Notes under the pieces: model-generated
Seen by the model: the letters and a program-made list of their open reading frames with translations, nothing else
What the model was told of the DNA's origin: nothing
Databases searched by the model: none
Assembly: GCA_041946775.1 (NCBI GenBank)
Contig: JBHGBA010000003.1
Span: 111,969-175,968, forward strand
Direction: 5' to 3'
Origin: Terriglobales bacterium
GTDB taxonomy: Bacteria > Acidobacteriota > Terriglobia > Terriglobales > Acidobacteriaceae
Length of the DNA: 64,000 nt
Translations under genes and position numbers: made by a program
Part shown: piece after piece, positions 1 through 64,000 of the stretch
Layout: every line of letters starts with the position of its first letter
How positions within the stretch are numbered: the stretch's first letter is position 1

Positions 1-4
1 TCCG

Positions 5-706
5 ATGCTGGAACTTACGTCACGCGAACGGCTTATAGTCGCCTTGGACGTAGACGACGCTGAGGCCGCTCGAAACATCGTCAGCAAGCTGGGCGACACG
101 GTCGCGACCTACAAGGTTGGCAAGCAGCTATTCACGGCCGCCGGGCCGGACTTCGTCCGCGAGTTGGTGGGCGCCGGCCGGCGGGTGTTCCTTGATCTGA
201 AGTTCCACGACATACCCAACACAGTCGCGGCGGCGGTGCGCTCGGCGGCGAAGCTGGGGGTCTGCATGCTTACCGTACACGCCAGCGGCGGCCCGAAAAT
301 GCTTCGCGCAGCGGTCAAGGCGGCAGCCGAGGCGCCGCATCCGGTGCTGGTGCTGGCGGTGACTGTCCTGACCAGCCTGACGGATGAAGATTTGAGCGAA
401 GTCGGAGTAAGTGGGCGGGTGCTGGACCAGGTGCTGCGGCTGGCGGCACTGGCCCGCAGTGCCGGATGTGGCGGGGTGGTAGCGTCGCCGCTGGAGGCGG
501 GCGAACTACGCAGGGAGCTCGGGTGGGACTTTGCCATCGTCACGCCGGGAGTGCGCCCGCCGGGAGCGGCCGCCGCCGACCAAGCGCGGGTCATGACGCC
601 GGCCGAGGCCATTGCGGCGGGCGCGACTTATATCGTAGTCGGACGGCCGATTACCGGGGCGGCCGATCCGGCGGCGGCGGCGGGAAGCATAGTTTCTAGT
701 TTCTGA
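5..706 (+). CDS. pyrF: orotidine 5'-phosphate decarboxylase
   Basis: 233-aa ORF with LIVALD and [12 protein letters not shown] (active-site Lys) motifs and a C-terminal VVGRPI motif typical of PyrF. Confidence 0.9.
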
Positions 707-896
707 TTTCTGGACTCGTTTCCCGTTTCCTGTTCCCCGTTTCCCGTCGCCCGTTCGCGCGCAGTGCGATTAATAATTTTCAACCCACAATTCCTGGAGT
801 CGACGAAAACGGCGAGCAAGAAATAAGCCCTCGTTTTGGCGAGGGCTTGAACCGGAAACGGGGAGCGGGAAACGGGAACCGGAAGCCGGAAACGGG
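692..896. repeat. inverted pair of degenerate heptamer arrays, (GTTTCCC-like)n left arm and (GGGAAAC-like)n right arm
   Basis: Left arm about 692-758 has about 9 units of GTTTCYN. Right arm about 849-896 has about 7 units of GRAAMSG/GGGAAAC, complementary to the left arm. The element exactly fills the gap between convergent stop codons at 706 and 898. Confidence 0.8.
825..848 (-). terminator. stem-loop AAGCCCTCG-TTTTGG-CGAGGGCTT, candidate intrinsic terminator
   Basis: Perfect 9-bp stem with 6-nt loop. On the minus strand it is followed by ATTTCTT. It lies between convergent genes. Confidence 0.4.
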
Positions 897-897
897 T

Positions 898-1077
898 TTA
901 GAGCTTTTCGTAGAACTCACAGGCCGAGCACGAGATGTACATTCCACCGGCGACATTGCGCTCGCGGTCCTTCACGCGTTTCACGATGCGGGTGGGCTTG
1001 CCACACTTGGGGCAGTCGGTGCTCTTGCTGGTGTCCATGACCTTTTTGCGGTCAGCGGTCTTTGCGATCTTCGCCAT
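898..1077 (-). CDS. small lysine-rich zinc-ribbon protein (59 aa)
   Basis: Internal ATG of the 105-aa ORF is preceded by AGGAGA. MAKIAKTADRKK... carries CPKC...CSAC, two CxxC pairs. Confidence 0.6.
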   Translation of the reverse strand: MAKIAKTADRKKVMDTSKSTDCPKCGKPTRIVKRVKDRERNVAGGMYISCSACEFYEKL

Positions 1078-1289
1078 GCGTATCTCCTGACCTTCGGCAC
1101 AGCCGGAAACGGTCTCAGAATCAATGTGTTCGGGAGCGATGAGGCCAAACAGGGCGTCTGCGGCGGCACGCGAGGCGTTATACTCAACGCGGCAGCCGGA
1201 ACCGGGCCGCCGCAAGCAGACGCAACGCCGAAAGCCGGCGCACAGACGCTATCAACTCGCCGTATTTCGATTCTACATGAGCGCGCGAC

Positions 1290-1661
1290 ATGTTGAAACA
1301 GATCCGCTGGGACGAGCTTACGAAGGAGCAGTTAAGCCCGAAACTCTTACGGCAATATTTCACCGCGGGCGATGTAACTATCGCCCGCTTCCAGATGAAG
1401 CAGGGACTGCGGATCGCTACTCACCACCATGTGAGTGAGCAGATCATGAACATCCAGCAGGGCGTGGTGAAGGTGTGGACCGATGGGGGCGAGTACCTGC
1501 TGCGCGAAGGCGACGTGCTTTGCATTCCGCCAAACATGCCGCACAGTAGCGAGGTGCTGGCCGACGCCGTAGTGCTGGACGTGTTCTCTCCCCCGCGCAC
1601 CGACTGGGTCGCCGGTGAAGACGCGTACTTACGCGGCATCAGTACCCAAGCAGCAGAGTAG
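1290..1661 (+). CDS. cupin domain protein
   Basis: 123 aa with HHHVSEQIMNIQQG...GDVLCIPPNMPH, a cupin two-motif pattern. Confidence 0.75.
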   Translation: MLKQIRWDELTKEQLSPKLLRQYFTAGDVTIARFQMKQGLRIATHHHVSEQIMNIQQGVVKVWTDGGEYLLREGDVLCIPPNMPHSSEVLADAVVLDVFSPPRTDWVAGEDAYLRGISTQAAE

Positions 1662-1793
1662 AACTGGCGAACCGCCAAACTGGTGAACTGGCGAACTGAC
1701 GAACGGGGTAGGGCAATGTTTCCCTGCCTGACCCGATGGCCCGATGGTGAGATGACCCGATGACCAGTTCGCCGGTTCATCAGTTCGCCAAGC
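1661..1793. repeat. inverted heptamer/octamer arrays, (GAACTGGC-like)n ... (GCCAGTTC-like)n, with an inner (TGRCCCGA)n array
   Basis: Left arm about 1661-1704 reads gaactggcgaaccgccaaactggtgaactggcgaactgacgaac. Inner array about 1729-1765. Right arm about 1765-1793 reads cagttcgccggttcatcagttcgcc. The element starts at the cupin stop codon. Confidence 0.75.
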
Positions 1794-1819
1794 CGTCAGT
1801 TGTGTAGGAGTGGAACGCG

Positions 1820-2998
1820 ATGGCGCTGAAATTCCGGGGCGTGGATTTCATTCAATTTGACCGGCTGTTGAGCGACGACGAAATTCTGGTCCGCAATACT
1901 GCCCGCCAGTTCATCGAAGACAACCTGATTCCCATCATCGAGCAATGCAACCGCGAGGGCCGGTTTCCCCGCGAACTGGTGAAACCCATGGCTGAACTTG
2001 GGTTCTTCGGCGCCAACCTGAAGGGTTACGGCTGCGCCGAGATGTCGAACGTGGAGTACGGCCTGGTGATGCAGGAATTGGAACGCGGCGACAGCGGGGT
2101 GCGGTCGTTTGTCAGCGTGCAGTCGGCGCTGGTGATGTATCCGATTTACACCTTCGGCAGCGACGAGCAGAAGGAGCGCTGGTTGCCACCGCTGCAAAAG
2201 GGTGAGGCGCTGGGGTGTTTCGGGCTGACCGAGCCGGATTTTGGCTCCAATCCCGGCGGGATGCGTACTCGCGCGCGCCGCGACGGCAACGAATACATCC
2301 TGAACGGCGAAAAGATGTGGATCACCTCGGGCTCGATCTCCGACGTAGCTGTTGTTTGGGCGAAAAATGAAGACGAGGGTGGCAAGATTCGCGGCTTCCT
2401 GGTGGAGACCCACCGTCCCGGGTTCCGCACCGAAGATGTGCACGGCAAATGGTCGTTGCGGGCGTCGGTGACGTCGTCGCTGTCATTGCAGGACGTGCGC
2501 GTGCCCGCCTGCAACCTGTTGCCCAAGACCGACGGGCTGAAGTCGGCCTTAATGTGTCTGAACCAGGCGCGCTATGGAATTGCCTGGGGCGCAATCGGGG
2601 CGGCCATGGCGTGCTATGACACGGCGCTGCAATATGCCGGTTTCCGCAAACAGTTTCGCGACCAGCCTATTGCCAGTCACCAACTCGTTCAGGACAAGCT
2701 GGTCTGGATGATCAGCGAGATCACCAAAGCGCAACTGCTGGCCTTGCAGGTGGGGCGGCTGAAGGACGAGGGCAACGCCGGTTTCCAGCACATCTCGATG
2801 GCCAAACGGAACAACGTGTGGATGGCACTGGAGTGCGCGCGCATGGCCCGTGATATCCTCGGGGCCAACGGCATCGCCGACGAGTACCCCGTCTTTCGCC
2901 ACATGTGCAATCTGGAGTCGGTGAAGACCTACGAGGGGACCCACGACATACACACGCTGATCATCGGCAGCAACATCACCGGTATCGACGCCTTCTGA
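1820..2998 (+). CDS. gcdH: glutaryl-CoA dehydrogenase (acyl-CoA dehydrogenase family)
   Basis: 392 aa with GCFGLTEPDFGSNPGGMRTRA, WITSGSISD and TYEGTHDIHTLIIG motifs characteristic of GCDH-type ACADs. Confidence 0.85.
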   Translation: MALKFRGVDFIQFDRLLSDDEILVRNTARQFIEDNLIPIIEQCNREGRFPRELVKPMAELGFFGANLKGYGCAEMSNVEYGLVMQELERGDSGVRSFVSVQSALVMYPIYTFGSDEQKERWLPPLQKGEALGCFGLTEPDFGSNPGGMRTRARRDGNEYILNGEKMWITSGSISDVAVVWAKNEDEGGKIRGFLVETHRPGFRTEDVHGKWSLRASVTSSLSLQDVRVPACNLLPKTDGLKSALMCLNQARYGIAWGAIGAAMACYDTALQYAGFRKQFRDQPIASHQLVQDKLVWMISEITKAQLLALQVGRLKDEGNAGFQHISMAKRNNVWMALECARMARDILGANGIADEYPVFRHMCNLESVKTYEGTHDIHTLIIGSNITGIDAF

Positions 2999-3007
2999 GG
3001 CAACAAC

Positions 3008-3901
3008 ATGATCACACCTGAAGTTTTGCAGCATCTTGCAAATGCTATTCATAACCTTCATAATGCGAGTTTTTCCGGGTCGGCTCGGAATGTCGTTGCC
3101 GACGGCTACTCCGCGATCGACGCGTCATTCTCGGCGGTGTTAATTGATGCGGGGTATCAGCCACCCAAGAATCACAAAGAAAAGCTTTCACAGGCTGAGA
3201 AGCTGTTCCCGAATTTGCTGCAGGGTTACCGCGAGTCGACTCGGGGCGGCGGCACGATAATTAGCGCCGCTGGTGTAGCATGGCCGCGGATCACGAGCTT
3301 CTATCGGGAGTGGCTGACGGCAAGATACGAAACGTTCTCCCTCACTGCCGACCAAGCCCGCCGGCGGTGTGTCGAGGCGGCGAGGGCTGTAGCCTGCTGC
3401 ATGCGGTTCATAGCTGCCAGCAACGGTGTAGGCTTACTTGACCTAGAGGACAGCGTCAAAAAACTCGCCTTCGGGTATCTCTACTCCGAAGCAGATCAAG
3501 CTGTGGGAAAAGTTCACGAGCGGCGGTTTGCTAGAGCCGAGCAGTACGGCGAAATGCATGGTGCCAAGCTTGGGACTAAGCTGGCTGAGACTTCAAATTA
3601 CTGTACATTCTCGATCGTTGCCGACGATGCACTCACACGCGGCATCATCAAAGACGATTCCGAAATCGCGGAGGAATGTGCGGATTTGTACGAGAGATTT
3701 CTTCGGCTTGTGGAGCTGATTGAGAAGAAACGCCACTGGCGCCTAGCACCGTCGCAAACGGAACTGGGCCGTTCCGAACCGGACGAGGTTCCGGATTTCA
3801 TGCTGGCGCTGAGATTTCGTTACCACGGCGCAAAGGTTTCCGAGTTGGGCAAACAATGGGCTGAACTGATTGGAATGTACCCGTGCGATCACACGGTTTG
3901 A
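3008..3901 (+). CDS. hypothetical protein with a weak HEPN-like N-terminal region
   Basis: 297-aa ORF starting 9 nt after the gcdH stop. By eye its codon third positions are more AT-rich than in the flanking genes. The N-terminal helix pair YSAIDASFSAVLIDAGYQPPKNHKEKL resembles HEPN helices. I recognised no family with confidence. Confidence 0.55.
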   Translation: MITPEVLQHLANAIHNLHNASFSGSARNVVADGYSAIDASFSAVLIDAGYQPPKNHKEKLSQAEKLFPNLLQGYRESTRGGGTIISAAGVAWPRITSFYREWLTARYETFSLTADQARRRCVEAARAVACCMRFIAASNGVGLLDLEDSVKKLAFGYLYSEADQAVGKVHERRFARAEQYGEMHGAKLGTKLAETSNYCTFSIVADDALTRGIIKDDSEIAEECADLYERFLRLVELIEKKRHWRLAPSQTELGRSEPDEVPDFMLALRFRYHGAKVSELGKQWAELIGMYPCDHTV

Positions 3902-3994
3902 CGGCATCTTCTCCGGCGCGGGAATGATTCTTTTTCCGCGTGGGTACGTAAGCTTCAGGGCGACGAGCGCCATTCTCTTCTGTCGGAGGCATTC

Positions 3995-5035
3995 ATGGCA
4001 ACGGAGTCACAGCTAAAACGGGCACTGGCCAAGAGCTACGGCCAGAACATCGAGAGCGACCTGGCGCTGGAATTTCTGCGCGTAGTAGAGGTGGCGGCCA
4101 TCGCGTCCGCCAAAACCATGGGTCAGGGTGACCGCAAACTGGCCGACCACGTGGCCACCGAAGCCATGCGGCACACCATGGACACGGTTCCGATGAAAGG
4201 CACCATCGTGATCGGCGAAGGCGAACGCGATGAGGCTCCGATGCTGTATATCGGCGAGCAGGTCGGCGCCGAGTTCCCCGACCACACCGAGGTCCCGGCA
4301 ATTGATATTGCGGTTGATCCACTGGAAGGCACGAACCTGTGCGCGACCGGTGCGCCGGGCGCAATTACCGTGCTGGCGGCCTCGGAAAAGGGCGGACTGC
4401 TGCATGCCCCAGACTGCTACATGGAGAAGATCGTAGTAGGTCCGTCGTGCAAGGGCTGCGTGGATCTCGATGCGCCCGTGGCGGACAACCTGAAGAACAT
4501 CGCCCGTGCGCTGAGTCGCGATGTCGAAGATCTGGTGGTGATAGTCCTCGACCGGCCGCGCCACGAGAAGCTCATCAACGACATTCGCAAGGCGGGGGCG
4601 CGGATCCGGTTGATTGGCGATGGCGATTTGTCCGCCGGTATCGCGGCGGCTGTCATCGGAACTGGCGTCCATGCAGTCATGGGCTCGGGCGGCGCGCCCG
4701 AGGGAGTGCTGACCGCGGCCGCCATCCGCTGCCTGAACGGCTACATGCAGGGCCGGCTGGTCATCAACAAGCCCGAGTTGCAAGAGCGAGTGGCGCGCAT
4801 GGGCATCAAGGACCCAAAGAAGGTGTACACGGCCGAGGAACTGGCGCCGGGCAAACAGCTCATCTTTGCCGCCACCGGCGTGACTGATGGGGCGCTGATG
4901 CGCGGGGTGCGCTTCTTCGGCGAAGGCGCCCGTACGTCCTCGGTCATCATGACGCTGAACACGGGGAAGATCCGCTTCATTGACAGCATCCACGTGGACA
5001 AGACAGCGAAGGACATCAAGATTCGGTTCAGCTAG
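3995..5035 (+). CDS. glpX: class II fructose-1,6-bisphosphatase
   Basis: 346 aa with [18 protein letters not shown] and GSGGAPEGV motifs of GlpX. Confidence 0.9.
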
Positions 5036-5058
5036 TGGCTAGTGGCTGGTGGGCGAGG
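5031..5058. repeat. single-arm heptamer array (GCTAGTG GCTAGTG GCTGGTG GGCGAGG)
   Basis: Tandem 7-mers begin on the glpX stop codon. Confidence 0.6.
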
Positions 5059-5140
5059 AATCTGCTGTGTTTTGCGTGGCACGAAAAAGCAGATTTCTCG
5101 CTTCGCTCTCTCGAAAGGCCGCCGCAGACAAAGGCCTCAA

Positions 5141-5213
5141 CGCAAAGGACACGAAGGCCGCAGAGGGCGCAAAGGGAAACTGGGGCCCGCCGCCGGGGAC
5201 GGCGGCGCCACGC
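5141..5213. repeat. copy 1 of the CGCAAAGGACACGAAGGC...GGGGCCCGCCGCCGGGACGGCGGCGC element
   Basis: Shares both modules with copies at about 49017-49088 and 52192-52273. The hairpin module recurs at 62939-63034. Hairpin is GCCGCCG-GGA-CGGCGGC. Confidence 0.75.
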
Positions 5214-5303
5214 GCGAAGACGCGACTTTCATCTCGTTTGGTGGGCCGCAGGTCCATGTGGCCCCCCGGACGACAACATCAGCCGGTATTCCCCCGTTCT
5301 CTG

Positions 5304-6086
5304 CTACGCCACATGTGCGCGGGAGCGGAAGTACTCCGCTACTTTGGCGGCGGAAATCTCGCGAAAGTCGCTGATCACCCAGTCGGCGCCATGGCGACGC
5401 AGCGCTTCGGCTTCGCCGTGGCGGTCAACGCCGAGCACCAAGCCGAATGCGCCTCGTTTCCCGGCTTCCACGCCGGCGACCGCATCTTCGATTACCATCG
5501 CCTGGCTCGGTTCGATGCCGCCGGTCAGTAACTCCAGACATTTGAGGAAGATGTCGGGTTCGGGCTTGCCGCGCAGGCCCAAGCGTTCGCTTACGAGGCC
5601 GTCAACAACGGCTTCGAACAAGCTCAGCAGGCCGACGCGCTCCAGAACAGGGGCGGCGTTTTTGCTGGACGAAGCAAGCCCCACATGGATGCCGCGGTCA
5701 CGCAGCTCCCGTATAAAGCGCACCGCTTCGTGATCAACATCCACCCCGAGTTCGTGTGTTTTAGCGACGAACAAATCGTTCTTGCGGTTGCCGAGGCCGC
5801 AGACGGTTTCCGCGGTGGGCGCGTCGGTCGGGTGCCCGTAAGGAATGTGAACGCCCCGCGATTCCAAGAAGATGCGCACGCCTTCATAGCGGGGGCGGCC
5901 ATCAACGAACGCGCGGTAGTCGCGGTCGGCATCGAACGGGCGAAAAGGCCCGCCGAAGCGTTCCTGGCGCGAACGCAGGTAGAAGTCAAACAGTTCCTTC
6001 CACGCGGCGGCGTGAACGCGCGCGGTGAAGGTGACGACGCCGTCGAGGTCGAAGACAGCAGCTTGGGGGAGGGTGTTTTGGCCCAT
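5304..6086 (-). CDS. beta-phosphoglucomutase-family HAD hydrolase
   Basis: FDLDGVV (DxDG), GLASSS and EDAVAGVEAG motifs. ATG at 6086 is preceded by GAGGAG. It lies downstream of a GH65 phosphorylase. Confidence 0.8.
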   Translation of the reverse strand: MGQNTLPQAAVFDLDGVVTFTARVHAAAWKELFDFYLRSRQERFGGPFRPFDADRDYRAFVDGRPRYEGVRIFLESRGVHIPYGHPTDAPTAETVCGLGNRKNDLFVAKTHELGVDVDHEAVRFIRELRDRGIHVGLASSSKNAAPVLERVGLLSLFEAVVDGLVSERLGLRGKPEPDIFLKCLELLTGGIEPSQAMVIEDAVAGVEAGKRGAFGLVLGVDRHGEAEALRRHGADWVISDFREISAAKVAEYFRSRAHVA

Positions 6087-6122
6087 GGAACTCCTCTGAA
6101 TCAGACGGGCCACCGGGCGGCG

Positions 6123-6227
6123 CGGACATAGTGATTTGGGATCGGGGATTTGGGAGTGGGGATTTCAATCTGCGCCGCAGGTTCACAGCAAATTCCAAAT
6201 CCCAGATCCCAAACCCCAAATCTCAAA
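6123..6227. repeat. inverted heptamer arrays, (GATTTGG-like)n ... (CCAAATC-like)n
   Basis: Left arm about 6123-6155 reads gatttgggatcggggatttgggagtggggattt. Right arm about 6181-6227 reads aattccaaatcccagatcccaaaccccaaatctcaaatccaaaatcc. The element lies between the USP stop and the HAD gene start. Confidence 0.8.
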
Positions 6228-6265
6228 TCCAAAATCCATTCCGAGCTTGTTTCCTGCGCCGCTGG

Positions 6266-7189
6266 TTAAGCTGCGCGGGTTTCGCCCGCCTGTGCCGCCA
6301 GCGCAGCGGTGCAAAGCAGCAGCACCGGGCAGCCGGAGCGGCCCACGATGGTTTTGAGCGCACCGGTGGGCTTTGAGTCCCAATCGCCCGCCCAGGGTAC
6401 AGTGACCAAGTCCACCAGATGATCGCGAGCAAACTGGGCGACCTCTGATCCGGGCTGGCCGCCCGCAACCAGCAGCTTGAAATTCATTGACGTGGCGGGC
6501 GCACCCAGTGCCATCATGCGCTCCACGAACTCGCGCGCCCAGGCCGGCCATTCGTGATGTGGCTGATCTATGTAGCGCGGAGCGGGCAAACTGCCGGGCT
6601 CGCTTGGGCCCTCATCGCCGCGCGCGGCCACGTGCAGCGCGATCACCTCGGCGCCGGCGCGGTGGGCGAGGTCCGCGGTGGAAGGGAGCGCTACGTCGGC
6701 AGTCGGAGTACCGTTGTGCGCGAGCAGGATGCGCCGCAACTGCCAGGGCGCAGGACCGCGCTCGGGCGGGACAAACATGATGCGCGCCGGTATGGCGGTC
6801 AGCACGCCCTCGGCCACCGATCCGAGCAAGGTGCGGGCGCGATTGCCGGCGTGAGTACACATGACGATGAGCGGCGAGGGCAGTTCGCGCGCGAGCTCCG
6901 CGATGGCCCGTGCGGGTTCGCCGATACGCTCATGCAGCACCGCACCGTGCATCTCGTCTTGCGTGAGGCCAAGTTCGTGCAGTGTCTCGCGTGCGCCGAG
7001 CAGATGGTCGCCCACATAGACCACGTGCAAGCTCGCGTTCTCGACACGCGCCACCACCCGGGCCACGGGCAGGGCGACCTTCGAGTGACTCGTTCCGTCC
7101 AGCGGAACAAGGACGGTTTCGACGTGAAATACTCTTGCGGACGACGTGTCCCGCGAGGGTTCGTGCCGGTCGTGTGTCAGCGCGTTCAT
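6266..7189 (-). CDS. tandem universal stress protein (two Usp domains)
   Basis: LVPLDGTSHSKVAL and GSVAEGVL motifs in the first half, with a second Usp-like half. The ATG at 7189 overlaps the GH65 TGA (ATGA). Confidence 0.8.
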   Translation of the reverse strand: MNALTHDRHEPSRDTSSARVFHVETVLVPLDGTSHSKVALPVARVVARVENASLHVVYVGDHLLGARETLHELGLTQDEMHGAVLHERIGEPARAIAELARELPSPLIVMCTHAGNRARTLLGSVAEGVLTAIPARIMFVPPERGPAPWQLRRILLAHNGTPTADVALPSTADLAHRAGAEVIALHVAARGDEGPSEPGSLPAPRYIDQPHHEWPAWAREFVERMMALGAPATSMNFKLLVAGGQPGSEVAQFARDHLVDLVTVPWAGDWDSKPTGALKTIVGRSGCPVLLLCTAALAAQAGETRAA

Positions 7190-9705
7190 GGCGCCGCCTC
7201 CTTGTGGTTGCCGGCGGCAACGGGCTCCAGGGGCGAAACTTCCTGCCACGAAGTCCAGCCGTCGGGCGTGCGTTGCGACAGGTAGTCATGATGTGCGCGG
7301 GCCAGGACCAGCGGACCGTCTTCGATAGCCAGTGGCAACGGCTCGCCCTCGAGACTGACCCGCAACAGATCCTGCGCGAAGCTGAGCCGCAGTTTGCGTC
7401 CGCGAAATTCGAGGGGAATAGTGAGCCGGCGCCAATGGGGGAGCAGTCGCGGCGCGAAGCTTAGACCCTCACGGCGGACATGGACTCCTGCAAAGCCGAA
7501 CACGACGGCCTGCCAGAGTCCGCCGATGGCGGCGGCGTGCACGCCGCCGGCCGCGTTGCCCATGTTGTTGCCCAGATCAATCTCAGCCGCCTGGCGCAAA
7601 TAGCGCGCGGCGGTGTCGAGGTGACCGAGACGGGCCGCCAGTAGCGCGTGAATCGAAGGGCTTAGTGAACTGCCGTGGCCAGTGCGCGGCTCGTAGTACC
7701 GGAAATTGATTTCGCGCACGTCGGCAGGGAAGTCGTCCCACAACAAGTACATCGCCATGAGCACGTCGGCCTGCTTCACGACATTCGTCTTTTGAATGCG
7801 GTCGTGGCCGAGGATCACGTCCATAGCGGCACTGCGCGGCTCGTAGGACTTCAGATCAACCTGCTCCAGTTGGAAATAGCCCCGGAACTGCTCGTAGAGC
7901 TTGGTCTGCGGATCGAAGGCGACGTACATGGCGTCGGCCAGACGTGCCCAGGTTTCGAGTTCTTCGGGTGTGATCTCCAGGCGGCGCGATAAATCGTTCC
8001 AGTGCTCCGGCCAGCGCTCGCTGAGGATGCGCGCGGTGTCGCGCCCGCGACGCATGTTCCACGCGGCCATGATGTTGGTGAAGACACTATCGTCAACGTT
8101 CTCGTGGTATTCGTCGGGGCCGATGACGCGGCGGATGTGGTAACGGCCGTCTTCCTCGATGCGTCCGCGGCTGGCCCAGAAGCGCGCGGTTTCCAGCATG
8201 ATCTCGGCGCCCGCACGCAGAAAGTACCCATCGTCGGCGGTCACGTCCCAGTACTGCCAGATGGCATAGGCAATATCGGCGGTGATGTGGTTCTCCATCT
8301 CGCCGTTGTTGACCTCGATGACGCGGCCGCGCGGGTCGATGACGAAACGGGGAGTGGTTTCCTCGCCGGTGTCGGCTGACTCCCACGGATACATCGCGCC
8401 ACGATATCCAGCAACGCGGGCCTTTTCGCGCGCTGCCTGGAGCGTGTGGTGCCGATAGAGCATCAGGGCACGCGCCGAGGGCGGATGAGTGAAACTGTAG
8501 AAGGGCACCATGTAGATCTCGGTGTCCCAGAACACGTGCCCTTTGTAGGCTTCGCCGGTAAGCGCCCGAGCGCCGATGGACACCCCGGGATCTTCCGGGT
8601 TGGCAGCGCAGATCAGATGGTATTCGGCAAACCGCAGTGCCCGTTGGAGCGCGGGATCACCTTCCACCTCGATATCGGATGAGCGCCAACGCGCTTGCCA
8701 AGCGGCGCCATGCGCGTCAACCGCGCTGCGTATATCACCCGAGAGAATGCGGTTGACGTGATTGATGGCTGCCGCCACCGGCTCGGCGTTTTCGCGCGAG
8801 GTGTAGATTGCAACCAGGCGGTCGAGGCGATAATCGGCGCCGATCTCGACAGCGACCTTGAAGCGCTCGGTGATGCGGCGTTCGCCAATTTCGATTTCGC
8901 GGCTGCCGCCGTCCTGCCCGGCGCCGACCATCTGGCTGGCGGCGCCGAAAGCTACCGTGATGTTTCGTCCAGGAGAGCGCAGGGCAAGCGGCAAGACGTT
9001 GGGCCGCGTGGCCGACCGCCGCACCTTGTATTCCTCAGGCGGGCCGACGGCGAGCACGGCGGGCGGAAGTTCGATACAGGTCTCGAAGCGCACTTCGCCG
9101 CTGTGGTTCTCCGGCGTGAACACTACCGACTGCACCAGCAGGTGCCGGTCCGCCAGCGAGGCGAAGCGGAACGCCAGGATGCGGGTGATGCGTCCGCTGG
9201 GGTCGCGGTGCCGCCACTCCCGCCAGAGAATCCCGTGGCGCAGGTCCAGGATGCGACGGTGCTCCAGTATCTGGCCCTGATCCATGCTAAGGGCATGGCC
9301 GTCAATCCAGGCGCGGACGCCCGTCCAGTCTGGCAGGATGAACAGGCCGGGCACGCCGCCCGGTTTCGGGTCGTGTTCAAAAACGCCGGCCACGAAGGTG
9401 GCGGGCGCGCTGAGTGGAGTTCCTTCGGCCAGGGATGCGCGATTGCCGACGTAGCCGTTTCCGATGGCGAGCAATGATTCGACTTCGTGCTCGCGGGCCA
9501 GGGTGAAGCCCTCTTCGATGAGGACCCAGGCGGGATCACGGCTGAGTTCCGCGAGTGCCATTACCTCCGGCGGCTCCGTCTGCGCCAATCGGCCGGGGGC
9601 ATCGGCAGAAGAGGGCTCGGCACGCATCGATTCTTCGTTAGAACGAAGGCCAGGGGTCAGGTCGGACTGCTGCATGGAGTTCCTCAGATCAGCCGGGCGG
9701 AACAA
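7186..9705 (-). CDS. glycoside hydrolase family 65 phosphorylase (trehalose/maltose/kojibiose-type)
   Basis: 839-aa ORF with GEAYKGHVFWDTEIYMVPFY and YPWESADTGEE motifs of GH65. The true start is uncertain because there are several in-frame Met. Confidence 0.85.
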   Translation of the reverse strand: MFRPADLRNSMQQSDLTPGLRSNEESMRAEPSSADAPGRLAQTEPPEVMALAELSRDPAWVLIEEGFTLAREHEVESLLAIGNGYVGNRASLAEGTPLSAPATFVAGVFEHDPKPGGVPGLFILPDWTGVRAWIDGHALSMDQGQILEHRRILDLRHGILWREWRHRDPSGRITRILAFRFASLADRHLLVQSVVFTPENHSGEVRFETCIELPPAVLAVGPPEEYKVRRSATRPNVLPLALRSPGRNITVAFGAASQMVGAGQDGGSREIEIGERRITERFKVAVEIGADYRLDRLVAIYTSRENAEPVAAAINHVNRILSGDIRSAVDAHGAAWQARWRSSDIEVEGDPALQRALRFAEYHLICAANPEDPGVSIGARALTGEAYKGHVFWDTEIYMVPFYSFTHPPSARALMLYRHHTLQAAREKARVAGYRGAMYPWESADTGEETTPRFVIDPRGRVIEVNNGEMENHITADIAYAIWQYWDVTADDGYFLRAGAEIMLETARFWASRGRIEEDGRYHIRRVIGPDEYHENVDDSVFTNIMAAWNMRRGRDTARILSERWPEHWNDLSRRLEITPEELETWARLADAMYVAFDPQTKLYEQFRGYFQLEQVDLKSYEPRSAAMDVILGHDRIQKTNVVKQADVLMAMYLLWDDFPADVREINFRYYEPRTGHGSSLSPSIHALLAARLGHLDTAARYLRQAAEIDLGNNMGNAAGGVHAAAIGGLWQAVVFGFAGVHVRREGLSFAPRLLPHWRRLTIPLEFRGRKLRLSFAQDLLRVSLEGEPLPLAIEDGPLVLARAHHDYLSQRTPDGWTSWQEVSPLEPVAAGNHKEAAP

Positions 9706-9843
9706 GTTCTAGTTTTCAGATGTCGCAGCCGCGCGCGTGGTCGCTTGCTTGGACGCCAACCCATATCGGCGGGTCGGCAGACCGGCGCACCTGCACCTTC
9801 TTCGGCGCATCTAGCCAACAAAGAAAGTGAGAGGAGCACACCT

Positions 9844-10380
9844 ATGCTCACCGGCGAGTTGAGACGCGAGCGCGCGTCACAAGTGCCGCGCTCATTCGAT
9901 TTGCTTTCAGTAATCGCATTAAAGGCGGAGTCGCTGCTCGGGTACTCCGGCTTGCGCGTCAGGCTGGGCGTAGCGCCAGCGGTACTGACGCAAGTGCTCG
10001 AAGAGCTCGGGATCGAGCCGTTCCGCGACGACGACGTGAAACGATACAAGGCGAAGAAGGCGCGCGCCGCGGAACACGAAAGCTGGCGCGAGTTCCTGCA
10101 CGCCGCCCGGGTCGAGGGCCTTGCGCCCGGCGGCCTGATCGGCAGCTTCGTGCGCGCTTCTTGGCGGCGCGTCAGGCTGGGCAAGTTCAAGGGCGAGGTG
10201 CCTGCATTCGCGTTGTCGAAGGCCATCGAGATCAAGGAACGTTTGCCCAAGGCCGAGTTCTACGTCGAAGAACTGGTGGTCGAGAAGCAGTACGATCCAT
10301 TTCTCGTCGTGCGATGCGGCCGTGAAGAGTTCTACCTTGAGGTCTGGGACGAACGCGATTTCGAGCGAGAGCAGGCGTAG
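9844..10380 (+). CDS. hypothetical protein (178 aa)
   Basis: Internal ATG of the 297-aa ORF is preceded by GAGAGGAG. I recognised no family. Confidence 0.5.
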   Translation: MLTGELRRERASQVPRSFDLLSVIALKAESLLGYSGLRVRLGVAPAVLTQVLEELGIEPFRDDDVKRYKAKKARAAEHESWREFLHAARVEGLAPGGLIGSFVRASWRRVRLGKFKGEVPAFALSKAIEIKERLPKAEFYVEELVVEKQYDPFLVVRCGREEFYLEVWDERDFEREQA

Positions 10381-10646
10381 ATTGGCACGGGTTTCTCCAG
10401 AAAAGCGGAGTCACCGCTGGGGCGATATACGACCGGTGAAATCCTGCAGCAGCACACGTCGGCTGGGCCGGTCGGAACTTGTTGGAAAAATTAGTTGCTC
10501 CACGTGCGGCGCCTGGGTGTGGAAAGTGGCAGCGGTCGTGCGTTACGGCAGATCGGTGACTCCAGCGGTCCGGAGTGGGGGCGGGCGCTTCGCTCCGGTG
10601 CTGCAAGGGCGCATCTAGTGTCGTTCTGGAATGCAGAACGCGTGGG

Positions 10647-10676
10647 GCGCGGACCGATGCTGGTCCGCGCTTCTTT
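10647..10676 (+). terminator. GC-rich hairpin GCGCGGACC-gatgct-GGTCCGCGC followed by TTCTTT
   Basis: 9-bp perfect stem plus a T-rich tail. It abuts the stop of the convergent ABC-2 permease gene. Confidence 0.45.
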
Positions 10677-11478
10677 AGCTCACGGTTTCCGCGCTGTAGC
10701 GGGGAACCAGGCCGGTGCGCACCGCGTGGCGGTAGGTACGAGTGAAGAACCAACCCGCGAGGACGATGTAACCGAACGCCAGCGCAGCGGCCAACGTAAG
10801 TGTTGCCGCAGACGCCGCTCGGCCCAGCACAATGCTCCGCATGCCCTCGAACACGTAAGCCGGCGGCAAGACGCGGGAGACGTATTGCATCCAGCGCGGC
10901 AGTGTGGACAGCGGATAGAAGACGCCCGCAAACGGCGACAGCAGCGCGGGTATCGGCCAGACGAACCATTCCGATGCCGGCCCGAAGCGCAGCACCAGCG
11001 CGCTGCCCACAATGCCCAGCGCGATGCCGAACAGAAACAGCACCAGGAAGAATGGAACCAACATTAGGCCGTAGACGAAAAACGACAACCCAAACACAGC
11101 AGTCGCAAGCACCACCATCACGGTGAGGCCGACCGAGCTGGTTGCAATACTGGAGAGCACCAGGCCGGCGACGTATTCGGTTATTGAAAGCGGAGTGGCG
11201 AAGAAGTTCAGGAAATTGCGCGACCAGACATCTTCGAAGAAGGCCATGGTGACGCCCTGCATTACGCGGGCGAAGAAATCCCACAGCAGAACGGCGCCGA
11301 GCAGCGTGGGGACAAAGTTGAAGCCGGGCGATGTTACCGTGTTCAGGTATCGCGTGATGAATCCCCACAGCACGATGTCAATGCCCACCCAAGCGAACAG
11401 CGGCAATACGCGCGAGAAGCTGCCGCGTATCAGGTAGAACTGCCGCAGGACGATGGCTGTTGTGCGGGGCAGATACAT
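10675..11478 (-). CDS. ABC-2 type transporter permease
   Basis: 267 aa with about 6 TM segments and the typical ABC-2 N-terminus LRQFYLIRGSFSRV. It starts 3 nt after the ATPase gene. Confidence 0.85.
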   Translation of the reverse strand: MYLPRTTAIVLRQFYLIRGSFSRVLPLFAWVGIDIVLWGFITRYLNTVTSPGFNFVPTLLGAVLLWDFFARVMQGVTMAFFEDVWSRNFLNFFATPLSITEYVAGLVLSSIATSSVGLTVMVVLATAVFGLSFFVYGLMLVPFFLVLFLFGIALGIVGSALVLRFGPASEWFVWPIPALLSPFAGVFYPLSTLPRWMQYVSRVLPPAYVFEGMRSIVLGRAASAATLTLAAALAFGYIVLAGWFFTRTYRHAVRTGLVPRYSAETVS

Positions 11479-11480
11479 GG

Positions 11481-12230
11481 TTATCTCAGCTCCAGCGTAA
11501 GCGGCTCGCGGGCGACAGTTATGAAAAGTTCCTCCAGGGTCCGCTTACCGTGATCGCGCGGCAAGGTCCTGGGATTGCCTTCGAGCAGGATCTTGCCGCG
11601 CGACAGAAAAAGCACGCGGTCGCACACCTCTTCGACTTCGTACATGTTGTGCGAGGTCCACAGCACGCCTCCGATGCTTTCGCCGGTGAACTCGCGGATC
11701 TTGTTGCGCAGTTCGCGGGCAGTTGCGGGATCGAGCGACGCCGTAGGTTCATCGAGCAATAGCAGATGCGGGCGATTCAGCATCGCCTTTGCCAATGAAA
11801 CGCGCGTTTGCTCGCCGGAAGACAGCACGCCGTATTTCACGTTGCGAAAGCGCTCGAGATCAAACTGCTTGAGCAACACCTCGATGCGCTCTGACAGGCG
11901 CTTCACTCCGTAGATCATGCCGAAGATGCGGAGGTTCTGGGCGACCGTGAGGTTCCCCGGCAGCGGCGCGTACACCGCCGCGAAATTGGTGCAAGAGAGC
12001 GCCTGCGAGCGGCGCGTCGCCAAGTCGGCGCCTTCAATGGTTATGCTGCCGGCGGTCGGCTCCAGGACGCCGAGCACCATGTTGATGGTCGTGGTCTTTC
12101 CTGCCCCATTAGGGCCGAGCAGTCCGACGATCTCGTTGCGCCCAACGTCGAACGAGATCCCATCTACGGCGAGCGTTTCGCCGTAAAGCTTGCGCAGCTT
12201 GCGAACCGAGAGTACGGATGCGGCGTTCAT
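11481..12230 (-). CDS. ABC transporter ATP-binding protein
   Basis: Walker A GPNGAGKTT, signature LSSGEQTR, Walker B LLLLDEPT. Confidence 0.9.
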   Translation of the reverse strand: MNAASVLSVRKLRKLYGETLAVDGISFDVGRNEIVGLLGPNGAGKTTTINMVLGVLEPTAGSITIEGADLATRRSQALSCTNFAAVYAPLPGNLTVAQNLRIFGMIYGVKRLSERIEVLLKQFDLERFRNVKYGVLSSGEQTRVSLAKAMLNRPHLLLLDEPTASLDPATARELRNKIREFTGESIGGVLWTSHNMYEVEEVCDRVLFLSRGKILLEGNPRTLPRDHGKRTLEELFITVAREPLTLELR

Positions 12231-12277
12231 GGCATGTTGCGTCGGATGCGCGGCCGGGGCGATTGGAACTGGCTATT

Positions 12278-13117
12278 CTACGGCTTCGCTGCGGGTACGC
12301 CACCAAGCCTGCTTGCCTCGGACGCCGGGGCTGGGGCGGGCTTTTCCGGCGCGTTCACCACGTAATCGGCGTACTTGATGGTCAGAGTAGCGACTCCACC
12401 GAGCCGCACGTCGGTAGTCGAAAGATTTTCGGCGGGCAGCCAGAAATCGCCCACTTTCGCGTAAGAGTGGTTGATGCGTGTTTTGCTGATCCAGAACGAC
12501 GGACGCTTCGCCGGCTCGGCTTCGATCTTGACCACGGCGAAGTCGCTGCCATCCACCCACACTTTGCCGCGATACAAAAACTTGCTTTTCTGTTTGGGGA
12601 TGACACCGAGCAGGTAACAGGGCCGGTCATTCACAGCCTCTGTGCCCAGCAACTCGAATTGATAATTCTGGGGCCCGAGGGCGGTGCTTTTGGCGTTGTC
12701 CTTAGTGGCGGCTTCCTGTTCGCTCTCCAGCAGTTTCTTCAGCACGCGGTTGATCAGCAGGGAAGAGCCGTTCTGCGAGACTATCGTGAATTCCTTCTGA
12801 TTGGGCGCCGTGTACTGCGCGCGCACGGTCATGACAGCCTCGCGCTTGCCCGGGAAGCCGGTGTACCGGACGTGATACACACGATTGCCGCTGTAGTTGC
12901 GCAAGGCTTCCGCCCGCTCACGATTGCGTTCGGTCATTTGCTGCACGATCTGCTCCGCCGAGAGCGACGGAAGCGGCGTGGCGGCGGACTGGGCCGACGC
13001 GGCGAGCGGCAGGAACGAGGCAAGCACGCACAGGAAAGCGAGCGCCGCGTGTGAACCGATGGCTGTGCGGTTCTGCAAACAAAAATGTCGGATGGCGAGT
13101 GAGGTGATCGCGTTCAT
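12278..13117 (-). CDS. LolA-like / outer-membrane lipoprotein-sorting-like protein
   Basis: The internal Met gives signal peptide MNAITS...LPLAASAQS. The beta-rich body (CYLLGVIPKQKSKFLYRGKVWVDGSDFAVVKIE) resembles the LolA-like fold family. Confidence 0.55.
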   Translation of the reverse strand: MNAITSLAIRHFCLQNRTAIGSHAALAFLCVLASFLPLAASAQSAATPLPSLSAEQIVQQMTERNRERAEALRNYSGNRVYHVRYTGFPGKREAVMTVRAQYTAPNQKEFTIVSQNGSSLLINRVLKKLLESEQEAATKDNAKSTALGPQNYQFELLGTEAVNDRPCYLLGVIPKQKSKFLYRGKVWVDGSDFAVVKIEAEPAKRPSFWISKTRINHSYAKVGDFWLPAENLSTTDVRLGGVATLTIKYADYVVNAPEKPAPAPASEASRLGGVPAAKP

Positions 13118-13269
13118 TCCTGTAAGTTGATGCTGAATCGCAGACGTATGTCTTAAAAATGTCCACAACATGTGAAAGGCAAGATCAACTCCCTTGCTTC
13201 CGGCGCCCCAGAGTTGCTTCCTGCCCTGGCGGGGACACGCGGCCGTCTTCAATCGGGTGACTCCGCAGC

Positions 13270-13650
13270 CTATTCCTCCGCTGCCAGCGACTTCTTCAGG
13301 TCGTTAACCAAGCGGTTGGCGACTTCGCGCGCGCCGCCCCGCTTGAACGGCCCGAGCAGGCTGCGATCGCCTGCCTCGGAAGCCCACAGCACCGTCCCAG
13401 CTGTGTCCACGATCGAAACGGCGCCGGTGGCCGTGTCATGCAATCCAAGATAGCGGCCTGTAATCACCGATCCGGTATCGGTCTTCTGCTCGCCGGTACC
13501 GATCAGAAGCGCGCCGGCTTCATCCTTGTTCATCACGAGCACGAAGCGGCCGGGCAACTGCTTGGAAAACTCCGCGCGCAGTTCAAAGAGGCAGCAACTC
13601 AGCGGAATCATGCTGCGAGATTGGCGCCGCTTCAGTGACATGCGACACAC
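13270..13650 (-). CDS. hypothetical protein (113-126 aa)
   Basis: The ORF sits in the operon between the Omp85-like and LolA-like genes. I recognised no motif, and the start is ambiguous (13650/13641/13611). Confidence 0.45.
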   Translation of the reverse strand: MCRMSLKRRQSRSMIPLSCCLFELRAEFSKQLPGRFVLVMNKDEAGALLIGTGEQKTDTGSVITGRYLGLHDTATGAVSIVDTAGTVLWASEAGDRSLLGPFKRGGAREVANRLVNDLKKSLAAEE

Positions 13651-13696
13651 CTGCGCGGCCGGCTATTGCAGGCTGCGGCGACCTTATTTTCCAGAA

Positions 13697-15436
13697 CTAT
13701 CGGGCGGTTGTAACGTAGAACACGTTTCTGCCCGTGCGCAGGTCCTTGCCGTAAGAAAAGAGCACTTGCACTCCCAGAACGCCCGCCTTCGCCTGTACGC
13801 CGGTATCCACCAACCATGCCTTCGGTCCGAGCAGCGGTGAGCTATCAGTGATCTTGCCAGTATCAAAGAACGGCCCGAGTTTGAAGGTAAACAGGCCGTT
13901 ACGGTAAACGTTCTTGTCCATCTCCCAGTTGGCAAGGAAGTAACGGCGGCCCAGCGGAGCGTTGCCGTTGCGTCCGTTGTGGGTGGCAGCATGGGCCCGC
14001 AGCCAAAGGTCGTTGTCGCGATCCACGCCGAGCATAAACAGTTCGTCAAACGGGACCCGGCCGAAAATCATGCCCGCCCGCAGTTGCAGCCGGTTTTCGT
14101 AATCGTCGCCGCGCGCCCGCGGAAGCCAATGGGTTTCCACCGTAGCCTGCACCTTGGCAAACCCGTGGCGCGGCTGCGACCACAGAGTTCCGATCTGCGA
14201 CCGCAGGGCGGCGCGAGCGACCAACCGGTGCTCCGGCACGCGCAGCCATTCGTAGTTCACCCGCGCCAGGTGTTTGAGGGCGTACCCGGACAACAACAGC
14301 TCGGACGGCGCTGCGCCTGTCAGGCCGCGGTAGTCGCGGTGCGAGAGTTCGGCGCCGGCAGACCACTGCCAGCGACCGCTGCTGAACGACGTGATTTCTA
14401 CACCTGCTGCTTCTCGACGCAGGTTTAACCCGGCCAGCAGCGGAGCCGGGTTCGAGGAGGGATTGCGAATGTCCCAGTTTTCATTGCGCAGATCGAGTAC
14501 GATGCGGTAGCGCCACTTCGCGTCTGCTCGCAGCGGGCGGGACATTGCGGCCTGGAGGCGTCGTTTCTCCGTGTCCCAACGTATAAGGGCTGATAAGTTG
14601 ACCGCCGACCGTCCCAGGTTGGAGTACTCCGGGGTGACCGTCTGGTAGAAGATTCCCCGAAAAGTCGAGACCAGCGCCTGCCATTTACCGCTGCCCCAAC
14701 CATTCCGTTCCTGCGCACGGAAGATCACGTCGAACCGGTTGTCCGGGCAGGCGGCCAGATCGAAAGTGTGAGTGGGGAAGATGCCCAGAGCACGCACACG
14801 AACATCGCTTGTCAGCAGGTCCGGCAATCGCAAGCTACTGGCTGGAGAGAAAGCAAAGGCCCGGTCCAGCAGGGACGGCCTGACGCGCAGTTGGGGAACA
14901 ACCCTGACCGCCGCGACGTGAGGTTTGCCCACGCGGTTCCAGTATTTCAGCGCTGCCTCGAGGTTGCCCTGCATGAAATACACGGTAGCCAAAAGGTCGT
15001 TGGCGTACGTGTCGTCGGAATCAAGGCGCAGTGCGCGGCGCAGCCAGACTGCTGCCTCAGGATAACGTTTCTGTAGAAAATTCACGCCCCCGAGTTCGAC
15101 GGGGAAGCGCGGGTCTTGAGGCTGCAACTGATGACCGGCCAGGAACGCGGTTCGCGCTTCGTCCCAGCGCCCCAATCGCGCCAAAGCCATTCCGTAGTAA
15201 TAGTTGAGGCCGGCCGAACGCGCAGGTACAGACTCGGCCAAGTGCACGACCTCATCCCACTGCTCCGCGGCAGCGTGCTGTCGAATCGCAGGGAGCGGGT
15301 CGGCATTGGAGGGAAGGGACTGTCCCCGGACGGCCGGAGCGGTCAAGCCGAGCACAAGCAGCAGAGCTAAGGCAGCGATCCAGTCGCGACCTGCTGCGGC
15401 ACAGCCAGTAGGGTCCAGTTGCCGGCTGCCTTCCAT
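13697..15436 (-). CDS. TPR-repeat protein fused to an Omp85/surface-antigen-like beta-barrel
   Basis: Signal peptide WIAALALLLVLGLTAPAVRGQ. N-terminal TPR repeats include YYYGMALARLGRWDEA and ATVYFMQGNLEAALKYW. The C-terminal pattern (FFDTGKI...GVQAKAGVLGVQVLFSYG) resembles the Bac_surface_Ag barrel. Confidence 0.7.
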   Translation of the reverse strand: MEGSRQLDPTGCAAAGRDWIAALALLLVLGLTAPAVRGQSLPSNADPLPAIRQHAAAEQWDEVVHLAESVPARSAGLNYYYGMALARLGRWDEARTAFLAGHQLQPQDPRFPVELGGVNFLQKRYPEAAVWLRRALRLDSDDTYANDLLATVYFMQGNLEAALKYWNRVGKPHVAAVRVVPQLRVRPSLLDRAFAFSPASSLRLPDLLTSDVRVRALGIFPTHTFDLAACPDNRFDVIFRAQERNGWGSGKWQALVSTFRGIFYQTVTPEYSNLGRSAVNLSALIRWDTEKRRLQAAMSRPLRADAKWRYRIVLDLRNENWDIRNPSSNPAPLLAGLNLRREAAGVEITSFSSGRWQWSAGAELSHRDYRGLTGAAPSELLLSGYALKHLARVNYEWLRVPEHRLVARAALRSQIGTLWSQPRHGFAKVQATVETHWLPRARGDDYENRLQLRAGMIFGRVPFDELFMLGVDRDNDLWLRAHAATHNGRNGNAPLGRRYFLANWEMDKNVYRNGLFTFKLGPFFDTGKITDSSPLLGPKAWLVDTGVQAKAGVLGVQVLFSYGKDLRTGRNVFYVTTAR

Positions 15437-15936
15437 TCTCTTTCGAAACTTGACCATTCCTGCTTGAGCAGCTTGCGTTGGGCCGGATCATTGAGCATGA
15501 CGAGCTGTTGTTCCCAGTCGAGTCCGACGACCACGACATAATGCAGCGGAGCGCCGACGCCAACCGGCTTCAGGGCCGCCACTAGTGGACGGCCCCGTTG
15601 CAAGTGAGTGCGGAAATCTTTCCACTCGCCGCGGAAGGCAAAGGTGCGAAATCCGTTCTCTCGCAGATAGCGCTCCAGATCGGACGCATAGATTCCGTGC
15701 GCCTGGGGGGAGTACAGCGCGCGCTGGATCGTCGTCACATCAGCGTTGTCGCCGAACGCACGCTCCTGTTTCAGGAGCCAGTACTGCATGACCATGGCGA
15801 CGCTGGCCGCCCCGCAACCGTTCGTCTCCTGCTTGACGAACGGCACGTCCAGCCACAGGCCCGGCGGCCCGGCCGCAAACGCCAGGCCGCACAGAAAAAC
15901 CACAGCCGCCAATGTCCTGCACAACATAGGACGCAT
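15367..15936 (-). CDS. secreted C39-like (papain-fold) cysteine peptidase
   Basis: Signal peptide, QETNGCGAASVAMVMQYW catalytic-Cys motif and a downstream HYVVVVG His motif. Confidence 0.75.
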   Translation of the reverse strand: MRPMLCRTLAAVVFLCGLAFAAGPPGLWLDVPFVKQETNGCGAASVAMVMQYWLLKQERAFGDNADVTTIQRALYSPQAHGIYASDLERYLRENGFRTFAFRGEWKDFRTHLQRGRPLVAALKPVGVGAPLHYVVVVGLDWEQQLVMLNDPAQRKLLKQEWSSFEREWKAAGNWTLLAVPQQVATGSLP

Positions 15937-15943
15937 GGAATCG

Positions 15944-16348
15944 CTAGCGAACTGCCACGATGATCAAAACGAGTGCGGCAATGCCCAAAATAATGATCAG
16001 CAGGTCCCGATCACTTAATGCGCCCGCTGCGAAGTCGGCTTGGGCCTTCTCCGCCCGTGAGGCAAGCTGGGCCAGTTCCTCGTCGTTCAATGTGGCAACC
16101 GCTGTCTTGACCTGCTCGGGGTCCATCCTCGCGGATTTCATCGCCTTGCCTGCCTTGGGCGAAGACAGGAAGCGCGTGACAGTGTCGAGATTACGCTGCC
16201 GCGCTTGGGTGGCAGCAAGCATCTCCTTTTGCATATCGGCGGGGCTTACGACGTGGCCCTGAGCCAACAGACCCGGGCAGCCAGCAACCACGATGACCAG
16301 CGTGCAAGCAAGCAAGCGGCGGAGGAATTGCCGCATATCGGTGAGCAT
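15944..16348 (-). CDS. small lipoprotein-signal / C-terminal TM protein (PA2779-like, from memory)
   Basis: ATG preceded by AGGAGA. Lipobox VVAGC. ATLNDEELAQLASRAEKA is followed by the C-terminal TM helix LLIIILGIAALVLIIVAV. The gene sits 7 nt upstream of the C39 peptidase gene. Confidence 0.55.
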   Translation of the reverse strand: MLTDMRQFLRRLLACTLVIVVAGCPGLLAQGHVVSPADMQKEMLAATQARQRNLDTVTRFLSSPKAGKAMKSARMDPEQVKTAVATLNDEELAQLASRAEKAQADFAAGALSDRDLLIIILGIAALVLIIVAVR

Positions 16349-16440
16349 CTCTTGCAATCTCCTGACGGAAGATTTGGCCAGAGTGTCGGTAATTATATAT
16401 CGTCTTCAAGAGCGGGACAGAGACAGAGCGTGCTGCAAGG

Positions 16441-16470
16441 TGGTGCATACTGGTGCGACGTGGTGCAGAG
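16441..16470. promoter_or_regulatory. three direct repeats TGGTGCR phased at exactly 10 bp
   Basis: tggtgcatac tggtgcgacg tggtgcagag, about 95-125 bp upstream of the cluster start at 16348. Confidence 0.3.
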
Positions 16471-16738
16471 TTGAGATATGCGAGTGACTCAGGGATCGAA
16501 GAAGAGACGCTCCAGCAATGTGATTCGGCGAAGTGTGTCTCTGTCGCAGGATTGATAAGAAGGTCCGAGTGATTGCCGGACGGCCGGCTCAACGCGCTAG
16601 AGGCAAGAAGCTGGAGTGACGATGGCAGCAACTCGCAGCGTCAGGTGCAGAAAGGACTCACCCAACACTTGACGGTTTTCAGCAGCACTTCTACGGGCAT
16701 TGCCGACGGTCGGGATGCCAAACCAGAGTTGCGGCACG

Positions 16739-16963
16739 CTAGTCGTTCACGAAAGCCGCAAAGATGATCGCGATCAAGCCGATTCCCACCATGGTCGCGA
16801 TTGCGATCATCCAGATGGGATATCCGGGCCCGTCGGCTGTGGTGAAGAACCAGGCCGCCTCGCCGGCAAGAGCCAATGCAATGATCGCGAGGACGGTCAC
16901 GAGCCATACGTAGTATCTGGGATTGTGACCCGCCGTCCGGAGTGTACCACTCTGCCTCGGCAT
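16739..16963 (-). CDS. small two-TM membrane protein
   Basis: MPRQSG... has two hydrophobic helices and no recognised family. Confidence 0.4.
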   Translation of the reverse strand: MPRQSGTLRTAGHNPRYYVWLVTVLAIIALALAGEAAWFFTTADGPGYPIWMIAIATMVGIGLIAIIFAAFVND

Positions 16964-17068
16964 GTGTAGCCCCTGATGCACCTGGTTCGACCCTTCGACC
17001 CAGGGTGCCTATCTAGCCTGAGAACGTGATGCCTGCAATACCGGAGTGGTTGCTGCGGTACGGTCATA

Positions 17069-17090
17069 ATGTCACAGCCCCGTGTGACAT
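17069..17090. promoter_or_regulatory. palindrome ATGTCACA-N6-TGTGACAT upstream of the oxidase operon
   Basis: Perfect 8-bp inverted repeat about 80-100 bp upstream of the coxB ATG. Confidence 0.3.
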
Positions 17091-17171
17091 ACAACCAACC
17101 GTTTGGGCCGCAGCTACATCCAACCAATCCCAAACTGCTGTTTCGGGAACGGCCACCCGGAGGGGCTCGGC

Positions 17172-17978
17172 ATGGGTCTCGCGCTTCTGGCGATCATCTG
17201 GATCATCACCTTCCTGAGCACCTACTTTTTCGTTGCAAAAACCTGGTGGTTGCCGGCGGCGGCATCCGCCGCGGCGCCGGCGATCGATGACCAGTTCACC
17301 AGAACGTTTATCGCCATGGGGGTGGTGTTCGTGCTCGCTCAGTTCGCCCTGGGCTATTTTGCCTGGCGATACCGCAGCCGGCCCAATGCACCCCCCGCCG
17401 ACTACTCGCACGGCAACACCCGGCTCGAAATCCTTTGGACGGCGCTGACCGCCATTTTGTTTATCGGGCTGAACCTCTCGGGAACGGCGATCTGGGCCTC
17501 CGAGCGCTTCAAGCCCGCCGGCAGCGACGCTGTTCCCGTGGAAGTTACCGGCATGCAGTTCGCCTGGTACTTCCGCTATCCGGGTACCGACGGCAAGTTT
17601 GGCAAGACCGATCCGCGCTACATTGATCCTTCGGCAGGGAACGAAGCGGCCATTGGGCTGGACACGAGGGACGACGCCGCCAAAGATGATATCGTCGCCG
17701 GCACCATGTACGTTCCAGTGAATCGGCAGGTGGACCTCACCTTGCGTGCGGTGGACGTGATTCACAGTTTCTTCGTGCCCTCGATGCGTTTCAAGCAGGA
17801 TGCGGTCCCCGGCCTCGCGGTCCGCATGCATTTCACGCCCACCGAGATCGGCGACTACGAGATTGCCTGTGCCGAGCTTTGCGGCCTGGGTCACTACAAG
17901 ATGCACGGCACGCTGAAAGTCGTCAGCCAGGAGGACTTCGATAAGTGGCTGGCGTCCAGGGAAGCGGAGAAACAATAG
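17172..17978 (+). CDS. coxB: cytochrome c oxidase subunit II
   Basis: GGAGG RBS, two N-terminal TM helices and the CuA motif HSFFVP...CAELCGLGHYKMHG. Confidence 0.9.
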   Translation: MGLALLAIIWIITFLSTYFFVAKTWWLPAAASAAAPAIDDQFTRTFIAMGVVFVLAQFALGYFAWRYRSRPNAPPADYSHGNTRLEILWTALTAILFIGLNLSGTAIWASERFKPAGSDAVPVEVTGMQFAWYFRYPGTDGKFGKTDPRYIDPSAGNEAAIGLDTRDDAAKDDIVAGTMYVPVNRQVDLTLRAVDVIHSFFVPSMRFKQDAVPGLAVRMHFTPTEIGDYEIACAELCGLGHYKMHGTLKVVSQEDFDKWLASREAEKQ

Positions 17979-17980
17979 AG

Positions 17981-19714
17981 ATGGCGACGACGGCTGCCCC
18001 GCATGCGCACGCGGCCCCAAGCGGGTTCGTGCGTAAATACATTTTCAGCACCGACCACAAGGTGATCGGACTTCAGTATTACTTTCTGGCTCTGGCCGCC
18101 GTGTTTATCGGCATGTTCCTGTCAGTGCTAATGCGCATCAACCTGATCTGGCCGGGCGCGAATGTGCCGCTCTTCGGCGAAATCAAGCCGGAAACTTACC
18201 TCGCCCTGCTCACTATGCACGGCACCATCATGGTGTTCTTCGTGCTCACTACGGCGCCGCAGGGCGGATTCGGCAACTACTTTCTGCCGCTCCAGATCGG
18301 CGCTCCCGACATGGCCTTTCCCGTCCTGAACATGCTGTCGTTCTGGACCACGTTCCTTGCCTTTCTGGTGCTGCTGGCGGCTTTTTTCGTTAGCGGCGGC
18401 GCTCCCCTGCACGGATGGACCGGCTATCCGCCGCTAAGCGCAGTGCCCGCGGCAGGACCCGGCGAGCACTTGGGCGCTGACCTGTGGGTGACCAGCATTG
18501 CCTTGTTCTGCATTGCCTCGCTGATGGGGGCCCTGAACTTCATCACCACCACGCTGGATATGCGCGCCCGGGGCATGACCCTGACGCGCCTGCCGTTGAC
18601 CGTGTGGTCGTGGTTCATCACTGCCATTCTCGGCCTGCTGGCGTTCGGCGTCCTGCTCTCCGCGGGAATTCTTCTGCTGCTCGACCGGAACCTGGGGACG
18701 AGCTTCTATGTTCCGCTGGTGGTAGTGAACGGCCAGGTCATGGGGCACAAAGGCGGATCGCCACTGCTGTGGCAGCACCTATTCTGGTTCTTTGGACACC
18801 CGGAGGTCTACATTGCCATTCTGCCGGGCATGGGTGTCGCTTCGCAGGTACTCTCGACGTTCTCCCGCAAGCCCATCTTCGGCTATCGCGCGATGGTTTA
18901 CGCCATGCTGGCCATCGGCCTGCTCGGGTTCATGGTGTGGGGCCACCACATGTTCATGAGCGGGATGAGCCCATATTCGGCCTTTGCGTTCTCGCTGATG
19001 ACCATGGCGATCGGCGTGCCTTCGGCGATCAAGACCTTCAACTGGCTGGGAACGATGTACGGCGCACGCATCCGTTTCCACACGCCAATGCTGTTCGCTA
19101 TCGGCTTCGTGTCGCTGTTTGTCTCCGGCGGGCTGAGCGGGCCTTTCCTGGCGCAACCCCCGCTCGATATTCCGCTGCACGACACGTATTTCGTGGTCGG
19201 GCATTTCCACCTGATCATGGGTGTGGCGGCGATCTTCGGCATTTTTGCGGCGACCTATTACTGGTTTCCGAAGATGTTCGGCCGCATGATGAGCGAAAAG
19301 CTCGGGCGCCTGCACTTCTGGGTCACGTTCATCGGCACCTACGCGATCTTCATGCCGATGCACTACCTGGGGTTGGCGGCGCACCCGCGGCGCTACTCGC
19401 AGCTTACCGAACTCAAGTATCTGCACGACCTCCTGCCGTTGCAGACGTTCATGACCTATGCGGCATTCGTCACCATTGGCATTCAGTTCGTCTTCCTGTT
19501 CAACCTGTTTTGGAGCATGAAGAAGGGAAGAAGGGCCAGCGACAACCCCTGGGAAGCGACGACGCTGGAATGGACGACCGCGACGCCGCCGCCACACGAT
19601 AATTTTGGCGGCCACACACCGATGGTCAGTCATGGGCCGTACGAATACAGCGTGCCCGGTGCGCCGCGGGATTACGTCATGCAGACTGATCCTGTGACGG
19701 TGACATCACACTAG
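17981..19714 (+). CDS. ctaD: cytochrome c oxidase subunit I
   Basis: WFFGHPEVYIAILPGMG, GHHMFMSGM and VVGHFHLIM motifs of haem-copper oxidase subunit I. Confidence 0.95.
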   Translation: MATTAAPHAHAAPSGFVRKYIFSTDHKVIGLQYYFLALAAVFIGMFLSVLMRINLIWPGANVPLFGEIKPETYLALLTMHGTIMVFFVLTTAPQGGFGNYFLPLQIGAPDMAFPVLNMLSFWTTFLAFLVLLAAFFVSGGAPLHGWTGYPPLSAVPAAGPGEHLGADLWVTSIALFCIASLMGALNFITTTLDMRARGMTLTRLPLTVWSWFITAILGLLAFGVLLSAGILLLLDRNLGTSFYVPLVVVNGQVMGHKGGSPLLWQHLFWFFGHPEVYIAILPGMGVASQVLSTFSRKPIFGYRAMVYAMLAIGLLGFMVWGHHMFMSGMSPYSAFAFSLMTMAIGVPSAIKTFNWLGTMYGARIRFHTPMLFAIGFVSLFVSGGLSGPFLAQPPLDIPLHDTYFVVGHFHLIMGVAAIFGIFAATYYWFPKMFGRMMSEKLGRLHFWVTFIGTYAIFMPMHYLGLAAHPRRYSQLTELKYLHDLLPLQTFMTYAAFVTIGIQFVFLFNLFWSMKKGRRASDNPWEATTLEWTTATPPPHDNFGGHTPMVSHGPYEYSVPGAPRDYVMQTDPVTVTSH

Positions 19715-19715
19715 G

Positions 19716-20423
19716 GTGAATATGCCTGTTTCGCCTCCGGCAGTTGCGGTTGGTCGAGGCGGCGACGGCGGCGGGTTCAACCGCCCCGTCGCTGCGGATT
19801 ACGGAGGCCGCTTGCGGCGCGCGCGCCTGGGTATGGCGGTCGCGCTTACGCCGATACTCATGCTGTTTGTGGCATTCACCAGCGCCTACATCGTGCGGCA
19901 AGGCCTGCCCGTGCTGGATGACCGCTCCGGCACATACGTTCGCGACTGGATGGCGGTCAGTCTGCCCATCGGCATCCTGCTTGTGAATACTGCCTTGCTG
20001 GTGATCAGCAGCGTCAGCATGGAAATGGCGCGCCGGCACATTGCGAAGCAGGTGGCACTGGCCGGCATCGGACGGATTCCCGGTGTGGTCCTGGGCGATG
20101 AACGCGCATTTCCATGGCTCGGAACCACGGCAGGTCTCGGCCTGGCTTTTCTCGGAGGGCAGTCCATCGCCTGGCGCGAGTTGGCGCATCGCGGCTTTTA
20201 CTTGGCGACGACTCCGAGCAGTTCGTTCGTGTACCTGTTGACCGTCAGTCATGCCGTTCACCTGGCAGGTGGATTGGCTGCGCTGCTGTATGCGGTGGCG
20301 ATGTCTGCGCTCGGCAAGTCTATCGAGTCACGATTAATTGTGGTGGACACCACCGCCTGGTACTGGCACTTCATGGCCGCGCTATGGATTTACATCTTTG
20401 TGCTCTTGCAGGTGGCGAGATAG
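19716..20423 (+). CDS. cytochrome c oxidase subunit III-like protein (first of two)
   Basis: Polytopic protein ending WYWHFMAALWIYIFVLL, like the Cox3 C-terminus. Confidence 0.7.
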   Translation: MNMPVSPPAVAVGRGGDGGGFNRPVAADYGGRLRRARLGMAVALTPILMLFVAFTSAYIVRQGLPVLDDRSGTYVRDWMAVSLPIGILLVNTALLVISSVSMEMARRHIAKQVALAGIGRIPGVVLGDERAFPWLGTTAGLGLAFLGGQSIAWRELAHRGFYLATTPSSSFVYLLTVSHAVHLAGGLAALLYAVAMSALGKSIESRLIVVDTTAWYWHFMAALWIYIFVLLQVAR

Positions 20424-20444
20424 GGCACGGGGAGAAGTTAAACG

Positions 20445-21242
20445 ATGGCTGACATTGCGGTGCAACACGGAACGGTGGAAGTTTACGAGCCATCGTTGTT
20501 TGGCACCTATTCCAAGAAGATCGGGATGTGGCTGTTCCTGCTCTCCGACTCGCTGACGTTCGGGGCGCTGCTGTTCGCCTACACCTACGGTCGAATCTCG
20601 ATCCCTAACTGGCCCACGCCATTCCACTCCCAGAGCATAGTGACTGCAACGGTCATGACGGCGTTCCTGCTGACCAGTTCGTTGACCATGGTGCTCGCCG
20701 TCCGGGCCGCCGTACAGCGCAATGGGAAAATGCAGCGGATCTATCTGCTGGCCACCATGGCGTGCGGAACCGCATTCATTGTGCTGCACGGACTGGAGTG
20801 GAGCACCCTGATCGCCGAGGGCCTGACGCTGCCTGTTTTTCCCGAGGTCCCGGGACACAAAGTCGCCGAGGAGCTTGCCAATATCGCACAGACCGTGCCG
20901 CAGTTCCCGGCCACATTCTTCGGCCTGACCGGCATGCACATGCTGCACGTGACTATCGGCGTGATCTACCTGGGGGTCATCGCGCTGGGGCGGAAGTTTG
21001 TCCCCATCCTGCTCGGCCTGTGGCTGCTGGCATGGCTGGCCACGCCCGTATATAACCCGTTCCACTACGGCGCCCACGTGCTGCTGCCGGGTGCGGTGAT
21101 TGCTGGAATGATCGTTTGGCTGAAACCGAAGCGGTACAGCTCAGGCGACGTTGAAGTCGCGGGACTTTACTGGCACTTCGTGGACCTGGTGTGGATGTTC
21201 ATTTTCCCGCTGGTGTACCTGATGTCTGCCAGGATCGTGTAA
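20445..21242 (+). CDS. ctaE: cytochrome c oxidase subunit III
   Basis: GMWLFLLSDSLTFGALLFAY and GLYWHFVDLVWMFIFPLVYL motifs. Confidence 0.85.
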   Translation: MADIAVQHGTVEVYEPSLFGTYSKKIGMWLFLLSDSLTFGALLFAYTYGRISIPNWPTPFHSQSIVTATVMTAFLLTSSLTMVLAVRAAVQRNGKMQRIYLLATMACGTAFIVLHGLEWSTLIAEGLTLPVFPEVPGHKVAEELANIAQTVPQFPATFFGLTGMHMLHVTIGVIYLGVIALGRKFVPILLGLWLLAWLATPVYNPFHYGAHVLLPGAVIAGMIVWLKPKRYSSGDVEVAGLYWHFVDLVWMFIFPLVYLMSARIV

Positions 21243-21252
21243 GGAGCCGGGG

Positions 21253-21594
21253 ATGGAAGCGATTCAAGCTACGCTCGAAGCACAGGTTGCCGAACAACAC
21301 CGTCACCATCGCGCGACTCCGTTCTTCTATGTGTGGGGCACGCTGCTCCTTTTAACGGCCATTGAGGTTTACCTGGCGTACCAGCATCTGCCGCCGATAC
21401 GCATGCTTTCGCTGCTCATGGGGCTTTCCATTCTGAAAGCCGGCCTGATCATCGCCTATTTCATGCACATGAAGTACGAACTGTCGCGCATGCGTTGGCT
21501 TACCATGGCCTCGCTGGTGGTGTGCCTGTGCCTGATGCTGTTCTTTCTGCCGGACGCGTTCCGTCTGCTCAGCCTGGGAGTCAGTGCCCGATGA
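21253..21594 (+). CDS. prokaryotic cytochrome c oxidase subunit IV family protein
   Basis: 113 aa with 3 TM helices, the KAGLIIAYFMHMKYE motif and the expected position after subunit III. Confidence 0.75.
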   Translation: MEAIQATLEAQVAEQHRHHRATPFFYVWGTLLLLTAIEVYLAYQHLPPIRMLSLLMGLSILKAGLIIAYFMHMKYELSRMRWLTMASLVVCLCLMLFFLPDAFRLLSLGVSAR

Positions 21595-21848
21595 AATTGC
21601 GATTGGCCACGCTGCTGTTAATGCTGATGCTCTCGGCGGTACCTGCATGGGCGCAGGGCTGTGCCATGTGCATCAGCAGCGCCGCGGCATCGGGTAAACA
21701 AGGCCAGCGCGCCATCAATCGCGGTGTGTTGGTGCTGCTGGCTCCGCCGGTGGCTTTCATGACGGTTGGCGTGGGGCTGGCATTCAGCTACAGCAAGAAG
21801 CGCGACCGCGACGGCGACGAAATGCCGGTGCCGACGGAGGAGGAATAG
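21591..21848 (+). CDS. small secreted/anchored protein with N-terminal CxxC (85 aa)
   Basis: Its ATG overlaps the subunit IV TGA (ATGA). Signal peptide ...AVPAWA-QGCAMC, one C-terminal TM helix and an acidic tail. Confidence 0.55.
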   Translation: MKLRLATLLLMLMLSAVPAWAQGCAMCISSAAASGKQGQRAINRGVLVLLAPPVAFMTVGVGLAFSYSKKRDRDGDEMPVPTEEE

Positions 21849-21856
21849 TTCTCATT

Positions 21857-22237
21857 ATGTGTGCGCAGCCAGCCAGCCAGAAAGCTGCGGGACTGGTGCC
21901 CGACGAGCTGAAGTTCGAGCCAAAATCCAAAGGCATCACCACCCCGCGCAAGAAGAAGCCAAAGGAACTGGCAGTGATCACCGAATGCTGCACCGGTTGC
22001 GCCGGTTCGCCCGCGTGCGTCGAATACTGCCCCGTCGAAGACTGCATGTTCTGGGTGCCGGACGAAGATAACCCGCCGTTCGGCCGCATTCAGGTGGATC
22101 CCATCCTCTGCATTGGCTGCAAGAAGTGCATCAGCAAAGGCCCGGATGGATGTTTTCTCGACGGCTGCCCGTGGGACGCAATTGTCATGGTGGATACCGG
22201 CGAGGTCGAGAAAGAAGTCGGAGTGATGCCGATTTGA
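21857..22237 (+). CDS. 4Fe-4S dicluster ferredoxin-domain protein with a lysine-rich N-terminus
   Basis: CCTGCAGSPACVEYCP and CIGCKKCISKGPDGC...CP cluster motifs. Confidence 0.75.
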   Translation: MCAQPASQKAAGLVPDELKFEPKSKGITTPRKKKPKELAVITECCTGCAGSPACVEYCPVEDCMFWVPDEDNPPFGRIQVDPILCIGCKKCISKGPDGCFLDGCPWDAIVMVDTGEVEKEVGVMPI

Positions 22238-22253
22238 TGGCGAAGGCCGAACG

Positions 22254-23183
22254 ATGAGCATAGCGACTCCGACCCTAGTAACTCTCCGCGCAAACTTTAG
22301 GCTTCGGCTGCGGGATTATTCCGAGCTGGTGAAGGCACGGGTGACCACGCTGATTGTGATGACGGCGTGGTGCGGATTCTACCTGGGAGCGAGAAAGTCT
22401 GGCGTCCCTTCCATCTCCTGGACGATGATGCACGCGCTCGCCGGCATTGCCTTGGTCGCCGGGGGAACGGCCGCCCTCAACGAAGTGATGGAGCGCGACT
22501 TGGATAGGCTGATGCGACGCACGGCCATTCGCCCCCTGGTGACGGGGCGAATGGGCCTGGCGCACGGACTTTGCATCGGTGTGGCGTTGGTGCTGGGCGG
22601 CAGCTTGTACATGTGGCTCACGACGAGCTGGCTTGCTGCGGCGCTGACCTTTGCCACTTCCGTGACGTATCTTGCGGCCTATACGCCCCTCAAGCGCGTG
22701 CACCCGATTTGTACATTTGTCGGCGCATTTCCCGGCGCCATGCCACCGCTGCTCGGTTGGGCGGCGGTGCGCAGAGTCGAATGGGAGGCGTTGCTGCTGT
22801 TCGGCATCGTGTTCTGCTGGCAGTTCCCGCACTTTCACTCGATCGCGTGGCTCTATCGCGAAGATTACGAGCGCGCCGGGATCCGCATGTTGCCGGTGGC
22901 GGATGGCGATGGCCGTTCGACCGCGCGCGAGATCGTCCTGTATCTCGGTGCGTTGCTACTGATGACCGTCGCTGTTTATGTGCTCGGTATCGCCGGCCGC
23001 GCGTACCTGGTTGCAGCCCTTGTGCTGGGCGCGGCGTTCTTCGTTGTCGGATGGCAATTGGCGATGAGCAAACTGACGCCGCAGGATGCAAGGTCCAAAC
23101 ATCTGGCGCGGCGTGTGCTGCAAGCCAGCGTGATCTACCTGCCTTTGCTATTTGCCATGATGATGATTGACGCAAGGCTGTAG
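22254..23183 (+). CDS. ctaB: protohaem IX farnesyltransferase (haem O synthase)
   Basis: UbiA-family motifs NEVMERDLDRLMRRTAIRP and FCWQFPHF. Confidence 0.9.
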   Translation: MSIATPTLVTLRANFRLRLRDYSELVKARVTTLIVMTAWCGFYLGARKSGVPSISWTMMHALAGIALVAGGTAALNEVMERDLDRLMRRTAIRPLVTGRMGLAHGLCIGVALVLGGSLYMWLTTSWLAAALTFATSVTYLAAYTPLKRVHPICTFVGAFPGAMPPLLGWAAVRRVEWEALLLFGIVFCWQFPHFHSIAWLYREDYERAGIRMLPVADGDGRSTAREIVLYLGALLLMTVAVYVLGIAGRAYLVAALVLGAAFFVVGWQLAMSKLTPQDARSKHLARRVLQASVIYLPLLFAMMMIDARL

Positions 23184-23202
23184 CGTCCCGCCGTGCAAAC
23201 TG

Positions 23203-24069
23203 CTATTGGTTCCGCTGGCGAATCGCCCTCTCCGTCTCTGCCGCCTGCCGGCGCACATGATCGGGGATGCCGGGCAGTTCGCGCTGGTATCGCGAGATGG
23301 CAGGCAAGTCGTCCGGCTGCCCAACGACGACCAGCGCGCGCAGCGCCTCCCACACCTGCTCGGTACCCGGATCGACAACGGCGATTTCGCTGCCAGCGTT
23401 CACGGCTTGCCCTTTGGAAGCGGAGAGTGAGCGCAGACGTCCAGTGATCGGCGAGCGAACCGTGATCGTTTGATCTTCAGCGTGCAACTTGGCAAGCACT
23501 CCACCCTGATGGATCAAAGTCCCGGGGAGAGCGGCATCGGCCAACTTGCCTGACTCTGGCGCTACCACTGTAGCCGGCTGGAGTAATGCCACGATGTGTG
23601 GTCGTCCGGCGGCGTCACCAAAGCGGACGAGCGCCAGCGCAGCATTGCCTCGCACAGCAGGCGAGTTGTCGTTGAGCATATTCAGCAGAGTCTGATGGAA
23701 CTCAGGGGACGAGGTGTCCTGGCCCATGACCCACGCGGCGGTGTTACGGATTTCCTCGACCCTGTACGTCCCCAACTGGGCGATCGCCGGATACCACTGG
23801 ACTATGTTGCGGTCGCGGCGCGCCATCCGCTCGCCGAGCTGCACGAGCGCATGTTGGATGTGGCGCGGGTGGGCGTCGTCGTGCAGATACTTATTCAGTT
23901 GCTTATCGGACAAAGTCCGGCCGAACCAGGTGTTCCACCAGAACAGCATCGGCATCAGCACGATCAGCCAGGCGGTCAAAAAAAACAGCATGCGGTTGCG
24001 GGCCGACAGACCATGCCGCGGATTGGCTGGGCTTGCAGCGCCGGTTACCTGGACAGAGGAGGTTTGCAT
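23203..24069 (-). CDS. membrane-anchored HEAT-repeat protein with a C-terminal lipoyl/biotinyl-like barrel
   Basis: The internal ATG lies 2 nt after the upstream stop. One TM helix. HEAT-like AAWVMGQD...SPAVRGNAALALVRFGD. C-terminus VRSPITGRLRSLSASKGQAVNAGSEIAVV. Confidence 0.55.
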   Translation of the reverse strand: MQTSSVQVTGAASPANPRHGLSARNRMLFFLTAWLIVLMPMLFWWNTWFGRTLSDKQLNKYLHDDAHPRHIQHALVQLGERMARRDRNIVQWYPAIAQLGTYRVEEIRNTAAWVMGQDTSSPEFHQTLLNMLNDNSPAVRGNAALALVRFGDAAGRPHIVALLQPATVVAPESGKLADAALPGTLIHQGGVLAKLHAEDQTITVRSPITGRLRSLSASKGQAVNAGSEIAVVDPGTEQVWEALRALVVVGQPDDLPAISRYQRELPGIPDHVRRQAAETERAIRQRNQ

Positions 24070-24071
24070 GG

Positions 24072-24338
24072 TTAATCCGTGACGTCCGCGTCGAGCACGC
24101 GGTTTTGTTTGAGGTAATGCGAAACGGCGTATTGCGCCAGCAGCGGCGTTTGCAGCCGGATTTGCGCGCCGATCCACTCGCCCGGCGAATGCGCAGCGTG
24201 CGGCGGGTGATTGCAGCCGCCAGTTCCGAATCGCGCGCCAAAGCTGGCGCTTTCGATCTGGTCGAAGTGGCGGATCTGGCCCCACACCTCATCGCCCACA
24301 GTGCCCGATACGTCAATCTTTAGGTTTACCAATGCCAT
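24072..24338 (-). CDS. hypothetical protein (88 aa)
   Basis: GC-rich third codon positions. It is tightly spaced within the operon (15 nt and 2 nt gaps). Contains GGCNHPPHAAH. No recognised family. Confidence 0.5.
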   Translation of the reverse strand: MALVNLKIDVSGTVGDEVWGQIRHFDQIESASFGARFGTGGCNHPPHAAHSPGEWIGAQIRLQTPLLAQYAVSHYLKQNRVLDADVTD

Positions 24339-24353
24339 TTATGCCCGCCGCAA

Positions 24354-24704
24354 TCAGGTGGCAGTGGTCTGTTTCGCCTTGGGTCTTGCGGCCTTCTTGC
24401 GGCGGTTCCAGTATTTGCGAGCTTCCCAAAGAGGGTTGATCAGCAGGATCCCGGACAAGGTCAGCAGGATAAGGCCCATGAACAGGCCGTCAACCGTGGA
24501 CAGCCAGCCGCTCCAGATGATCCATCCAATCCCGACCAGGGGGATCAACCCGAGTACGATTGAGAGCACCAAGATCACCACCGAACCCAGGCCGCGCGCG
24601 GCTTGGTCGCCGCGCGCCGACTCATCTGCCGCCGCTGGGCGAACCGGCCGCTCCGCTCCACTTGCTGTCTGCGGCGCTTGAAAGCTACTGTTTAAAACTG
24701 ACAT
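24354..24704 (-). CDS. small polytopic membrane protein
   Basis: MSVLNSS... has about 3 TM helices and a basic tail. Its start overlaps the upstream gene by 20 nt. Confidence 0.5.
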   Translation of the reverse strand: MSVLNSSFQAPQTASGAERPVRPAAADESARGDQAARGLGSVVILVLSIVLGLIPLVGIGWIIWSGWLSTVDGLFMGLILLTLSGILLINPLWEARKYWNRRKKAARPKAKQTTAT

Positions 24705-25461
24705 CCACTGTCTTCGTATCCTTTGCCGCCAACGCGACCGACTGGGTCTGCTCCCCGAGTCGTTCGTGGACAAACGCCAGCGTGTAGTTACCCGGCGGCA
24801 GGCCCTTGATCTCGAACTTGCCGTCCTTGTCGGTTACCGCGAAGAACGGGTGCTTCACCACGTTGAGGTACATCTTCATCCAGGGGTGCTGATTGCACCT
24901 GACCGGCAACATGATTTCCTCGCGGGCGAAGCTCTTGTTGATCGGCGGCGATTTCGGCGCTTGCGATTCGTTCCACTCGCGGTTGTCCTTGGGGGTGGGA
25001 TGAATGTTATGCGTGGTCGGATCGTCGTTGAAGATTTGTATCTCCTGACCGGTCATCAGGCCGAGCACGTGGGGATGGTACCGGCAGTTCTCCTGGTGAA
25101 TGGCTGCCGGTTCTTTCGGCGCCTCGAAATTGCGGTCGCCAAGCCCGTCCTTTACGTATACGAACACATTGGCCAGCTTGCCACCGTCCGCAACGATGGT
25201 CTCAGTCGTGTTGGTACCCTTGCAGGCGGCATCCTGGCTCATGTCGAGCTTCTGCGGCTTGGGCGGTGTGCCGTCAAACTTCACGTTTCCGGTCACTACG
25301 GCGGCGGTGGCCGGATCAATAGGAGTGGCCGGAGCTGCCGGAGCCGCTCTTTCTGCTGCATTGGATGCTTGTTCGGTGCTCTCCTTCTTGCTGCAGCCCA
25401 TCAAGAGCGCGAGCGCAAGCAGGCAGAGTCCCAAGATTGCTAGCCACGCCTTGGCTTTCAT
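24685..25461 (-). CDS. lipoprotein with a cupredoxin-like (type-1 copper) site and a C-terminal Ig-like/carboxypeptidase-regulatory-like domain
   Basis: Lipobox LLMGC. THNIHP ... CNQHPWM gives a His / Cys-x2-His-x2-Met ligand pattern. C-terminus DKDGKFEIKGLPPGNYTL. Confidence 0.6.
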   Translation of the reverse strand: MKAKAWLAILGLCLLALALLMGCSKKESTEQASNAAERAAPAAPATPIDPATAAVVTGNVKFDGTPPKPQKLDMSQDAACKGTNTTETIVADGGKLANVFVYVKDGLGDRNFEAPKEPAAIHQENCRYHPHVLGLMTGQEIQIFNDDPTTHNIHPTPKDNREWNESQAPKSPPINKSFAREEIMLPVRCNQHPWMKMYLNVVKHPFFAVTDKDGKFEIKGLPPGNYTLAFVHERLGEQTQSVALAAKDTKTVDVSFKQ

Positions 25462-25512
25462 ACTGGTTGTGCCCCTTTCAAGCTTTCAAGATCGTGTAAT
25501 TACCTTTTCGTC

Positions 25513-28500
25513 CTATCGCGAGCCGGTGGAGCGGCGCATAGCCGAAGCCGCACGCGTTACACCGTGACTTGGCACCGGCTGAATTGCCGCGCTTGCCCGG
25601 CCGCCGACGCGCCGCTGCTCCTCCGGTGTCAACTGGAAGATGTAATCCGTCAACAGCTTGCTGTGATCTTTGTCGTAGCCCTCAAACGATGGTGGTGTCG
25701 GCCCGGCAAAGACCCACTGGTCGTTGACCCGCTTGAATAAGCCGGAAGGCATAGACGTCCCTGGGCTGATCGCTTGCGGATCGAGCATCCAGCGTTCTAC
25801 CCAGTCCGGCTTGAGCCGTCCCTTAGCCAGCAGGAAATTCGGCGCTGTTGCCGTTTTGTCGTGCTGCGGATCGCCGGTGGCATGGCACGTCAGGCATGGC
25901 GCGGCGACGCTGGAGAACAGGCTGCGCGCCATCTCCATTTCCCTTGCCGACAACGTTGGCGCCGGCTGCGGGATGTACGGTATTGGCTGCTGCGACAATG
26001 CCTGGAAGAAGCGCACCAGCTTCCGCAGCTCGCCATCCGAAAACGAGAAACTCGGCATGCGCACCGCGAGATATGGCCGCACGCCGTTGCGGTTGGTATC
26101 CGTGTCACTCAGCGCTGGATTAGCAAGGAAACGCCGCAACCATTCGGGATCCACGCGCGCGCCTTCGGTCAGAAGCTGCGGGGGCAACTGCTCCTGCGCG
26201 TCCTGGTAGCGCTTCAGGCCCATGAGCGCCGTCTTCTGGCCGGGGATGAACTGGTGGCATCCCATGCAATTGTATTTCTTGACTATCCACCAGCCCTCTT
26301 GGATGTCGCGGCGCGAATCGGCCGGTTTGTATTGATAACTCGCGGGTAGCGATGTTTCCTGGCTGCCCAGCAGGAACGTGGTCAGCGCCCTAACTTCCTC
26401 CTTGCTCAGGTGGACGTTGGGCATGCGAAGCTTCTCGGTTTCCGATTTCACTTTGCCCAGGTCGTAAACATCGGGTTGGGCGAGTTTGTGCTCGAAGAAG
26501 CCTTTCTGGTCGTACCAGGGACCTTTCGCCGGCCCATCAGGCAGCCGCTTCAAATTTTCCGGATCGGTAATCGGCTCCTTGCCGCCGCGCTTTGCAACCT
26601 CGGTAAAGAGTGCGAAATCGAGACGCTCGATCGGCTTGCTGCCCTCGGTCGTGAGTTCCGTTCCGATGCGCCCTTCGTCCTCCAGACCGGCGATTTCGTG
26701 GCAACCGGCGCAGCCGAAATGGCGGATCCACCGCTTGCCTTCGTCCTTCAGCTTGGGATCTTCCATGAACGAAGCGTCGGCATAAGCGGCAGGCTCTTTC
26801 TTCTTCTGCCCTATCAGGTAGGTGGCGATGTCTTGCGCATCCTGCACGGTCAGGCGCAGGCTCGGCATCACCGTCATGTTCTGGACCTGGAGTTCGTGGC
26901 CGTCATTCGGACACTGGCTGTGCTCGAGATCGAACACATACGGCAGGCCCTTCTTCGCGTAATCTTCCGGGCCAATGTCCTTCTTCTCGTGTGGACAATA
27001 AGGACGGGTGCGCTCGCGGGCATTGTGTATCCAGCGCACCAGGTAGTCGTAGTTTGCCTTTTCGCCAACGCGCGTGAGGTTCGCGGCAAAGGTGCCGCCT
27101 TCCTGCAGCTCGCCCTCACCCATCGAATGGCACGCCATGCAGCCGCGCGTTTCAAACAGTTCCTTGCCGCGCGCCGCGTTCCCCGGCTTCTGCTTCGGCA
27201 GGGGACCGGTCAATCCTGCTTGCCACAGATAGGCGGAGATCGCCCGAATCTGCTCGTCGTTGAGCCGGAAGTTGGGCATCTTGGTGGTCGGACGGAAATC
27301 CGTTGGCCTTTTCAACCACACCGGAATCCAGTTCTTGTTGAGCTTCAGGCGGACGTCTTTCAGGTTCGGGCCGATCTTCTTGATGTCCTGCATCAGGCTG
27401 TGCGAACGAAAGTCGAGTTGCTGGAGCTGCCCGTCAATGTTGCTGTTGGCGACGCGCAGGGCGACGGCTTTTTGGTTCAGCCGGTTGGCTTCTTCGTTGG
27501 TTTCGGCGGCGTCGGCCTGCTTCATCAGGTGGTCGGCCTCTTTCAGGTTTTCACTCTTCTGCTGTTCGAATTGCTTGATCTGCTGAGTGATGGAAGCCAG
27601 TTCCTCAGGCTCCTTATCGTAGCCCTCGTAGCGATGGCAGCCGTTACAGCCGCGCTGGCGAAACAGGTCCTTGCCTTCGCTGAGGGTCCATCCCACGTCG
27701 CCGCTGACCAACACCATGTCGGCCGCGTGACAGGTCTGGCATCCGGCCTCGACGTTTGCTTTGGAGAAGAGCGGCCACAGCCAGTGCTTGTATTTCCCGT
27801 GGGCCTTTTTCACGCTGGTTATGGCGCGGCCGTTGCCCTGGTGACACGGCGAACAGCCAAACTTCTCAGGATCGTGCGTCTTCAGCAGCGCCGGCTCGGG
27901 GTGGCTCACGAAGGCGCGTGCGTATTCATCGGGTTCTTTCTGCCCCTTCGGCGTCATCGCGGCCGCGGTGATCGGCAAGGGCTCGCGGATGCCCATGTGG
28001 CACGATTCACAACGGTCCACAATATTGCCTTCGGCCACATTGATCTGGAGAATCTGCGGTTGCCATTCGTGGGTCTTCTTGCGTAACCCGTCAATCTGCT
28101 CGGGATTCAGACCCACCAGGTGCGCGGAAACAAACTCCTCTAGCTTGGCGCTGGCTGCGGTGACCGGCTTCAGAAGCTCGGCCAATTCCGCGCTGAGCTT
28201 GGTGCGCTCTTCCCTCAGCGCATCATAGGTCGTTTCCAGTTGCTGGTAGTTGTAGTCGGCTTTCTGACCGTCGGGATACTTGACCGTTGCTTTCCTTAGC
28301 TTGTACTTCTCAAGTTCCTCCTGCGTATTCTTCTTGCCCGACGGACTGCTCTCCGTCTCCATCTCATACGTAAGTGCGTTGACGTAAGCGCGGCGATCGG
28401 TGAACACGCCCTGCACCGCAAGGATCTTCGCGTTCAGCGCCGTAAGCTGTTTCTGGATTTCTTCGCGGCGGGGCTTGGCTGCCTGCGAAGCCTGTTCGTA

Positions 28501-28761
28501 TGCCTGGCGCAGTCGCTGGTAATCCGGATTGGACTCCAATTCTTTTCGGGCTTTGATGGCGTTCGTCTCGGCGGTGCCGAGGAACGCCGGGTAGCGTTGC
28601 TTCCACTCCCGCTGGAACGCCTTCCAGGGCCGCTGTCCGTAAGCTTCGTCCCACAGCGCCCAGAACAGGCTGGCAATCAGAAGAACCATGGCGACGGCAT
28701 AATGCGGCGCGTACGACTTGCTGACTACGGGATCATTCTCGGGGATTGGCTGTCCGGGCAC
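25513..28761 (-). CDS. membrane-anchored octahaem c-type cytochrome (1082 aa)
   Basis: N-terminal TM helix and eight CxxCH motifs (CESCH, CSPCH, CQTCH, CNGCH, CMACH, CAGCH, CMGCH, CLTCH). Confidence 0.85.
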   Translation of the reverse strand: MPGQPIPENDPVVSKSYAPHYAVAMVLLIASLFWALWDEAYGQRPWKAFQREWKQRYPAFLGTAETNAIKARKELESNPDYQRLRQAYEQASQAAKPRREEIQKQLTALNAKILAVQGVFTDRRAYVNALTYEMETESSPSGKKNTQEELEKYKLRKATVKYPDGQKADYNYQQLETTYDALREERTKLSAELAELLKPVTAASAKLEEFVSAHLVGLNPEQIDGLRKKTHEWQPQILQINVAEGNIVDRCESCHMGIREPLPITAAAMTPKGQKEPDEYARAFVSHPEPALLKTHDPEKFGCSPCHQGNGRAITSVKKAHGKYKHWLWPLFSKANVEAGCQTCHAADMVLVSGDVGWTLSEGKDLFRQRGCNGCHRYEGYDKEPEELASITQQIKQFEQQKSENLKEADHLMKQADAAETNEEANRLNQKAVALRVANSNIDGQLQQLDFRSHSLMQDIKKIGPNLKDVRLKLNKNWIPVWLKRPTDFRPTTKMPNFRLNDEQIRAISAYLWQAGLTGPLPKQKPGNAARGKELFETRGCMACHSMGEGELQEGGTFAANLTRVGEKANYDYLVRWIHNARERTRPYCPHEKKDIGPEDYAKKGLPYVFDLEHSQCPNDGHELQVQNMTVMPSLRLTVQDAQDIATYLIGQKKKEPAAYADASFMEDPKLKDEGKRWIRHFGCAGCHEIAGLEDEGRIGTELTTEGSKPIERLDFALFTEVAKRGGKEPITDPENLKRLPDGPAKGPWYDQKGFFEHKLAQPDVYDLGKVKSETEKLRMPNVHLSKEEVRALTTFLLGSQETSLPASYQYKPADSRRDIQEGWWIVKKYNCMGCHQFIPGQKTALMGLKRYQDAQEQLPPQLLTEGARVDPEWLRRFLANPALSDTDTNRNGVRPYLAVRMPSFSFSDGELRKLVRFFQALSQQPIPYIPQPAPTLSAREMEMARSLFSSVAAPCLTCHATGDPQHDKTATAPNFLLAKGRLKPDWVERWMLDPQAISPGTSMPSGLFKRVNDQWVFAGPTPPSFEGYDKDHSKLLTDYIFQLTPEEQRRVGGRASAAIQPVPSHGVTRAASAMRRSTGSR

Positions 28762-28773
28762 CGAATCCTCCCA

Positions 28774-29703
28774 CTACACGTTGAACCAGGGCGTAATCCA
28801 CACGTACTTGATGTGCCACAGCAAACGCAAAAGCACCTTGGCCGGCAAGCCAAGCATGGTCAGCAGGAAGAACATCATGATGGAGTACTGGAGCAGGCTC
28901 ATGCGCTCGTACTCCTTGCGCTTATACCGGCGGAACAGGGCGTGCACGATGAATCCGCCTGCTAGGTAGTGGCCGCCGACCACGATAGCGCCGAAAATCC
29001 CTTTGGCCAGATTGGAGGTTATGCCGAAAATGTCGGGCAGGTCGCGGTTGACCTCGTAGATCAGCCGGTTGTGGTCCCACGTCTGCCCTGGCCAGAACCA
29101 CTGCCAACCTGGGCCGCGGATGAACGTCCCGATGATGATCATCGAGACCCACAGGACAATAAAGCCAAAGGCAAAGGTCGCGATGGCGAAGCGGCGCTGC
29201 TTCCAGGTGTAATACCCACTGCCGAGCGGGTTGGGATCAATGTAGGGAATCACCATCAGCCCGATGATGATCAGCGTCGGCATGAGCACCCCGGCGATCC
29301 ACGGGTCGAAGTAAACCAGCATTTCCTGCAAGCCGAGGAAGTACCACGGCGCCTTCGCCGGGTTCATGGTCAGATTGGGATTGGCGGGCTCTTCCAGCGG
29401 CGCGTTCAGCGTGATGGACCAAATCATCAGCACGACGGTGACGATGATGGCGGCGAGGAACTCAATCCGCAGCAGGAAGGGCCAGACGTGAACTTCCTTT
29501 GCCCATCCTGGTTGGAAGGGCCAAATCTTGCGATGATGTGTCTTGGCCAGCGCCGGATTGGTCTCCAGTTCCGTAATAAGCTGGTCGGTGGCGCGCGCCT
29601 GTCTCCACGCCAGATAAATGTAGAAGGCCAGCAGCGGAATCAAAGCCACGATGGGAACATTGTCGGGCGCCGAAGCGATTTCCCAAAGTTGTCGCCAATC
29701 CAT
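28774..29703 (-). CDS. cytochrome b C-terminal-domain / subunit IV-like protein of a bc-type complex
   Basis: PAKAPWYFLGLQEML (PEWY-type motif region) with extra TM helices. Confidence 0.85.
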   Translation of the reverse strand: MDWRQLWEIASAPDNVPIVALIPLLAFYIYLAWRQARATDQLITELETNPALAKTHHRKIWPFQPGWAKEVHVWPFLLRIEFLAAIIVTVVLMIWSITLNAPLEEPANPNLTMNPAKAPWYFLGLQEMLVYFDPWIAGVLMPTLIIIGLMVIPYIDPNPLGSGYYTWKQRRFAIATFAFGFIVLWVSMIIIGTFIRGPGWQWFWPGQTWDHNRLIYEVNRDLPDIFGITSNLAKGIFGAIVVGGHYLAGGFIVHALFRRYKRKEYERMSLLQYSIMMFFLLTMLGLPAKVLLRLLWHIKYVWITPWFNV

Positions 29704-29715
29704 AACTACTCTCGT

Positions 29716-30657
29716 CTACTCGCCGGCTGCTTTTGCACCGCGCCGCGGTTTATCGGCCTCGGATTCGAGCATCACCGGCGCCGGTCCGGAAATGCCACCG
29801 TCCTTCCGTACCCGCCAGAAATGCACAATCATGAAAACGGCGGCGATTATCGGGATGCCAATGCAATGCCATATATAGGAGCGAAGCAGGGCGTTGGCGT
29901 CCACGATAGAGCCGCCTAACAAGCCAAAGCGAACGTCGTTGTAGGGCGTCATGCCGAGTTCCGGGCCGAACGGCCCTTCGTGCCCCAGCAGCGGGGTGGC
30001 GCGCGCCATGTTCGTGCCCACGGTGACCGCCCAGAAGCCAAGCTGGTCGTCCGGCAGCAGATAGCCGGTGAATGACAGCAGTAACGTGAGCACCAGCAGG
30101 ATCACGCCCACGTTCCAGTTGAACTCGCGAGGCTTCTTGTACGAACCCGTCAGGAAAACACGAAACATGTGCAGCCAGACGGTGATCACCATCAGGTGCG
30201 CCGCCCAGCGGTGCATGTTCCGCAGCAGCTTGCCGAAGGGGACATCGTGCTCCAGATACAGGATGTCGCGGAACGCCTGGATCTTCGTTGGGTGGTAGTA
30301 AAACATCAGCAGCACGCCCGTGAAGGTGAGCACGATGAACAGGTAAAAGGTGATCCCACCCATTCCCCAGGTGAAGCTGTAGCGCACCGCGTCGCGGTTG
30401 ACCTTGGCGGGATGCAGGTGAAGAAACACATTGGACAACACGCCGAGCGCCCGGTTGCGCGGCGTGTCGTCATGCTTGTGGCGGAAGATGGAGGTATAGA
30501 CCTGAGTCTTGGTGGGGTCTTTGAGATGCTCCACCTGCTCCTTGGCCTTTGCTGGCAGGTCGGTCTTGAGCGAGTGAACATCGCTTTTGATGGCGATCTT
30601 CACGCGCTCTACAATACCCACCCGGCCGTTCTTGCCGTTGGAATTCTCTTCGGCCAT
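29716..30657 (-). CDS. cytochrome b (N-terminal, b6-like) subunit
   Basis: Four-helix core with His ligands: RNMHRWAAHLMV and SFTGYLLPDDQLGFWA. Confidence 0.9.
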   Translation of the reverse strand: MAEENSNGKNGRVGIVERVKIAIKSDVHSLKTDLPAKAKEQVEHLKDPTKTQVYTSIFRHKHDDTPRNRALGVLSNVFLHLHPAKVNRDAVRYSFTWGMGGITFYLFIVLTFTGVLLMFYYHPTKIQAFRDILYLEHDVPFGKLLRNMHRWAAHLMVITVWLHMFRVFLTGSYKKPREFNWNVGVILLVLTLLLSFTGYLLPDDQLGFWAVTVGTNMARATPLLGHEGPFGPELGMTPYNDVRFGLLGGSIVDANALLRSYIWHCIGIPIIAAVFMIVHFWRVRKDGGISGPAPVMLESEADKPRRGAKAAGE

Positions 30658-30685
30658 GGTCTCCTCTTATCTGCCAAGGCGGGAG

Positions 30686-31339
30686 CTACACGCGCAGAAA
30701 CGCTCCCTCTTGCTCAAACTGGCTTGGCTGCCCTTTCGGCCATTGGTAGAGCCTGGATACATCCACGAGGATCTGCCCATCGGGCGCCAATTCCACATGC
30801 GCGCGGTCCATGGGGCGGGGCGCGGGGCCCTCGAAGTTGATGCCTTCGATGTCGTAGCCGCTACCGTGACACGGGCACTTGAACTTGCTTTCGCTCTCTT
30901 TCCAGTCGGGCGTGCAGCCCAGGTGAGTACAACGTGCGTAGATCACAAACAGGCGGTCGGGAGTGCGGTCCACCCATATGCGGTATTTCTGCTGCCACTT
31001 GGTATCAACGCCGAGACCATAGTCCGACGGATATCCGATTTTGAACGCAGTGGCGGGCTCAAAGAGCGTGCGGGGCAGGAAGAAGCGCAGAAAGGCCAGA
31101 AACCAGGCCGCCAGGAACGCGCCCACGGCAGTCCACACGAACCGGCGGCGCTGCTGGTTGAGCGGAGTGTTCTCCGGCCCCACCGTTCCGATCCCCGCAG
31201 CAGGAGCCGCTTTGGACGTGCCCACCGCGGGCGTGCCCACGTACTTGTTGGCTTCCGTGCCGCGTGACACCACCGGCGCCTGGGTTCCGGCGGTCTTGGA
31301 GGCTTCCGTTTGCGAATCAGACATCGTTACCTCTGACAT
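30686..31339 (-). CDS. Rieske 2Fe-2S subunit
   Basis: Twin-Arg QQRRRF plus a TM helix. CTHLGC...CPCHGS cluster motifs. An alternative start at 31324 has a better RBS. Confidence 0.9.
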   Translation of the reverse strand: MSEVTMSDSQTEASKTAGTQAPVVSRGTEANKYVGTPAVGTSKAAPAAGIGTVGPENTPLNQQRRRFVWTAVGAFLAAWFLAFLRFFLPRTLFEPATAFKIGYPSDYGLGVDTKWQQKYRIWVDRTPDRLFVIYARCTHLGCTPDWKESESKFKCPCHGSGYDIEGINFEGPAPRPMDRAHVELAPDGQILVDVSRLYQWPKGQPSQFEQEGAFLRV

Positions 31340-31347
31340 TCGTTGCG

Positions 31348-32385
31348 CTAATCGGCCGCCACGCTTTGTGCGGCGGCAATGTCGTTGGTTGTGGGCTGCC
31401 AGCCGGAATTCTCGCTCACCAGCAGTGCGCTTCTCACCATCTCCGCGAGGGCACTGATAAAGGTCGGGGAATCGTTCAAGCCCGGGGTCAGTTCGAAGCG
31501 TGCAATGCCGAGTGCCCCAGCCAACTCGCGCGCGTCATGATCGATTTCGCCGAGCGTTTCCACATGGTCCGAGACAAAGGAAATGGGAACGACGCATACA
31601 TCCGTGACCCGCTCGGTGGCAAGCTCGCGCAGACCCTGGCGCAACGCCGGCTGGAGCCATTTGCTCGTGCCCACTTTGCTCTGGTAGCAGAGGCGATAAC
31701 GGTTCGGCCATCTGCCTTGCTGCATGACCAGCCGCACGGTCTCCTCTGTCTGGCGCTGATAAGGATCGCCACGCGCGATGACCGCCTGCGGTACGCTGTG
31801 CGCGCTGAACAGAATTGTCGGTCGCCCCGGCTCGGGGAAGCGGGCCAGCACTTCATCTATCTTCTCGACTACTGATTGCACGTACAGCGGGTGATCGTGG
31901 AAGCTCGCGATCAGGTGTACCGGGACCTCGTGCGGAAACCGGCGCTGCCATTCGTTCAAGCTGCTTCCCGTCGTGGTGGTCGAGTATTGCGGGTACATCG
32001 GGAGCAGGACTACCTCGTCGCATGCAGCCGCGTGCAGGCGAGCGATCGCTTCACTGGTGAACGGATGCCAGTAGCGCATGGCAACGAAGCAGCGGACATC
32101 CAGACCTGAGCGCACCAGCTTGTGCTGCAGTGCCGCCGCTTGCTGTTCGGTCAGGCGGCGAATGGGAGAGCCGCCGCCGATCTCAGCATAGTGGCGACGC
32201 ACCTTCTTCGCGCGGGTGGCGGCAATCAACCGCGCCAGCGGTTCGCGGGCGAGGCCGGCGCACGGGAAATCGATGATGTCGGGATCGCAGAACAGGTTGA
32301 AGAGAAAGGGCTGAATCGCTTCCAGGGTGTCTGGCCCGCCGAGCTGGAAGAGTACAACCCCTATGCGCCGAATTGAATTTGCCAT
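31348..32385 (-). CDS. hemH: ferrochelatase
   Basis: IGVVLFQLGGPD N-terminus and HemH-like body. The stop lies 8 nt before the Rieske gene. Confidence 0.9.
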   Translation of the reverse strand: MANSIRRIGVVLFQLGGPDTLEAIQPFLFNLFCDPDIIDFPCAGLAREPLARLIAATRAKKVRRHYAEIGGGSPIRRLTEQQAAALQHKLVRSGLDVRCFVAMRYWHPFTSEAIARLHAAACDEVVLLPMYPQYSTTTTGSSLNEWQRRFPHEVPVHLIASFHDHPLYVQSVVEKIDEVLARFPEPGRPTILFSAHSVPQAVIARGDPYQRQTEETVRLVMQQGRWPNRYRLCYQSKVGTSKWLQPALRQGLRELATERVTDVCVVPISFVSDHVETLGEIDHDARELAGALGIARFELTPGLNDSPTFISALAEMVRSALLVSENSGWQPTTNDIAAAQSVAAD

Positions 32386-32633
32386 GCCCGAGGCCCCTCT
32401 GCCCTCGGTAAGCGTCGAAGCGCGACGTATGCGCATCCCCCTGGGGTGTCGCAACGAGGGATCCTGCCGCAGAAACAGTGATGCAGCCCCCGGTCGGTAA
32501 CGTTGCATGTGAACTTCACTGCATCAGGGCAATCGGGCTCACAAGGCCACGTGATACCAGTCACAGACGGTAGTGACACGTCCGCCCGAGAATGAAAGCG
32601 TAACAGAGCCGGACCAGAGGAGTGGAGGCGCCC

Positions 32634-33002
32634 ATGCCCCGAGATACGCGCGACATCATGGAAATCCTGAAGTTTGAGTTGGATTTCCTCGAACAGGGCG
32701 GCTATGGGCGCTCGGTGCGTACCCCCTGGAAACCGACTTCGATGCTCCAGGACTCGCCATCCTGCCTGAACTTCAATGACCCCGACCGACCCCACCCGTG
32801 CAGCGACTGTCTGCTGGTGGACTTCGTTCCCGCCGAAGCTCGCACGCAGGAGGTGCCCTGCCACCACATTCCCCTCGGGCCTGGGGGCCAGACGATCTGC
32901 TCCCTTGAGGGCGATCAGGTCCGGTTGGAAGAGGCGGTGAGGAGCTGGCTGCGTGCCACCATCGAGTCGCTTGAGCGAGAGCGCACGGTGTCACCCGCGT
33001 AA
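32634..33002 (+). CDS. Cys-rich hypothetical protein (122 aa)
   Basis: GGAGG RBS. KFELDFLEQGGYGR...CLNF...PCSDC...PCHH...C. No recognised family. Confidence 0.5.
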   Translation: MPRDTRDIMEILKFELDFLEQGGYGRSVRTPWKPTSMLQDSPSCLNFNDPDRPHPCSDCLLVDFVPAEARTQEVPCHHIPLGPGGQTICSLEGDQVRLEEAVRSWLRATIESLERERTVSPA

Positions 33003-33215
33003 CTGCTCCGGGCGATACCTCTTGGCCGGCCGGCCTGGTTGGAGTGATGATCGCCGCGCTGCTGGCGGCGCTGATGGGCGCCATGAGTTCGGTGTTCAAT
33101 TCGGCCTCCACCGTCTTGAGCACCGCTTGAACTTGGTGTTTTCTCTCCTGCTGTTTGCTACCGTGCTGGGATTGTGGATTTACTTCCGATACGGGCGGTT
33201 TCGGCGCTTCGTGAG

Positions 33216-34613
33216 CTATGCCCCGGCGGCATCCTCTTTTTCTTCCTCGTGTTTCTTCAACCTGCGCAGAATGGACGTGGGATGGATTCCGAGGATCCGC
33301 GCCGCCTGTGCCTTGTTCCAGTGGCATGCGACGAGAACTTCGTTGATGTAGCGCTCCTCCAGTTCGCGCAAACTGACGAATTGGCGGCCGGTCGGCAGCG
33401 ATTCGAGCGCACCGTCGGCACTGGCGACCGCGGCCTCGTAGTCGCGGATTTCTTCCGGCAGGGAAACGGCGTCAATGTCGCCCTCCGGCGCCAGAATCAT
33501 CGTGCGCTCCACTACATTGCGCAGTTCGCGAATGTTGCCCGGCCACGGATAGCGCGTCAGCAACTCGGCCGCCGCGGGGGTGAACCCGGTAAAGTTCTTC
33601 TTGAGGTCGCGGTTGTACTTCTGCATCAGGTCGAGGGCTAGCGGCAGGATGTCTTCCTGGCGCTCGCGTAACGGCCGGAGATAAATAGGCACGACGTTGA
33701 GCCGGTAGAACAGGTCTTCGCGGAACTGTCCTTGTGCGACCAGTTTTTTTAGGTCGGCGTTGGTTGCGGCGATCAGGCGCACGTCCACCTTCAGGGCGCG
33801 CGTGCCCCCCAGCCGCATGAACGTGCCTTCTTCCAGTACCCGCAGCAGCTTGGCCTGCACGTTGGGCGACATGTTGGCGATTTCATCGAGGAACAGAGTT
33901 CCCTTGTCCGCTTTCTCCAGCAGGCCCTCTTTGCGGCGGCGCGCGTCGGTGAACGCGCCCGGTTCGTAGCCAAACAGTTCGCTTTCCAGCAGCGTGTCCG
34001 GCAGTGCTGCGCAATTCAGCTCCAACAGCGGCATGGCGGCGCGCGGCGAATTGTAGTGAATTGCTTTGGCTAGCACCCCTTTACCGGTGCCGCTTTCGCC
34101 CAGGATCAAAATCGTGGTCTTGTCCGACTCAGCGGCCTTGCGCGCCACCTCCAGCGTCTGGCGCACCCGCGGGCTGGCAGTCACGACACGATCGAAGCCA
34201 TACCGGCCCTTGGCCCATTCCACGTTGTCGCGTACCCGCACGCGCAGCGACAGCATCTCGCTCGCATGGCGGATGGTATTGACCATGTCGGCGATGTGAA
34301 AGGGCTTGATCAGGTAGTCGTAGGCGCCCAGCTTCATGGATTCGACGGCGCGGTCCACCATGTGGTAGGCGCTCATCATCACCACCACGGTGCCGGGGTT
34401 GATGCGCTTAATTTGGCGCAGCACCTCGATTCCGTCAATGCCGGGCAGCACCACATCGAGCATGGCGAGATCGGGCTTCTCCTCGGCGAAGATCTTCACC
34501 GCCTCTTCACCGCTCATGGCCACGAACACTTCGAAACCCTCGTCGCGCAGCGCGCGGCTGATGGTCCGCAGCGTCAGCGCTTCATCATCGACAATGAGGA
34601 TGGAATAAGCCAT
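33216..34613 (-). CDS. sigma-54-dependent response regulator (NtrC family)
   Basis: REC domain (LIVDDE...MLDVVLPG), AAA+ GESGTGKG, ELFGYEPGAFTDA (GAFTGA variant) and a C-terminal Fis-type HTH. Confidence 0.9.
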   Translation of the reverse strand: MAYSILIVDDEALTLRTISRALRDEGFEVFVAMSGEEAVKIFAEEKPDLAMLDVVLPGIDGIEVLRQIKRINPGTVVVMMSAYHMVDRAVESMKLGAYDYLIKPFHIADMVNTIRHASEMLSLRVRVRDNVEWAKGRYGFDRVVTASPRVRQTLEVARKAAESDKTTILILGESGTGKGVLAKAIHYNSPRAAMPLLELNCAALPDTLLESELFGYEPGAFTDARRRKEGLLEKADKGTLFLDEIANMSPNVQAKLLRVLEEGTFMRLGGTRALKVDVRLIAATNADLKKLVAQGQFREDLFYRLNVVPIYLRPLRERQEDILPLALDLMQKYNRDLKKNFTGFTPAAAELLTRYPWPGNIRELRNVVERTMILAPEGDIDAVSLPEEIRDYEAAVASADGALESLPTGRQFVSLRELEERYINEVLVACHWNKAQAARILGIHPTSILRRLKKHEEEKEDAAGA

Positions 34614-34625
34614 GGTTCGCGCACG

Positions 34626-35762
34626 TTATGCGATCACTTCTTCCCCCCGCTCGACCTTCTTTCCCTCCTGGCGAATCGGCAACACGATGCGCACCGTGGT
34701 GCCGCGATTGGGCACGCTCTCGCATTCGATCTCGCCCGAATGATTCCGAATGTAAGCCTGGCTGATGCTCAGGCCCAGGCCGGTCCCTTTGCCACGCTTT
34801 GTGGTGAAAAACGGCTCGAAAACGTGCGGCAGGATGTCGGCGGGAATGCCCACGCCGGTGTCCTTGACTGTGATTTGGACGCGCTCGGCGAACTTGATTT
34901 TTTCGGCGGTGACGGTGATTACGCCCCCGTTCGGCATGGCTTGCGCCGAGTTGAGCAGCAGGTTCATCAGCACCTGCGAAATCTGGTTGGCATCCGCGGT
35001 GACCGACGGCAAGTCCGGCGCAATGTGCTTTGCGAGCCGTATGTTGCGGAACATCGGCTGGTGCGACAGGAACGCAAACGTGTCATTGACCAGCCGCTCG
35101 AAATTGAGTTTTGCCAATTGCAGCGGGCCGGGGCGGGCGTAATTGAGCAGTCCCTGTACGGTGGACGAAATGCGCTTTGTGCCCTGGATGCACTGCTCGA
35201 TCTCGATGCGCTCCTCAGAAGTGTGGGCATCCTTCAACTCGAGTTCGAGGTGCGACAGGATCCCGAGCAGCGGATTGTTGATCTCGTGGGCTGCGCCCAG
35301 CGCCAGTTGCGCCAGGGCCGCGTATTTCTCATATTCCGCCAATTGCGCTTCGAACTGGAGCTTTTCCTTAACCAGTTCACGCTCTTCCTCCAGCCGCTTG
35401 ATCAATTCCGCCTGCGCCTGGTCGCGCTCGTATTCGCGCTGCACCACTTCGCGCAGCGTCTTCTCCAACTCGCGCGCCAGCTTCAGGATGATGCCGGAAA
35501 CGAAGCGTCCAAAGCCGACCGCTAGCACCACTCCCAGCACCATGCAAACCAACAGGTATGTGCGCATGGGATGCCGGAGGTTGGGCGAGAACCGCCACAG
35601 CCGCTCGTGCAGGAGGAAATAGAAAACCACGAAGGGGATCAGCAGCACGGCGGCCGCGGCAACCGTCGTGCGAATACGCGCCTGCCGATAGACGCCCAGT
35701 CCTTTGCCGGGGAGACGTCCCGCGTGGTGAGCGTTCGCCTCGATCTGCGTCGTTTCTGTCAT
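34626..35762 (-). CDS. sensor histidine kinase (two TM helices, minimal outer loop)
   Basis: H-box [12 protein letters not shown] and HATPase motifs DTGVGI and GTGLGLS. Confidence 0.85.
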
Positions 35763-35871
35763 AGGCTTGTGCCGCGACTCTCCACGATGGGACTACACGG
35801 GCGGGAATGCTGTGAGTCGGGTCACGTCTGCCAGTGAGGTGGGTCGCACGGTGGATGCCCCGGTGCAATGA

Positions 35872-36543
35872 TCAGGCGTGCACTACGGCGGCCGATATCG
35901 CCTCGCGGAGCCGCTCGCAATCTGCACTGGAGAGATTCGTGAACTCAAAACCGTAATGAAACCCGCGGCGGTAACGCACGACCGCCTGCACCGTCCAGCC
36001 GGGAGCGTTCGGCAGATCACACTTTAGAGTGACCGCTTCGCCGACTTCCAGTTCTTCGGGGACCACGGCGCCCAATCCGTTGTCACCGATATCGCGCACA
36101 CGGCCGTACACGTCTTTGCCGCGCGACGGTCGCGTGAGCTTCAGCAGTTCATCTAGCGGTAAGCGCGGCGCGCGCCGGCGTTCCTGGCGGCCGCTTTCAT
36201 CCCCGGGCGACAGCGGCGCCAGTGCTTCGATGGTTGCCACCGTTGCGATCTGATTTGCCAGTTCCCGGCGCAGGCGGCTGATGGCGATCTGCTGATGAAA
36301 GACGAACACGTCGAACAGCAACACCAATCCCAGCAGTCCCCAAACCGCGCGGTGCAGGGTAGCGCGGTCCAGGTTGGTGGCCGCTCCATACGGTGCGATC
36401 AAGACGACCCCCAGCGTCAGCGCCAGCATGATTAACAGCGCCACGCTCCACCGCCACCACTCCCGGCGTTCGAGGCGCGTCAGCGTGGCGCACATCTCTG
36501 TCAGCTTAAGGTCCTTCACGTTCTCCGGCAGTTGTTGTGCCAT
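35872..36543 (-). CDS. membrane-anchored PilZ-domain protein
   Basis: Two TM helices, then RRAPR (RxxxR) and DIGDNG (DxSxxG-like) PilZ motifs. Confidence 0.65.
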   Translation of the reverse strand: MAQQLPENVKDLKLTEMCATLTRLERREWWRWSVALLIMLALTLGVVLIAPYGAATNLDRATLHRAVWGLLGLVLLFDVFVFHQQIAISRLRRELANQIATVATIEALAPLSPGDESGRQERRRAPRLPLDELLKLTRPSRGKDVYGRVRDIGDNGLGAVVPEELEVGEAVTLKCDLPNAPGWTVQAVVRYRRGFHYGFEFTNLSSADCERLREAISAAVVHA

Positions 36544-36617
36544 AGCTCGTCTCCGCAGACGGCCTGCAATTGCCAACTCTACGACCGCTGCCATCGCGAG
36601 GGAAAGTCTCACGCGTG

Positions 36618-36640
36618 GTTACGGCAGTGCTTGCCGTAAC
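36618..36640. promoter_or_regulatory. perfect 9-bp inverted repeat GTTACGGCA-gtgct-TGCCGTAAC
   Basis: Lies about 75 nt upstream of the PilZ gene start. There is no T-tract on either side. Confidence 0.25.
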
Positions 36641-36788
36641 GATAGTAAGTGTCAAAGCGGACCAGCGAGGCCGTCCTTGCCATAAACAGCTCACCTCCGC
36701 CGGCATCTGCGCCATCGTTCCCAGAATGGGACAGGATCCGCGGTCGCGCGCCCCTGCACGCAACGCCGCGGCAGCTACTTAGGTTCTA

Positions 36789-36819
36789 AGAGAGCGAGAG
36801 AGAGAGAGAAAGAGAGACG
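36789..36819. repeat. homopurine (GA)n-rich tract
   Basis: aagagagcgagagagagagagaaagagagacga, in the divergent intergenic region about 35 nt before the ATG at 36854. Confidence 0.8.
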
Positions 36820-36853
36820 ATTCCTGGTTCGTTCGTTTTTCGGATCACGCCTC

Positions 36854-37114
36854 ATGAGCACCGCGCATTGGCACAGTGATACCTTCCATCCGGAGCAAAC
36901 GCCGCGACTTGATGACGGCGAGCGGTTGCTGCTACCGCGTCACGGCGCAGCCTTTTTGTTCGTCGCCGTCGTCAAGATGATTGGTCTCCTGGTTATTCTC
37001 GCCGCAGCGTACGTGGCCTACTCGTGGTTGTGGGGACATGGGTGGCTCGCCAAATCAGCATGTCTGTTGATTTGGCTGTTGCTTGGAATCCTTCTGAGGC
37101 CGGGAGCAGAATAG
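36854..37114 (+). CDS. small two-TM membrane protein
   Basis: 86 aa with two hydrophobic helices and no recognised family. Confidence 0.4.
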   Translation: MSTAHWHSDTFHPEQTPRLDDGERLLLPRHGAAFLFVAVVKMIGLLVILAAAYVAYSWLWGHGWLAKSACLLIWLLLGILLRPGAE

Positions 37115-37116
37115 AA

Positions 37117-37342
37117 CCTTCCCGTTCCCCGTTCCCCGTTCTCCGCTTTCCGTCTTTCGCCCCCACCCCTGTGTGTTTCGAGTGACGCGTGTCTTTCTGT
37201 ACCTCAGAGTCTTCTGTGGTTCGATGGTTGTCCTGCTCGCATCCACGTCTGGTTCTGGCGACACCTATATGCCGGAGAGGGAAAGCGGGGAACGGAAAAC
37301 GAATACGAAGAACGGGAAACAGGAAACGGGTAACGGGCAACG
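37117..37342. repeat. inverted heptamer arrays, (CCCGTTC/CCCGTTT)n ... (GGGAAAC/GGAAACG)n
   Basis: Left arm about 37117-37160 and right arm about 37275-37342. The element fills the gap between convergent stops at 37114 and 37345. It uses the same heptamer family as 692-896 and 44186-44359. Confidence 0.8.
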
Positions 37343-37344
37343 GT

Positions 37345-37887
37345 CTACGTCGCCGTATTCCCCGTATTCGCCAGCACGCGGTTGTGGCAGACGGCGCAGA
37401 GGTGCGGCTCTTTCAGGTCAATCCATTCCACCGAGTGGGAGGCTGACATTACGCAGCCGTAATCGTCGCAATGCGTGAGCTCCAGCGTGTGGCCGAGTTC
37501 ATGCACCGCCTCTTTCAGCAGCCTTTCGCCCAGAATCCCGCGATCTGCGGGAAGACCGTAAAACTCCTGCCGCAAACGATGCGTCGAGACCAGCGCACAC
37601 CGCCCGCCGAGTTGCGCTTCGCCGAATACAAAGGTCAGAATGGGGATATAAAGATCCACGGCCGCCACCCCCAGCACCCGCCAGGAGCGCGGGCCAACGA
37701 ACGCTTGCATGCGCGCCAGGATCTCCGACGAATAATATTGCCGCCGCTCCGGATGGAAGGCGAACTCCACACTCAAGCTATTTTCCAGTAGCTCACACGA
37801 CACGCGGAACACACGCCCCATACGCGCGCGCAAGTCCTCGAGCAGGCGGCGGTCGATTTCGCCGATGGCTAGCAACTGCAGGTTCAT
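37345..37887 (-). CDS. amzA: archaemetzincin-type zinc metallopeptidase (M54-like)
   Basis: HELGHTLELTHC (HExxHxxGxxH) followed by CVMSAS...CAVCH zinc-ribbon-like cysteines. The ATG overlaps the regulator TGA (ATGA). Confidence 0.8.
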   Translation of the reverse strand: MNLQLLAIGEIDRRLLEDLRARMGRVFRVSCELLENSLSVEFAFHPERRQYYSSEILARMQAFVGPRSWRVLGVAAVDLYIPILTFVFGEAQLGGRCALVSTHRLRQEFYGLPADRGILGERLLKEAVHELGHTLELTHCDDYGCVMSASHSVEWIDLKEPHLCAVCHNRVLANTGNTAT

Positions 37888-39242
37888 CGCGCTTCGGCCG
37901 TGGTCTTGCTCCAACCATACTTCTTCAGCTTGTTATGCAGGGTGACGCGGTCGATATCGAGCACCTCGGCCGCCCGCGTCTGGTTCCCGCCGCACTCTTC
38001 CAGCACGCGCAGTATATGCGCCTTCTCGATCTCCTCCAGCGAGCGTCCCTCGGGATTGCTTCCGTTGCGCGGCTTCAGGATGAAGTCCTGCTCGCGCAGT
38101 TCGGGCTCCTGTGCTACCACCATAGCGCGCTCCACCGCGTTCTCCAGTTCACGCACATTGCCCGGCCACGGATAAGACTGCAATGCGTACATGGCCGCCG
38201 GCGCCACCCGCGTGATCTTCTTGTTCATTTCCTTGGAGAACTTGCGGATGAAATGGTCCACCAGCAGGGGAATGTCCTCTTTGCGCTCGCGCAACGACGG
38301 CAACTCGATCTGGAAGACGTTCAGCCGGTAATACAGGTCGGGACGGAACTTGCCCTGCTCGATGAGTTCGTCGAAGTTCTTGTTGGTTGCGGCCACACAA
38401 CGGAAATCCACCTTAATGGGCTGGTTGCCCCCGACACGCACGATTTCCCGCTCCTGCAACACGCGCAGCAGGTCGGTTTGCGTCTTCAGGCTGATGTCCC
38501 CGATCTCGTCGAGAAAGACGGTACCCCCCTCAGCGATCTCGAACTTGCCCTTTTTGCGGTACTGTGCGCCGGTGAATGCGCCCTTTTCGTGGCCGAACAG
38601 TTCGCTTTCCAGCAACGTCTCGGTCAAGGCGCCGCAGTGGATCACAACCAGCGGATGGTATCGCCGCGGACTCGCCGCATGGATGGCGCGCGCCACCAAC
38701 TCCTTGCCGGTGCCGCTTTCGCCGGTGATGAGCACTGTCGCATCCGTCGGACCGACGGTCTCGATTGCGTCGAACACGCGCTTCATCGCCAGGCTCTGCC
38801 CAATGAGGTCGGGCGGATGCGCCACCTCGGTCATCTCTTTCAGGCGCTCGACTTCTTTCTGCGTGGCGCGCTCGGCCAGCGCTTTTTTCACCTTGTGCGC
38901 CACCTCGTCGGGATCCAGCGGCTTGGTCAGGTAGTCGTAAGCGCCATTCTTCATCGCCTGCACCGCGGTATCCACTGACGCGTAGCCAGTCATGATGATG
39001 GTGATGAGCTGCGGATCGATTTCGCGCATCTTGCGCTGCAACTCGATGCCGTCGGTGCCGCGCATCTTGATGTCCACCAGGGCAACGTCCCACTTCTGTT
39101 CCGCCATTCGGGTCAGCGCGTCGCTCGCGCCCTCAGCCGTGCCGATGTCGTACCCTTCTTCGCGGAACCATTTGCCCAGCGAATCGCGCACGCTCAACTC
39201 ATCATCCACGATGAGCAATTTGCCTCTCGGATTCACCTTCAC
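37884..39242 (-). CDS. sigma-54-dependent response regulator (NtrC family)
   Basis: REC domain, GESGTGKE, ELFGHEKGAFTGA and a C-terminal HTH (AAEVLDIDRVTL). The start may be the GTG at 39242 or 39236. Confidence 0.9.
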   Translation of the reverse strand: MKVNPRGKLLIVDDELSVRDSLGKWFREEGYDIGTAEGASDALTRMAEQKWDVALVDIKMRGTDGIELQRKMREIDPQLITIIMTGYASVDTAVQAMKNGAYDYLTKPLDPDEVAHKVKKALAERATQKEVERLKEMTEVAHPPDLIGQSLAMKRVFDAIETVGPTDATVLITGESGTGKELVARAIHAASPRRYHPLVVIHCGALTETLLESELFGHEKGAFTGAQYRKKGKFEIAEGGTVFLDEIGDISLKTQTDLLRVLQEREIVRVGGNQPIKVDFRCVAATNKNFDELIEQGKFRPDLYYRLNVFQIELPSLRERKEDIPLLVDHFIRKFSKEMNKKITRVAPAAMYALQSYPWPGNVRELENAVERAMVVAQEPELREQDFILKPRNGSNPEGRSLEEIEKAHILRVLEECGGNQTRAAEVLDIDRVTLHNKLKKYGWSKTTAEAR

Positions 39243-39258
39243 TCTCCTCCCACAACGC

Positions 39259-39335
39259 TGTCATCCTGAGGCCGCTTGCTTTTGGCGGCCAAAGGACCTG
39301 GCGCGAGCGACCGGCGCCGGCGGGCCGGTGTTGCC
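39259..39335. repeat. copy 1 of the TGTCATCCTGRGG...AAGGAYC...GGCCGG element
   Basis: Aligns by eye (roughly two thirds identity) with 45565-45640. Both copies lie about 15 nt upstream of a minus-strand start codon. Confidence 0.6.
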
Positions 39336-39366
39336 CGCCACCTGCTGCGCCGGCGCGAGCCCCTGT

Positions 39367-41100
39367 TCATTCCCCCGCACGCTGCGCCTTGGTGCGCTCC
39401 TCGCTTCCCGCCGCCGTGTCCAGAGGCAGGAAGATGTAGAAGCACGTACCACGCCCCACCTGGGACTCGACTTCGATCTGTCCCTGATGGCGGTCGATGA
39501 TGGTCTTGCTGATCGCCAATCCCAGCCCCACGCCTTTGCCGGTTTCTTTGGTGGTCATGAATGGCTCAAAGATCTTCGAACGGATCTCCGGCGGGATACC
39601 GCTGCCGTCGTCACGCACTTGCAATTCCACCTGACGGCTGTTCGGCAGATACCGCGTGCGCAGCCACAGGTTTCCACCGCGCGGCATGGCGTCATTGGCG
39701 TTCATGATCAGCGCCAGCAAGACCTGTTCGATCTGCGCGCTGTCGCAGTGCACCATTGGCAGGTCTGGCGCCAGGTCAAGTTGCGCCTGAATGCTGTTAA
39801 GCTCCAACTGGTGCTGCACCAGGCGGAGGCAACGGTCCACCACTTTGTTCAGGTCCACCCACGACAGGTTCATGGGCGCGCTGCGCGAGAAGGTAAGCAG
39901 GTTGCGCACCAGGTCGCCGCAGCGCCGGCTCTCCTCCTCCACCATATCCAGGCACTGGCGTGCTTCGCCGAGCCGCTCCGGACGACGCTCCAGATCGCCG
40001 CTGTCGATCCATTTCTTGATCAACTTGGCGTAGGTCAGAATGCCGGACAGCGGATTATTGACCTCGTGGGCCACCACCGCCGCCAGCTTGCCGATGGATG
40101 CCATCTTCTCCACCTGGAGCAGGTGTTCGTGCGCCTTCTGTAATTCGTTGGTTTTCTCTTGAACGCGCTCTTCCAGCGTGCGCGCCCATGAGGTAACTTC
40201 CTCGTTGGCGTCGCGCAGCCTGAGGCTCATCAGGTTGAACGATTCCGCCAGTTCCCCCAGTTCGTCACTTGACGCCACGGGAATCTGCCAGCCCAGTTCG
40301 CCTTCCGTCAGTTGCTTGGTACCGGCTTTCAGCGCCCTGACCGGCCGGTGAACCAGACGCCACACGAACAGCCAGCTCAGGATCGAAATGCCCACCATCG
40401 CCACCAGCGTGTAGATCACCATCTGCATGCTGGTCTCGTGCAGGTTGGCATCGGCCGTCTTCAGCGACATATTGATGTCGAGCACGCCGAGGATCTGCTG
40501 TTCCGGCGGATGGGCGTGACATGCCGCGTTGGAACAGCCGGGCTCGTTCTCGATGGGGTTGATGACGCCGAGCACACGCGCCCCGTTTGGCTTGTAAATG
40601 CGGAAGCGGTCGGGGCGATTCAGCTTGACCAGCGGCTGCGCCTGCGCGTGGCACGCATAACACGCCTCGGCGCCCATATCCACCTGCTGGTTGATTTCTG
40701 ACGGCTCGCTGGAATACCGGATCCGCCCTTCACGATCGAAAATGCGCACCCGTACGATGCCGGGCTCCACCCCAACCGTGCGGATGATGTGGTACATGGC
40801 TTCACGATCGTTGCGCAGCATGTGGTACTGCGTGCTGCGCTTGATCGTGTCGCTGACCCGCTCGGCGGCGCTCAGCGTCGCACCTTCGAGGTGCTGCCGG
40901 TGCAGCCGGACATTGGCAAAGCCCAGCAGACCGAAGGTGACGGCCAGCGCCCCCACCAGCACCGTGATCAGCTTGGCACCCAGGCTGCGGTGGACATTGC
41001 GCCAGTAGCCCCCACCGAAGGCACCCTCCAACAGACCCGGATTGCCCGGGAGCCCACTTTCCATGGGCTCCCGCGGAGTTTGCTCAGTCGCCTGAAACAT
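39367..41100 (-). CDS. sensor histidine kinase with HAMP domain and CxxCH-containing outer loop
   Basis: Two TM helices flank a loop of about 160 aa carrying CYACH and CSNAACH. HAMP domain, H-box [11 protein letters not shown] and HATPase DDGSGI/GVGLGLA. The start is 41100 or 41064. Confidence 0.85.
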
Positions 41101-42280
41101 TGGCCACCGCCGCCTTCGCGGCTGGCGCCGGCTCGCCGGCTGCGGCCGGAGCTGCGGCTGCATGGTGTTCTTCCTCGAAGATCGGCAAATACTTGGCTGC
41201 CACTGCGAAAATGAAGAACCCCGCCGCAACCATCGCCGCCGTGATGCCGTACTCCGTCCACTTCGGCACGTAGCGCACGCCCGAGACCGTCTCCATGCCG
41301 GTAATGCTGACGTTCAACCGGTTGGTGACGAAGCCGAGCAGCACCAGGATGGCCGACCAGTACAGGCCCTGCGCGGTGGTCCGGATCTTCTTGAAGGCCA
41401 GCATGATCAGCGGCACCACCAGGCCCATGCCCAACTCCAGCAGCAGCATGTTCCGCTCGTAGGCGTCTGCTCCCGGATTGACGATCTTGCTCAACATGCC
41501 GCGATGCAGCAGGTCCTCGAACTTGAGGATCGAGTACACCGTCAGCGCGACGATCAGCACCCGCCCCAGCTCCTGCACGATGGGCAACTCAAGCTGCTTC
41601 CGGAAGTACTTGGCGCTCATGGACGATTCGAAGATCGTCATCGCCAGGCCCACGCAGATTGCCGAGAGGAAGAAGAACACCGGCAACAGCGGCGTGTACC
41701 AGAAGGGGTGCAGCTTGTTGGGCACGATCAGGTACACCGTGCCCAGCGAACTCTGGTGCAGGGTGGAGAGGAGCACGCCCGCGATTACCAGCGGGATGAG
41801 CACGCCGCGGATGATCCTCAGCGGTTTCTCCAGCTTGAAGCGCTCCAGTACGATGGGGCTGAACTCCAGCGACAGTACCGCCGTGTAGAGCATGACGCAA
41901 TAGGCCACCTCAAACATGACCGAGTGCGGGTTGCGCATGATCAGTGGGTGCCAGATATTGTAGGGACGTCCCAGGTCCACCAGCAGGGCAATCGAAACCA
42001 GCAGGTAACCCAGGAAGGCGGTCAGGATGGTTGGCCGGATAATCGGGTGCCAGCGCTTGATGTTCAGGATGTGCACCGCCGCTGTCAGGGTAAACCCGCC
42101 GGCCGCCAGCATCACGCCGCACAACACATCAAAGCCGATCCAGATGCCCCAGGGGAAATTGTCGTTCAGGTTCGACGCCGGTCCGATGCCCTGTGTGAAG
42201 CGGATAAAGACACCGTAGATCCCGATCGCCATCGTGACCAGGAAGATTACCCGCCAGAATGTCAGCTTGGGCAGCCTCAT
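41084..42280 (-). CDS. NrfD/PsrC/HybB-like polytopic quinone-interacting membrane protein
   Basis: About 10 TM helices. FPWGIWIGFDVLCGVMLAAGGF and GRPYNIWHP motifs are typical of the NrfD family. ATGA overlap with the FeS gene. Confidence 0.8.
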   Translation of the reverse strand: MRLPKLTFWRVIFLVTMAIGIYGVFIRFTQGIGPASNLNDNFPWGIWIGFDVLCGVMLAAGGFTLTAAVHILNIKRWHPIIRPTILTAFLGYLLVSIALLVDLGRPYNIWHPLIMRNPHSVMFEVAYCVMLYTAVLSLEFSPIVLERFKLEKPLRIIRGVLIPLVIAGVLLSTLHQSSLGTVYLIVPNKLHPFWYTPLLPVFFFLSAICVGLAMTIFESSMSAKYFRKQLELPIVQELGRVLIVALTVYSILKFEDLLHRGMLSKIVNPGADAYERNMLLLELGMGLVVPLIMLAFKKIRTTAQGLYWSAILVLLGFVTNRLNVSITGMETVSGVRYVPKWTEYGITAAMVAAGFFIFAVAAKYLPIFEEEHHAAAAPAAAGEPAPAAKAAVANVSGD

Positions 42281-43053
42281 TTCGCACCCCCATTCCTCTT
42301 GGCTTCTTTCTCCCGGGCCTCGGCCGCGGCCACTTCCTCGCGGCGGTGCGTGATCCACCACGTGCCGCCCAGCACCGCGCCCGCCAGGGGCAGGAAATCG
42401 GGGATACGCGACAGCACGCGATAGGTGTACATGGGCAACGGATCTGTCACCAGGTCATTGCGGTAGCCGAACTCGGTGAAGGGAATGGAGGATAGCAGCA
42501 GCACACTGGTGCCGCCCACTTCGTGTTCCCCGTAGATGTGGTTAACGTAGGTGCCCGGGTTGTCGTGGATGCGCTTGCGGGCTTCGGCCAGCAGTTCTTC
42601 GCGCTCGCCGAACTTCGTCGCCCCTGTGGGGCATGCCTCAGTGCAGGCGGTCGGCAGGCCCTTTTCGACTCGGTCCGAGCACATGATGCACTTCTGTACC
42701 TTGGGGGTCAGGTTGTTTGTCCACTCGTACTTGGGCACCCCGAACGGGCAGGCCAGCATGCAGTACCGGCAGCCCATGCACTTGTAGGCATCGTAGGCAA
42801 CCGGCCCCGCTGCCATCTTATGTAATGCGCCCACCGGGCACACCGAAGCGCACGCCGGGTCTTCGCAGTTCATGCACAACTTGCGCATGAACTTGTCATC
42901 TTTGGCTAGTACCACCGTGTACTTATGGTCCGACTGGACCGTTTCCGCGGCGATAGTCTCGTCATACTTTAAGTTGTTTTTCTCCGCGCACGCCTGCTCG
43001 CATTGCTTGCAGCCGATGCACTGAGTGGCGTCGTATAGGATTGCCTTGCTCAT
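42277..43053 (-). CDS. NrfC/HybA-like four-cluster 4Fe-4S protein with a C-terminal TM anchor
   Basis: CIGCKQCEQAC, CMNCEDPACASVCP, CMGCRYCMLACP and CIMCSDR...ACTEACP motifs. C-terminal helix LPLAGAVLGGTWWI. No N-terminal signal is visible. Confidence 0.85.
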   Translation of the reverse strand: MSKAILYDATQCIGCKQCEQACAEKNNLKYDETIAAETVQSDHKYTVVLAKDDKFMRKLCMNCEDPACASVCPVGALHKMAAGPVAYDAYKCMGCRYCMLACPFGVPKYEWTNNLTPKVQKCIMCSDRVEKGLPTACTEACPTGATKFGEREELLAEARKRIHDNPGTYVNHIYGEHEVGGTSVLLLSSIPFTEFGYRNDLVTDPLPMYTYRVLSRIPDFLPLAGAVLGGTWWITHRREEVAAAEAREKEAKRNGGAK

Positions 43054-43549
43054 GAGAAAAGTCTCCGGAAAGACCCCGAAGTCGCAGGTGCGCAGTTCGG
43101 CTTCGGTTCCTCAGCGATATGTAGGGTATGAAAAGTATGAACAGCTCAGGACCCGTGGACTTCCGAATGACTACTGGATAAGGAGCGAGCAAACAGTGGC
43201 TGGGCGATACCGCAGGAAAAAAGAGTAAGAAAAGGACTGCGTACAGCGGGAGCGTCTCCCCCCCACTGTTGCGGAAGCTCGATGCGGGCCCTGCGGGTCT
43301 CGCCTCAGGGCCCGGAACGTTGCTAACTCGGCTGCTCGATGCCGATGCGTCCTGAATACGGAACGGCGCAACGGCCAGTCTGGGTCGATGTTGAATCAGC
43401 CGGATTGTCGGATGGGCTTCCTGGCGGGCGCTGATGCATCCCAGCCCGAGGCCCGTGGCTGACCGCTTCACAGTGACACCCCGTACCTTCCGCCGAGCCC
43501 ACGCTCTGGCCTGGGCGCCGGCCGTGACGACGGGACTCCCTTGGTTAGC

Positions 43550-43846
43550 TTACTTAAGACCCTTGAGGTAATCGCCGATCGCCTTCACCTGCTCGGCATT
43601 CACCTTCTTGGCCACGGCAGCGTGCTTCGGGGTTTCCAAAGCCTTCTTCACATCCGCTTCCGTCTTGCCCTTCACCGCCGGCGCCTTTACCGCCGGCTTA
43701 CCGGCGGCATCCGCGCCGTGGCAAGCCACGCAGTTCGTCTTGTACAGCGCCGCACCGTCCTCTGCCGCCCACGACAGATTCGGCAGAGCTACAAACAGCA
43801 ACAGAGCAAGTCCCGCTACCAGGGCCGCAAGCTTCGTCATCTTCAT
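43550..43846 (-). CDS. monohaem class I c-type cytochrome
   Basis: AAGGAGG RBS, signal peptide, and a single CVACH with a downstream Met-poor c-type fold. Confidence 0.8.
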   Translation of the reverse strand: MKMTKLAALVAGLALLLFVALPNLSWAAEDGAALYKTNCVACHGADAAGKPAVKAPAVKGKTEADVKKALETPKHAAVAKKVNAEQVKAIGDYLKGLK

Positions 43847-44185
43847 GATTTCCACTTCCTCCTTGAAACGTATGCTTCTCTGACCTCACAACTCCGGCGC
43901 CGGCCTCGCTTGTGGGCGAAGCCATCAGGCACCAGACGCTGTGCCTTACCTCGAAAGCTAAGCTGCTCTCGCTGTGCTCTCTGGGAAAGTTTCCTGCTTC
44001 AGGAATGGTTTTGGATGTGATTCGCCTCACGTCCAGGCGTGATCTTTTGGCTAACTTGTGGAGAGTTTCATCACTTTTTCGTCGAAATTCGAAACCTAGC
44101 GACTCACATGCGTTGAAATTCTCAGCAGCGGAGCGCTACGACGAGTATGCGGATTCCACTTGTTCTGTTGTGAGATTCAGCAATC

Positions 44186-44359
44186 CTGTCCCCGTTCTCG
44201 TTTCACGTTCCCAGTTTCCCGCCTTCCGCATGGTTCCTGGTCATACCGCGCCCCACCGGCACTGCGAAAGCGAATGGCAGCCACGAGTGACCGGAACTGA
44301 AAGACGGAAACTGGGAAAAGGAAAAAACGGGAAATGGGGGTGAACGGAAAAAGGAAAAC
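44186..44359. repeat. inverted heptamer arrays (CCCGTTC-like)n ... (GGAAACT/GGGAAAA-like)n
   Basis: Left arm about 44186-44229 and right arm about 44291-44359, ending 5 nt before the rhodanese stop codon. Confidence 0.7.
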
Positions 44360-44364
44360 TCACC

Positions 44365-45300
44365 CTACTTGCCGCTCATGACTTCGGTGTCTTTGGCGTG
44401 GTTCCACTCCTGCAACGAACCGTCGTAGAGCGAGACGTCGTAGCCCAGAAACTTGGCCACGAAATACCCATATGCGGCCTGGACGCCGGTATTGCAGTAG
44501 GTTACGACCTTCTTGCCCGGCGTGGCGCCGGCCGCGGCAAACAGTTCGCGCATCTCGGGCGTCGGTCGCAAGTCGGGGCTGTCGGGACGCTCGACCAACT
44601 TGTGCCAGTCCACATTGGTCGCGCCGGGGATGTGTCCGGCACGCCCCAGTCCGTGCTGTTGCCTGTGACCGGTATAGTCCTCCGTGGGACGCGTATCAAT
44701 CAGCGCCACCGTGTTCTGTCCAGCCGTCAGCTTGCGGGAATACTCCCGGACCTCCGGCAGTTGCGCTAAAACCTTTGGGTTCAGTCGCACCGTGAACTTC
44801 GCTGGCGCAAACTTGCGAACCACGTTGGTAACTGGACGTTCCTCGCGGCGCCATTTCTCCAGCCCGCCATCGAGCAGGGCAGCGCGGTCGCCATGGCCGA
44901 GATAGTCCAGCGTCCAGTACGCCCGCGCCGCCGACAGTCCTTCGCGATCGCCATAGAGGACCACGCGCGAGTCGTCACCTACGCCAAGGTCGGAAAACAG
45001 TTTCTGGAGGTCGGCAACGGGCGGTAGCTGATTGTTTAGCCCTTCGCGACTGACCGCGAGCTTATCGAACCAGAGGAACCGGGCGCCGGGAATGTGCGCC
45101 GCCTCGTAGTCCGCCCGCTTCTGGCCCACATGGATGACCACCACTGTTGGATCATTCATGTGGTCGGCGAGCCAGTCGGTAGATACCACCATGTTGGCCC
45201 GCAGCGGCGGGACCTTCACCTTCCGCTGCGCCGTGGCGGGCGAACCTGCAACCAGAAAAACCAGCAGAGCTACAACGGGGGCCCAGAAGCGCGGATTCAT
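44365..45300 (-). CDS. secreted tandem-rhodanese sulfurtransferase (SseA/thiosulfate sulfurtransferase-like)
   Basis: Signal peptide, two rhodanese domains and active-site loop CNTGVQA. Confidence 0.85.
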   Translation of the reverse strand: MNPRFWAPVVALLVFLVAGSPATAQRKVKVPPLRANMVVSTDWLADHMNDPTVVVIHVGQKRADYEAAHIPGARFLWFDKLAVSREGLNNQLPPVADLQKLFSDLGVGDDSRVVLYGDREGLSAARAYWTLDYLGHGDRAALLDGGLEKWRREERPVTNVVRKFAPAKFTVRLNPKVLAQLPEVREYSRKLTAGQNTVALIDTRPTEDYTGHRQQHGLGRAGHIPGATNVDWHKLVERPDSPDLRPTPEMRELFAAAGATPGKKVVTYCNTGVQAAYGYFVAKFLGYDVSLYDGSLQEWNHAKDTEVMSGK

Positions 45301-45310
45301 GCCGAATATT

Positions 45311-45550
45311 TTATGCCGAGCGGTGATCGGCGCGGAACTGGCGCGGCGTCTCGCACTCGGCTACGTTCTTCAGCCCGAGCTTCCTGAGAAACCACATTGC
45401 CGGACACCAGTTGGTGAACCCCGATTGCAGCAGGTTCAAGCCGACAAACGCGGTAAACAGCAGCCAGTATGGCGAAACCCAGTAACCCAGCGCCAGCGAC
45501 AGCAGCACAAACGCACCCGCTATCAACCGCAAACACCGTTCAATTGTCAT
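45311..45550 (-). CDS. DUF2892 (YgaP C-terminal-like) membrane protein
   Basis: 79 aa. RCLRLIAGAFVLL...GLNLLQSGFTNWCP matches the DUF2892 pattern. GGGAGG RBS. Confidence 0.7.
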   Translation of the reverse strand: MTIERCLRLIAGAFVLLSLALGYWVSPYWLLFTAFVGLNLLQSGFTNWCPAMWFLRKLGLKNVAECETPRQFRADHRSA

Positions 45551-45564
45551 CGTAACCTCCCGCT

Positions 45565-45640
45565 TGTCATCCTGGGGAGCGCTTCTGTCGCGCGCCGAAG
45601 GATCCAGGCGCGGACCGGCGCGCCTCGGGCCGGTTTTGCT
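45565..45640. repeat. copy 2 of the TGTCATCCTGRGG element
   Basis: See 39259-39335. Confidence 0.6.
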
Positions 45641-45713
45641 CGAGGCCTGAAGCGCCGACGCGAGCGACCTCTTCTCTTGCTTAAATGCAAGTTGAGCGGT
45701 GGTGTTACAGGTT

Positions 45714-48700
45714 CTACGCGACCGGTTCGGCAACATTCTGCGGCGCGGGCACGTGCGGCTGCGCCTTCCCCCAGCTCTCGCTGATGTAGTAGAGCACCGG
45801 CACCGCCATGCGCGAGAGCACGGTGGACGCGACTTCGCCCGCCATCAGCGAGATCGCCAAGCCCTGGAAGATCGGGTCGAACAGGATGACGCTCGCGCCG
45901 ACGACCACGGCCGCCGCAGTCAGCAGCATCGGACGGAAGCGCACCGCGCCCGCATCCACTACGGCGTCCTCCAGCGACATGCCTTGCTGCCGCCGCAGTT
46001 CGATGAAGTCCACCAGGATGATCGAGTTGCGCACGATGATGCCCGCGCCGGCGATGAAGCCGATCATCGAGGTTGCGGTAAAAAACGCACCCATTAGCGC
46101 GTGCGCCGGCAGGATGCCCACGAGGGTCAGCGGAATCGGCGCCATGATCACCAGCGGCGTCTTGAACGAGCCGAACCAGCCGACCACCAGCACGTAGATC
46201 AGCACCAGCACGGCGGCGAACGCCAGGCCCAAATCGCGAAAGACCTCGATGGTGATCTGCCACTCGCCGTCCCACTTCATCGAGTAGTGCTCGGTCGCTT
46301 CCGGCTGCGTCGAGTTGTAGATCTTGATGCCGAAGCCGTCCGGCGCTTTCAGCTCGCGCAGCGCCTCGTTCATCTTCATGATGGCGTACACCGGGCTTTC
46401 TTCCTGTCCGGCGACGTCGCCGATCACGTAGGTCACGTCCTGCAGGTTCTTGCGGTAACGGCTCAGGTCAATCGTGGTTTCTTTGGTGTTCGTGACTTCG
46501 CGCAGCGAGACCTGGCTGCCTGCGATGGTGGGCAGTTTGAGGTTGGCGAGTTCGTCAATGCCGCTGCGGTCGCTGCGCGAGAGGCGCACCAACACCGGAA
46601 CGTCCTCGCGAGAATTGGGCGAGTGCAGTAGTCCCGCTTCCGCTCCACTCAGCGCGATCTGCAACGTGCGGGTCACATCGGCTGCCGAGACGCCGTGCAG
46701 CGCGGCCTTGTCGAGGTCCACCTGCATGTCGTACCTGGTTTGCGGGTCCTCGACGTACCAATCAATGTCCACTACGCCCGGCGTGGTCTCGAGGATGCGC
46801 TTGATCTTCGCCGCCAACTCGACGCGGCCTTCGTGAGTCGGTCCGTACACTTCGGCGACCAGCGTGGCGAGCACCGGCGGGCCGGGCGGCACCTCCGAAA
46901 CTTTCACCCGGGCGCCGTAGGCCAAGCCGATCTTCTGCAACTCGGGCCGCAGGCGCTTGGCGATGTCGTGGCTCTGCGCGCTGCGTTCGTCTTTCGGCAG
47001 CAAGTTGACCTGGATGTCCGCCTGGTTCGGCTGACGGCGCAGATAGTAATGCCGCACCAGCCCGTTGAAGTTGTACGGGCCCGAAGTTCCTGAGTAGATC
47101 TGGTAATTGGTGACTTCCGGTTGAGTGGCAAGATAGCGGCCCAGCGCCTGCGCGACTTGCGTGGTCTGCTCGAGCGTAGTTCCGTCGGGCATGTCAATGA
47201 CGACCTGGAACTCGCTCTTGTTGTCGAAGGGTAGCATTTTCACGTGTACGAGCTTCAGCGGAACCAGTGCACACGCCAGCAGCAGCAGGACAACCACGCC
47301 CCCGAGGAAGAGATAGCGCTTGCGCGGGTGTTCGATCAGCGGCGTCATGACGCGGCGGTACGCGCGCGTGGTCCAGCCTTCGGCTTCGCGATGATGATTG
47401 CCTTCAGCAGCCGCGTAGTGCCGCAGCAGGCGCAACGCTGCCCACGGCGACACGACAAACGCCACGGCCAGCGAAAATAGCATGGCCGCCGAGGCGCCGA
47501 CTGGGATTGGCCGCATATACGGCCCCATCAGCCCGCTCACGAACGCCATCGGGAGAATGGCGGCAATCACGGTGAACGTGGCGAGGATGGTGGGATTGCC
47601 CACTTCATCTACAGCTTCGACTGCGACCGCGCTCAACGGGCGCCCGCGGTTTTCCGGCAGACGGAAGTGGCGAACGATGTTTTCGACTACGACAATGGCA
47701 TCGTCCACCAGGATGCCGATGGAGAAGATGAGCGCGAACAGGGTGACGCGGTTGAGCGTGTAGCCGAAGAAGTAAAAGATGGCGAGGGTGAGTGCCAGCG
47801 TCACCGGAATGGCGATGAGCACCACGCCGGACTCGCGCCAGCCCAGCGCCAGCGCGATCAGCAGCGTTACGGAAAGCGTCGCGATCAGCAGGTGCTTCAG
47901 CAGTTCGTCGGATTTCTCTTTCGCCGTGTCGCCGTAATTGCGCGTGATGCTTATGTTCAGGTCGTGGGGCAAAAGATAGCCGCGCAGGCCGTTGACTTTG
48001 TCCATCACGCGATGGGCAATGATCGTGGCGTTGGTGCCTTTACGTTTGGCAAAGGTGATGGTGACCGCCGGATACTCGCCTGCCGCTGCGCTGGCGTGGC
48101 CGTCGTGTTTCGCAATTACAGCAGCGGCGCCTTTGCCATTGCCATAGAGCACGTAGGAATCAGGCTCGGCCGGACCGTCGTCGAGTTTCTCGACGACATC
48201 TTTCAGATACACCGGGCGCCCGCCGTGAACGCCAACGACCACTTGTTGCAGCTCCTGTGAGCTGGTGAAAAAGCGCCCGGCTTCTACCTGGAATTCGCGG
48301 TTGTCGCGCGCGAAACTGCCCGCCACTCCACGCGCATTGGCGCTCTGTAGCTGCATGAGAACAGCGGCCGGCGTGAGAGCGTAGGCCGCGAGTTTCTGCG
48401 TATCGAGCACCACTCGCACCTGGCGCGGCAGGCCGCCGATCAGCGTGGTTTCGGCAACGTCGTCCACCTGCTTGAGCGTGTGTTCGAGTTCGCCGGCGAC
48501 GCGCCGCAACTGGTACGCGTTATAATTAGGCCCCCAAAGCGTGAGCGCCAGGATGGGCACGTCGTCAATAGAGCGCACCTTGATGATGGGTTGCGAAACG
48601 CCCGGCGGAATGCGGTCGAAGTTTGAATAAAGTTTGTTGTAGGTCTTTACGATCGCATCTTCTTCGTTCGTGCCCACGTAGAAGCGCACGATCACCAGGC

Positions 48701-49004
48701 TCATGCCGGGATGCGAAATGGAGTAGAGATACTCGACGCCGGGGACTTCGCGCAGCAGTTTCTCCATCGGCACGGAGACGCGCTGCTCCACTTCGCTGGC
48801 CGATGCCCCCGGCATCTGGACCATCACGTCGAGCATCGGCACTTTGATCTGCGGCTCTTCCTCGCGCGGGGTCTGCCACACGGCAAATGCGCCCAGCAGC
48901 AGCGACGCCGCGATGGTGAGCGGCGTCAGCTTCGAGGTGATGAAGGCTTGGGCGATCTTGCCTGCCAACCGCAGCTTGGAGATGTTCTCGTCTGCTCTAT
49001 TCAT
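45714..49004 (-). CDS. RND efflux transporter permease (AcrB/CzcA superfamily)
   Basis: About 1096 aa with 12-TM RND architecture and two large periplasmic loops. Confidence 0.95.
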
Positions 49005-49016
49005 CAGCAATCACCG

Positions 49017-49088
49017 AACGCAAAGGGCGCAAAGGACGCGGAGGAAAGGTTGACGACTCGGGCCCGCCGTCGGGACAGCGGGCGCTAC
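49017..49088. repeat. copy 2 of the CGCAAAGG...GGGCCCGCCGTCGGGACAGCGGGCGCTAC element
   Basis: On the minus strand it begins immediately after the adaptor-gene stop codon (TAG-GTAGCGCC...). Confidence 0.75.
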
Positions 49089-50207
49089 CTACTCGATCTT
49101 CTTGCCGCTCAAATCGCGGGTGTCGGGTGTGGCCACCAGCGCATCACCGGGTTTCAATCCGGAGAGCACTTCAACGGCGTCACCCTGCGGCCTGCCAAGC
49201 GTCACGTAGCGCAACTCGGCGATCTTGTCTTGTCCGAGTACATAGACCGCCTGCAACTGCCCGCGGTCCACCACTGCCGTGCGCGGCACGACCAGCGACT
49301 CACGTTTGCCGCGGTCAAAGTAGGCGCGCCCGAACAGGCCGGAACGCACCTGCGCATTCGCCGGTAGTTCCACCTTGACGACAAAGCTGCGTGAGCCGGG
49401 ATCGGCAGCGGGTACGATTTGTACGACTTTGCCCTCGAGGCGCGTGTTACCCAGGGCATCAATCTGAATAGGCACCGTCTCGCCCGCCTTGACGTAGCGC
49501 AGGCTGCTTTCGTCCACTGTGGCTTCCAGCCGGAAGCGGCCAGTCTTCTCGATGGTCAGCAACGGCATGCCCGGAGCGGCGAGCGCACCGGGATCCACAC
49601 GCTTTTCCGTGACCACGCCGTCAAAGGGCGAGCGGATGCGTGTGTAATCCATCGTGGTTTTCGCCTGTGCCAGTGCAGCTTTGGCTTGCGCCTGTCCGGC
49701 TTTCGCCATCTCGCGCCGCGCCGCTGCCGCGTCATAGCGCGCCTTCACTTCGTCGAATTCCTGCGGGCTGACGGCCTTCTTCGCCTGGAGATCCTGGTAG
49801 CGCTTCAGCGTGGCAGAAGCCAGCGCGTGGCCGGATTCGGCGGCCACTGCCTCGTGATCGGAAGCGTTCACCGCCGCCTGGGCGCGCTCCAATCCGGCGC
49901 GTGGCTGTGCATCGTCAATGACGGCCAGCACCTGCCCGCGGCTGACGCGATCGCCTTCGCGCACATTGACCGCAACCACGTTGCCCATGATCTGTGCCGC
50001 CAGCGACGCGCTTTCCGAGGCGCGCACCGTGCCCACGGCCTCAAAGTAGTCGGGTACGGCCGCCAGGTTCGCGGTCATCACAGCCACGCCGCGCACGACT
50101 TCGGGCGCAGCAGCGGCCTGGGGCTTATCCGATGAGCAGGAGGTTGCTCCACCGGTGAGAGCGAGCAACAACATCGCCCACGTGATCTGGAGAACTGCTC
50201 TGCGCAT
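49089..50207 (-). CDS. RND efflux periplasmic adaptor (HlyD/MFP family) lipoprotein
   Basis: Lipobox LTGGATSC, coiled-coil hairpin and beta-barrel motifs. Confidence 0.9.
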   Translation of the reverse strand: MRRAVLQITWAMLLLALTGGATSCSSDKPQAAAAPEVVRGVAVMTANLAAVPDYFEAVGTVRASESASLAAQIMGNVVAVNVREGDRVSRGQVLAVIDDAQPRAGLERAQAAVNASDHEAVAAESGHALASATLKRYQDLQAKKAVSPQEFDEVKARYDAAAARREMAKAGQAQAKAALAQAKTTMDYTRIRSPFDGVVTEKRVDPGALAAPGMPLLTIEKTGRFRLEATVDESSLRYVKAGETVPIQIDALGNTRLEGKVVQIVPAADPGSRSFVVKVELPANAQVRSGLFGRAYFDRGKRESLVVPRTAVVDRGQLQAVYVLGQDKIAELRYVTLGRPQGDAVEVLSGLKPGDALVATPDTRDLSGKKIE

Positions 50208-50232
50208 AGCTGCTTCCTCTGCGTAAAACTCT

Positions 50233-51639
50233 CTACTGCAACACTGGTGAATTGGCGTTCAGCGTACCCATCGCCAGCTCGAGGTTGGCGAACGCCGTCT
50301 GATACGCGAACACCGCCTGCCAGTAATCAGTGCGCGTCCGCCGCGTGGCTTCCTCGGCGCGCAGCAAGTCGGTGATGGTCGTCAGACCCGCTTCATAGCG
50401 CGTCTGGTTCAGACGCAGGCTTTCGTCCGACTGCGCGATAGACGCGCGGGCAACCTCGACCTGCTGGCGTGCGGCGTCGAAGTCGTACCAGGCCTTGCGT
50501 ACGTCGAGGCGAACACCATCAATCGCCGCCTGCCGCATCGCGGCGAGTTTTTCCCGCATAGCTTTCTGCCGTTCAAGTGCCGCCGCTTTCGCGCCGCCGG
50601 TGAACAGGTCGAACTGCAACTCGATTCCGCCAACCCAGTTGTTGCTGCCGCCTCCGGCGAAGAGCGTGGGGTTGTCCTGCTCCCAGCCAGCAAACGCGCT
50701 TAAGCGCGGCAGGAACGCGGACTTTGCCATGCGCACGCCGGTTTCCTGCGCCGACTGCTGGAGCTCAATTTCCTTGAGGTCGGGACGCGAGGCGAGCGCG
50801 CGCCGTTCGGCCTCGGCCAGTGGCACGATTTCCAGCGCGCGTTCCGCCAACGTCGCCCTGGGAGCGTAGTTGATATCGGCGGAAACTCCCATCGCTACAT
50901 TCAGTTGCGCCTGCGCCAGAGCAACGGCATTCGTGGCGCGGATCAGTTCCTGACGCCGCGTAGCCTGGTTGACCTGCGCGGCCAGGTAATCGGCCTCAAC
51001 CACCAGACCTGCCTCGTAGCGCGTGCGGCTGAAGTGCAGGATGGAGTCGGCCGTCTGCACCTGCTGTTGCGCGAGTTCCTGCTGCTTGGTGGCCAGCAGC
51101 AGGCCGTAATACGCGTTGACTACGCGCAGCACGGTTTCCTGCTCGGTGCGCTCCAGTTGCCGCGCCGCGATGTCTTTCATGGTCCGCGTGCGGCGGACGT
51201 TCAGCCAGTCAGGCGCCTGAAACAGGTTCCACTGTCCTGCCAGCCGGGTGGTGAAGTTTCCGAGGGGCAGGGGACTGTTGAGCCGGTTCAGTGCGAAGTC
51301 TTCGGCGGTGAAGCGACCCTGGCGCAAGCGGGTGCCGAAGGCGTACACCGGATCGTTGCCGCGTGTGGCCGTCTCGGAAAAGGTCAGCCGTGGCAGCAGG
51401 GCTGCACGCGCTTCGCGTATGCCGGCGGCGGCAACTTTCTGTTCCGCCAACGCCGCCTTGCGCAACGGGTTCTTTTCCAGCGCGACGGTCACCGCCTCTT
51501 TCAGGCTGAGCGGAGTAGTGGCTCCGCCCACGCGTACGTCGGCTCCAGTGAGCGCCCCCGTGGAGACCGCAGGCGCCGGCGCTTGCGCGACCGCGGTTAC
51601 GGCAAACATCAGCAACATCGCGAGACAAATCTGCCGCAT
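50233..51639 (-). CDS. TolC-family outer membrane efflux protein
   Basis: Signal peptide MRQICLAMLLMFAVTAVAQA and duplicated TolC repeat structure. Confidence 0.85.
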   Translation of the reverse strand: MRQICLAMLLMFAVTAVAQAPAPAVSTGALTGADVRVGGATTPLSLKEAVTVALEKNPLRKAALAEQKVAAAGIREARAALLPRLTFSETATRGNDPVYAFGTRLRQGRFTAEDFALNRLNSPLPLGNFTTRLAGQWNLFQAPDWLNVRRTRTMKDIAARQLERTEQETVLRVVNAYYGLLLATKQQELAQQQVQTADSILHFSRTRYEAGLVVEADYLAAQVNQATRRQELIRATNAVALAQAQLNVAMGVSADINYAPRATLAERALEIVPLAEAERRALASRPDLKEIELQQSAQETGVRMAKSAFLPRLSAFAGWEQDNPTLFAGGGSNNWVGGIELQFDLFTGGAKAAALERQKAMREKLAAMRQAAIDGVRLDVRKAWYDFDAARQQVEVARASIAQSDESLRLNQTRYEAGLTTITDLLRAEEATRRTRTDYWQAVFAYQTAFANLELAMGTLNANSPVLQ

Positions 51640-51652
51640 ACGGGCCACCCGG

Positions 51653-52105
51653 CTACCGCCCTGCCGCTGCGCCATCCGCCTGTGCGCCGGCCTCGATGAT
51701 TTCAAACGTGGTAACCAGCTTCGCCGTCTTGTTTACCATGTTGCCCACCGAGCAGTACTTTTCTTCGGACAGGTGGAGCGCGTCTTCGACAGCCTTAGCG
51801 TCAATCGCGTGGCCGGTGAGGACATGGCGGATACGGACTTCGGTGAACACCGCCGGGGGTTGCGGCGCCTGTTCAGCTTCGACGAACACTTCATACGCCG
51901 TGACCTGTTGCCGCTTCTTGCGCAGGATGTTAATGACGTCGAACGCGGTGCAGCCGGCCAGCCCGGCGGCTACCAGTTCTATCGGCTTGGGGCCGGTCGC
52001 GCCGTCTTTGTCGTCTATCAGCAGGTAATGCCCGCCGCCCGTGCGTGCCACGAACTGCCGCCCGGTTCCTGCGGGTTGGGTCAACGTAACTTTTGCCTCG
52101 ATCAT
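51653..52105 (-). CDS. OsmC-family peroxiredoxin-like protein
   Basis: GGAGG RBS. LAGCTAFD and EKYCSV contain the conserved Cys pair. Confidence 0.85.
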   Translation of the reverse strand: MIEAKVTLTQPAGTGRQFVARTGGGHYLLIDDKDGATGPKPIELVAAGLAGCTAFDVINILRKKRQQVTAYEVFVEAEQAPQPPAVFTEVRIRHVLTGHAIDAKAVEDALHLSEEKYCSVGNMVNKTAKLVTTFEIIEAGAQADGAAAGR

Positions 52106-52191
52106 GTCGCCTCCGTGGGGCCTCATGGAATGAATGCGTACCGCGCGAAAGTATTACAAAACAGGTGCAAAACTCAGTGATAGCTACGAAA

Positions 52192-52273
52192 GCGCAAAGG
52201 ACACGAAGGCTGCAAAAGACGCAAAGTTAACCGGGAGAAAACCGGGGCCCGCCGCCGGGACGGCAGCGCTACG
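52192..52273. repeat. copy 3 of the CGCAAAGGACACGAAGGC...GGGGCCCGCCGCCGGGACGGCAGCGCTAC element
   Basis: On the minus strand it begins 3 nt after the sigma-factor stop codon. Confidence 0.75.
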
Positions 52274-52276
52274 GGG

Positions 52277-53203
52277 TTATTTCCCGGCCAAGGCTTTTTG
52301 GAATTCGCCCAGAATGCGGCGGCGGATCTCGCTCGCGGTGCGGGGGTCGGGACGAACCGTCTCGAGCTTGCGGGTCTGCTCGACCGTATTCTTCAGGGTG
52401 GCAAGAAAGGCCTGGCAGGGCTTGCAGTCGTCCATGTGGCGCTCGAGTTCCTCGCACATCGAGTCGTCCAGCGCGCCATCAAGGTAGTCGGAGAGTTGCG
52501 CAAACATCTGTTTGCAGGCGCCCGGACGGTGCGCGGCTTCCGCGCCGGTCCGCCGTCCATCCGCACCGGCTCGGGCCTTCGGGCGCCGGCGCGGGGCGGG
52601 CTTTGTGGTAGTTACCCCAGCTTTCGCTTCTGCCTCGGCCAGTTCCTTGCGCACGAACAGCCGCGCCCGGTGCAGACGCACGCGGACGTTGCCCTCTTTC
52701 AACCGAGTGATGCGGGCAATCTCCTGGGTGGAAAGCTCCTCCATGTCGTGCAGAACGAGAATGAGCCGATATTCCGGCGGCAGCTTCAGGATGGCCTGGC
52801 GCAACAGTTCGCCGCGTTCGCTCTCCAGCAGCGCGGATTCCGGCGAAGCCTCGCCGGATGCCATGGCCGCCAGGTGGTCAAGTTCGGCGGCGTCGGGCAT
52901 CAGTTCCTCAAGCGAAAGCTCTTCACGCGGAGCGAACTTGCTCTTGCGGCGCGACATCAAGCAGCGGTTCTTGGCGACCGTGTACAACCACACGGCCAGG
53001 GCTTTCGGGGAGTCGAACTTGGGCAGGTAGGGGACGGACTTGAGCAGCACGTCCTGCATGGTATCTTCGGCGTCCTCGCGCTGGCCGCAGACCTTCATGG
53101 AAAACGAAAAGACCGTGTCCTGTAGCAGGGTCAGCGCCTGTTCGAGGGCGCCCGGCTGGCCCGATTGCAGCAACGAAACCGCGTTTTCCACTTCCGCCCG
53201 CAT
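52277..53203 (-). CDS. ECF-type sigma-70 factor fused to a C-terminal zinc anti-sigma (ZAS, HxxxCxxC) domain
   Basis: Sigma region 2 (DVLLKSV...WLYTVAKNRC) and region 4 (EIARITRLKEGNVRVRLHRAR). A basic linker follows, then LSDYLDG...HMDDCKPC. No TM segment. Confidence 0.8.
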   Translation of the reverse strand: MRAEVENAVSLLQSGQPGALEQALTLLQDTVFSFSMKVCGQREDAEDTMQDVLLKSVPYLPKFDSPKALAVWLYTVAKNRCLMSRRKSKFAPREELSLEELMPDAAELDHLAAMASGEASPESALLESERGELLRQAILKLPPEYRLILVLHDMEELSTQEIARITRLKEGNVRVRLHRARLFVRKELAEAEAKAGVTTTKPAPRRRPKARAGADGRRTGAEAAHRPGACKQMFAQLSDYLDGALDDSMCEELERHMDDCKPCQAFLATLKNTVEQTRKLETVRPDPRTASEIRRRILGEFQKALAGK

Positions 53204-53616
53204 CACTCCCCCATGACCTTGACGATCAGACGCTTGTCCCGCTGCCCGTCGAACTCAGCGTAGAAGATGCGCTGCCAGGGACCGAGATCCAGCCGGCCAT
53301 TGGTAATCGGCACGACGACCTGATGGTGCACCAGCATGCTCTTCAGGTGAGCGTCGGCATTGTCTTCGCCGGTCTGGTGATGGCGGTAGTCGGGCCGCGT
53401 GGGCGCTAGATGTTCGAGCCAGCGATCAATGTCCTCGATCAGGCCGCTCTCATTGTCGTTCACGTAAACTCCGGCGGTGATGTGCATGGCCGAGACCAGT
53501 GCCATACCCTCCTTCACGCCACTCTTTCTCACGATCGCTTCCACCTGGGGTGTGATGTGAACATATTCGCGGCGCTTTCTGGTATGCATCGTCAGGTATT
53601 CGGTATGCGATTTCAT
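53203..53616 (-). CDS. yjbQ: YjbQ/UPF0047 family protein (secondary thiamine-phosphate synthase)
   Basis: [15 protein letters not shown] and DADAHLKS-type motifs. Both its start and its stop overlap the neighbouring genes. Confidence 0.85.
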
Positions 53617-54233
53617 TACGATGCGCTCGTGGTCACGTTCGGCGCCTGCTCTGCGGCGCTGCGCAGCTCCCGCCAAAGCTCTTCTTTGCCGGCGCCGGTC
53701 TTCGATGAGTAGGCGAGTATGCGGTCGGTCTGGAAGGCCTTCTTGAATTTCTCCAGCGCGTTGCGCAACTGGTTGTTGGAGACGCGGTCACTCTTGGTGC
53801 CGACGATCAGGAAACCACGCCCGACCTGACGGAGGAAGTCGATGAGCTGAAGGTCGCGCTCCTGCGGGGAGATGTTGATATCAACCAGGCAGACGCACAG
53901 CACCAGCGTCGGGCGCTCGCGGAGATATGGGTCAATGAAATTGGGCCATTCGGCGGTCAGTTCGCGTGGCAGCTTGGCGTAGCCGTAGCCCGGCAGGTCG
54001 GCAAAGATGTACTCCGGCTTCGGAGCGCCCTGGCGGCGGACAGCGAAGAAATTGATGGTCCGCGTACGCCCCGGTGTGCTGCTGGTCTTCGCCACCTTTT
54101 CGCCCAGCAGGGAATTGATCACGCTAGATTTCCCCACGTTGGAGCGCCCCAGAAAAGCGAATTCGGGAACAGATGGCGGCGGAAACTGGCGAGGCTCCGC
54201 CGCCGAAGTCAAAAACTTCCATAGGTAGCGCAC
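53616..54233 (-). CDS. engB: ribosome biogenesis GTPase YsxC/EngB
   Basis: G1 [10 protein letters not shown]3 DLPGYG, G4 TKSD. Confidence 0.9.
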
Positions 54234-54341
54234 ACTGATAGTTTCAGGTGTCAGGTTGTAACTTGCAAGTGGTCAGGACCACTTACCTGAAGTAACAAGG
54301 CACGCCACTAAGGCGGGCCGCGGCCTAGAGGCAGCCGAGAA

Positions 54342-56792
54342 CTACTGGCGGGCTTCTGTTTCCGGCTGGGCCGTGGGCAGCGCGGGCAGCAGAGCGGGTT
54401 TCGCTTCGCCGAGCGGACGCTCGAAGGCGATCTGCAATACCTCATCCATCGTATCCACAAATCGCAGCTTCATGGCATTGCGCAAGTTCTCGGGAATGTC
54501 CGCGAGGTCCTTCTCGTTGTCCTTGGGAAGGATGGCCTCGAAGATGCCCGCCCGGTGTGCCGCCAGCAGCTTTTCTTTTAGACCGCCGATGGGGAGCACC
54601 TTGCCGCGCAGCGTAACTTCACCCGTCATGGCGACATCGCGGCGGACCGGAATGCCGCTCAGCGCGCTGGCGATTGCCGTGGCAATAGTGATGCCGGCAG
54701 AGGGCCCGTCCTTGGGTATGGCGCCTTCGGGCACGTGCACGTGAATGTCGAGGTTGCGGTAGAACTCCCGGTTGAGCCCGAGTTGCTGCGCACGCGAGCG
54801 CACATAGCTCATGGCCGCCTGTGCCGACTCCTGCATCACGTCGCCCAGTTTGCCCGTCAGGATCAGTTTGCCCTTGCCATCCACGATCGCAACTTCGGTG
54901 GTCAGAATCGAGCCGCCAACTTCCGTCCACGCCAGGCCGGTGACCAGGCCGACTTCGCTCTTTTCCGCGGCGCTGGTGTCGCGGAACTTGATGACGCCCA
55001 GGAACTCGGCGAGGTTCTCCGCCGTGATCGTGATTGAGTAAGTCTCGCCCTGCTTGACCACGCGGCGCGCGACCTTGCGGCAGATGTTGCCGATCTCGCG
55101 CTCCAGGTTGCGCACACCGGCCTCCCGGGTATAGGAGCGGATGATGCCGATGATCGCGTCGTCGGTGAAGGTGATGTTCTTTTCCGTCAGGCCAGCCTGC
55201 GTGCGCTGCTTCTTGATCAGGAATTGCTTGGCGATTTCCAGCTTCTCCGGCTCGGTGTAGCCGTGCAGGCGCAAGACCTCCATGCGGTCCTGCAAGGCCG
55301 GTGGAATGGTGTGCAACACGTTTGCCGTAGCGATGAAGAACACCTGCGACAGGTCGTACTCGACGTCTAGATAGTGGTCCACGAACATGTAGTTCTGTTC
55401 GGGGTCGAGCACTTCCAGCAGCGCCGCTGACGGATCGCCGCGAAAGTCCATGGACATTTTGTCCACTTCGTCGAGCATGAAGACCGGGTTCTTGGTGCCG
55501 GCCTTCTTCATCATTTGGATAATCTGCCCGGGCAGAGCGCCAATGTAGGTGCGCCGGTGGCCGCGGATTTCGGCCTCATCGCGCACGCCGCCCAGCGACA
55601 TACGGACGAACTTGCGTCCCGTGGCCTTGGCGATGGACATGCCCAGCGACGTCTTGCCCACTCCAGGAGGGCCTACGAAGCACAGGATTGAACCTTTGGG
55701 GTTCTTCACCAGTTGCCGGACGGCGAGGAACTCAAGGATGCGCTCCTTGATCTTCTCCAGCCCATAGTGATCTTCGTTCAGCACCTTCTCGGCGCGCTCG
55801 ATATTGCGGATTTCCTTGGAGCGCTTCTTCCACGGCACGGCCAGCAGCCAATCGAGATAATTGCGGGAAACCGTGGATTCGGCCGACATCGGCGGCATGG
55901 CCTCGAGCTTTTTCAGCTCGTTGATGGCCTTGTCGCGCGCTTCCTTCGGCATGCCGGCAGCTTCGATCTTCTTCTTCAGCTCGTCGAATTCACTCTTCTC
56001 GCCACGCCCGAGTTCCTTCTGAATGGCCTTGATCTTCTCGTTGAGGTAGTACTCTTTCTGGGCGCGCTCCATTTGCCGCTTGACGCGCGACTGGATGGTG
56101 CGGTCCATGTTGAGCTTCTCGATCTCGATGTCCAGCACGTCGGCCACGCGGCTGAGCCGCTCGGCAGGATCGAAGATCTCCAGCAGTTCCTGCTTTTCCT
56201 CGATGGAAAGTTGCAGGTTGGCGGCGATTGTGTCGGTCAGCTTCGCCGGGTCCTCCATGCGGACGGCGGCGATCATCGTTTCGTAGTTAAGCGACTGGCA
56301 GAGCTTGACATACTGCTCGAAAAGCTGGGTGACGCGCTGCATCGCCGCGTCCAGTTGCGGCGAGGGTTCCAGGACGTACCTGGCGGTCCGGACCGTGGCC
56401 TGCATGAAGCCGTCGGCATCGGCGACCTGGAGAATCTTGCCGCGCTCCAAGCCTTCCACCAGCACCTTGATGTTGCCGTCGGGCAGCTTGAGCGACTGCA
56501 CGATGTTGACGATCGTGCCCACCTGGTAAATCTCGTTGGGCTTGGGCTCGTCAATGCTGGCATCGTGCTGCGTGGCCAGAAAGATCTTCTTGTCTCCGGC
56601 CAGCGCCTCTTCCAGGGCGTGCACACTGGATTCCCGGCCCACCACGAAAGGCGTCATCATGTACGGAAAAATGACGACGTCCCGGATGGGCATCATCGGC
56701 AGCTTCTTGGTTTCGAACTTTTCTTTTTGACTCACGATAGTAATTCTAAATCCTGGAGGTACAGTTTTGGGGTGGGAACCGAGGGACGCCAC
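54342..56792 (-). CDS. lon: ATP-dependent Lon protease
   Basis: LON N-domain (PIRDVVIFP), Walker [10 protein letters not shown] and protease motif DGPSAGIT. The start codon is uncertain because the ORF opens with GTG. Confidence 0.95.
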
Positions 56793-56844
56793 CCGACGGT
56801 CACGTTACTTTTGAGCTTCAGCAGTTTTCCGCGTCCCGCAGGCC

Positions 56845-56859
56845 TGGCCCGTTGCTTGC
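56845..56859 (+). promoter_or_regulatory. weak sigma-54-like -24/-12 element TGGCCC-N5-TTGC
   Basis: ctggcccgttgcttgcg has correct GG/GC spacing. It lies about 250 nt upstream of the ATG at 57109. Confidence 0.2.
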
Positions 56860-57108
56860 GTAACAGAGCGGCCCCTCCTTTGTCGGATGCAGAATTCGCT
56901 CAGAATGCTTCAGCGGAACAGTAATTCGAGGCTACTACAGAGCGGGTCAAGTCGCAACCAGGTACCACGCCATTTGGGAGAATGGCCCATCTCGGGAACG
57001 CGAGCACCATTTTCCACGACGCCAGCGGCAAAGGCTATTGAAATGCAGTTTGGGGGGGTACTTTTTCGCGCCGGGGACTCAAAACTAAGTCAATGACGGG
57101 AGGTAATC

Positions 57109-57670
57109 ATGGTAAACATCCTCCGAAACTTAGCTGGCGTCTGCCTCGCTGCTGTTCTGATCCTCGTACAACTGGGTTGCGACTGCAGTAAGGAGGCCGG
57201 CATTTCGGGCACCGTAGGCCCCAACGGACCCAGCGTTACAGCTAGCGCTAAGGTGGTCTGCAATAGAGTGGCTCCGCAAGATCTGCAGGCGTATGCAAAC
57301 GCAACGAACAACTCCCTGTTTGATGTGCCGGCCTATATTGTTACTCGCGATCCAGCCGTCAATCCCACGGCAACTGTTACGGCAACTACTGATACCGGGC
57401 ACACGTATTCGCAGGTGTTCCCGCTCGTTTCAGTCGATCCTTCGCAGTTTGCCCCGGCAGTTTCGGGCTCACAAACATACGCCTTTGCGCCGCAGGATCC
57501 GGCTTCACTTAGAGCCTGGGTCCAGTGGGTTGCCAGGGTACGGCGATATTACTGTTTACTTTCGCTCGTACAATCAGTACGCGGGTATAGTCAATGGGGG
57601 GTCGGCAGTTTACACGCCGCCTGATCCGGACGGCCCCCCACCGTGCGACACTTGCTACGACCCACGTTGA
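57109..57670 (+). pseudogene. lipoprotein gene with an apparent +1 frame break near 57520-57545
   Basis: Frame 1 has GGGAGG RBS, lipobox LVQLGC and a plausible sequence up to ...ASLRAWVQWV. After that, only the +1 frame reads protein-like (GYGDITVYFRSYNQYAGIVNGGSAVYTPPDPDGPPPCDTCYDPR). Confidence 0.4.
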
Positions 57671-57736
57671 TTCTTGACTATGCTAATGAGCCCGGGAGCA
57701 GCCAGAGCCCGTGCTTCTTGCTGAGCACACATCCAT

Positions 57737-58522
57737 ATGGGCTTGAACATTCTTCGCGTTGGCACGATTGCAAGCGTAGTGCTTGGGAGTATCCTCGCCT
57801 ACCCCCTCTCGAATGACGGCACTGTCGCACTGGAGAAATTCCGGTCCGTGCTCCAGAATTATTTGCGAGACATGGCTGAGACCCCTCTGGAGGTTACAAG
57901 CACCGTAAGAATCTTTGACCTAAGTGGGAAGCTTCGCAAAGTCCGGAGAAACAAGTATCAGTTTGAGGTGACCAGTTTTCGCAAAGGCGGTGAGGCGTCG
58001 GTATCCGCCCACTCAAAGGGACTAAAGGGCCCATCTTGGCAGCAGATGTACACTGATTCCGCAGCTGTATTTGCCGCTTTTGCAATAGCAGAAGGCCACG
58101 AAGCGTACTCGATTGAAGTGCACAATACCGGTGGTGCGCCACTCGCGGTTCTGTATCGTTCCGCAAGGGAGTGCAAGTCGTTTGAGCCGGGTCCGAGTAA
58201 GGATGAGCAATGGCGTCTGGCCTTATGGTGCGGTGCGGGGCAGATTACCTTCGATAAAGACGATCTCGTTCCCGTAGACGCTCGCTTCGAAGCCGCGGGA
58301 TTGCCCCAGGAATCCGGAAAGAATACCTTGCGCTCGTATTATGTCCAGCAGGAGTTCCAGACGATATCTCTACCGGGTGAGAAAAGGCCTCTCTGCCTGT
58401 CCAAGAAAATCACGGCTACCTATGGCACCGCAGAAGGCCGCATTGTGGTTGAAAACGAATACATGCTGCACCAGGCCAGCACGCGTAAATGGCGCGATGC
58501 CATTAGAAGCCCCCGTCGTTAG
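57737..58522 (+). CDS. hypothetical protein with N-terminal signal/anchor
   Basis: 261 aa, AT-richer codon usage than the flanks, no recognised motif. Confidence 0.55.
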   Translation: MGLNILRVGTIASVVLGSILAYPLSNDGTVALEKFRSVLQNYLRDMAETPLEVTSTVRIFDLSGKLRKVRRNKYQFEVTSFRKGGEASVSAHSKGLKGPSWQQMYTDSAAVFAAFAIAEGHEAYSIEVHNTGGAPLAVLYRSARECKSFEPGPSKDEQWRLALWCGAGQITFDKDDLVPVDARFEAAGLPQESGKNTLRSYYVQQEFQTISLPGEKRPLCLSKKITATYGTAEGRIVVENEYMLHQASTRKWRDAIRSPRR

Positions 58523-58608
58523 AAAGGAGCTGTCACACCCATTGCACTCGAACGGGATGGTGACCCCATCCCGTGATATCGCCAGCATGGTGTGCAGCTC
58601 GCGAGCCA

Positions 58609-59883
58609 CTATCCCGCCTTCTCCATGGCGGCCAGCGATACGTCGCGTTTCTCCACCATTTCGGCGGTGACCTCGAACTCCTTCACCTTCTTCTGGCTGG
58701 GGAGGTGGTACATGAGGTCGAGCATCAGCTCTTCGAGGATCATGCGCAGGCCGCGGGCGCCGACCTTGCGGTTCAACGCTTCGCGCGCAATCGCCCGCAA
58801 CGCTTCCGGGGTGAACGTCAGCTTCACGTTCTCGAATTCGAACAGGCGCTGATACTGCTTGGTGATGGCGTTGCGCGGCCGGGTCAGGATCTCCATCAGC
58901 GCCGCTTCGTCCAGGTCATTGAGCACGCCGATTACCGGCACGCGGCCGACGAACTCCGGAATCAGGCCAAACTTGATAAGGTCCTGCGGCTGCACTTGCT
59001 GGAGCGTCTCGGCGTCGCGCCGGTTCGCTGCCACGTACTCTTCGCCCGGCTTGTCAGGCTGGGTCTTGAATCCGAGTTGCTTTTTGCCGACGCGTCGGCC
59101 AATGATCTTTTCCAGGCCGACGAACGCGCCACCGCAGATGAACAGGATATTGGTGGTGTCCACCGGCGTGAACTCCTGGTGGGGGTGCTTGCGTCCGCCC
59201 TGCGGCGGAACGTTGGCGACCGTCCCTTCCAGGATCTTCAGCAGCGCCTGCTGCACGCCTTCGCCGCTGACGTCGCGTGTGATCGAGGGGTTCTCGTCCT
59301 TGCGGCCGATCTTGTCGATCTCGTCGATGTAGATCATGCCGGTCTGCGCTCGGCCCACATCGCCTTCGGCGGCCTGAAGCAGCTTCAGGATGATGTTCTC
59401 CACATCTTCTCCAACATAGCCTGCCTCTGTCAGGGTGGTGGCGTCCACGATCGCGAAGGGCACATCGAGCATCTTGGCCAGGGTCTGCGCCAACAAGGTC
59501 TTGCCGGTGCCGGTGGGGCCAATCAGCAAGATGTTGGACTTCGTCAACTCCACGCCGTCGGTCCGCTGCCGGTTCATATAAATGCGCTTGTAATGGTTAT
59601 AGACGGCGACGGCCAGCTTCTTCTTGGTCTGCTGCTGCCCGATAACGTACTCGTCGAGGAAGGTCTTGACCTCCTGCGGCTTGGGCAAATGGTTGGGCGC
59701 GGCGGCAGTGCGCGACTCGGTGCGGTCATCCTCCAGAATGGAGTTGCATACGGCCACGCACTCGTCGCAGATGTACGCGCGAGGATAATCGCTGGGCGAT
59801 GAGATCAGCTTGGCGACGGCGTCCTGCGATTTATGACAAAAAGAACAGCGCAGAACTTCGTCGGAACCAGACCTGGTTTTCAC
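58609..59883 (-). CDS. clpX: ATP-dependent Clp protease ATP-binding subunit ClpX
   Basis: GTG start with GGAG RBS, zinc finger CSFCHKS...CDEC, Walker A GPTGTGKT. Confidence 0.95.
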
Positions 59884-59985
59884 AGAAATACTCCTTCTCC
59901 CTTGCCCCGCACGGTTGGGCCGGGAACCGTGCCACCCGCTCGGCCGGACGCCCAGGTGCCTGGCGTTCGCCCCCGACAACATTAT

Positions 59986-60576
59986 CTACCTGGGCTTATC
60001 AATAATGTCGTCCACAATTCCATACTCTTTCGCCTGGTGCGCGTTCATGATGAAATCGCGCTCCACGTCTTTCTCTACCTTGTCCAGCCGCTGGCCGGTG
60101 TGCTTGGCGAGCAACTGGTTCAAAATCTCGCGCATGCGCAGGATCTCGCGTGCATGGATGTCAATGTCGGTCGCCTGACCGGAGAGCCCGCCGCCCATAA
60201 TGAGCGGCTGATGGATCAGGATACGCGACGTGGGCAGTGCAAAACGCTTGCCCTTGGTCCCCGCGGCCAGCAGCATGGCACCCATCGAGGCCGCCTGTCC
60301 AATGCAGATCGTCATGACATCGTTACGGATGTACTGCATAGTGTCGTAGACGGCCATGCCCGCGGTAATAGACCCGCCCGGCGAGTTTATGTACAACTGG
60401 ATGTCCTTTTCTGGGTCTTCGGCCGCCAGGAACAGCAATTGCGCAATGATCAGGTTCGCGACGTTGTCGTCAATCGGAGTACCGAGAAAAATGATGTTGT
60501 CACGCAGCAGACGCGAGTAAATGTCATAGGCCCGCTCGCCTCGTCCCGTCTGCTCAATTACCATCGGAACCAGCAT
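59986..60576 (-). CDS. clpP: ATP-dependent Clp protease proteolytic subunit
   Basis: YINSPGGS and GQAASMG (catalytic Ser) motifs. Confidence 0.95.
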
Positions 60577-60702
60577 CCGTCCGGTCCTTTCACATGCAGC
60601 CGCTTACACCCCCACCCCGGCGCTGCATGTTTCTCTGGGGGAGAGTAAAAACCTAATCGCCAGACGCAGCGCGCGGCAGCCGTAGCATGCGCGCATCTGC
60701 CG

Positions 60703-62004
60703 TCAGGCGGACTTGCGATACAGATAATCGAGGGTCTTCTCGTTGCGGATTCTACCGCGGATTCTATCGAGGGCCCCATCACGCGTCAAACGCTCGCGTA
60801 GCTCTTCGGGCCTCTGCCGCGATTGCGCCGCCAGCGCCTCGATCTCGCGGTCCACCTCCTCGTCGCTCACCTCGATCTTCTCGAGCTCGGCGATGCGATC
60901 CAGAATGAGCGAGACCTTCACTTCCTTCAGGGCCGATTCGCGCTGACCGGCGCGGAGCCGCGAAAAATCCATTTTCTTCAGGTGCTCGGAACGCATGCCC
61001 TGTGCCACCAGCGCGCGCAGACCACGGTCCAGACGTAGATCAATCTGATGCTCCACCAGCGCTTCCGGCACTGGGAAATCATGCTGCTTTACCAGTTCTT
61101 CGACAATCCTCTCCTTGGCCTCGTGTTCGGCCTGGTGTTCCTTTTCCGCCCGAATGCCGTCCCGGATGCGCTGCTTCAGCGCGTCCAGGTTTTCGAATTC
61201 CCCCACCTGCTTGGCGAACTCGTCGTTAAGTTCTGCCAGGTGCTTCTGCTTAATGCCCTTAATGGTGACCGTGTACGTAAACGTGCGGCCGGCAAGCCGG
61301 CTGTCGGAAAAGTCCTGCGGATAAACTACCTCGAACGTCCGCACGTCGCCCACGTTGGCGCCCCGCAGGTTCTCCGTAAATTCCTTGACGGTATTCGAGC
61401 CGCCGATCTCCACCATCACATCGTCAACGTTGACCGGTTGGGCCGCGGCTGCCTCGGCGTCTTCGGCCGGTTTGGGCGCACCGGTGAACGAAGCCTGGGC
61501 GTAGTCGCCCTCCTGCAACGCCCGGCCTTCGACGACGCTGTAGGTCGCGTTCTGCTCGCGCAGGTTGTTCAGCGCGGCCTCCACCTCCTCGTCGCTGACC
61601 GTGGCCTCCTTCTTCTCGGGCCGAAGTTCCTGGTATCCGCTGACTTCGATTTCCGGCAGCACTTCGAACGTTGCCTTAAAACGCAGCGGTTCGCCTTCAT
61701 GGATGTGCAGGTCGGTCACGCGCGGCTGCGAAACCGGCTTCAGACCCTGCTTTTCGGCTTCCCGGCGGAAGTATTTGGGCACCAGGTCCTCGGCGACTTC
61801 GCTCTTCAGGTCATCGGCGAAGCGCTGGCGGATAATGGAAGCAGGTACTTTACCCCTGCGGAAGCCGGGAATGCGGGCGAGCTTTTGATATTTCTGCACC
61901 AGGCTCTCGGTTGCGGTAGAGACCACGTCCGCGGGGATTTCGACCTGGATTTCGCGCGTGCAGCTAGCTTTGCTTTCAGTGGAATTCAAGGGAGACCAAT
62001 CCAA
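60703..62004 (-). CDS. tig: trigger factor
   Basis: N-terminal ribosome-binding GFRRGKVP motif, central FKBP-like domain and C-terminal arms. The start is a TTG (62004 or 61989). Confidence 0.9.
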   Translation of the reverse strand: MDWSPLNSTESKASCTREIQVEIPADVVSTATESLVQKYQKLARIPGFRRGKVPASIIRQRFADDLKSEVAEDLVPKYFRREAEKQGLKPVSQPRVTDLHIHEGEPLRFKATFEVLPEIEVSGYQELRPEKKEATVSDEEVEAALNNLREQNATYSVVEGRALQEGDYAQASFTGAPKPAEDAEAAAAQPVNVDDVMVEIGGSNTVKEFTENLRGANVGDVRTFEVVYPQDFSDSRLAGRTFTYTVTIKGIKQKHLAELNDEFAKQVGEFENLDALKQRIRDGIRAEKEHQAEHEAKERIVEELVKQHDFPVPEALVEHQIDLRLDRGLRALVAQGMRSEHLKKMDFSRLRAGQRESALKEVKVSLILDRIAELEKIEVSDEEVDREIEALAAQSRQRPEELRERLTRDGALDRIRGRIRNEKTLDYLYRKSA

Positions 62005-62107
62005 AAATTAGATTTGAGTGAACAGCTCGGCGTTCCAAAACTCCTGCCTACTAATACTAGAAGAGGGCCAGAAGAACGGTCAAACCAGCCAAAGTCATCC
62101 CCGCGGT

Positions 62108-62135
62108 CCGGTGATCGGGTGATCTGGTGATCTGA
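62108..62135. repeat. single-arm heptamer array (GGTGATC)x3
   Basis: ccggtgatcgggtgatctggtgatctga, in the tig/udg divergent intergenic region. Confidence 0.6.
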
Positions 62136-62236
62136 CCTAGGATAGCGTCCTGGTCTCGGCGGCGGGCCCAGTCCGAACCCGCTCCCTCAATCGGCAGTTC
62201 CACGAGTTCGTCAGTTGGCTGGGCTGCGATAAGCTG

Positions 62237-62983
62237 ATGACAACGAGCATGTCCACCAAACCCAATGCGTTTTCTGCGCTTGCAGTGCTGAATTGCGAAT
62301 TGGTCAATTGCCGGCGCTGCCCGCGGCTAGTGGCGTATCGCGAGCAGATTGGCCGCGAAAAGCGCCGCGCCTACCTGGAGTGGGAATACTGGGCGCGGCC
62401 CGTGCCGGGGTTCGGCGACCCCAACGGGCGAGTGCTGGTCCTCGGACTCGCGCCGGGCGCACACGGCTCTAACCGCACCGGCCGCATGTTCACCGGCGAT
62501 TCCTCAGGACGGTTCTTGTACGGCGTGCTGCATGCGACGGGCTTCGCCTCGCACGCGGTCGCCACTCATCGCGAAGACGGCCTGCGCCTGCGCGACTGCT
62601 ACATTACGGCTGCCGTCCGATGTGCGCCTCCGGGAAATAGGCCGTTGCCGGAGGAAATCGCCAACTGTGCCGAGTTCCTCGACCGCGAGCTGGCGATGCT
62701 GTCGAATGTGCGCGTAGTGGTGGCTCTGGGGCGCATCGGGTTCGACGCCTATCTCAATCACCTCAAGCGGCGCGGATTGCTGAAGAACAAAGCGCAGTAT
62801 GTGTTCGCGCACGGCGCGCATTATAAAATGCCGGATGGGCGCATTCTGCTGGCGTCCTATCACCCCTCCAACCAGAACACCCAGACGGGAAAGCTGACGC
62901 GGCAGATGTTTATGAGGATTTTTCGTGAGGCCGCACGATTTTGTAGCGCCGCCGTCCCGGCGGCGGGCCCCAGCCGTCCTTGA
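62237..62983 (+). CDS. uracil-DNA glycosylase superfamily protein, Fe-S family 4/5 type (probably family 5)
   Basis: CRRCPRL, GLAPGAHGSNRTGRMFTGDSSG and HPSNQN motifs. Confidence 0.8.
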   Translation: MTTSMSTKPNAFSALAVLNCELVNCRRCPRLVAYREQIGREKRRAYLEWEYWARPVPGFGDPNGRVLVLGLAPGAHGSNRTGRMFTGDSSGRFLYGVLHATGFASHAVATHREDGLRLRDCYITAAVRCAPPGNRPLPEEIANCAEFLDRELAMLSNVRVVVALGRIGFDAYLNHLKRRGLLKNKAQYVFAHGAHYKMPDGRILLASYHPSNQNTQTGKLTRQMFMRIFREAARFCSAAVPAAGPSRP

Positions 62984-63034
62984 AGTTTGCGTTGGTTTTG
63001 TAGCGCCACCGTCCCGGCGGCGGGCCACAGCCGT
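62939..63034. repeat. two tandem copies (57-nt period) of TTTTGTAGCGCCRCCGTCCCGGCGGCGGGCCMCAGCCGT
   Basis: Reverse-complement orientation of the hairpin module seen at 5141-5213, 49017-49088 and 52192-52273. The first copy overlaps the last 15 codons of the glycosylase ORF. Confidence 0.8.
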
Positions 63035-63087
63035 GGACGCGACTTGCCAGCGAGCGGAGTTGAGGGATCTCGGGTTTGTGGCCCGGT

Positions 63088-63249
63088 TTACGCCATGCGC
63101 CGTGCCTTGCTCTTCATCTGCTGCTCGCATTCCTCCTCGCGGCGCTCGTAGAGGTCGCGATACACGAGCATGGCCCCGTGCAGCAGCGCCATGACGGCGA
63201 GCAGGACGAGCACATATCCCACCACGATAGCGACATGCATCCAGGTCAT
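63088..63249 (-). CDS. small single-TM protein (53 aa), below the ORF-track size cutoff
   Basis: GAGGTGA RBS. MTWMHVAIVVGYVLVLLAVMALLHGAMLVYRDLYERREEECEQQMKSKARRMA. Confidence 0.4.
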   Translation of the reverse strand: MTWMHVAIVVGYVLVLLAVMALLHGAMLVYRDLYERREEECEQQMKSKARRMA

Positions 63250-63359
63250 GAGCTCACCTCGCCCAGGCCAGACTGTGCGGCCCCTGAATTGTGATGCAGA
63301 GCAGGAATGGTTGATAGGACGGGTTGAACGGCGCCGGTTACTTAAGTTTCAGGCGGGTT

Positions 63360-64000
63360 TCATCGTGAAACGATAGCCACCCACTCCGGACCGCGCCGTG
63401 CCTCGTAGATCAGCTTGCCGCCCAGCGCAGCCGCCGCCGCTTCGGGTGAAAGATCGCGGTGGTAGTCGAAGTATTTGGTCTGCATACGCTCCCACCAGCC
63501 TCCAAGCTGATAGGCGGGCTCGTGTTTCGTTGAGAAGACGTAGGCGTAATTGAACGAGTGGCTCTGTATTTGCTGGTCGGCCAGTTGCGATGCGCTGAAG
63601 TTCTCGATTGCGACGACCGGGATGGGCTGCTTGACGTAGCCGAGATATGGCTTATGTAACTCGTCCGCCGCGGGCCACGCGGTGAGCACGGCAGCGGGCG
63701 CCAGCGCTGCCAGTTTTTCGGCTGCCTGCTTGTGGAGGCGGACGTAGTCAGCGTAGGTCAGGTTGTCTTCCGGCGCGATGCGGTATGGCGGATTAACAAA
63801 CAGGCCCGCGATGAAGGCGGCTGCCGCAATCGCAATCGCTGCCGGCCACCAGGCGAGGCGTCGCCACAGCGTGGAAACACAAACAATGATCACCAGCGGA
63901 TACGCCGGCAGCAGATAACGCGCAATCACCGCGCCGCCCACCGCCGCCAGCGCAATGGTGTAGGCCGCAACAACAACGCCAAACACGAGTTGTTTCGGCA
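63360..64000 (-). CDS. C-terminal part of a polytopic membrane protein (possibly a GT39/ArnT-like glycosyltransferase); truncated by the window edge
   Basis: The ORF is open to the window end. Several TM helices are followed by a soluble C-terminal domain. The family assignment is weak. Confidence 0.5.
   Translation of the reverse strand, partial: PKQLVFGVVVAAYTIALAAVGGAVIARYLLPAYPLVIIVCVSTLWRRLAWWPAAIAIAAAAFIAGLFVNPPYRIAPEDNLTYADYVRLHKQAAEKLAALAPAAVLTAWPAADELHKPYLGYVKQPIPVVAIENFSASQLADQQIQSHSFNYAYVFSTKHEPAYQLGGWWERMQTKYFDYHRDLSPEAAAAALGGKLIYEARRGPEWVAIVSR

What the first reader, a model, noticed from the sequence alone, without database searches (positions are those of the whole stretch)
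37345..43053. Orphan FeS/NrfD redox module fused operonically to a kinase, a sigma-54 regulator and an archaemetzincin protease
Five minus-strand genes are packed with coupling-type junctions:
- The FeS-protein TGA overlaps the NrfD-like ATG (ATGA at 42277-42280).
- The NrfD-like stop (41084) lies inside, or 19 nt before, the two plausible kinase starts (41100 / 41064).
- After a 124-nt spacer holding a repeat copy comes a sigma-54 enhancer-binding response regulator. Its TGA overlaps the ATG of an HExxHxxGxxH archaemetzincin-type protease (ATGA at 37884-37887).

NrfC/NrfD-type pairs normally serve a catalytic partner such as a molybdopterin, multihaem or hydrogenase subunit. None is encoded here. 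The only nearby redox protein is a monohaem cytochrome c, 500 nt upstream.

The membrane quinone module therefore looks wired to a signalling and proteolysis cassette rather than to an enzyme. My hypothesis is a quinone-pool or periplasmic redox sensing system with transcriptional (sigma-54) and proteolytic outputs. I know of no described system with this composition.
Basis: partly seen in the sequence, partly recalled or inferred. Interest (0 to 1): 0.72.

Follow-up and report, generated by a model that had tools for sequence, protein, structure and literature searches.

The report
Haem-sensor kinase cassette with quinone module
A soil acidobacterium carries a tightly packed, widely conserved operon that joins a small membrane quinone/iron-sulfur module to a haem-containing sensor kinase, a sigma-54 activator and a zinc protease; it most likely is a respiratory module travelling with its own redox-sensing regulator, a Geobacter-like arrangement with an unstudied protease partner.

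Summary
The five minus-strand genes and their coupling-type junctions are real. The same order is kept in about 80 Terriglobales genomes.

The kinase's periplasmic domain carries two conserved c-haem motifs (CxxCH and Cx4CH). It belongs to the Geobacter haem-c PAS/PDC sensor family (PDB 3B42/3B47, GSU0599 type).

I sampled 11 distant clades of this sensor kinase:
- 6 have an FeS/NrfD pair next to it.
- 1 has a cytochrome b plus multihaem c pair (CbcBA-like).
- 1 has a NiFe hydrogenase.
- 1 has Hdr-like genes.
- 2 have no redox module, including a bare kinase–M54–activator triad.

So the kinase / sigma-54 activator / archaemetzincin unit is the constant part, and the quinone module beside it is interchangeable. 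This best fits a respiratory module with its own dedicated redox regulator, like BccR/CbcBA in Geobacter. It fits less well with a quinone module that serves as the sensor's input, though that is not excluded.

No catalytic Mo or NiFe subunit is adjacent in this FeS/NrfD family. Cytochrome c partners are common.

Unexplained: the FeS protein lacks a Tat signal although it should be periplasmic. The role of the conserved archaemetzincin is unknown. No sigma-54 promoter could be shown.

Verdict: a new variant of a known kind, of moderate interest.

The parts
43550..43855 (-). Monohaem class-I cytochrome c with a Sec signal; likely periplasmic redox partner. Optional member of the cluster.
   Evidence: PF00034 and PF13442. 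Present upstream of the FeS gene in 56 of 80 loci at a median gap of 338 nt.
43054..43549 (-). 496-nt intergenic region with a conserved RBS (CCGGAGA). It begins with a sequence that forms a conserved hairpin/palindrome in relatives, just after the cytochrome c stop. No convincing sigma-54 -24/-12 element.
   Evidence: Footprint alignment. Sigma-54 scans. Only subclades show AGGTAAGCAGCTTGCA at about -142.
42277..43053 (-). NrfC/HybA/HmcB-like protein with four [4Fe-4S] motifs and a C-terminal TM helix followed by a K/R-rich tail. No Tat signal.
   Evidence: PF13247. HmcB 264.8 bits and HybA 194.5 bits, both below cut-off, with alignments starting at profile positions 36-40. All 80 orthologues start MSKA(L/I)LYD. 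Paralogues are also signal-less. The L087 orthologue has an RRKFL Tat signal.
41084..42280 (-). NrfD-family integral membrane protein, HybB/HmcC-like. About 10 TM helices, N-in/C-in. Presumed quinone site.
   Evidence: PF03916 at 75.7 bits. HmcC 309.9 and HybB 288.5 bits, both below cut-off. Hydropathy and positive-inside analysis. The L083 orthologue has an 11th TM plus a trihaem c7 domain.
39367..41100 (-). Sensor histidine kinase: TM1 (residues 44-62), periplasmic PAS/PDC domain with CYACH and CSNAACH haem-c motifs, TM2 (228-246), HAMP, HisKA, HATPase. An alternative start lies at 41064.
   Evidence: Pfam. Motifs kept in nearly all 80 orthologues and in 64/69 distant representatives. The sensor profile hits 3B42/3B47 at E = 8e-8 and 8e-5. 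Model pLDDT 89 with a PDC fold.
39243..39366 (-). 124-nt HK-EBP spacer, atypical for the family. No repeat copy detected.
37884..39242 (-). NtrC-type sigma-54 enhancer-binding response regulator (receiver, AAA+ with GAFTGA, HTH_8).
   Evidence: PF00072, PF00158 (235 bits) and PF02954. GAFTGA read in the translation. 75-85% identical orthologues in the same position.
37345..37887 (-). Cytoplasmic archaemetzincin (M54) with HELGHTLELTHC-x4-C-x-M...CxxC. Start overlaps the EBP stop.
   Evidence: NF033823 at 160.2 bits, above the 145 cut-off. Zinc ligands and the Cys4 site kept in 71/73 orthologues. Found next to the EBP in 6/11 distant clades.
37123..37341 (.). Heptamer-repeat inverted element immediately downstream of the operon; possible boundary. 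A second copy lies at 44201-44342, upstream of cytC.

Best explanation
The five genes form one operon that combines two things.

(i) A small membrane redox module. An NrfD-type quinone-interacting subunit is paired with a four-cluster FeS subunit. It moves electrons between the (mena)quinone pool and periplasmic c-type haem proteins, in the manner proposed for Geobacter Cbc3/Cbc4 and for Hmc/Qrc complexes.

(ii) Its dedicated regulatory unit. The kinase reads periplasmic redox state, or a haem ligand, through one or two covalently bound haems in a PAS/PDC domain. It phosphorylates the NtrC-type activator, which switches on sigma-54-dependent respiratory genes, probably including this operon or neighbouring respiratory clusters. 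The archaemetzincin is a conserved cytoplasmic third partner of the kinase/activator pair, possibly processing or resetting one of them.

Shown: gene content, operon-type packing, deep conservation of the linkage, membership of the sensor in the haem-PAS family, and interchangeability of the neighbouring redox module.

Inferred: haem binding, direction of electron flow, the regulatory target, and any protease activity or substrate.
For: - Operon packing is conserved in 80 loci. No minus-strand terminator lies between the genes.
- The two CX2-4CH motifs are invariant in the sensor alignment, together with a Met. They are kept in 64/69 distant representatives.
- The sensor profile matches the haem-c sensors 3B42/3B47, with their CQSCH aligned to the Cx4CH motif. 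Many relatives carry PF21563 in Pfam's precomputed annotation. The model has a PDC fold.
- Literature: two-motif sensors include GSU0599 (PMC3831638; PMC8396549). The sigma-54 regulator BccR (GSU0598) is required to induce the quinone oxidoreductase CbcBA as potential falls (10.1101/2021.04.15.440034).
- FeS + membrane subunit + cytochrome c complexes are accepted putative quinol:cytochrome c oxidoreductases.
- The cassette neighbours vary: FeS/NrfD in 6 clades, a CbcBA-like pair in L090, none in L091. The sensor kinase alone lies near a NiFe hydrogenase in L092.
- Cytochrome c7 partners or fusions occur in L083 and L085.
- The window is a respiratory island: aa3 oxidase, Rieske/cytochrome b, multihaem c, ferrochelatase.
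Against: - No consistent sigma-54 -24/-12 element was found upstream of the FeS gene or the cytochrome c gene in the window or across relatives. Autoregulation is therefore unproven and the activator's targets are unknown.
- The FeS protein has no Tat signal. Its presence in the periplasm, which the electron wire needs, is unexplained.
- The Terriglobales version has no multihaem subunit, only a monohaem cytochrome c in 56 of 80 loci.
- Adjacency of GSU0599 to BccR is inferred from consecutive locus tags. Homology of the window's activator to BccR was not tested because no Geobacter sequences were available.
- Synteny alone cannot separate 'regulated target' from 'sensing accessory'.
Confidence: 0.55

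Rival explanations
1. The FeS/NrfD pair is not a respiratory enzyme but a dedicated input device. It equilibrates the kinase's periplasmic haems with the quinone pool, so the kinase reports the quinol/quinone ratio. Outputs are sigma-54 transcription and proteolysis.
For: - The NrfD stop and kinase start overlap in most of the 80 loci, and the kinase directly follows NrfD in L085, L086 and L088.
- The Terriglobales operon has no multihaem subunit, so the kinase's own haem domain could be the FeS protein's partner.
- 6 of 11 distant sensor-kinase clades keep an FeS/NrfD pair.
Against: - The same HK/EBP/M54 unit exists with no FeS/NrfD pair (L091) and beside a cytochrome b + multihaem c pair (L090). 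The sensor kinase also occurs near a hydrogenase (L092).
- Related pairs have their own cytochrome c7 partner or fusion.
- In the studied Geobacter analogue the adjacent quinone oxidoreductase is the regulated target.
- In L083, L087 and L089 other genes or a divergent orientation separate NrfD from the kinase.
Confidence: 0.2
2. The FeS/NrfD pair is the membrane anchor of a catalytic enzyme encoded elsewhere, for example a periplasmic hydrogenase, formate dehydrogenase or molybdoenzyme. That enzyme's Tat signal carries the signal-less FeS protein across the membrane. The two-component system simply regulates this anchor.
For: - The FeS protein lacks a Tat signal but has a C-terminal anchor with a K/R-rich tail, the architecture of hitchhiking subunits such as FdnH (from my own knowledge).
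- The closest named families are HybA/HybB and HmcB/HmcC.
Against: - No catalytic subunit lies in the 64-kb window, among the recurrent flanking genes of 80 loci, or in the six distant FeS/NrfD loci.
- The L087 orthologue has its own Tat signal and still has no catalytic partner.
- Scores are below every equivalog cut-off.
Confidence: 0.15
3. The FeS domain faces the cytoplasm. The module links the quinone pool to cytoplasmic partners, such as Cys-rich GCV_H-like proteins in relatives, and not to periplasmic haems.
For: - The Tat signal is absent across the Acidobacterial subfamily, including paralogues.
- Cytoplasmic Cys-motif GCV_H-like proteins recur in related clusters.
Against: - The positively charged tail after the C-terminal TM helix predicts an N-out FeS domain.
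- One orthologue has a Tat signal, and one NrfD is fused to a periplasmic c7 domain.
- To my knowledge, FeS partners in all solved NrfD-family complexes sit on the periplasmic side.
Confidence: 0.07

Closest known systems
Geobacter sulfurreducens BccR (GSU0598) / GSU0599 / cbcBA (Cbc5) system
   Same: - A sigma-54 response regulator encoded next to an inner-membrane quinone oxidoreductase that it induces at low redox potential.
- A neighbouring kinase with a periplasmic PAS-like sensor bearing two CX2-4CH haem motifs.
- The L090 relative pairs the window-type cassette with a cytochrome b + multihaem c module of this kind.
   Different: - The membrane module here is FeS + NrfD, not a dihaem cytochrome b + heptahaem cytochrome c.
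- Here the regulators are co-operonic and downstream, not divergent.
- An archaemetzincin is part of the unit here.
- No sigma-54 promoter could be shown here.
- Direct sequence homology to BccR and GSU0599 was not tested.
Geobacter Cbc4 (CbcSTU) and Cbc3 (CbcVWX) putative quinol:cytochrome c oxidoreductases
   Same: A four-cluster FeS protein plus an integral membrane subunit, working with c-type cytochromes and no catalytic Mo or NiFe subunit. The distant relatives L083 and L085 have the multihaem subunit.
   Different: - The window has only a monohaem cytochrome c upstream and no NapC/NirT-type tetrahaem subunit.
- The FeS protein is signal-less.
- I found no description of the Cbc3/Cbc4 clusters carrying a kinase/activator/protease cassette.
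HybA/HybB (E. coli hydrogenase-2 anchor) and HmcB/HmcC (Desulfovibrio Hmc complex)
   Same: These are the best-scoring named families for the FeS and NrfD proteins, with near full-length alignments and a C-terminal TM on the FeS protein.
   Different: - Scores are below the equivalog cut-offs.
- The Tat signal region is missing.
- There is no hydrogenase or 16-haem HmcA partner.
Haem-c PAS-like periplasmic sensors GSU0582 / GSU0935 (PDB 3B47 / 3B42; Pfam PF21563)
   Same: Profile-level sequence match, with the haem motif aligned, and a PDC fold.
   Different: - Those are chemoreceptors with one CxxCH motif.
- Here the homologous motif is Cx4CH.
- An extra CxxCH sits in an inserted loop.
- The output here is a histidine kinase.
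Archaemetzincins (AmzA, AMZ-tk, human AMZ1/2)
   Same: The family HMM is passed, and the HExxHxxxxxHC-x4-CxM...CxxC zinc and Cys4 signature is present.
   Different: - The metzincin Gly is replaced by Glu.
- The host is bacterial.
- The gene is translationally coupled to a sigma-54 activator.
- No function is known for any bacterial member.

Membership tests
NrfD/PsrC membrane subunit family (PF03916) | Pfam model above the gathering score | tested here: met
   75.7 bits against a cut-off of 25.8, covering profile positions 4-312 of 313.
HmcC / HybB equivalogs (NF045714 / NF008133) | NCBIfam equivalog score above the curated cut-off | tested here: not met
   309.9 bits against 550, and 288.5 bits against 450.
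HmcB / HybA / NrfC FeS subunits | Equivalog score above the cut-off | tested here: not met
   264.8 against 420, 194.5 against 263, and 92.8 against 377.6.
HmcB / HybA / NrfC FeS subunits | N-terminal twin-arginine signal | tested here: not met
   The ORF cannot extend upstream. All 80 orthologues start MSKA(L/I)LYD.
HmcB / HybA / NrfC FeS subunits | Four Cys clusters of the [4Fe-4S] type | tested here: met
   CIGCKQCEQAC, CMNCEDPACASVCP, CMGCRYCMLACP and CIMC...CTEACP are read in the translation. PF13247.
Haem-c PAS-like periplasmic sensor (PF21563; 3B42/3B47; GSU0599 subtype) | Sequence relationship to the family | tested here: met
   The single sequence scores 20.9 bits against a cut-off of 27. 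A profile of 29 sensors hits 3B42 at E = 8e-8 and 3B47 at E = 8e-5. Many relatives are precomputed as PF21563.
Haem-c PAS-like periplasmic sensor (PF21563; 3B42/3B47; GSU0599 subtype) | Conserved CX2-4CH haem motif(s) in a domain between two TM helices | tested here: met
   CYACH and CSNAACH. Both are invariant in alignment A1, kept in about 76/80 orthologues and 64/69 representatives. TM helices at residues 44-62 and 228-246.
Haem-c PAS-like periplasmic sensor (PF21563; 3B42/3B47; GSU0599 subtype) | PAS/PDC fold | tested here: met
   Model pLDDT 89.3. Foldseek hits WalK, CitA and 3B42.
Haem-c PAS-like periplasmic sensor (PF21563; 3B42/3B47; GSU0599 subtype) | Covalently bound haem | not testable with these tools
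   Needs expression with a Ccm system plus haem stain or mass spectrometry.
NtrC-type sigma-54 enhancer-binding response regulator | Receiver + sigma-54 AAA+ domain with GAFTGA + HTH_8 | tested here: met
   PF00072 97 bits, PF00158 235 bits, PF02954 60 bits. GAFTGA is in the translation.
BccR/CbcBA-type regulated quinone oxidoreductase system | Sigma-54 promoter in front of the structural genes | tested here: inconclusive
   No consistent -24/-12 element. A plausible one occurs only in subclades.
BccR/CbcBA-type regulated quinone oxidoreductase system | Dihaem cytochrome b + multihaem cytochrome c module | tested here: not met
   The module here is FeS + NrfD. The CbcBA-like module is seen only in relative L090.
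BccR/CbcBA-type regulated quinone oxidoreductase system | Induction at low redox potential dependent on the regulator | not testable with these tools
   Needs genetics and transcriptomics.
Archaemetzincin (M54; NF033823) | Family model above the cut-off | tested here: met
   160.2 bits against 145. PF07998 78.6 bits.
Archaemetzincin (M54; NF033823) | Consensus HEXXHXXGXXHCX4CXMX17CXXC (PMC3427221) | tested here: inconclusive
   The His, Glu and Cys positions are kept in 71/73 orthologues. The Gly is Glu in the window and variable in relatives. The spacer is 16 residues, not 17.

The most novel reading that the evidence does not exclude
The kinase, sigma-54 activator and archaemetzincin form a three-component redox-signalling unit, conserved across phyla, in which the protease is an integral signalling partner (for example by cleaving or resetting the activator or kinase). 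In the Terriglobales version the signal-less FeS/NrfD pair acts as an electron 'antenna' that poises the kinase's two haems at the quinone-pool potential. That would be a protein-wired quinone-pool sensor, unlike the direct quinone sensing of ArcB or RegB.
Probability: 0.18. Interest if true: 0.78.

Novelty: new variant of a known kind. Interest (0 to 1): 0.5.

Why it matters
- It extends the only studied example (Geobacter BccR/CbcBA) of redox-potential-tuned switching between quinone oxidoreductases to a multi-phylum gene-cluster family. That family includes Terriglobales, an acidobacterial order represented here by many soil and peat metagenome bins.
- It identifies a concrete, testable sensor: a two-haem PAS kinase.
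- It flags two conserved but unstudied partners: an archaemetzincin, a protease family with no known bacterial role, and, in relatives, GcvH-like proteins.
- It exposes a cell-biological puzzle: a predicted periplasmic four-cluster FeS protein with no Tat signal.
- If the FeS/NrfD pair does feed the sensor, it would be a new way to sense the quinone pool.

Tried and rejected
- Sigma-54 promoter search: a window scan with up to 2 mismatches, then GG-N10-GC scoring upstream of the FeS and cytC genes in all loci. No consistent element.
- Single-sequence search of the sensor against the PDB: nothing. Only the profile worked.
- Profile search of the large protein database for a taxonomic overview: it returned mostly Terriglobales fragments.
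- Repeat copy in the HK-EBP spacer: none.
- Rfam on the whole window: no hits.
- Literature searches for NrfC/NrfD with a kinase and sigma-54, and for archaemetzincin with sigma-54: nothing relevant.
- Literature on GSU0597 and GSU3489: they are listed only as 'hypothetical', so their identity with the GCV_H-like proteins could not be tested.
- Chance adjacency: rejected because of the conservation.
- A catalytic subunit hidden in the flanks: rejected. The recurrent large flank ORFs are UvrA, Lon, FtsK, GlnD, RecQ and similar housekeeping genes.
- Terminator scan: no convincing internal terminators.

Full report
**Observation.** The window comes from a Terriglobales (Acidobacteriota) metagenome bin. 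The five minus-strand ORFs exist as described:
- an FeS protein at 42277-43053
- an NrfD-family protein at 41084-42280
- a HAMP/HisKA/HATPase kinase at 39367-41100 (alternative start 41064)
- a receiver / sigma-54 AAA+ / HTH_8 activator at 37884-39242
- an archaemetzincin at 37345-37887

The two ATGA overlaps, the 17-nt NrfD/kinase overlap (or 19-nt gap) and the 124-nt kinase-activator spacer all read as stated.

Three details need correction:
1. The spacer has no second copy in the window.
2. The protease motif is HELGHTLELTH. Glu occupies the metzincin Gly position, which is variable in orthologues.
3. The monohaem cytochrome c is not the only redox protein nearby. The kinase carries two haem-c motifs. 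The window also encodes Rieske, split cytochrome b, a 1082-aa multihaem cytochrome c, ferrochelatase, an aa3 oxidase and haem O synthase.

**Is the arrangement more than chance?** Yes. A genome scan with the NrfD protein returned 80 Terriglobales loci at 65-88% identity. tblastn with all window proteins shows the order FeS-NrfD-HK-EBP-M54 in essentially every locus long enough to show it. The modal junctions are:
- -4 for FeS-NrfD (63/80)
- -14 for NrfD-HK (42/80)
- -4 for HK-EBP (24/78)
- -4 for EBP-M54 (35/70)

The window's 124-nt HK-EBP spacer is the exception. No intrinsic terminator is predicted on the coding strand between the genes. The cytochrome c gene precedes the FeS gene in 56 of 80 loci, at a median gap of 338 nt.

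Between its two TM helices (residues 44-62 and 228-246) the kinase has CYACH and CSNAACH, about 42 residues apart.
- Both motifs are present in nearly all 80 orthologues.
- An exhaustive search of 1.84 billion cluster representatives with the sensor region found 1,664 clusters (227 at E <= 1e-30).
- 64 of 69 full-length representatives, down to 35% identity, keep both motifs at the same spacing.
- In a 29-sequence alignment both Cys pairs, both His and a Met are invariant.
- A profile of that alignment hits PDB 3B42 (E = 8e-8) and 3B47 (E = 8e-5), the haem-c PAS-like periplasmic sensor domains of Geobacter chemoreceptors. Their CQSCH aligns with the Cx4CH motif.
- The AlphaFold model (pLDDT 89.3) has the extracytoplasmic PAS/PDC fold, matching WalK, CitA and 3B42.
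- Many relatives carry PF21563 in Pfam's precomputed annotation.

**The FeS/NrfD pair.** It is closest to HmcB/HmcC and HybA/HybB, but below every equivalog cut-off. The FeS alignments start at profile positions 36-40, so the Tat signal region is absent. The FeS protein has four [4Fe-4S] Cys motifs and a C-terminal TM helix with a K/R-rich tail. NrfD fits a 10-TM, N-in/C-in topology.

No catalytic molybdo- or NiFe subunit lies:
- in the 64-kb window
- among the recurrent flanking genes of the 80 loci, which are GCV_H-like, HK2/EBP2, EngB, Lon, FtsK, GlnD, RecQ, UvrA and similar
- in the six distant FeS/NrfD loci

Distant relatives instead carry a six-haem cytochrome c7-type gene (L085) or a trihaem c7 domain fused to NrfD through an 11th TM helix (L083). 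FeS + membrane subunit + cytochrome c complexes with no catalytic subunit are a recognised kind of putative quinol:cytochrome c oxidoreductase in Geobacter, namely Cbc4/CbcSTU and Cbc3, whose roles are still unknown. So 'orphan' overstates the anomaly.

**Deep comparative context.** I looked up the genomic context of 11 distant clades of the two-motif sensor kinase.

| Locus | Arrangement |
|---|---|
| L083 | FeS - NrfD::c7 - unknown - HK - EBP |
| L085 | c7 - FeS - NrfD - HK - RR - RR::GCV_H |
| L086 | GCV_H - x - FeS - NrfD - HK - EBP - M54 |
| L087 | M54 <- EBP, divergent from GCV_H - FeS - NrfD - GCV_H - GCV_H - HK |
| L088 | GCV_H - GCV_H - FeS - NrfD - HK - EBP - M54 |
| L089 | GCV_H <- NrfD <- FeS <- GCV_H, divergent from GCV_H - HK - EBP - M54 |
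| L090 (Ca. Riflebacteria) | cyt b <- multihaem c <- GCV_H, divergent from GCV_H - EBP - M54 - HK |
| L091 | HK - M54 - EBP only |
| L092 | RR - HK, near a NiFe hydrogenase with cytochrome b |
| L093 (PAS variant) | Hdr-like genes upstream |
| L082 (PAS variant) | no redox module |

The HK/EBP/M54 unit, often with GCV_H-like proteins, is therefore the constant element. The membrane redox module beside it is interchangeable and sometimes absent.

**Mechanistic reading.** The closest studied system is Geobacter cbcBA. The sigma-54 response regulator BccR (GSU0598) is needed to induce the quinone oxidoreductase CbcBA as redox potential falls, from a sigma-54 promoter. BccR-like regulators next to such modules were noted in several phyla (10.1101/2021.04.15.440034). 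The two-haem-motif kinase GSU0599 is presumably its neighbour. That is my inference from consecutive locus tags.

By analogy, and given that the module is swappable, the best-supported model has two parts. The FeS/NrfD pair is a small quinone:cytochrome c module. The haem kinase, sigma-54 activator and archaemetzincin are its dedicated redox-responsive regulatory unit.

The NrfD-to-kinase coupling and the lack of a multihaem subunit in Terriglobales are compatible with it. It is weakened by L090, L091 and L092, and by the c7 partners in L083 and L085.

**What remains open.**
1. No consistent sigma-54 -24/-12 element was found upstream of the FeS or cytC genes. Only subclades show a plausible one, for example AGGTAAGCAGCTTGCA at about -142 in eight loci. 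Footprinting shows a conserved RBS and a conserved hairpin after the cytC stop.
2. The FeS protein has no Tat signal in any of the 80 orthologues, in three distant relatives, or in the paralogues. Yet its tail charge, the Tat signal on the L087 orthologue and the periplasmic c7 fusion in L083 all argue for a periplasmic FeS domain. No carrier subunit is evident.
3. The archaemetzincin keeps its zinc ligands, catalytic Glu and Cys4 site in 71 of 73 orthologues. It accompanies the activator in 6 of 11 distant clades. I found no literature on any bacterial role or on a link to sigma-54 regulators.

**Verdict.** It is probably wrong on its direction, and it is not without precedent. I class this as a new variant of a known kind: a haem-sensor / sigma-54-regulated quinone oxidoreductase cluster. 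The new features are the archaemetzincin partner, the signal-less FeS subunit, and its occurrence in Acidobacteria with an NrfD-type module. Interest is moderate (0.5).

Noticed in passing
window 718-880, 37123-37341, 44201-44342: Three copies of an element made of inverted arrays of heptamer repeats, (CCCGTTT)n and (AAACGGG)n, around a non-conserved core of about 100-135 nt. Two copies bracket the cytC...M54 block. The pattern occurs 15 times against 0.79 expected. No Rfam family matches.
   Followed up: partly
window 33216-35762, and 25513-32508: A second kinase / sigma-54 activator pair (HK2-EBP2; the kinase has only a short periplasmic loop and no haem motifs). In this window it is followed by ferrochelatase, Rieske, split cytochrome b and a 1082-aa multihaem cytochrome c. 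In L010, L026, L028, L033 and L035 the same pair is followed by a paralogous, also signal-less FeS'-NrfD' pair; a GCV_H-like gene directly upstream of FeS' was seen in L028.
   Followed up: partly
L086-L090, L085 (fusion), and about 23 Terriglobales loci such as L036, L065, L066 and L072 at about 7900-8600: GCV_H-like (PF01597) proteins of about 220-260 aa recur in these clusters. Some have an N-terminal TM helix, others a C-x13-C-x5-C-x2-C motif, and one is fused to a receiver domain. The lipoyl-lysine position is not conserved. None is present in this window. They might correspond to the 'hypothetical' GSU0597 and GSU3489 of the Geobacter cbcBA operon, but that was not testable.
   Followed up: partly
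window 35872-36612 (PilZ gene) and 36528-36542: A membrane PilZ-domain gene follows the operon. A near-consensus sigma-54 -24/-12 element (TGGCACAACAACTGC, minus strand) lies inside its annotated 5' end, which suggests a shorter ORF with a sigma-54 promoter. PilZ is not conserved at this position in relatives.
   Followed up: no
window 42277-43053 and orthologues in L001-L080: The four-cluster FeS protein is predicted to be periplasmic (tail-anchored, with a K/R-rich cytoplasmic tail). It has no Tat signal anywhere in the Acidobacterial subfamily, while the L087 orthologue has one. The export route is unexplained.
   Followed up: yes
window 52277-53206: A single 309-aa ORF combines ECF sigma-70 regions 2 and 4 with a zf-HC2 anti-sigma zinc finger. 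It may be a fused sigma / anti-sigma factor.
   Followed up: no
window 44365-45736: A tandem-rhodanese sulfurtransferase and a YgaP-like TM protein sit between the cytochrome c gene and an RND efflux operon (45714-51705). The rhodanese is found near the cassette in only one of the 80 relatives (L003).
   Followed up: partly
window 43480-43520 and aligned positions in L001, L017, L029, L041, L044, L048: A conserved block and hairpin (for example CGTGAA..TCAGCCG-N5-CGGCTGA) lies just after the cytochrome c stop codon. It could be a terminator-like structure or a regulator binding site.
   Followed up: no
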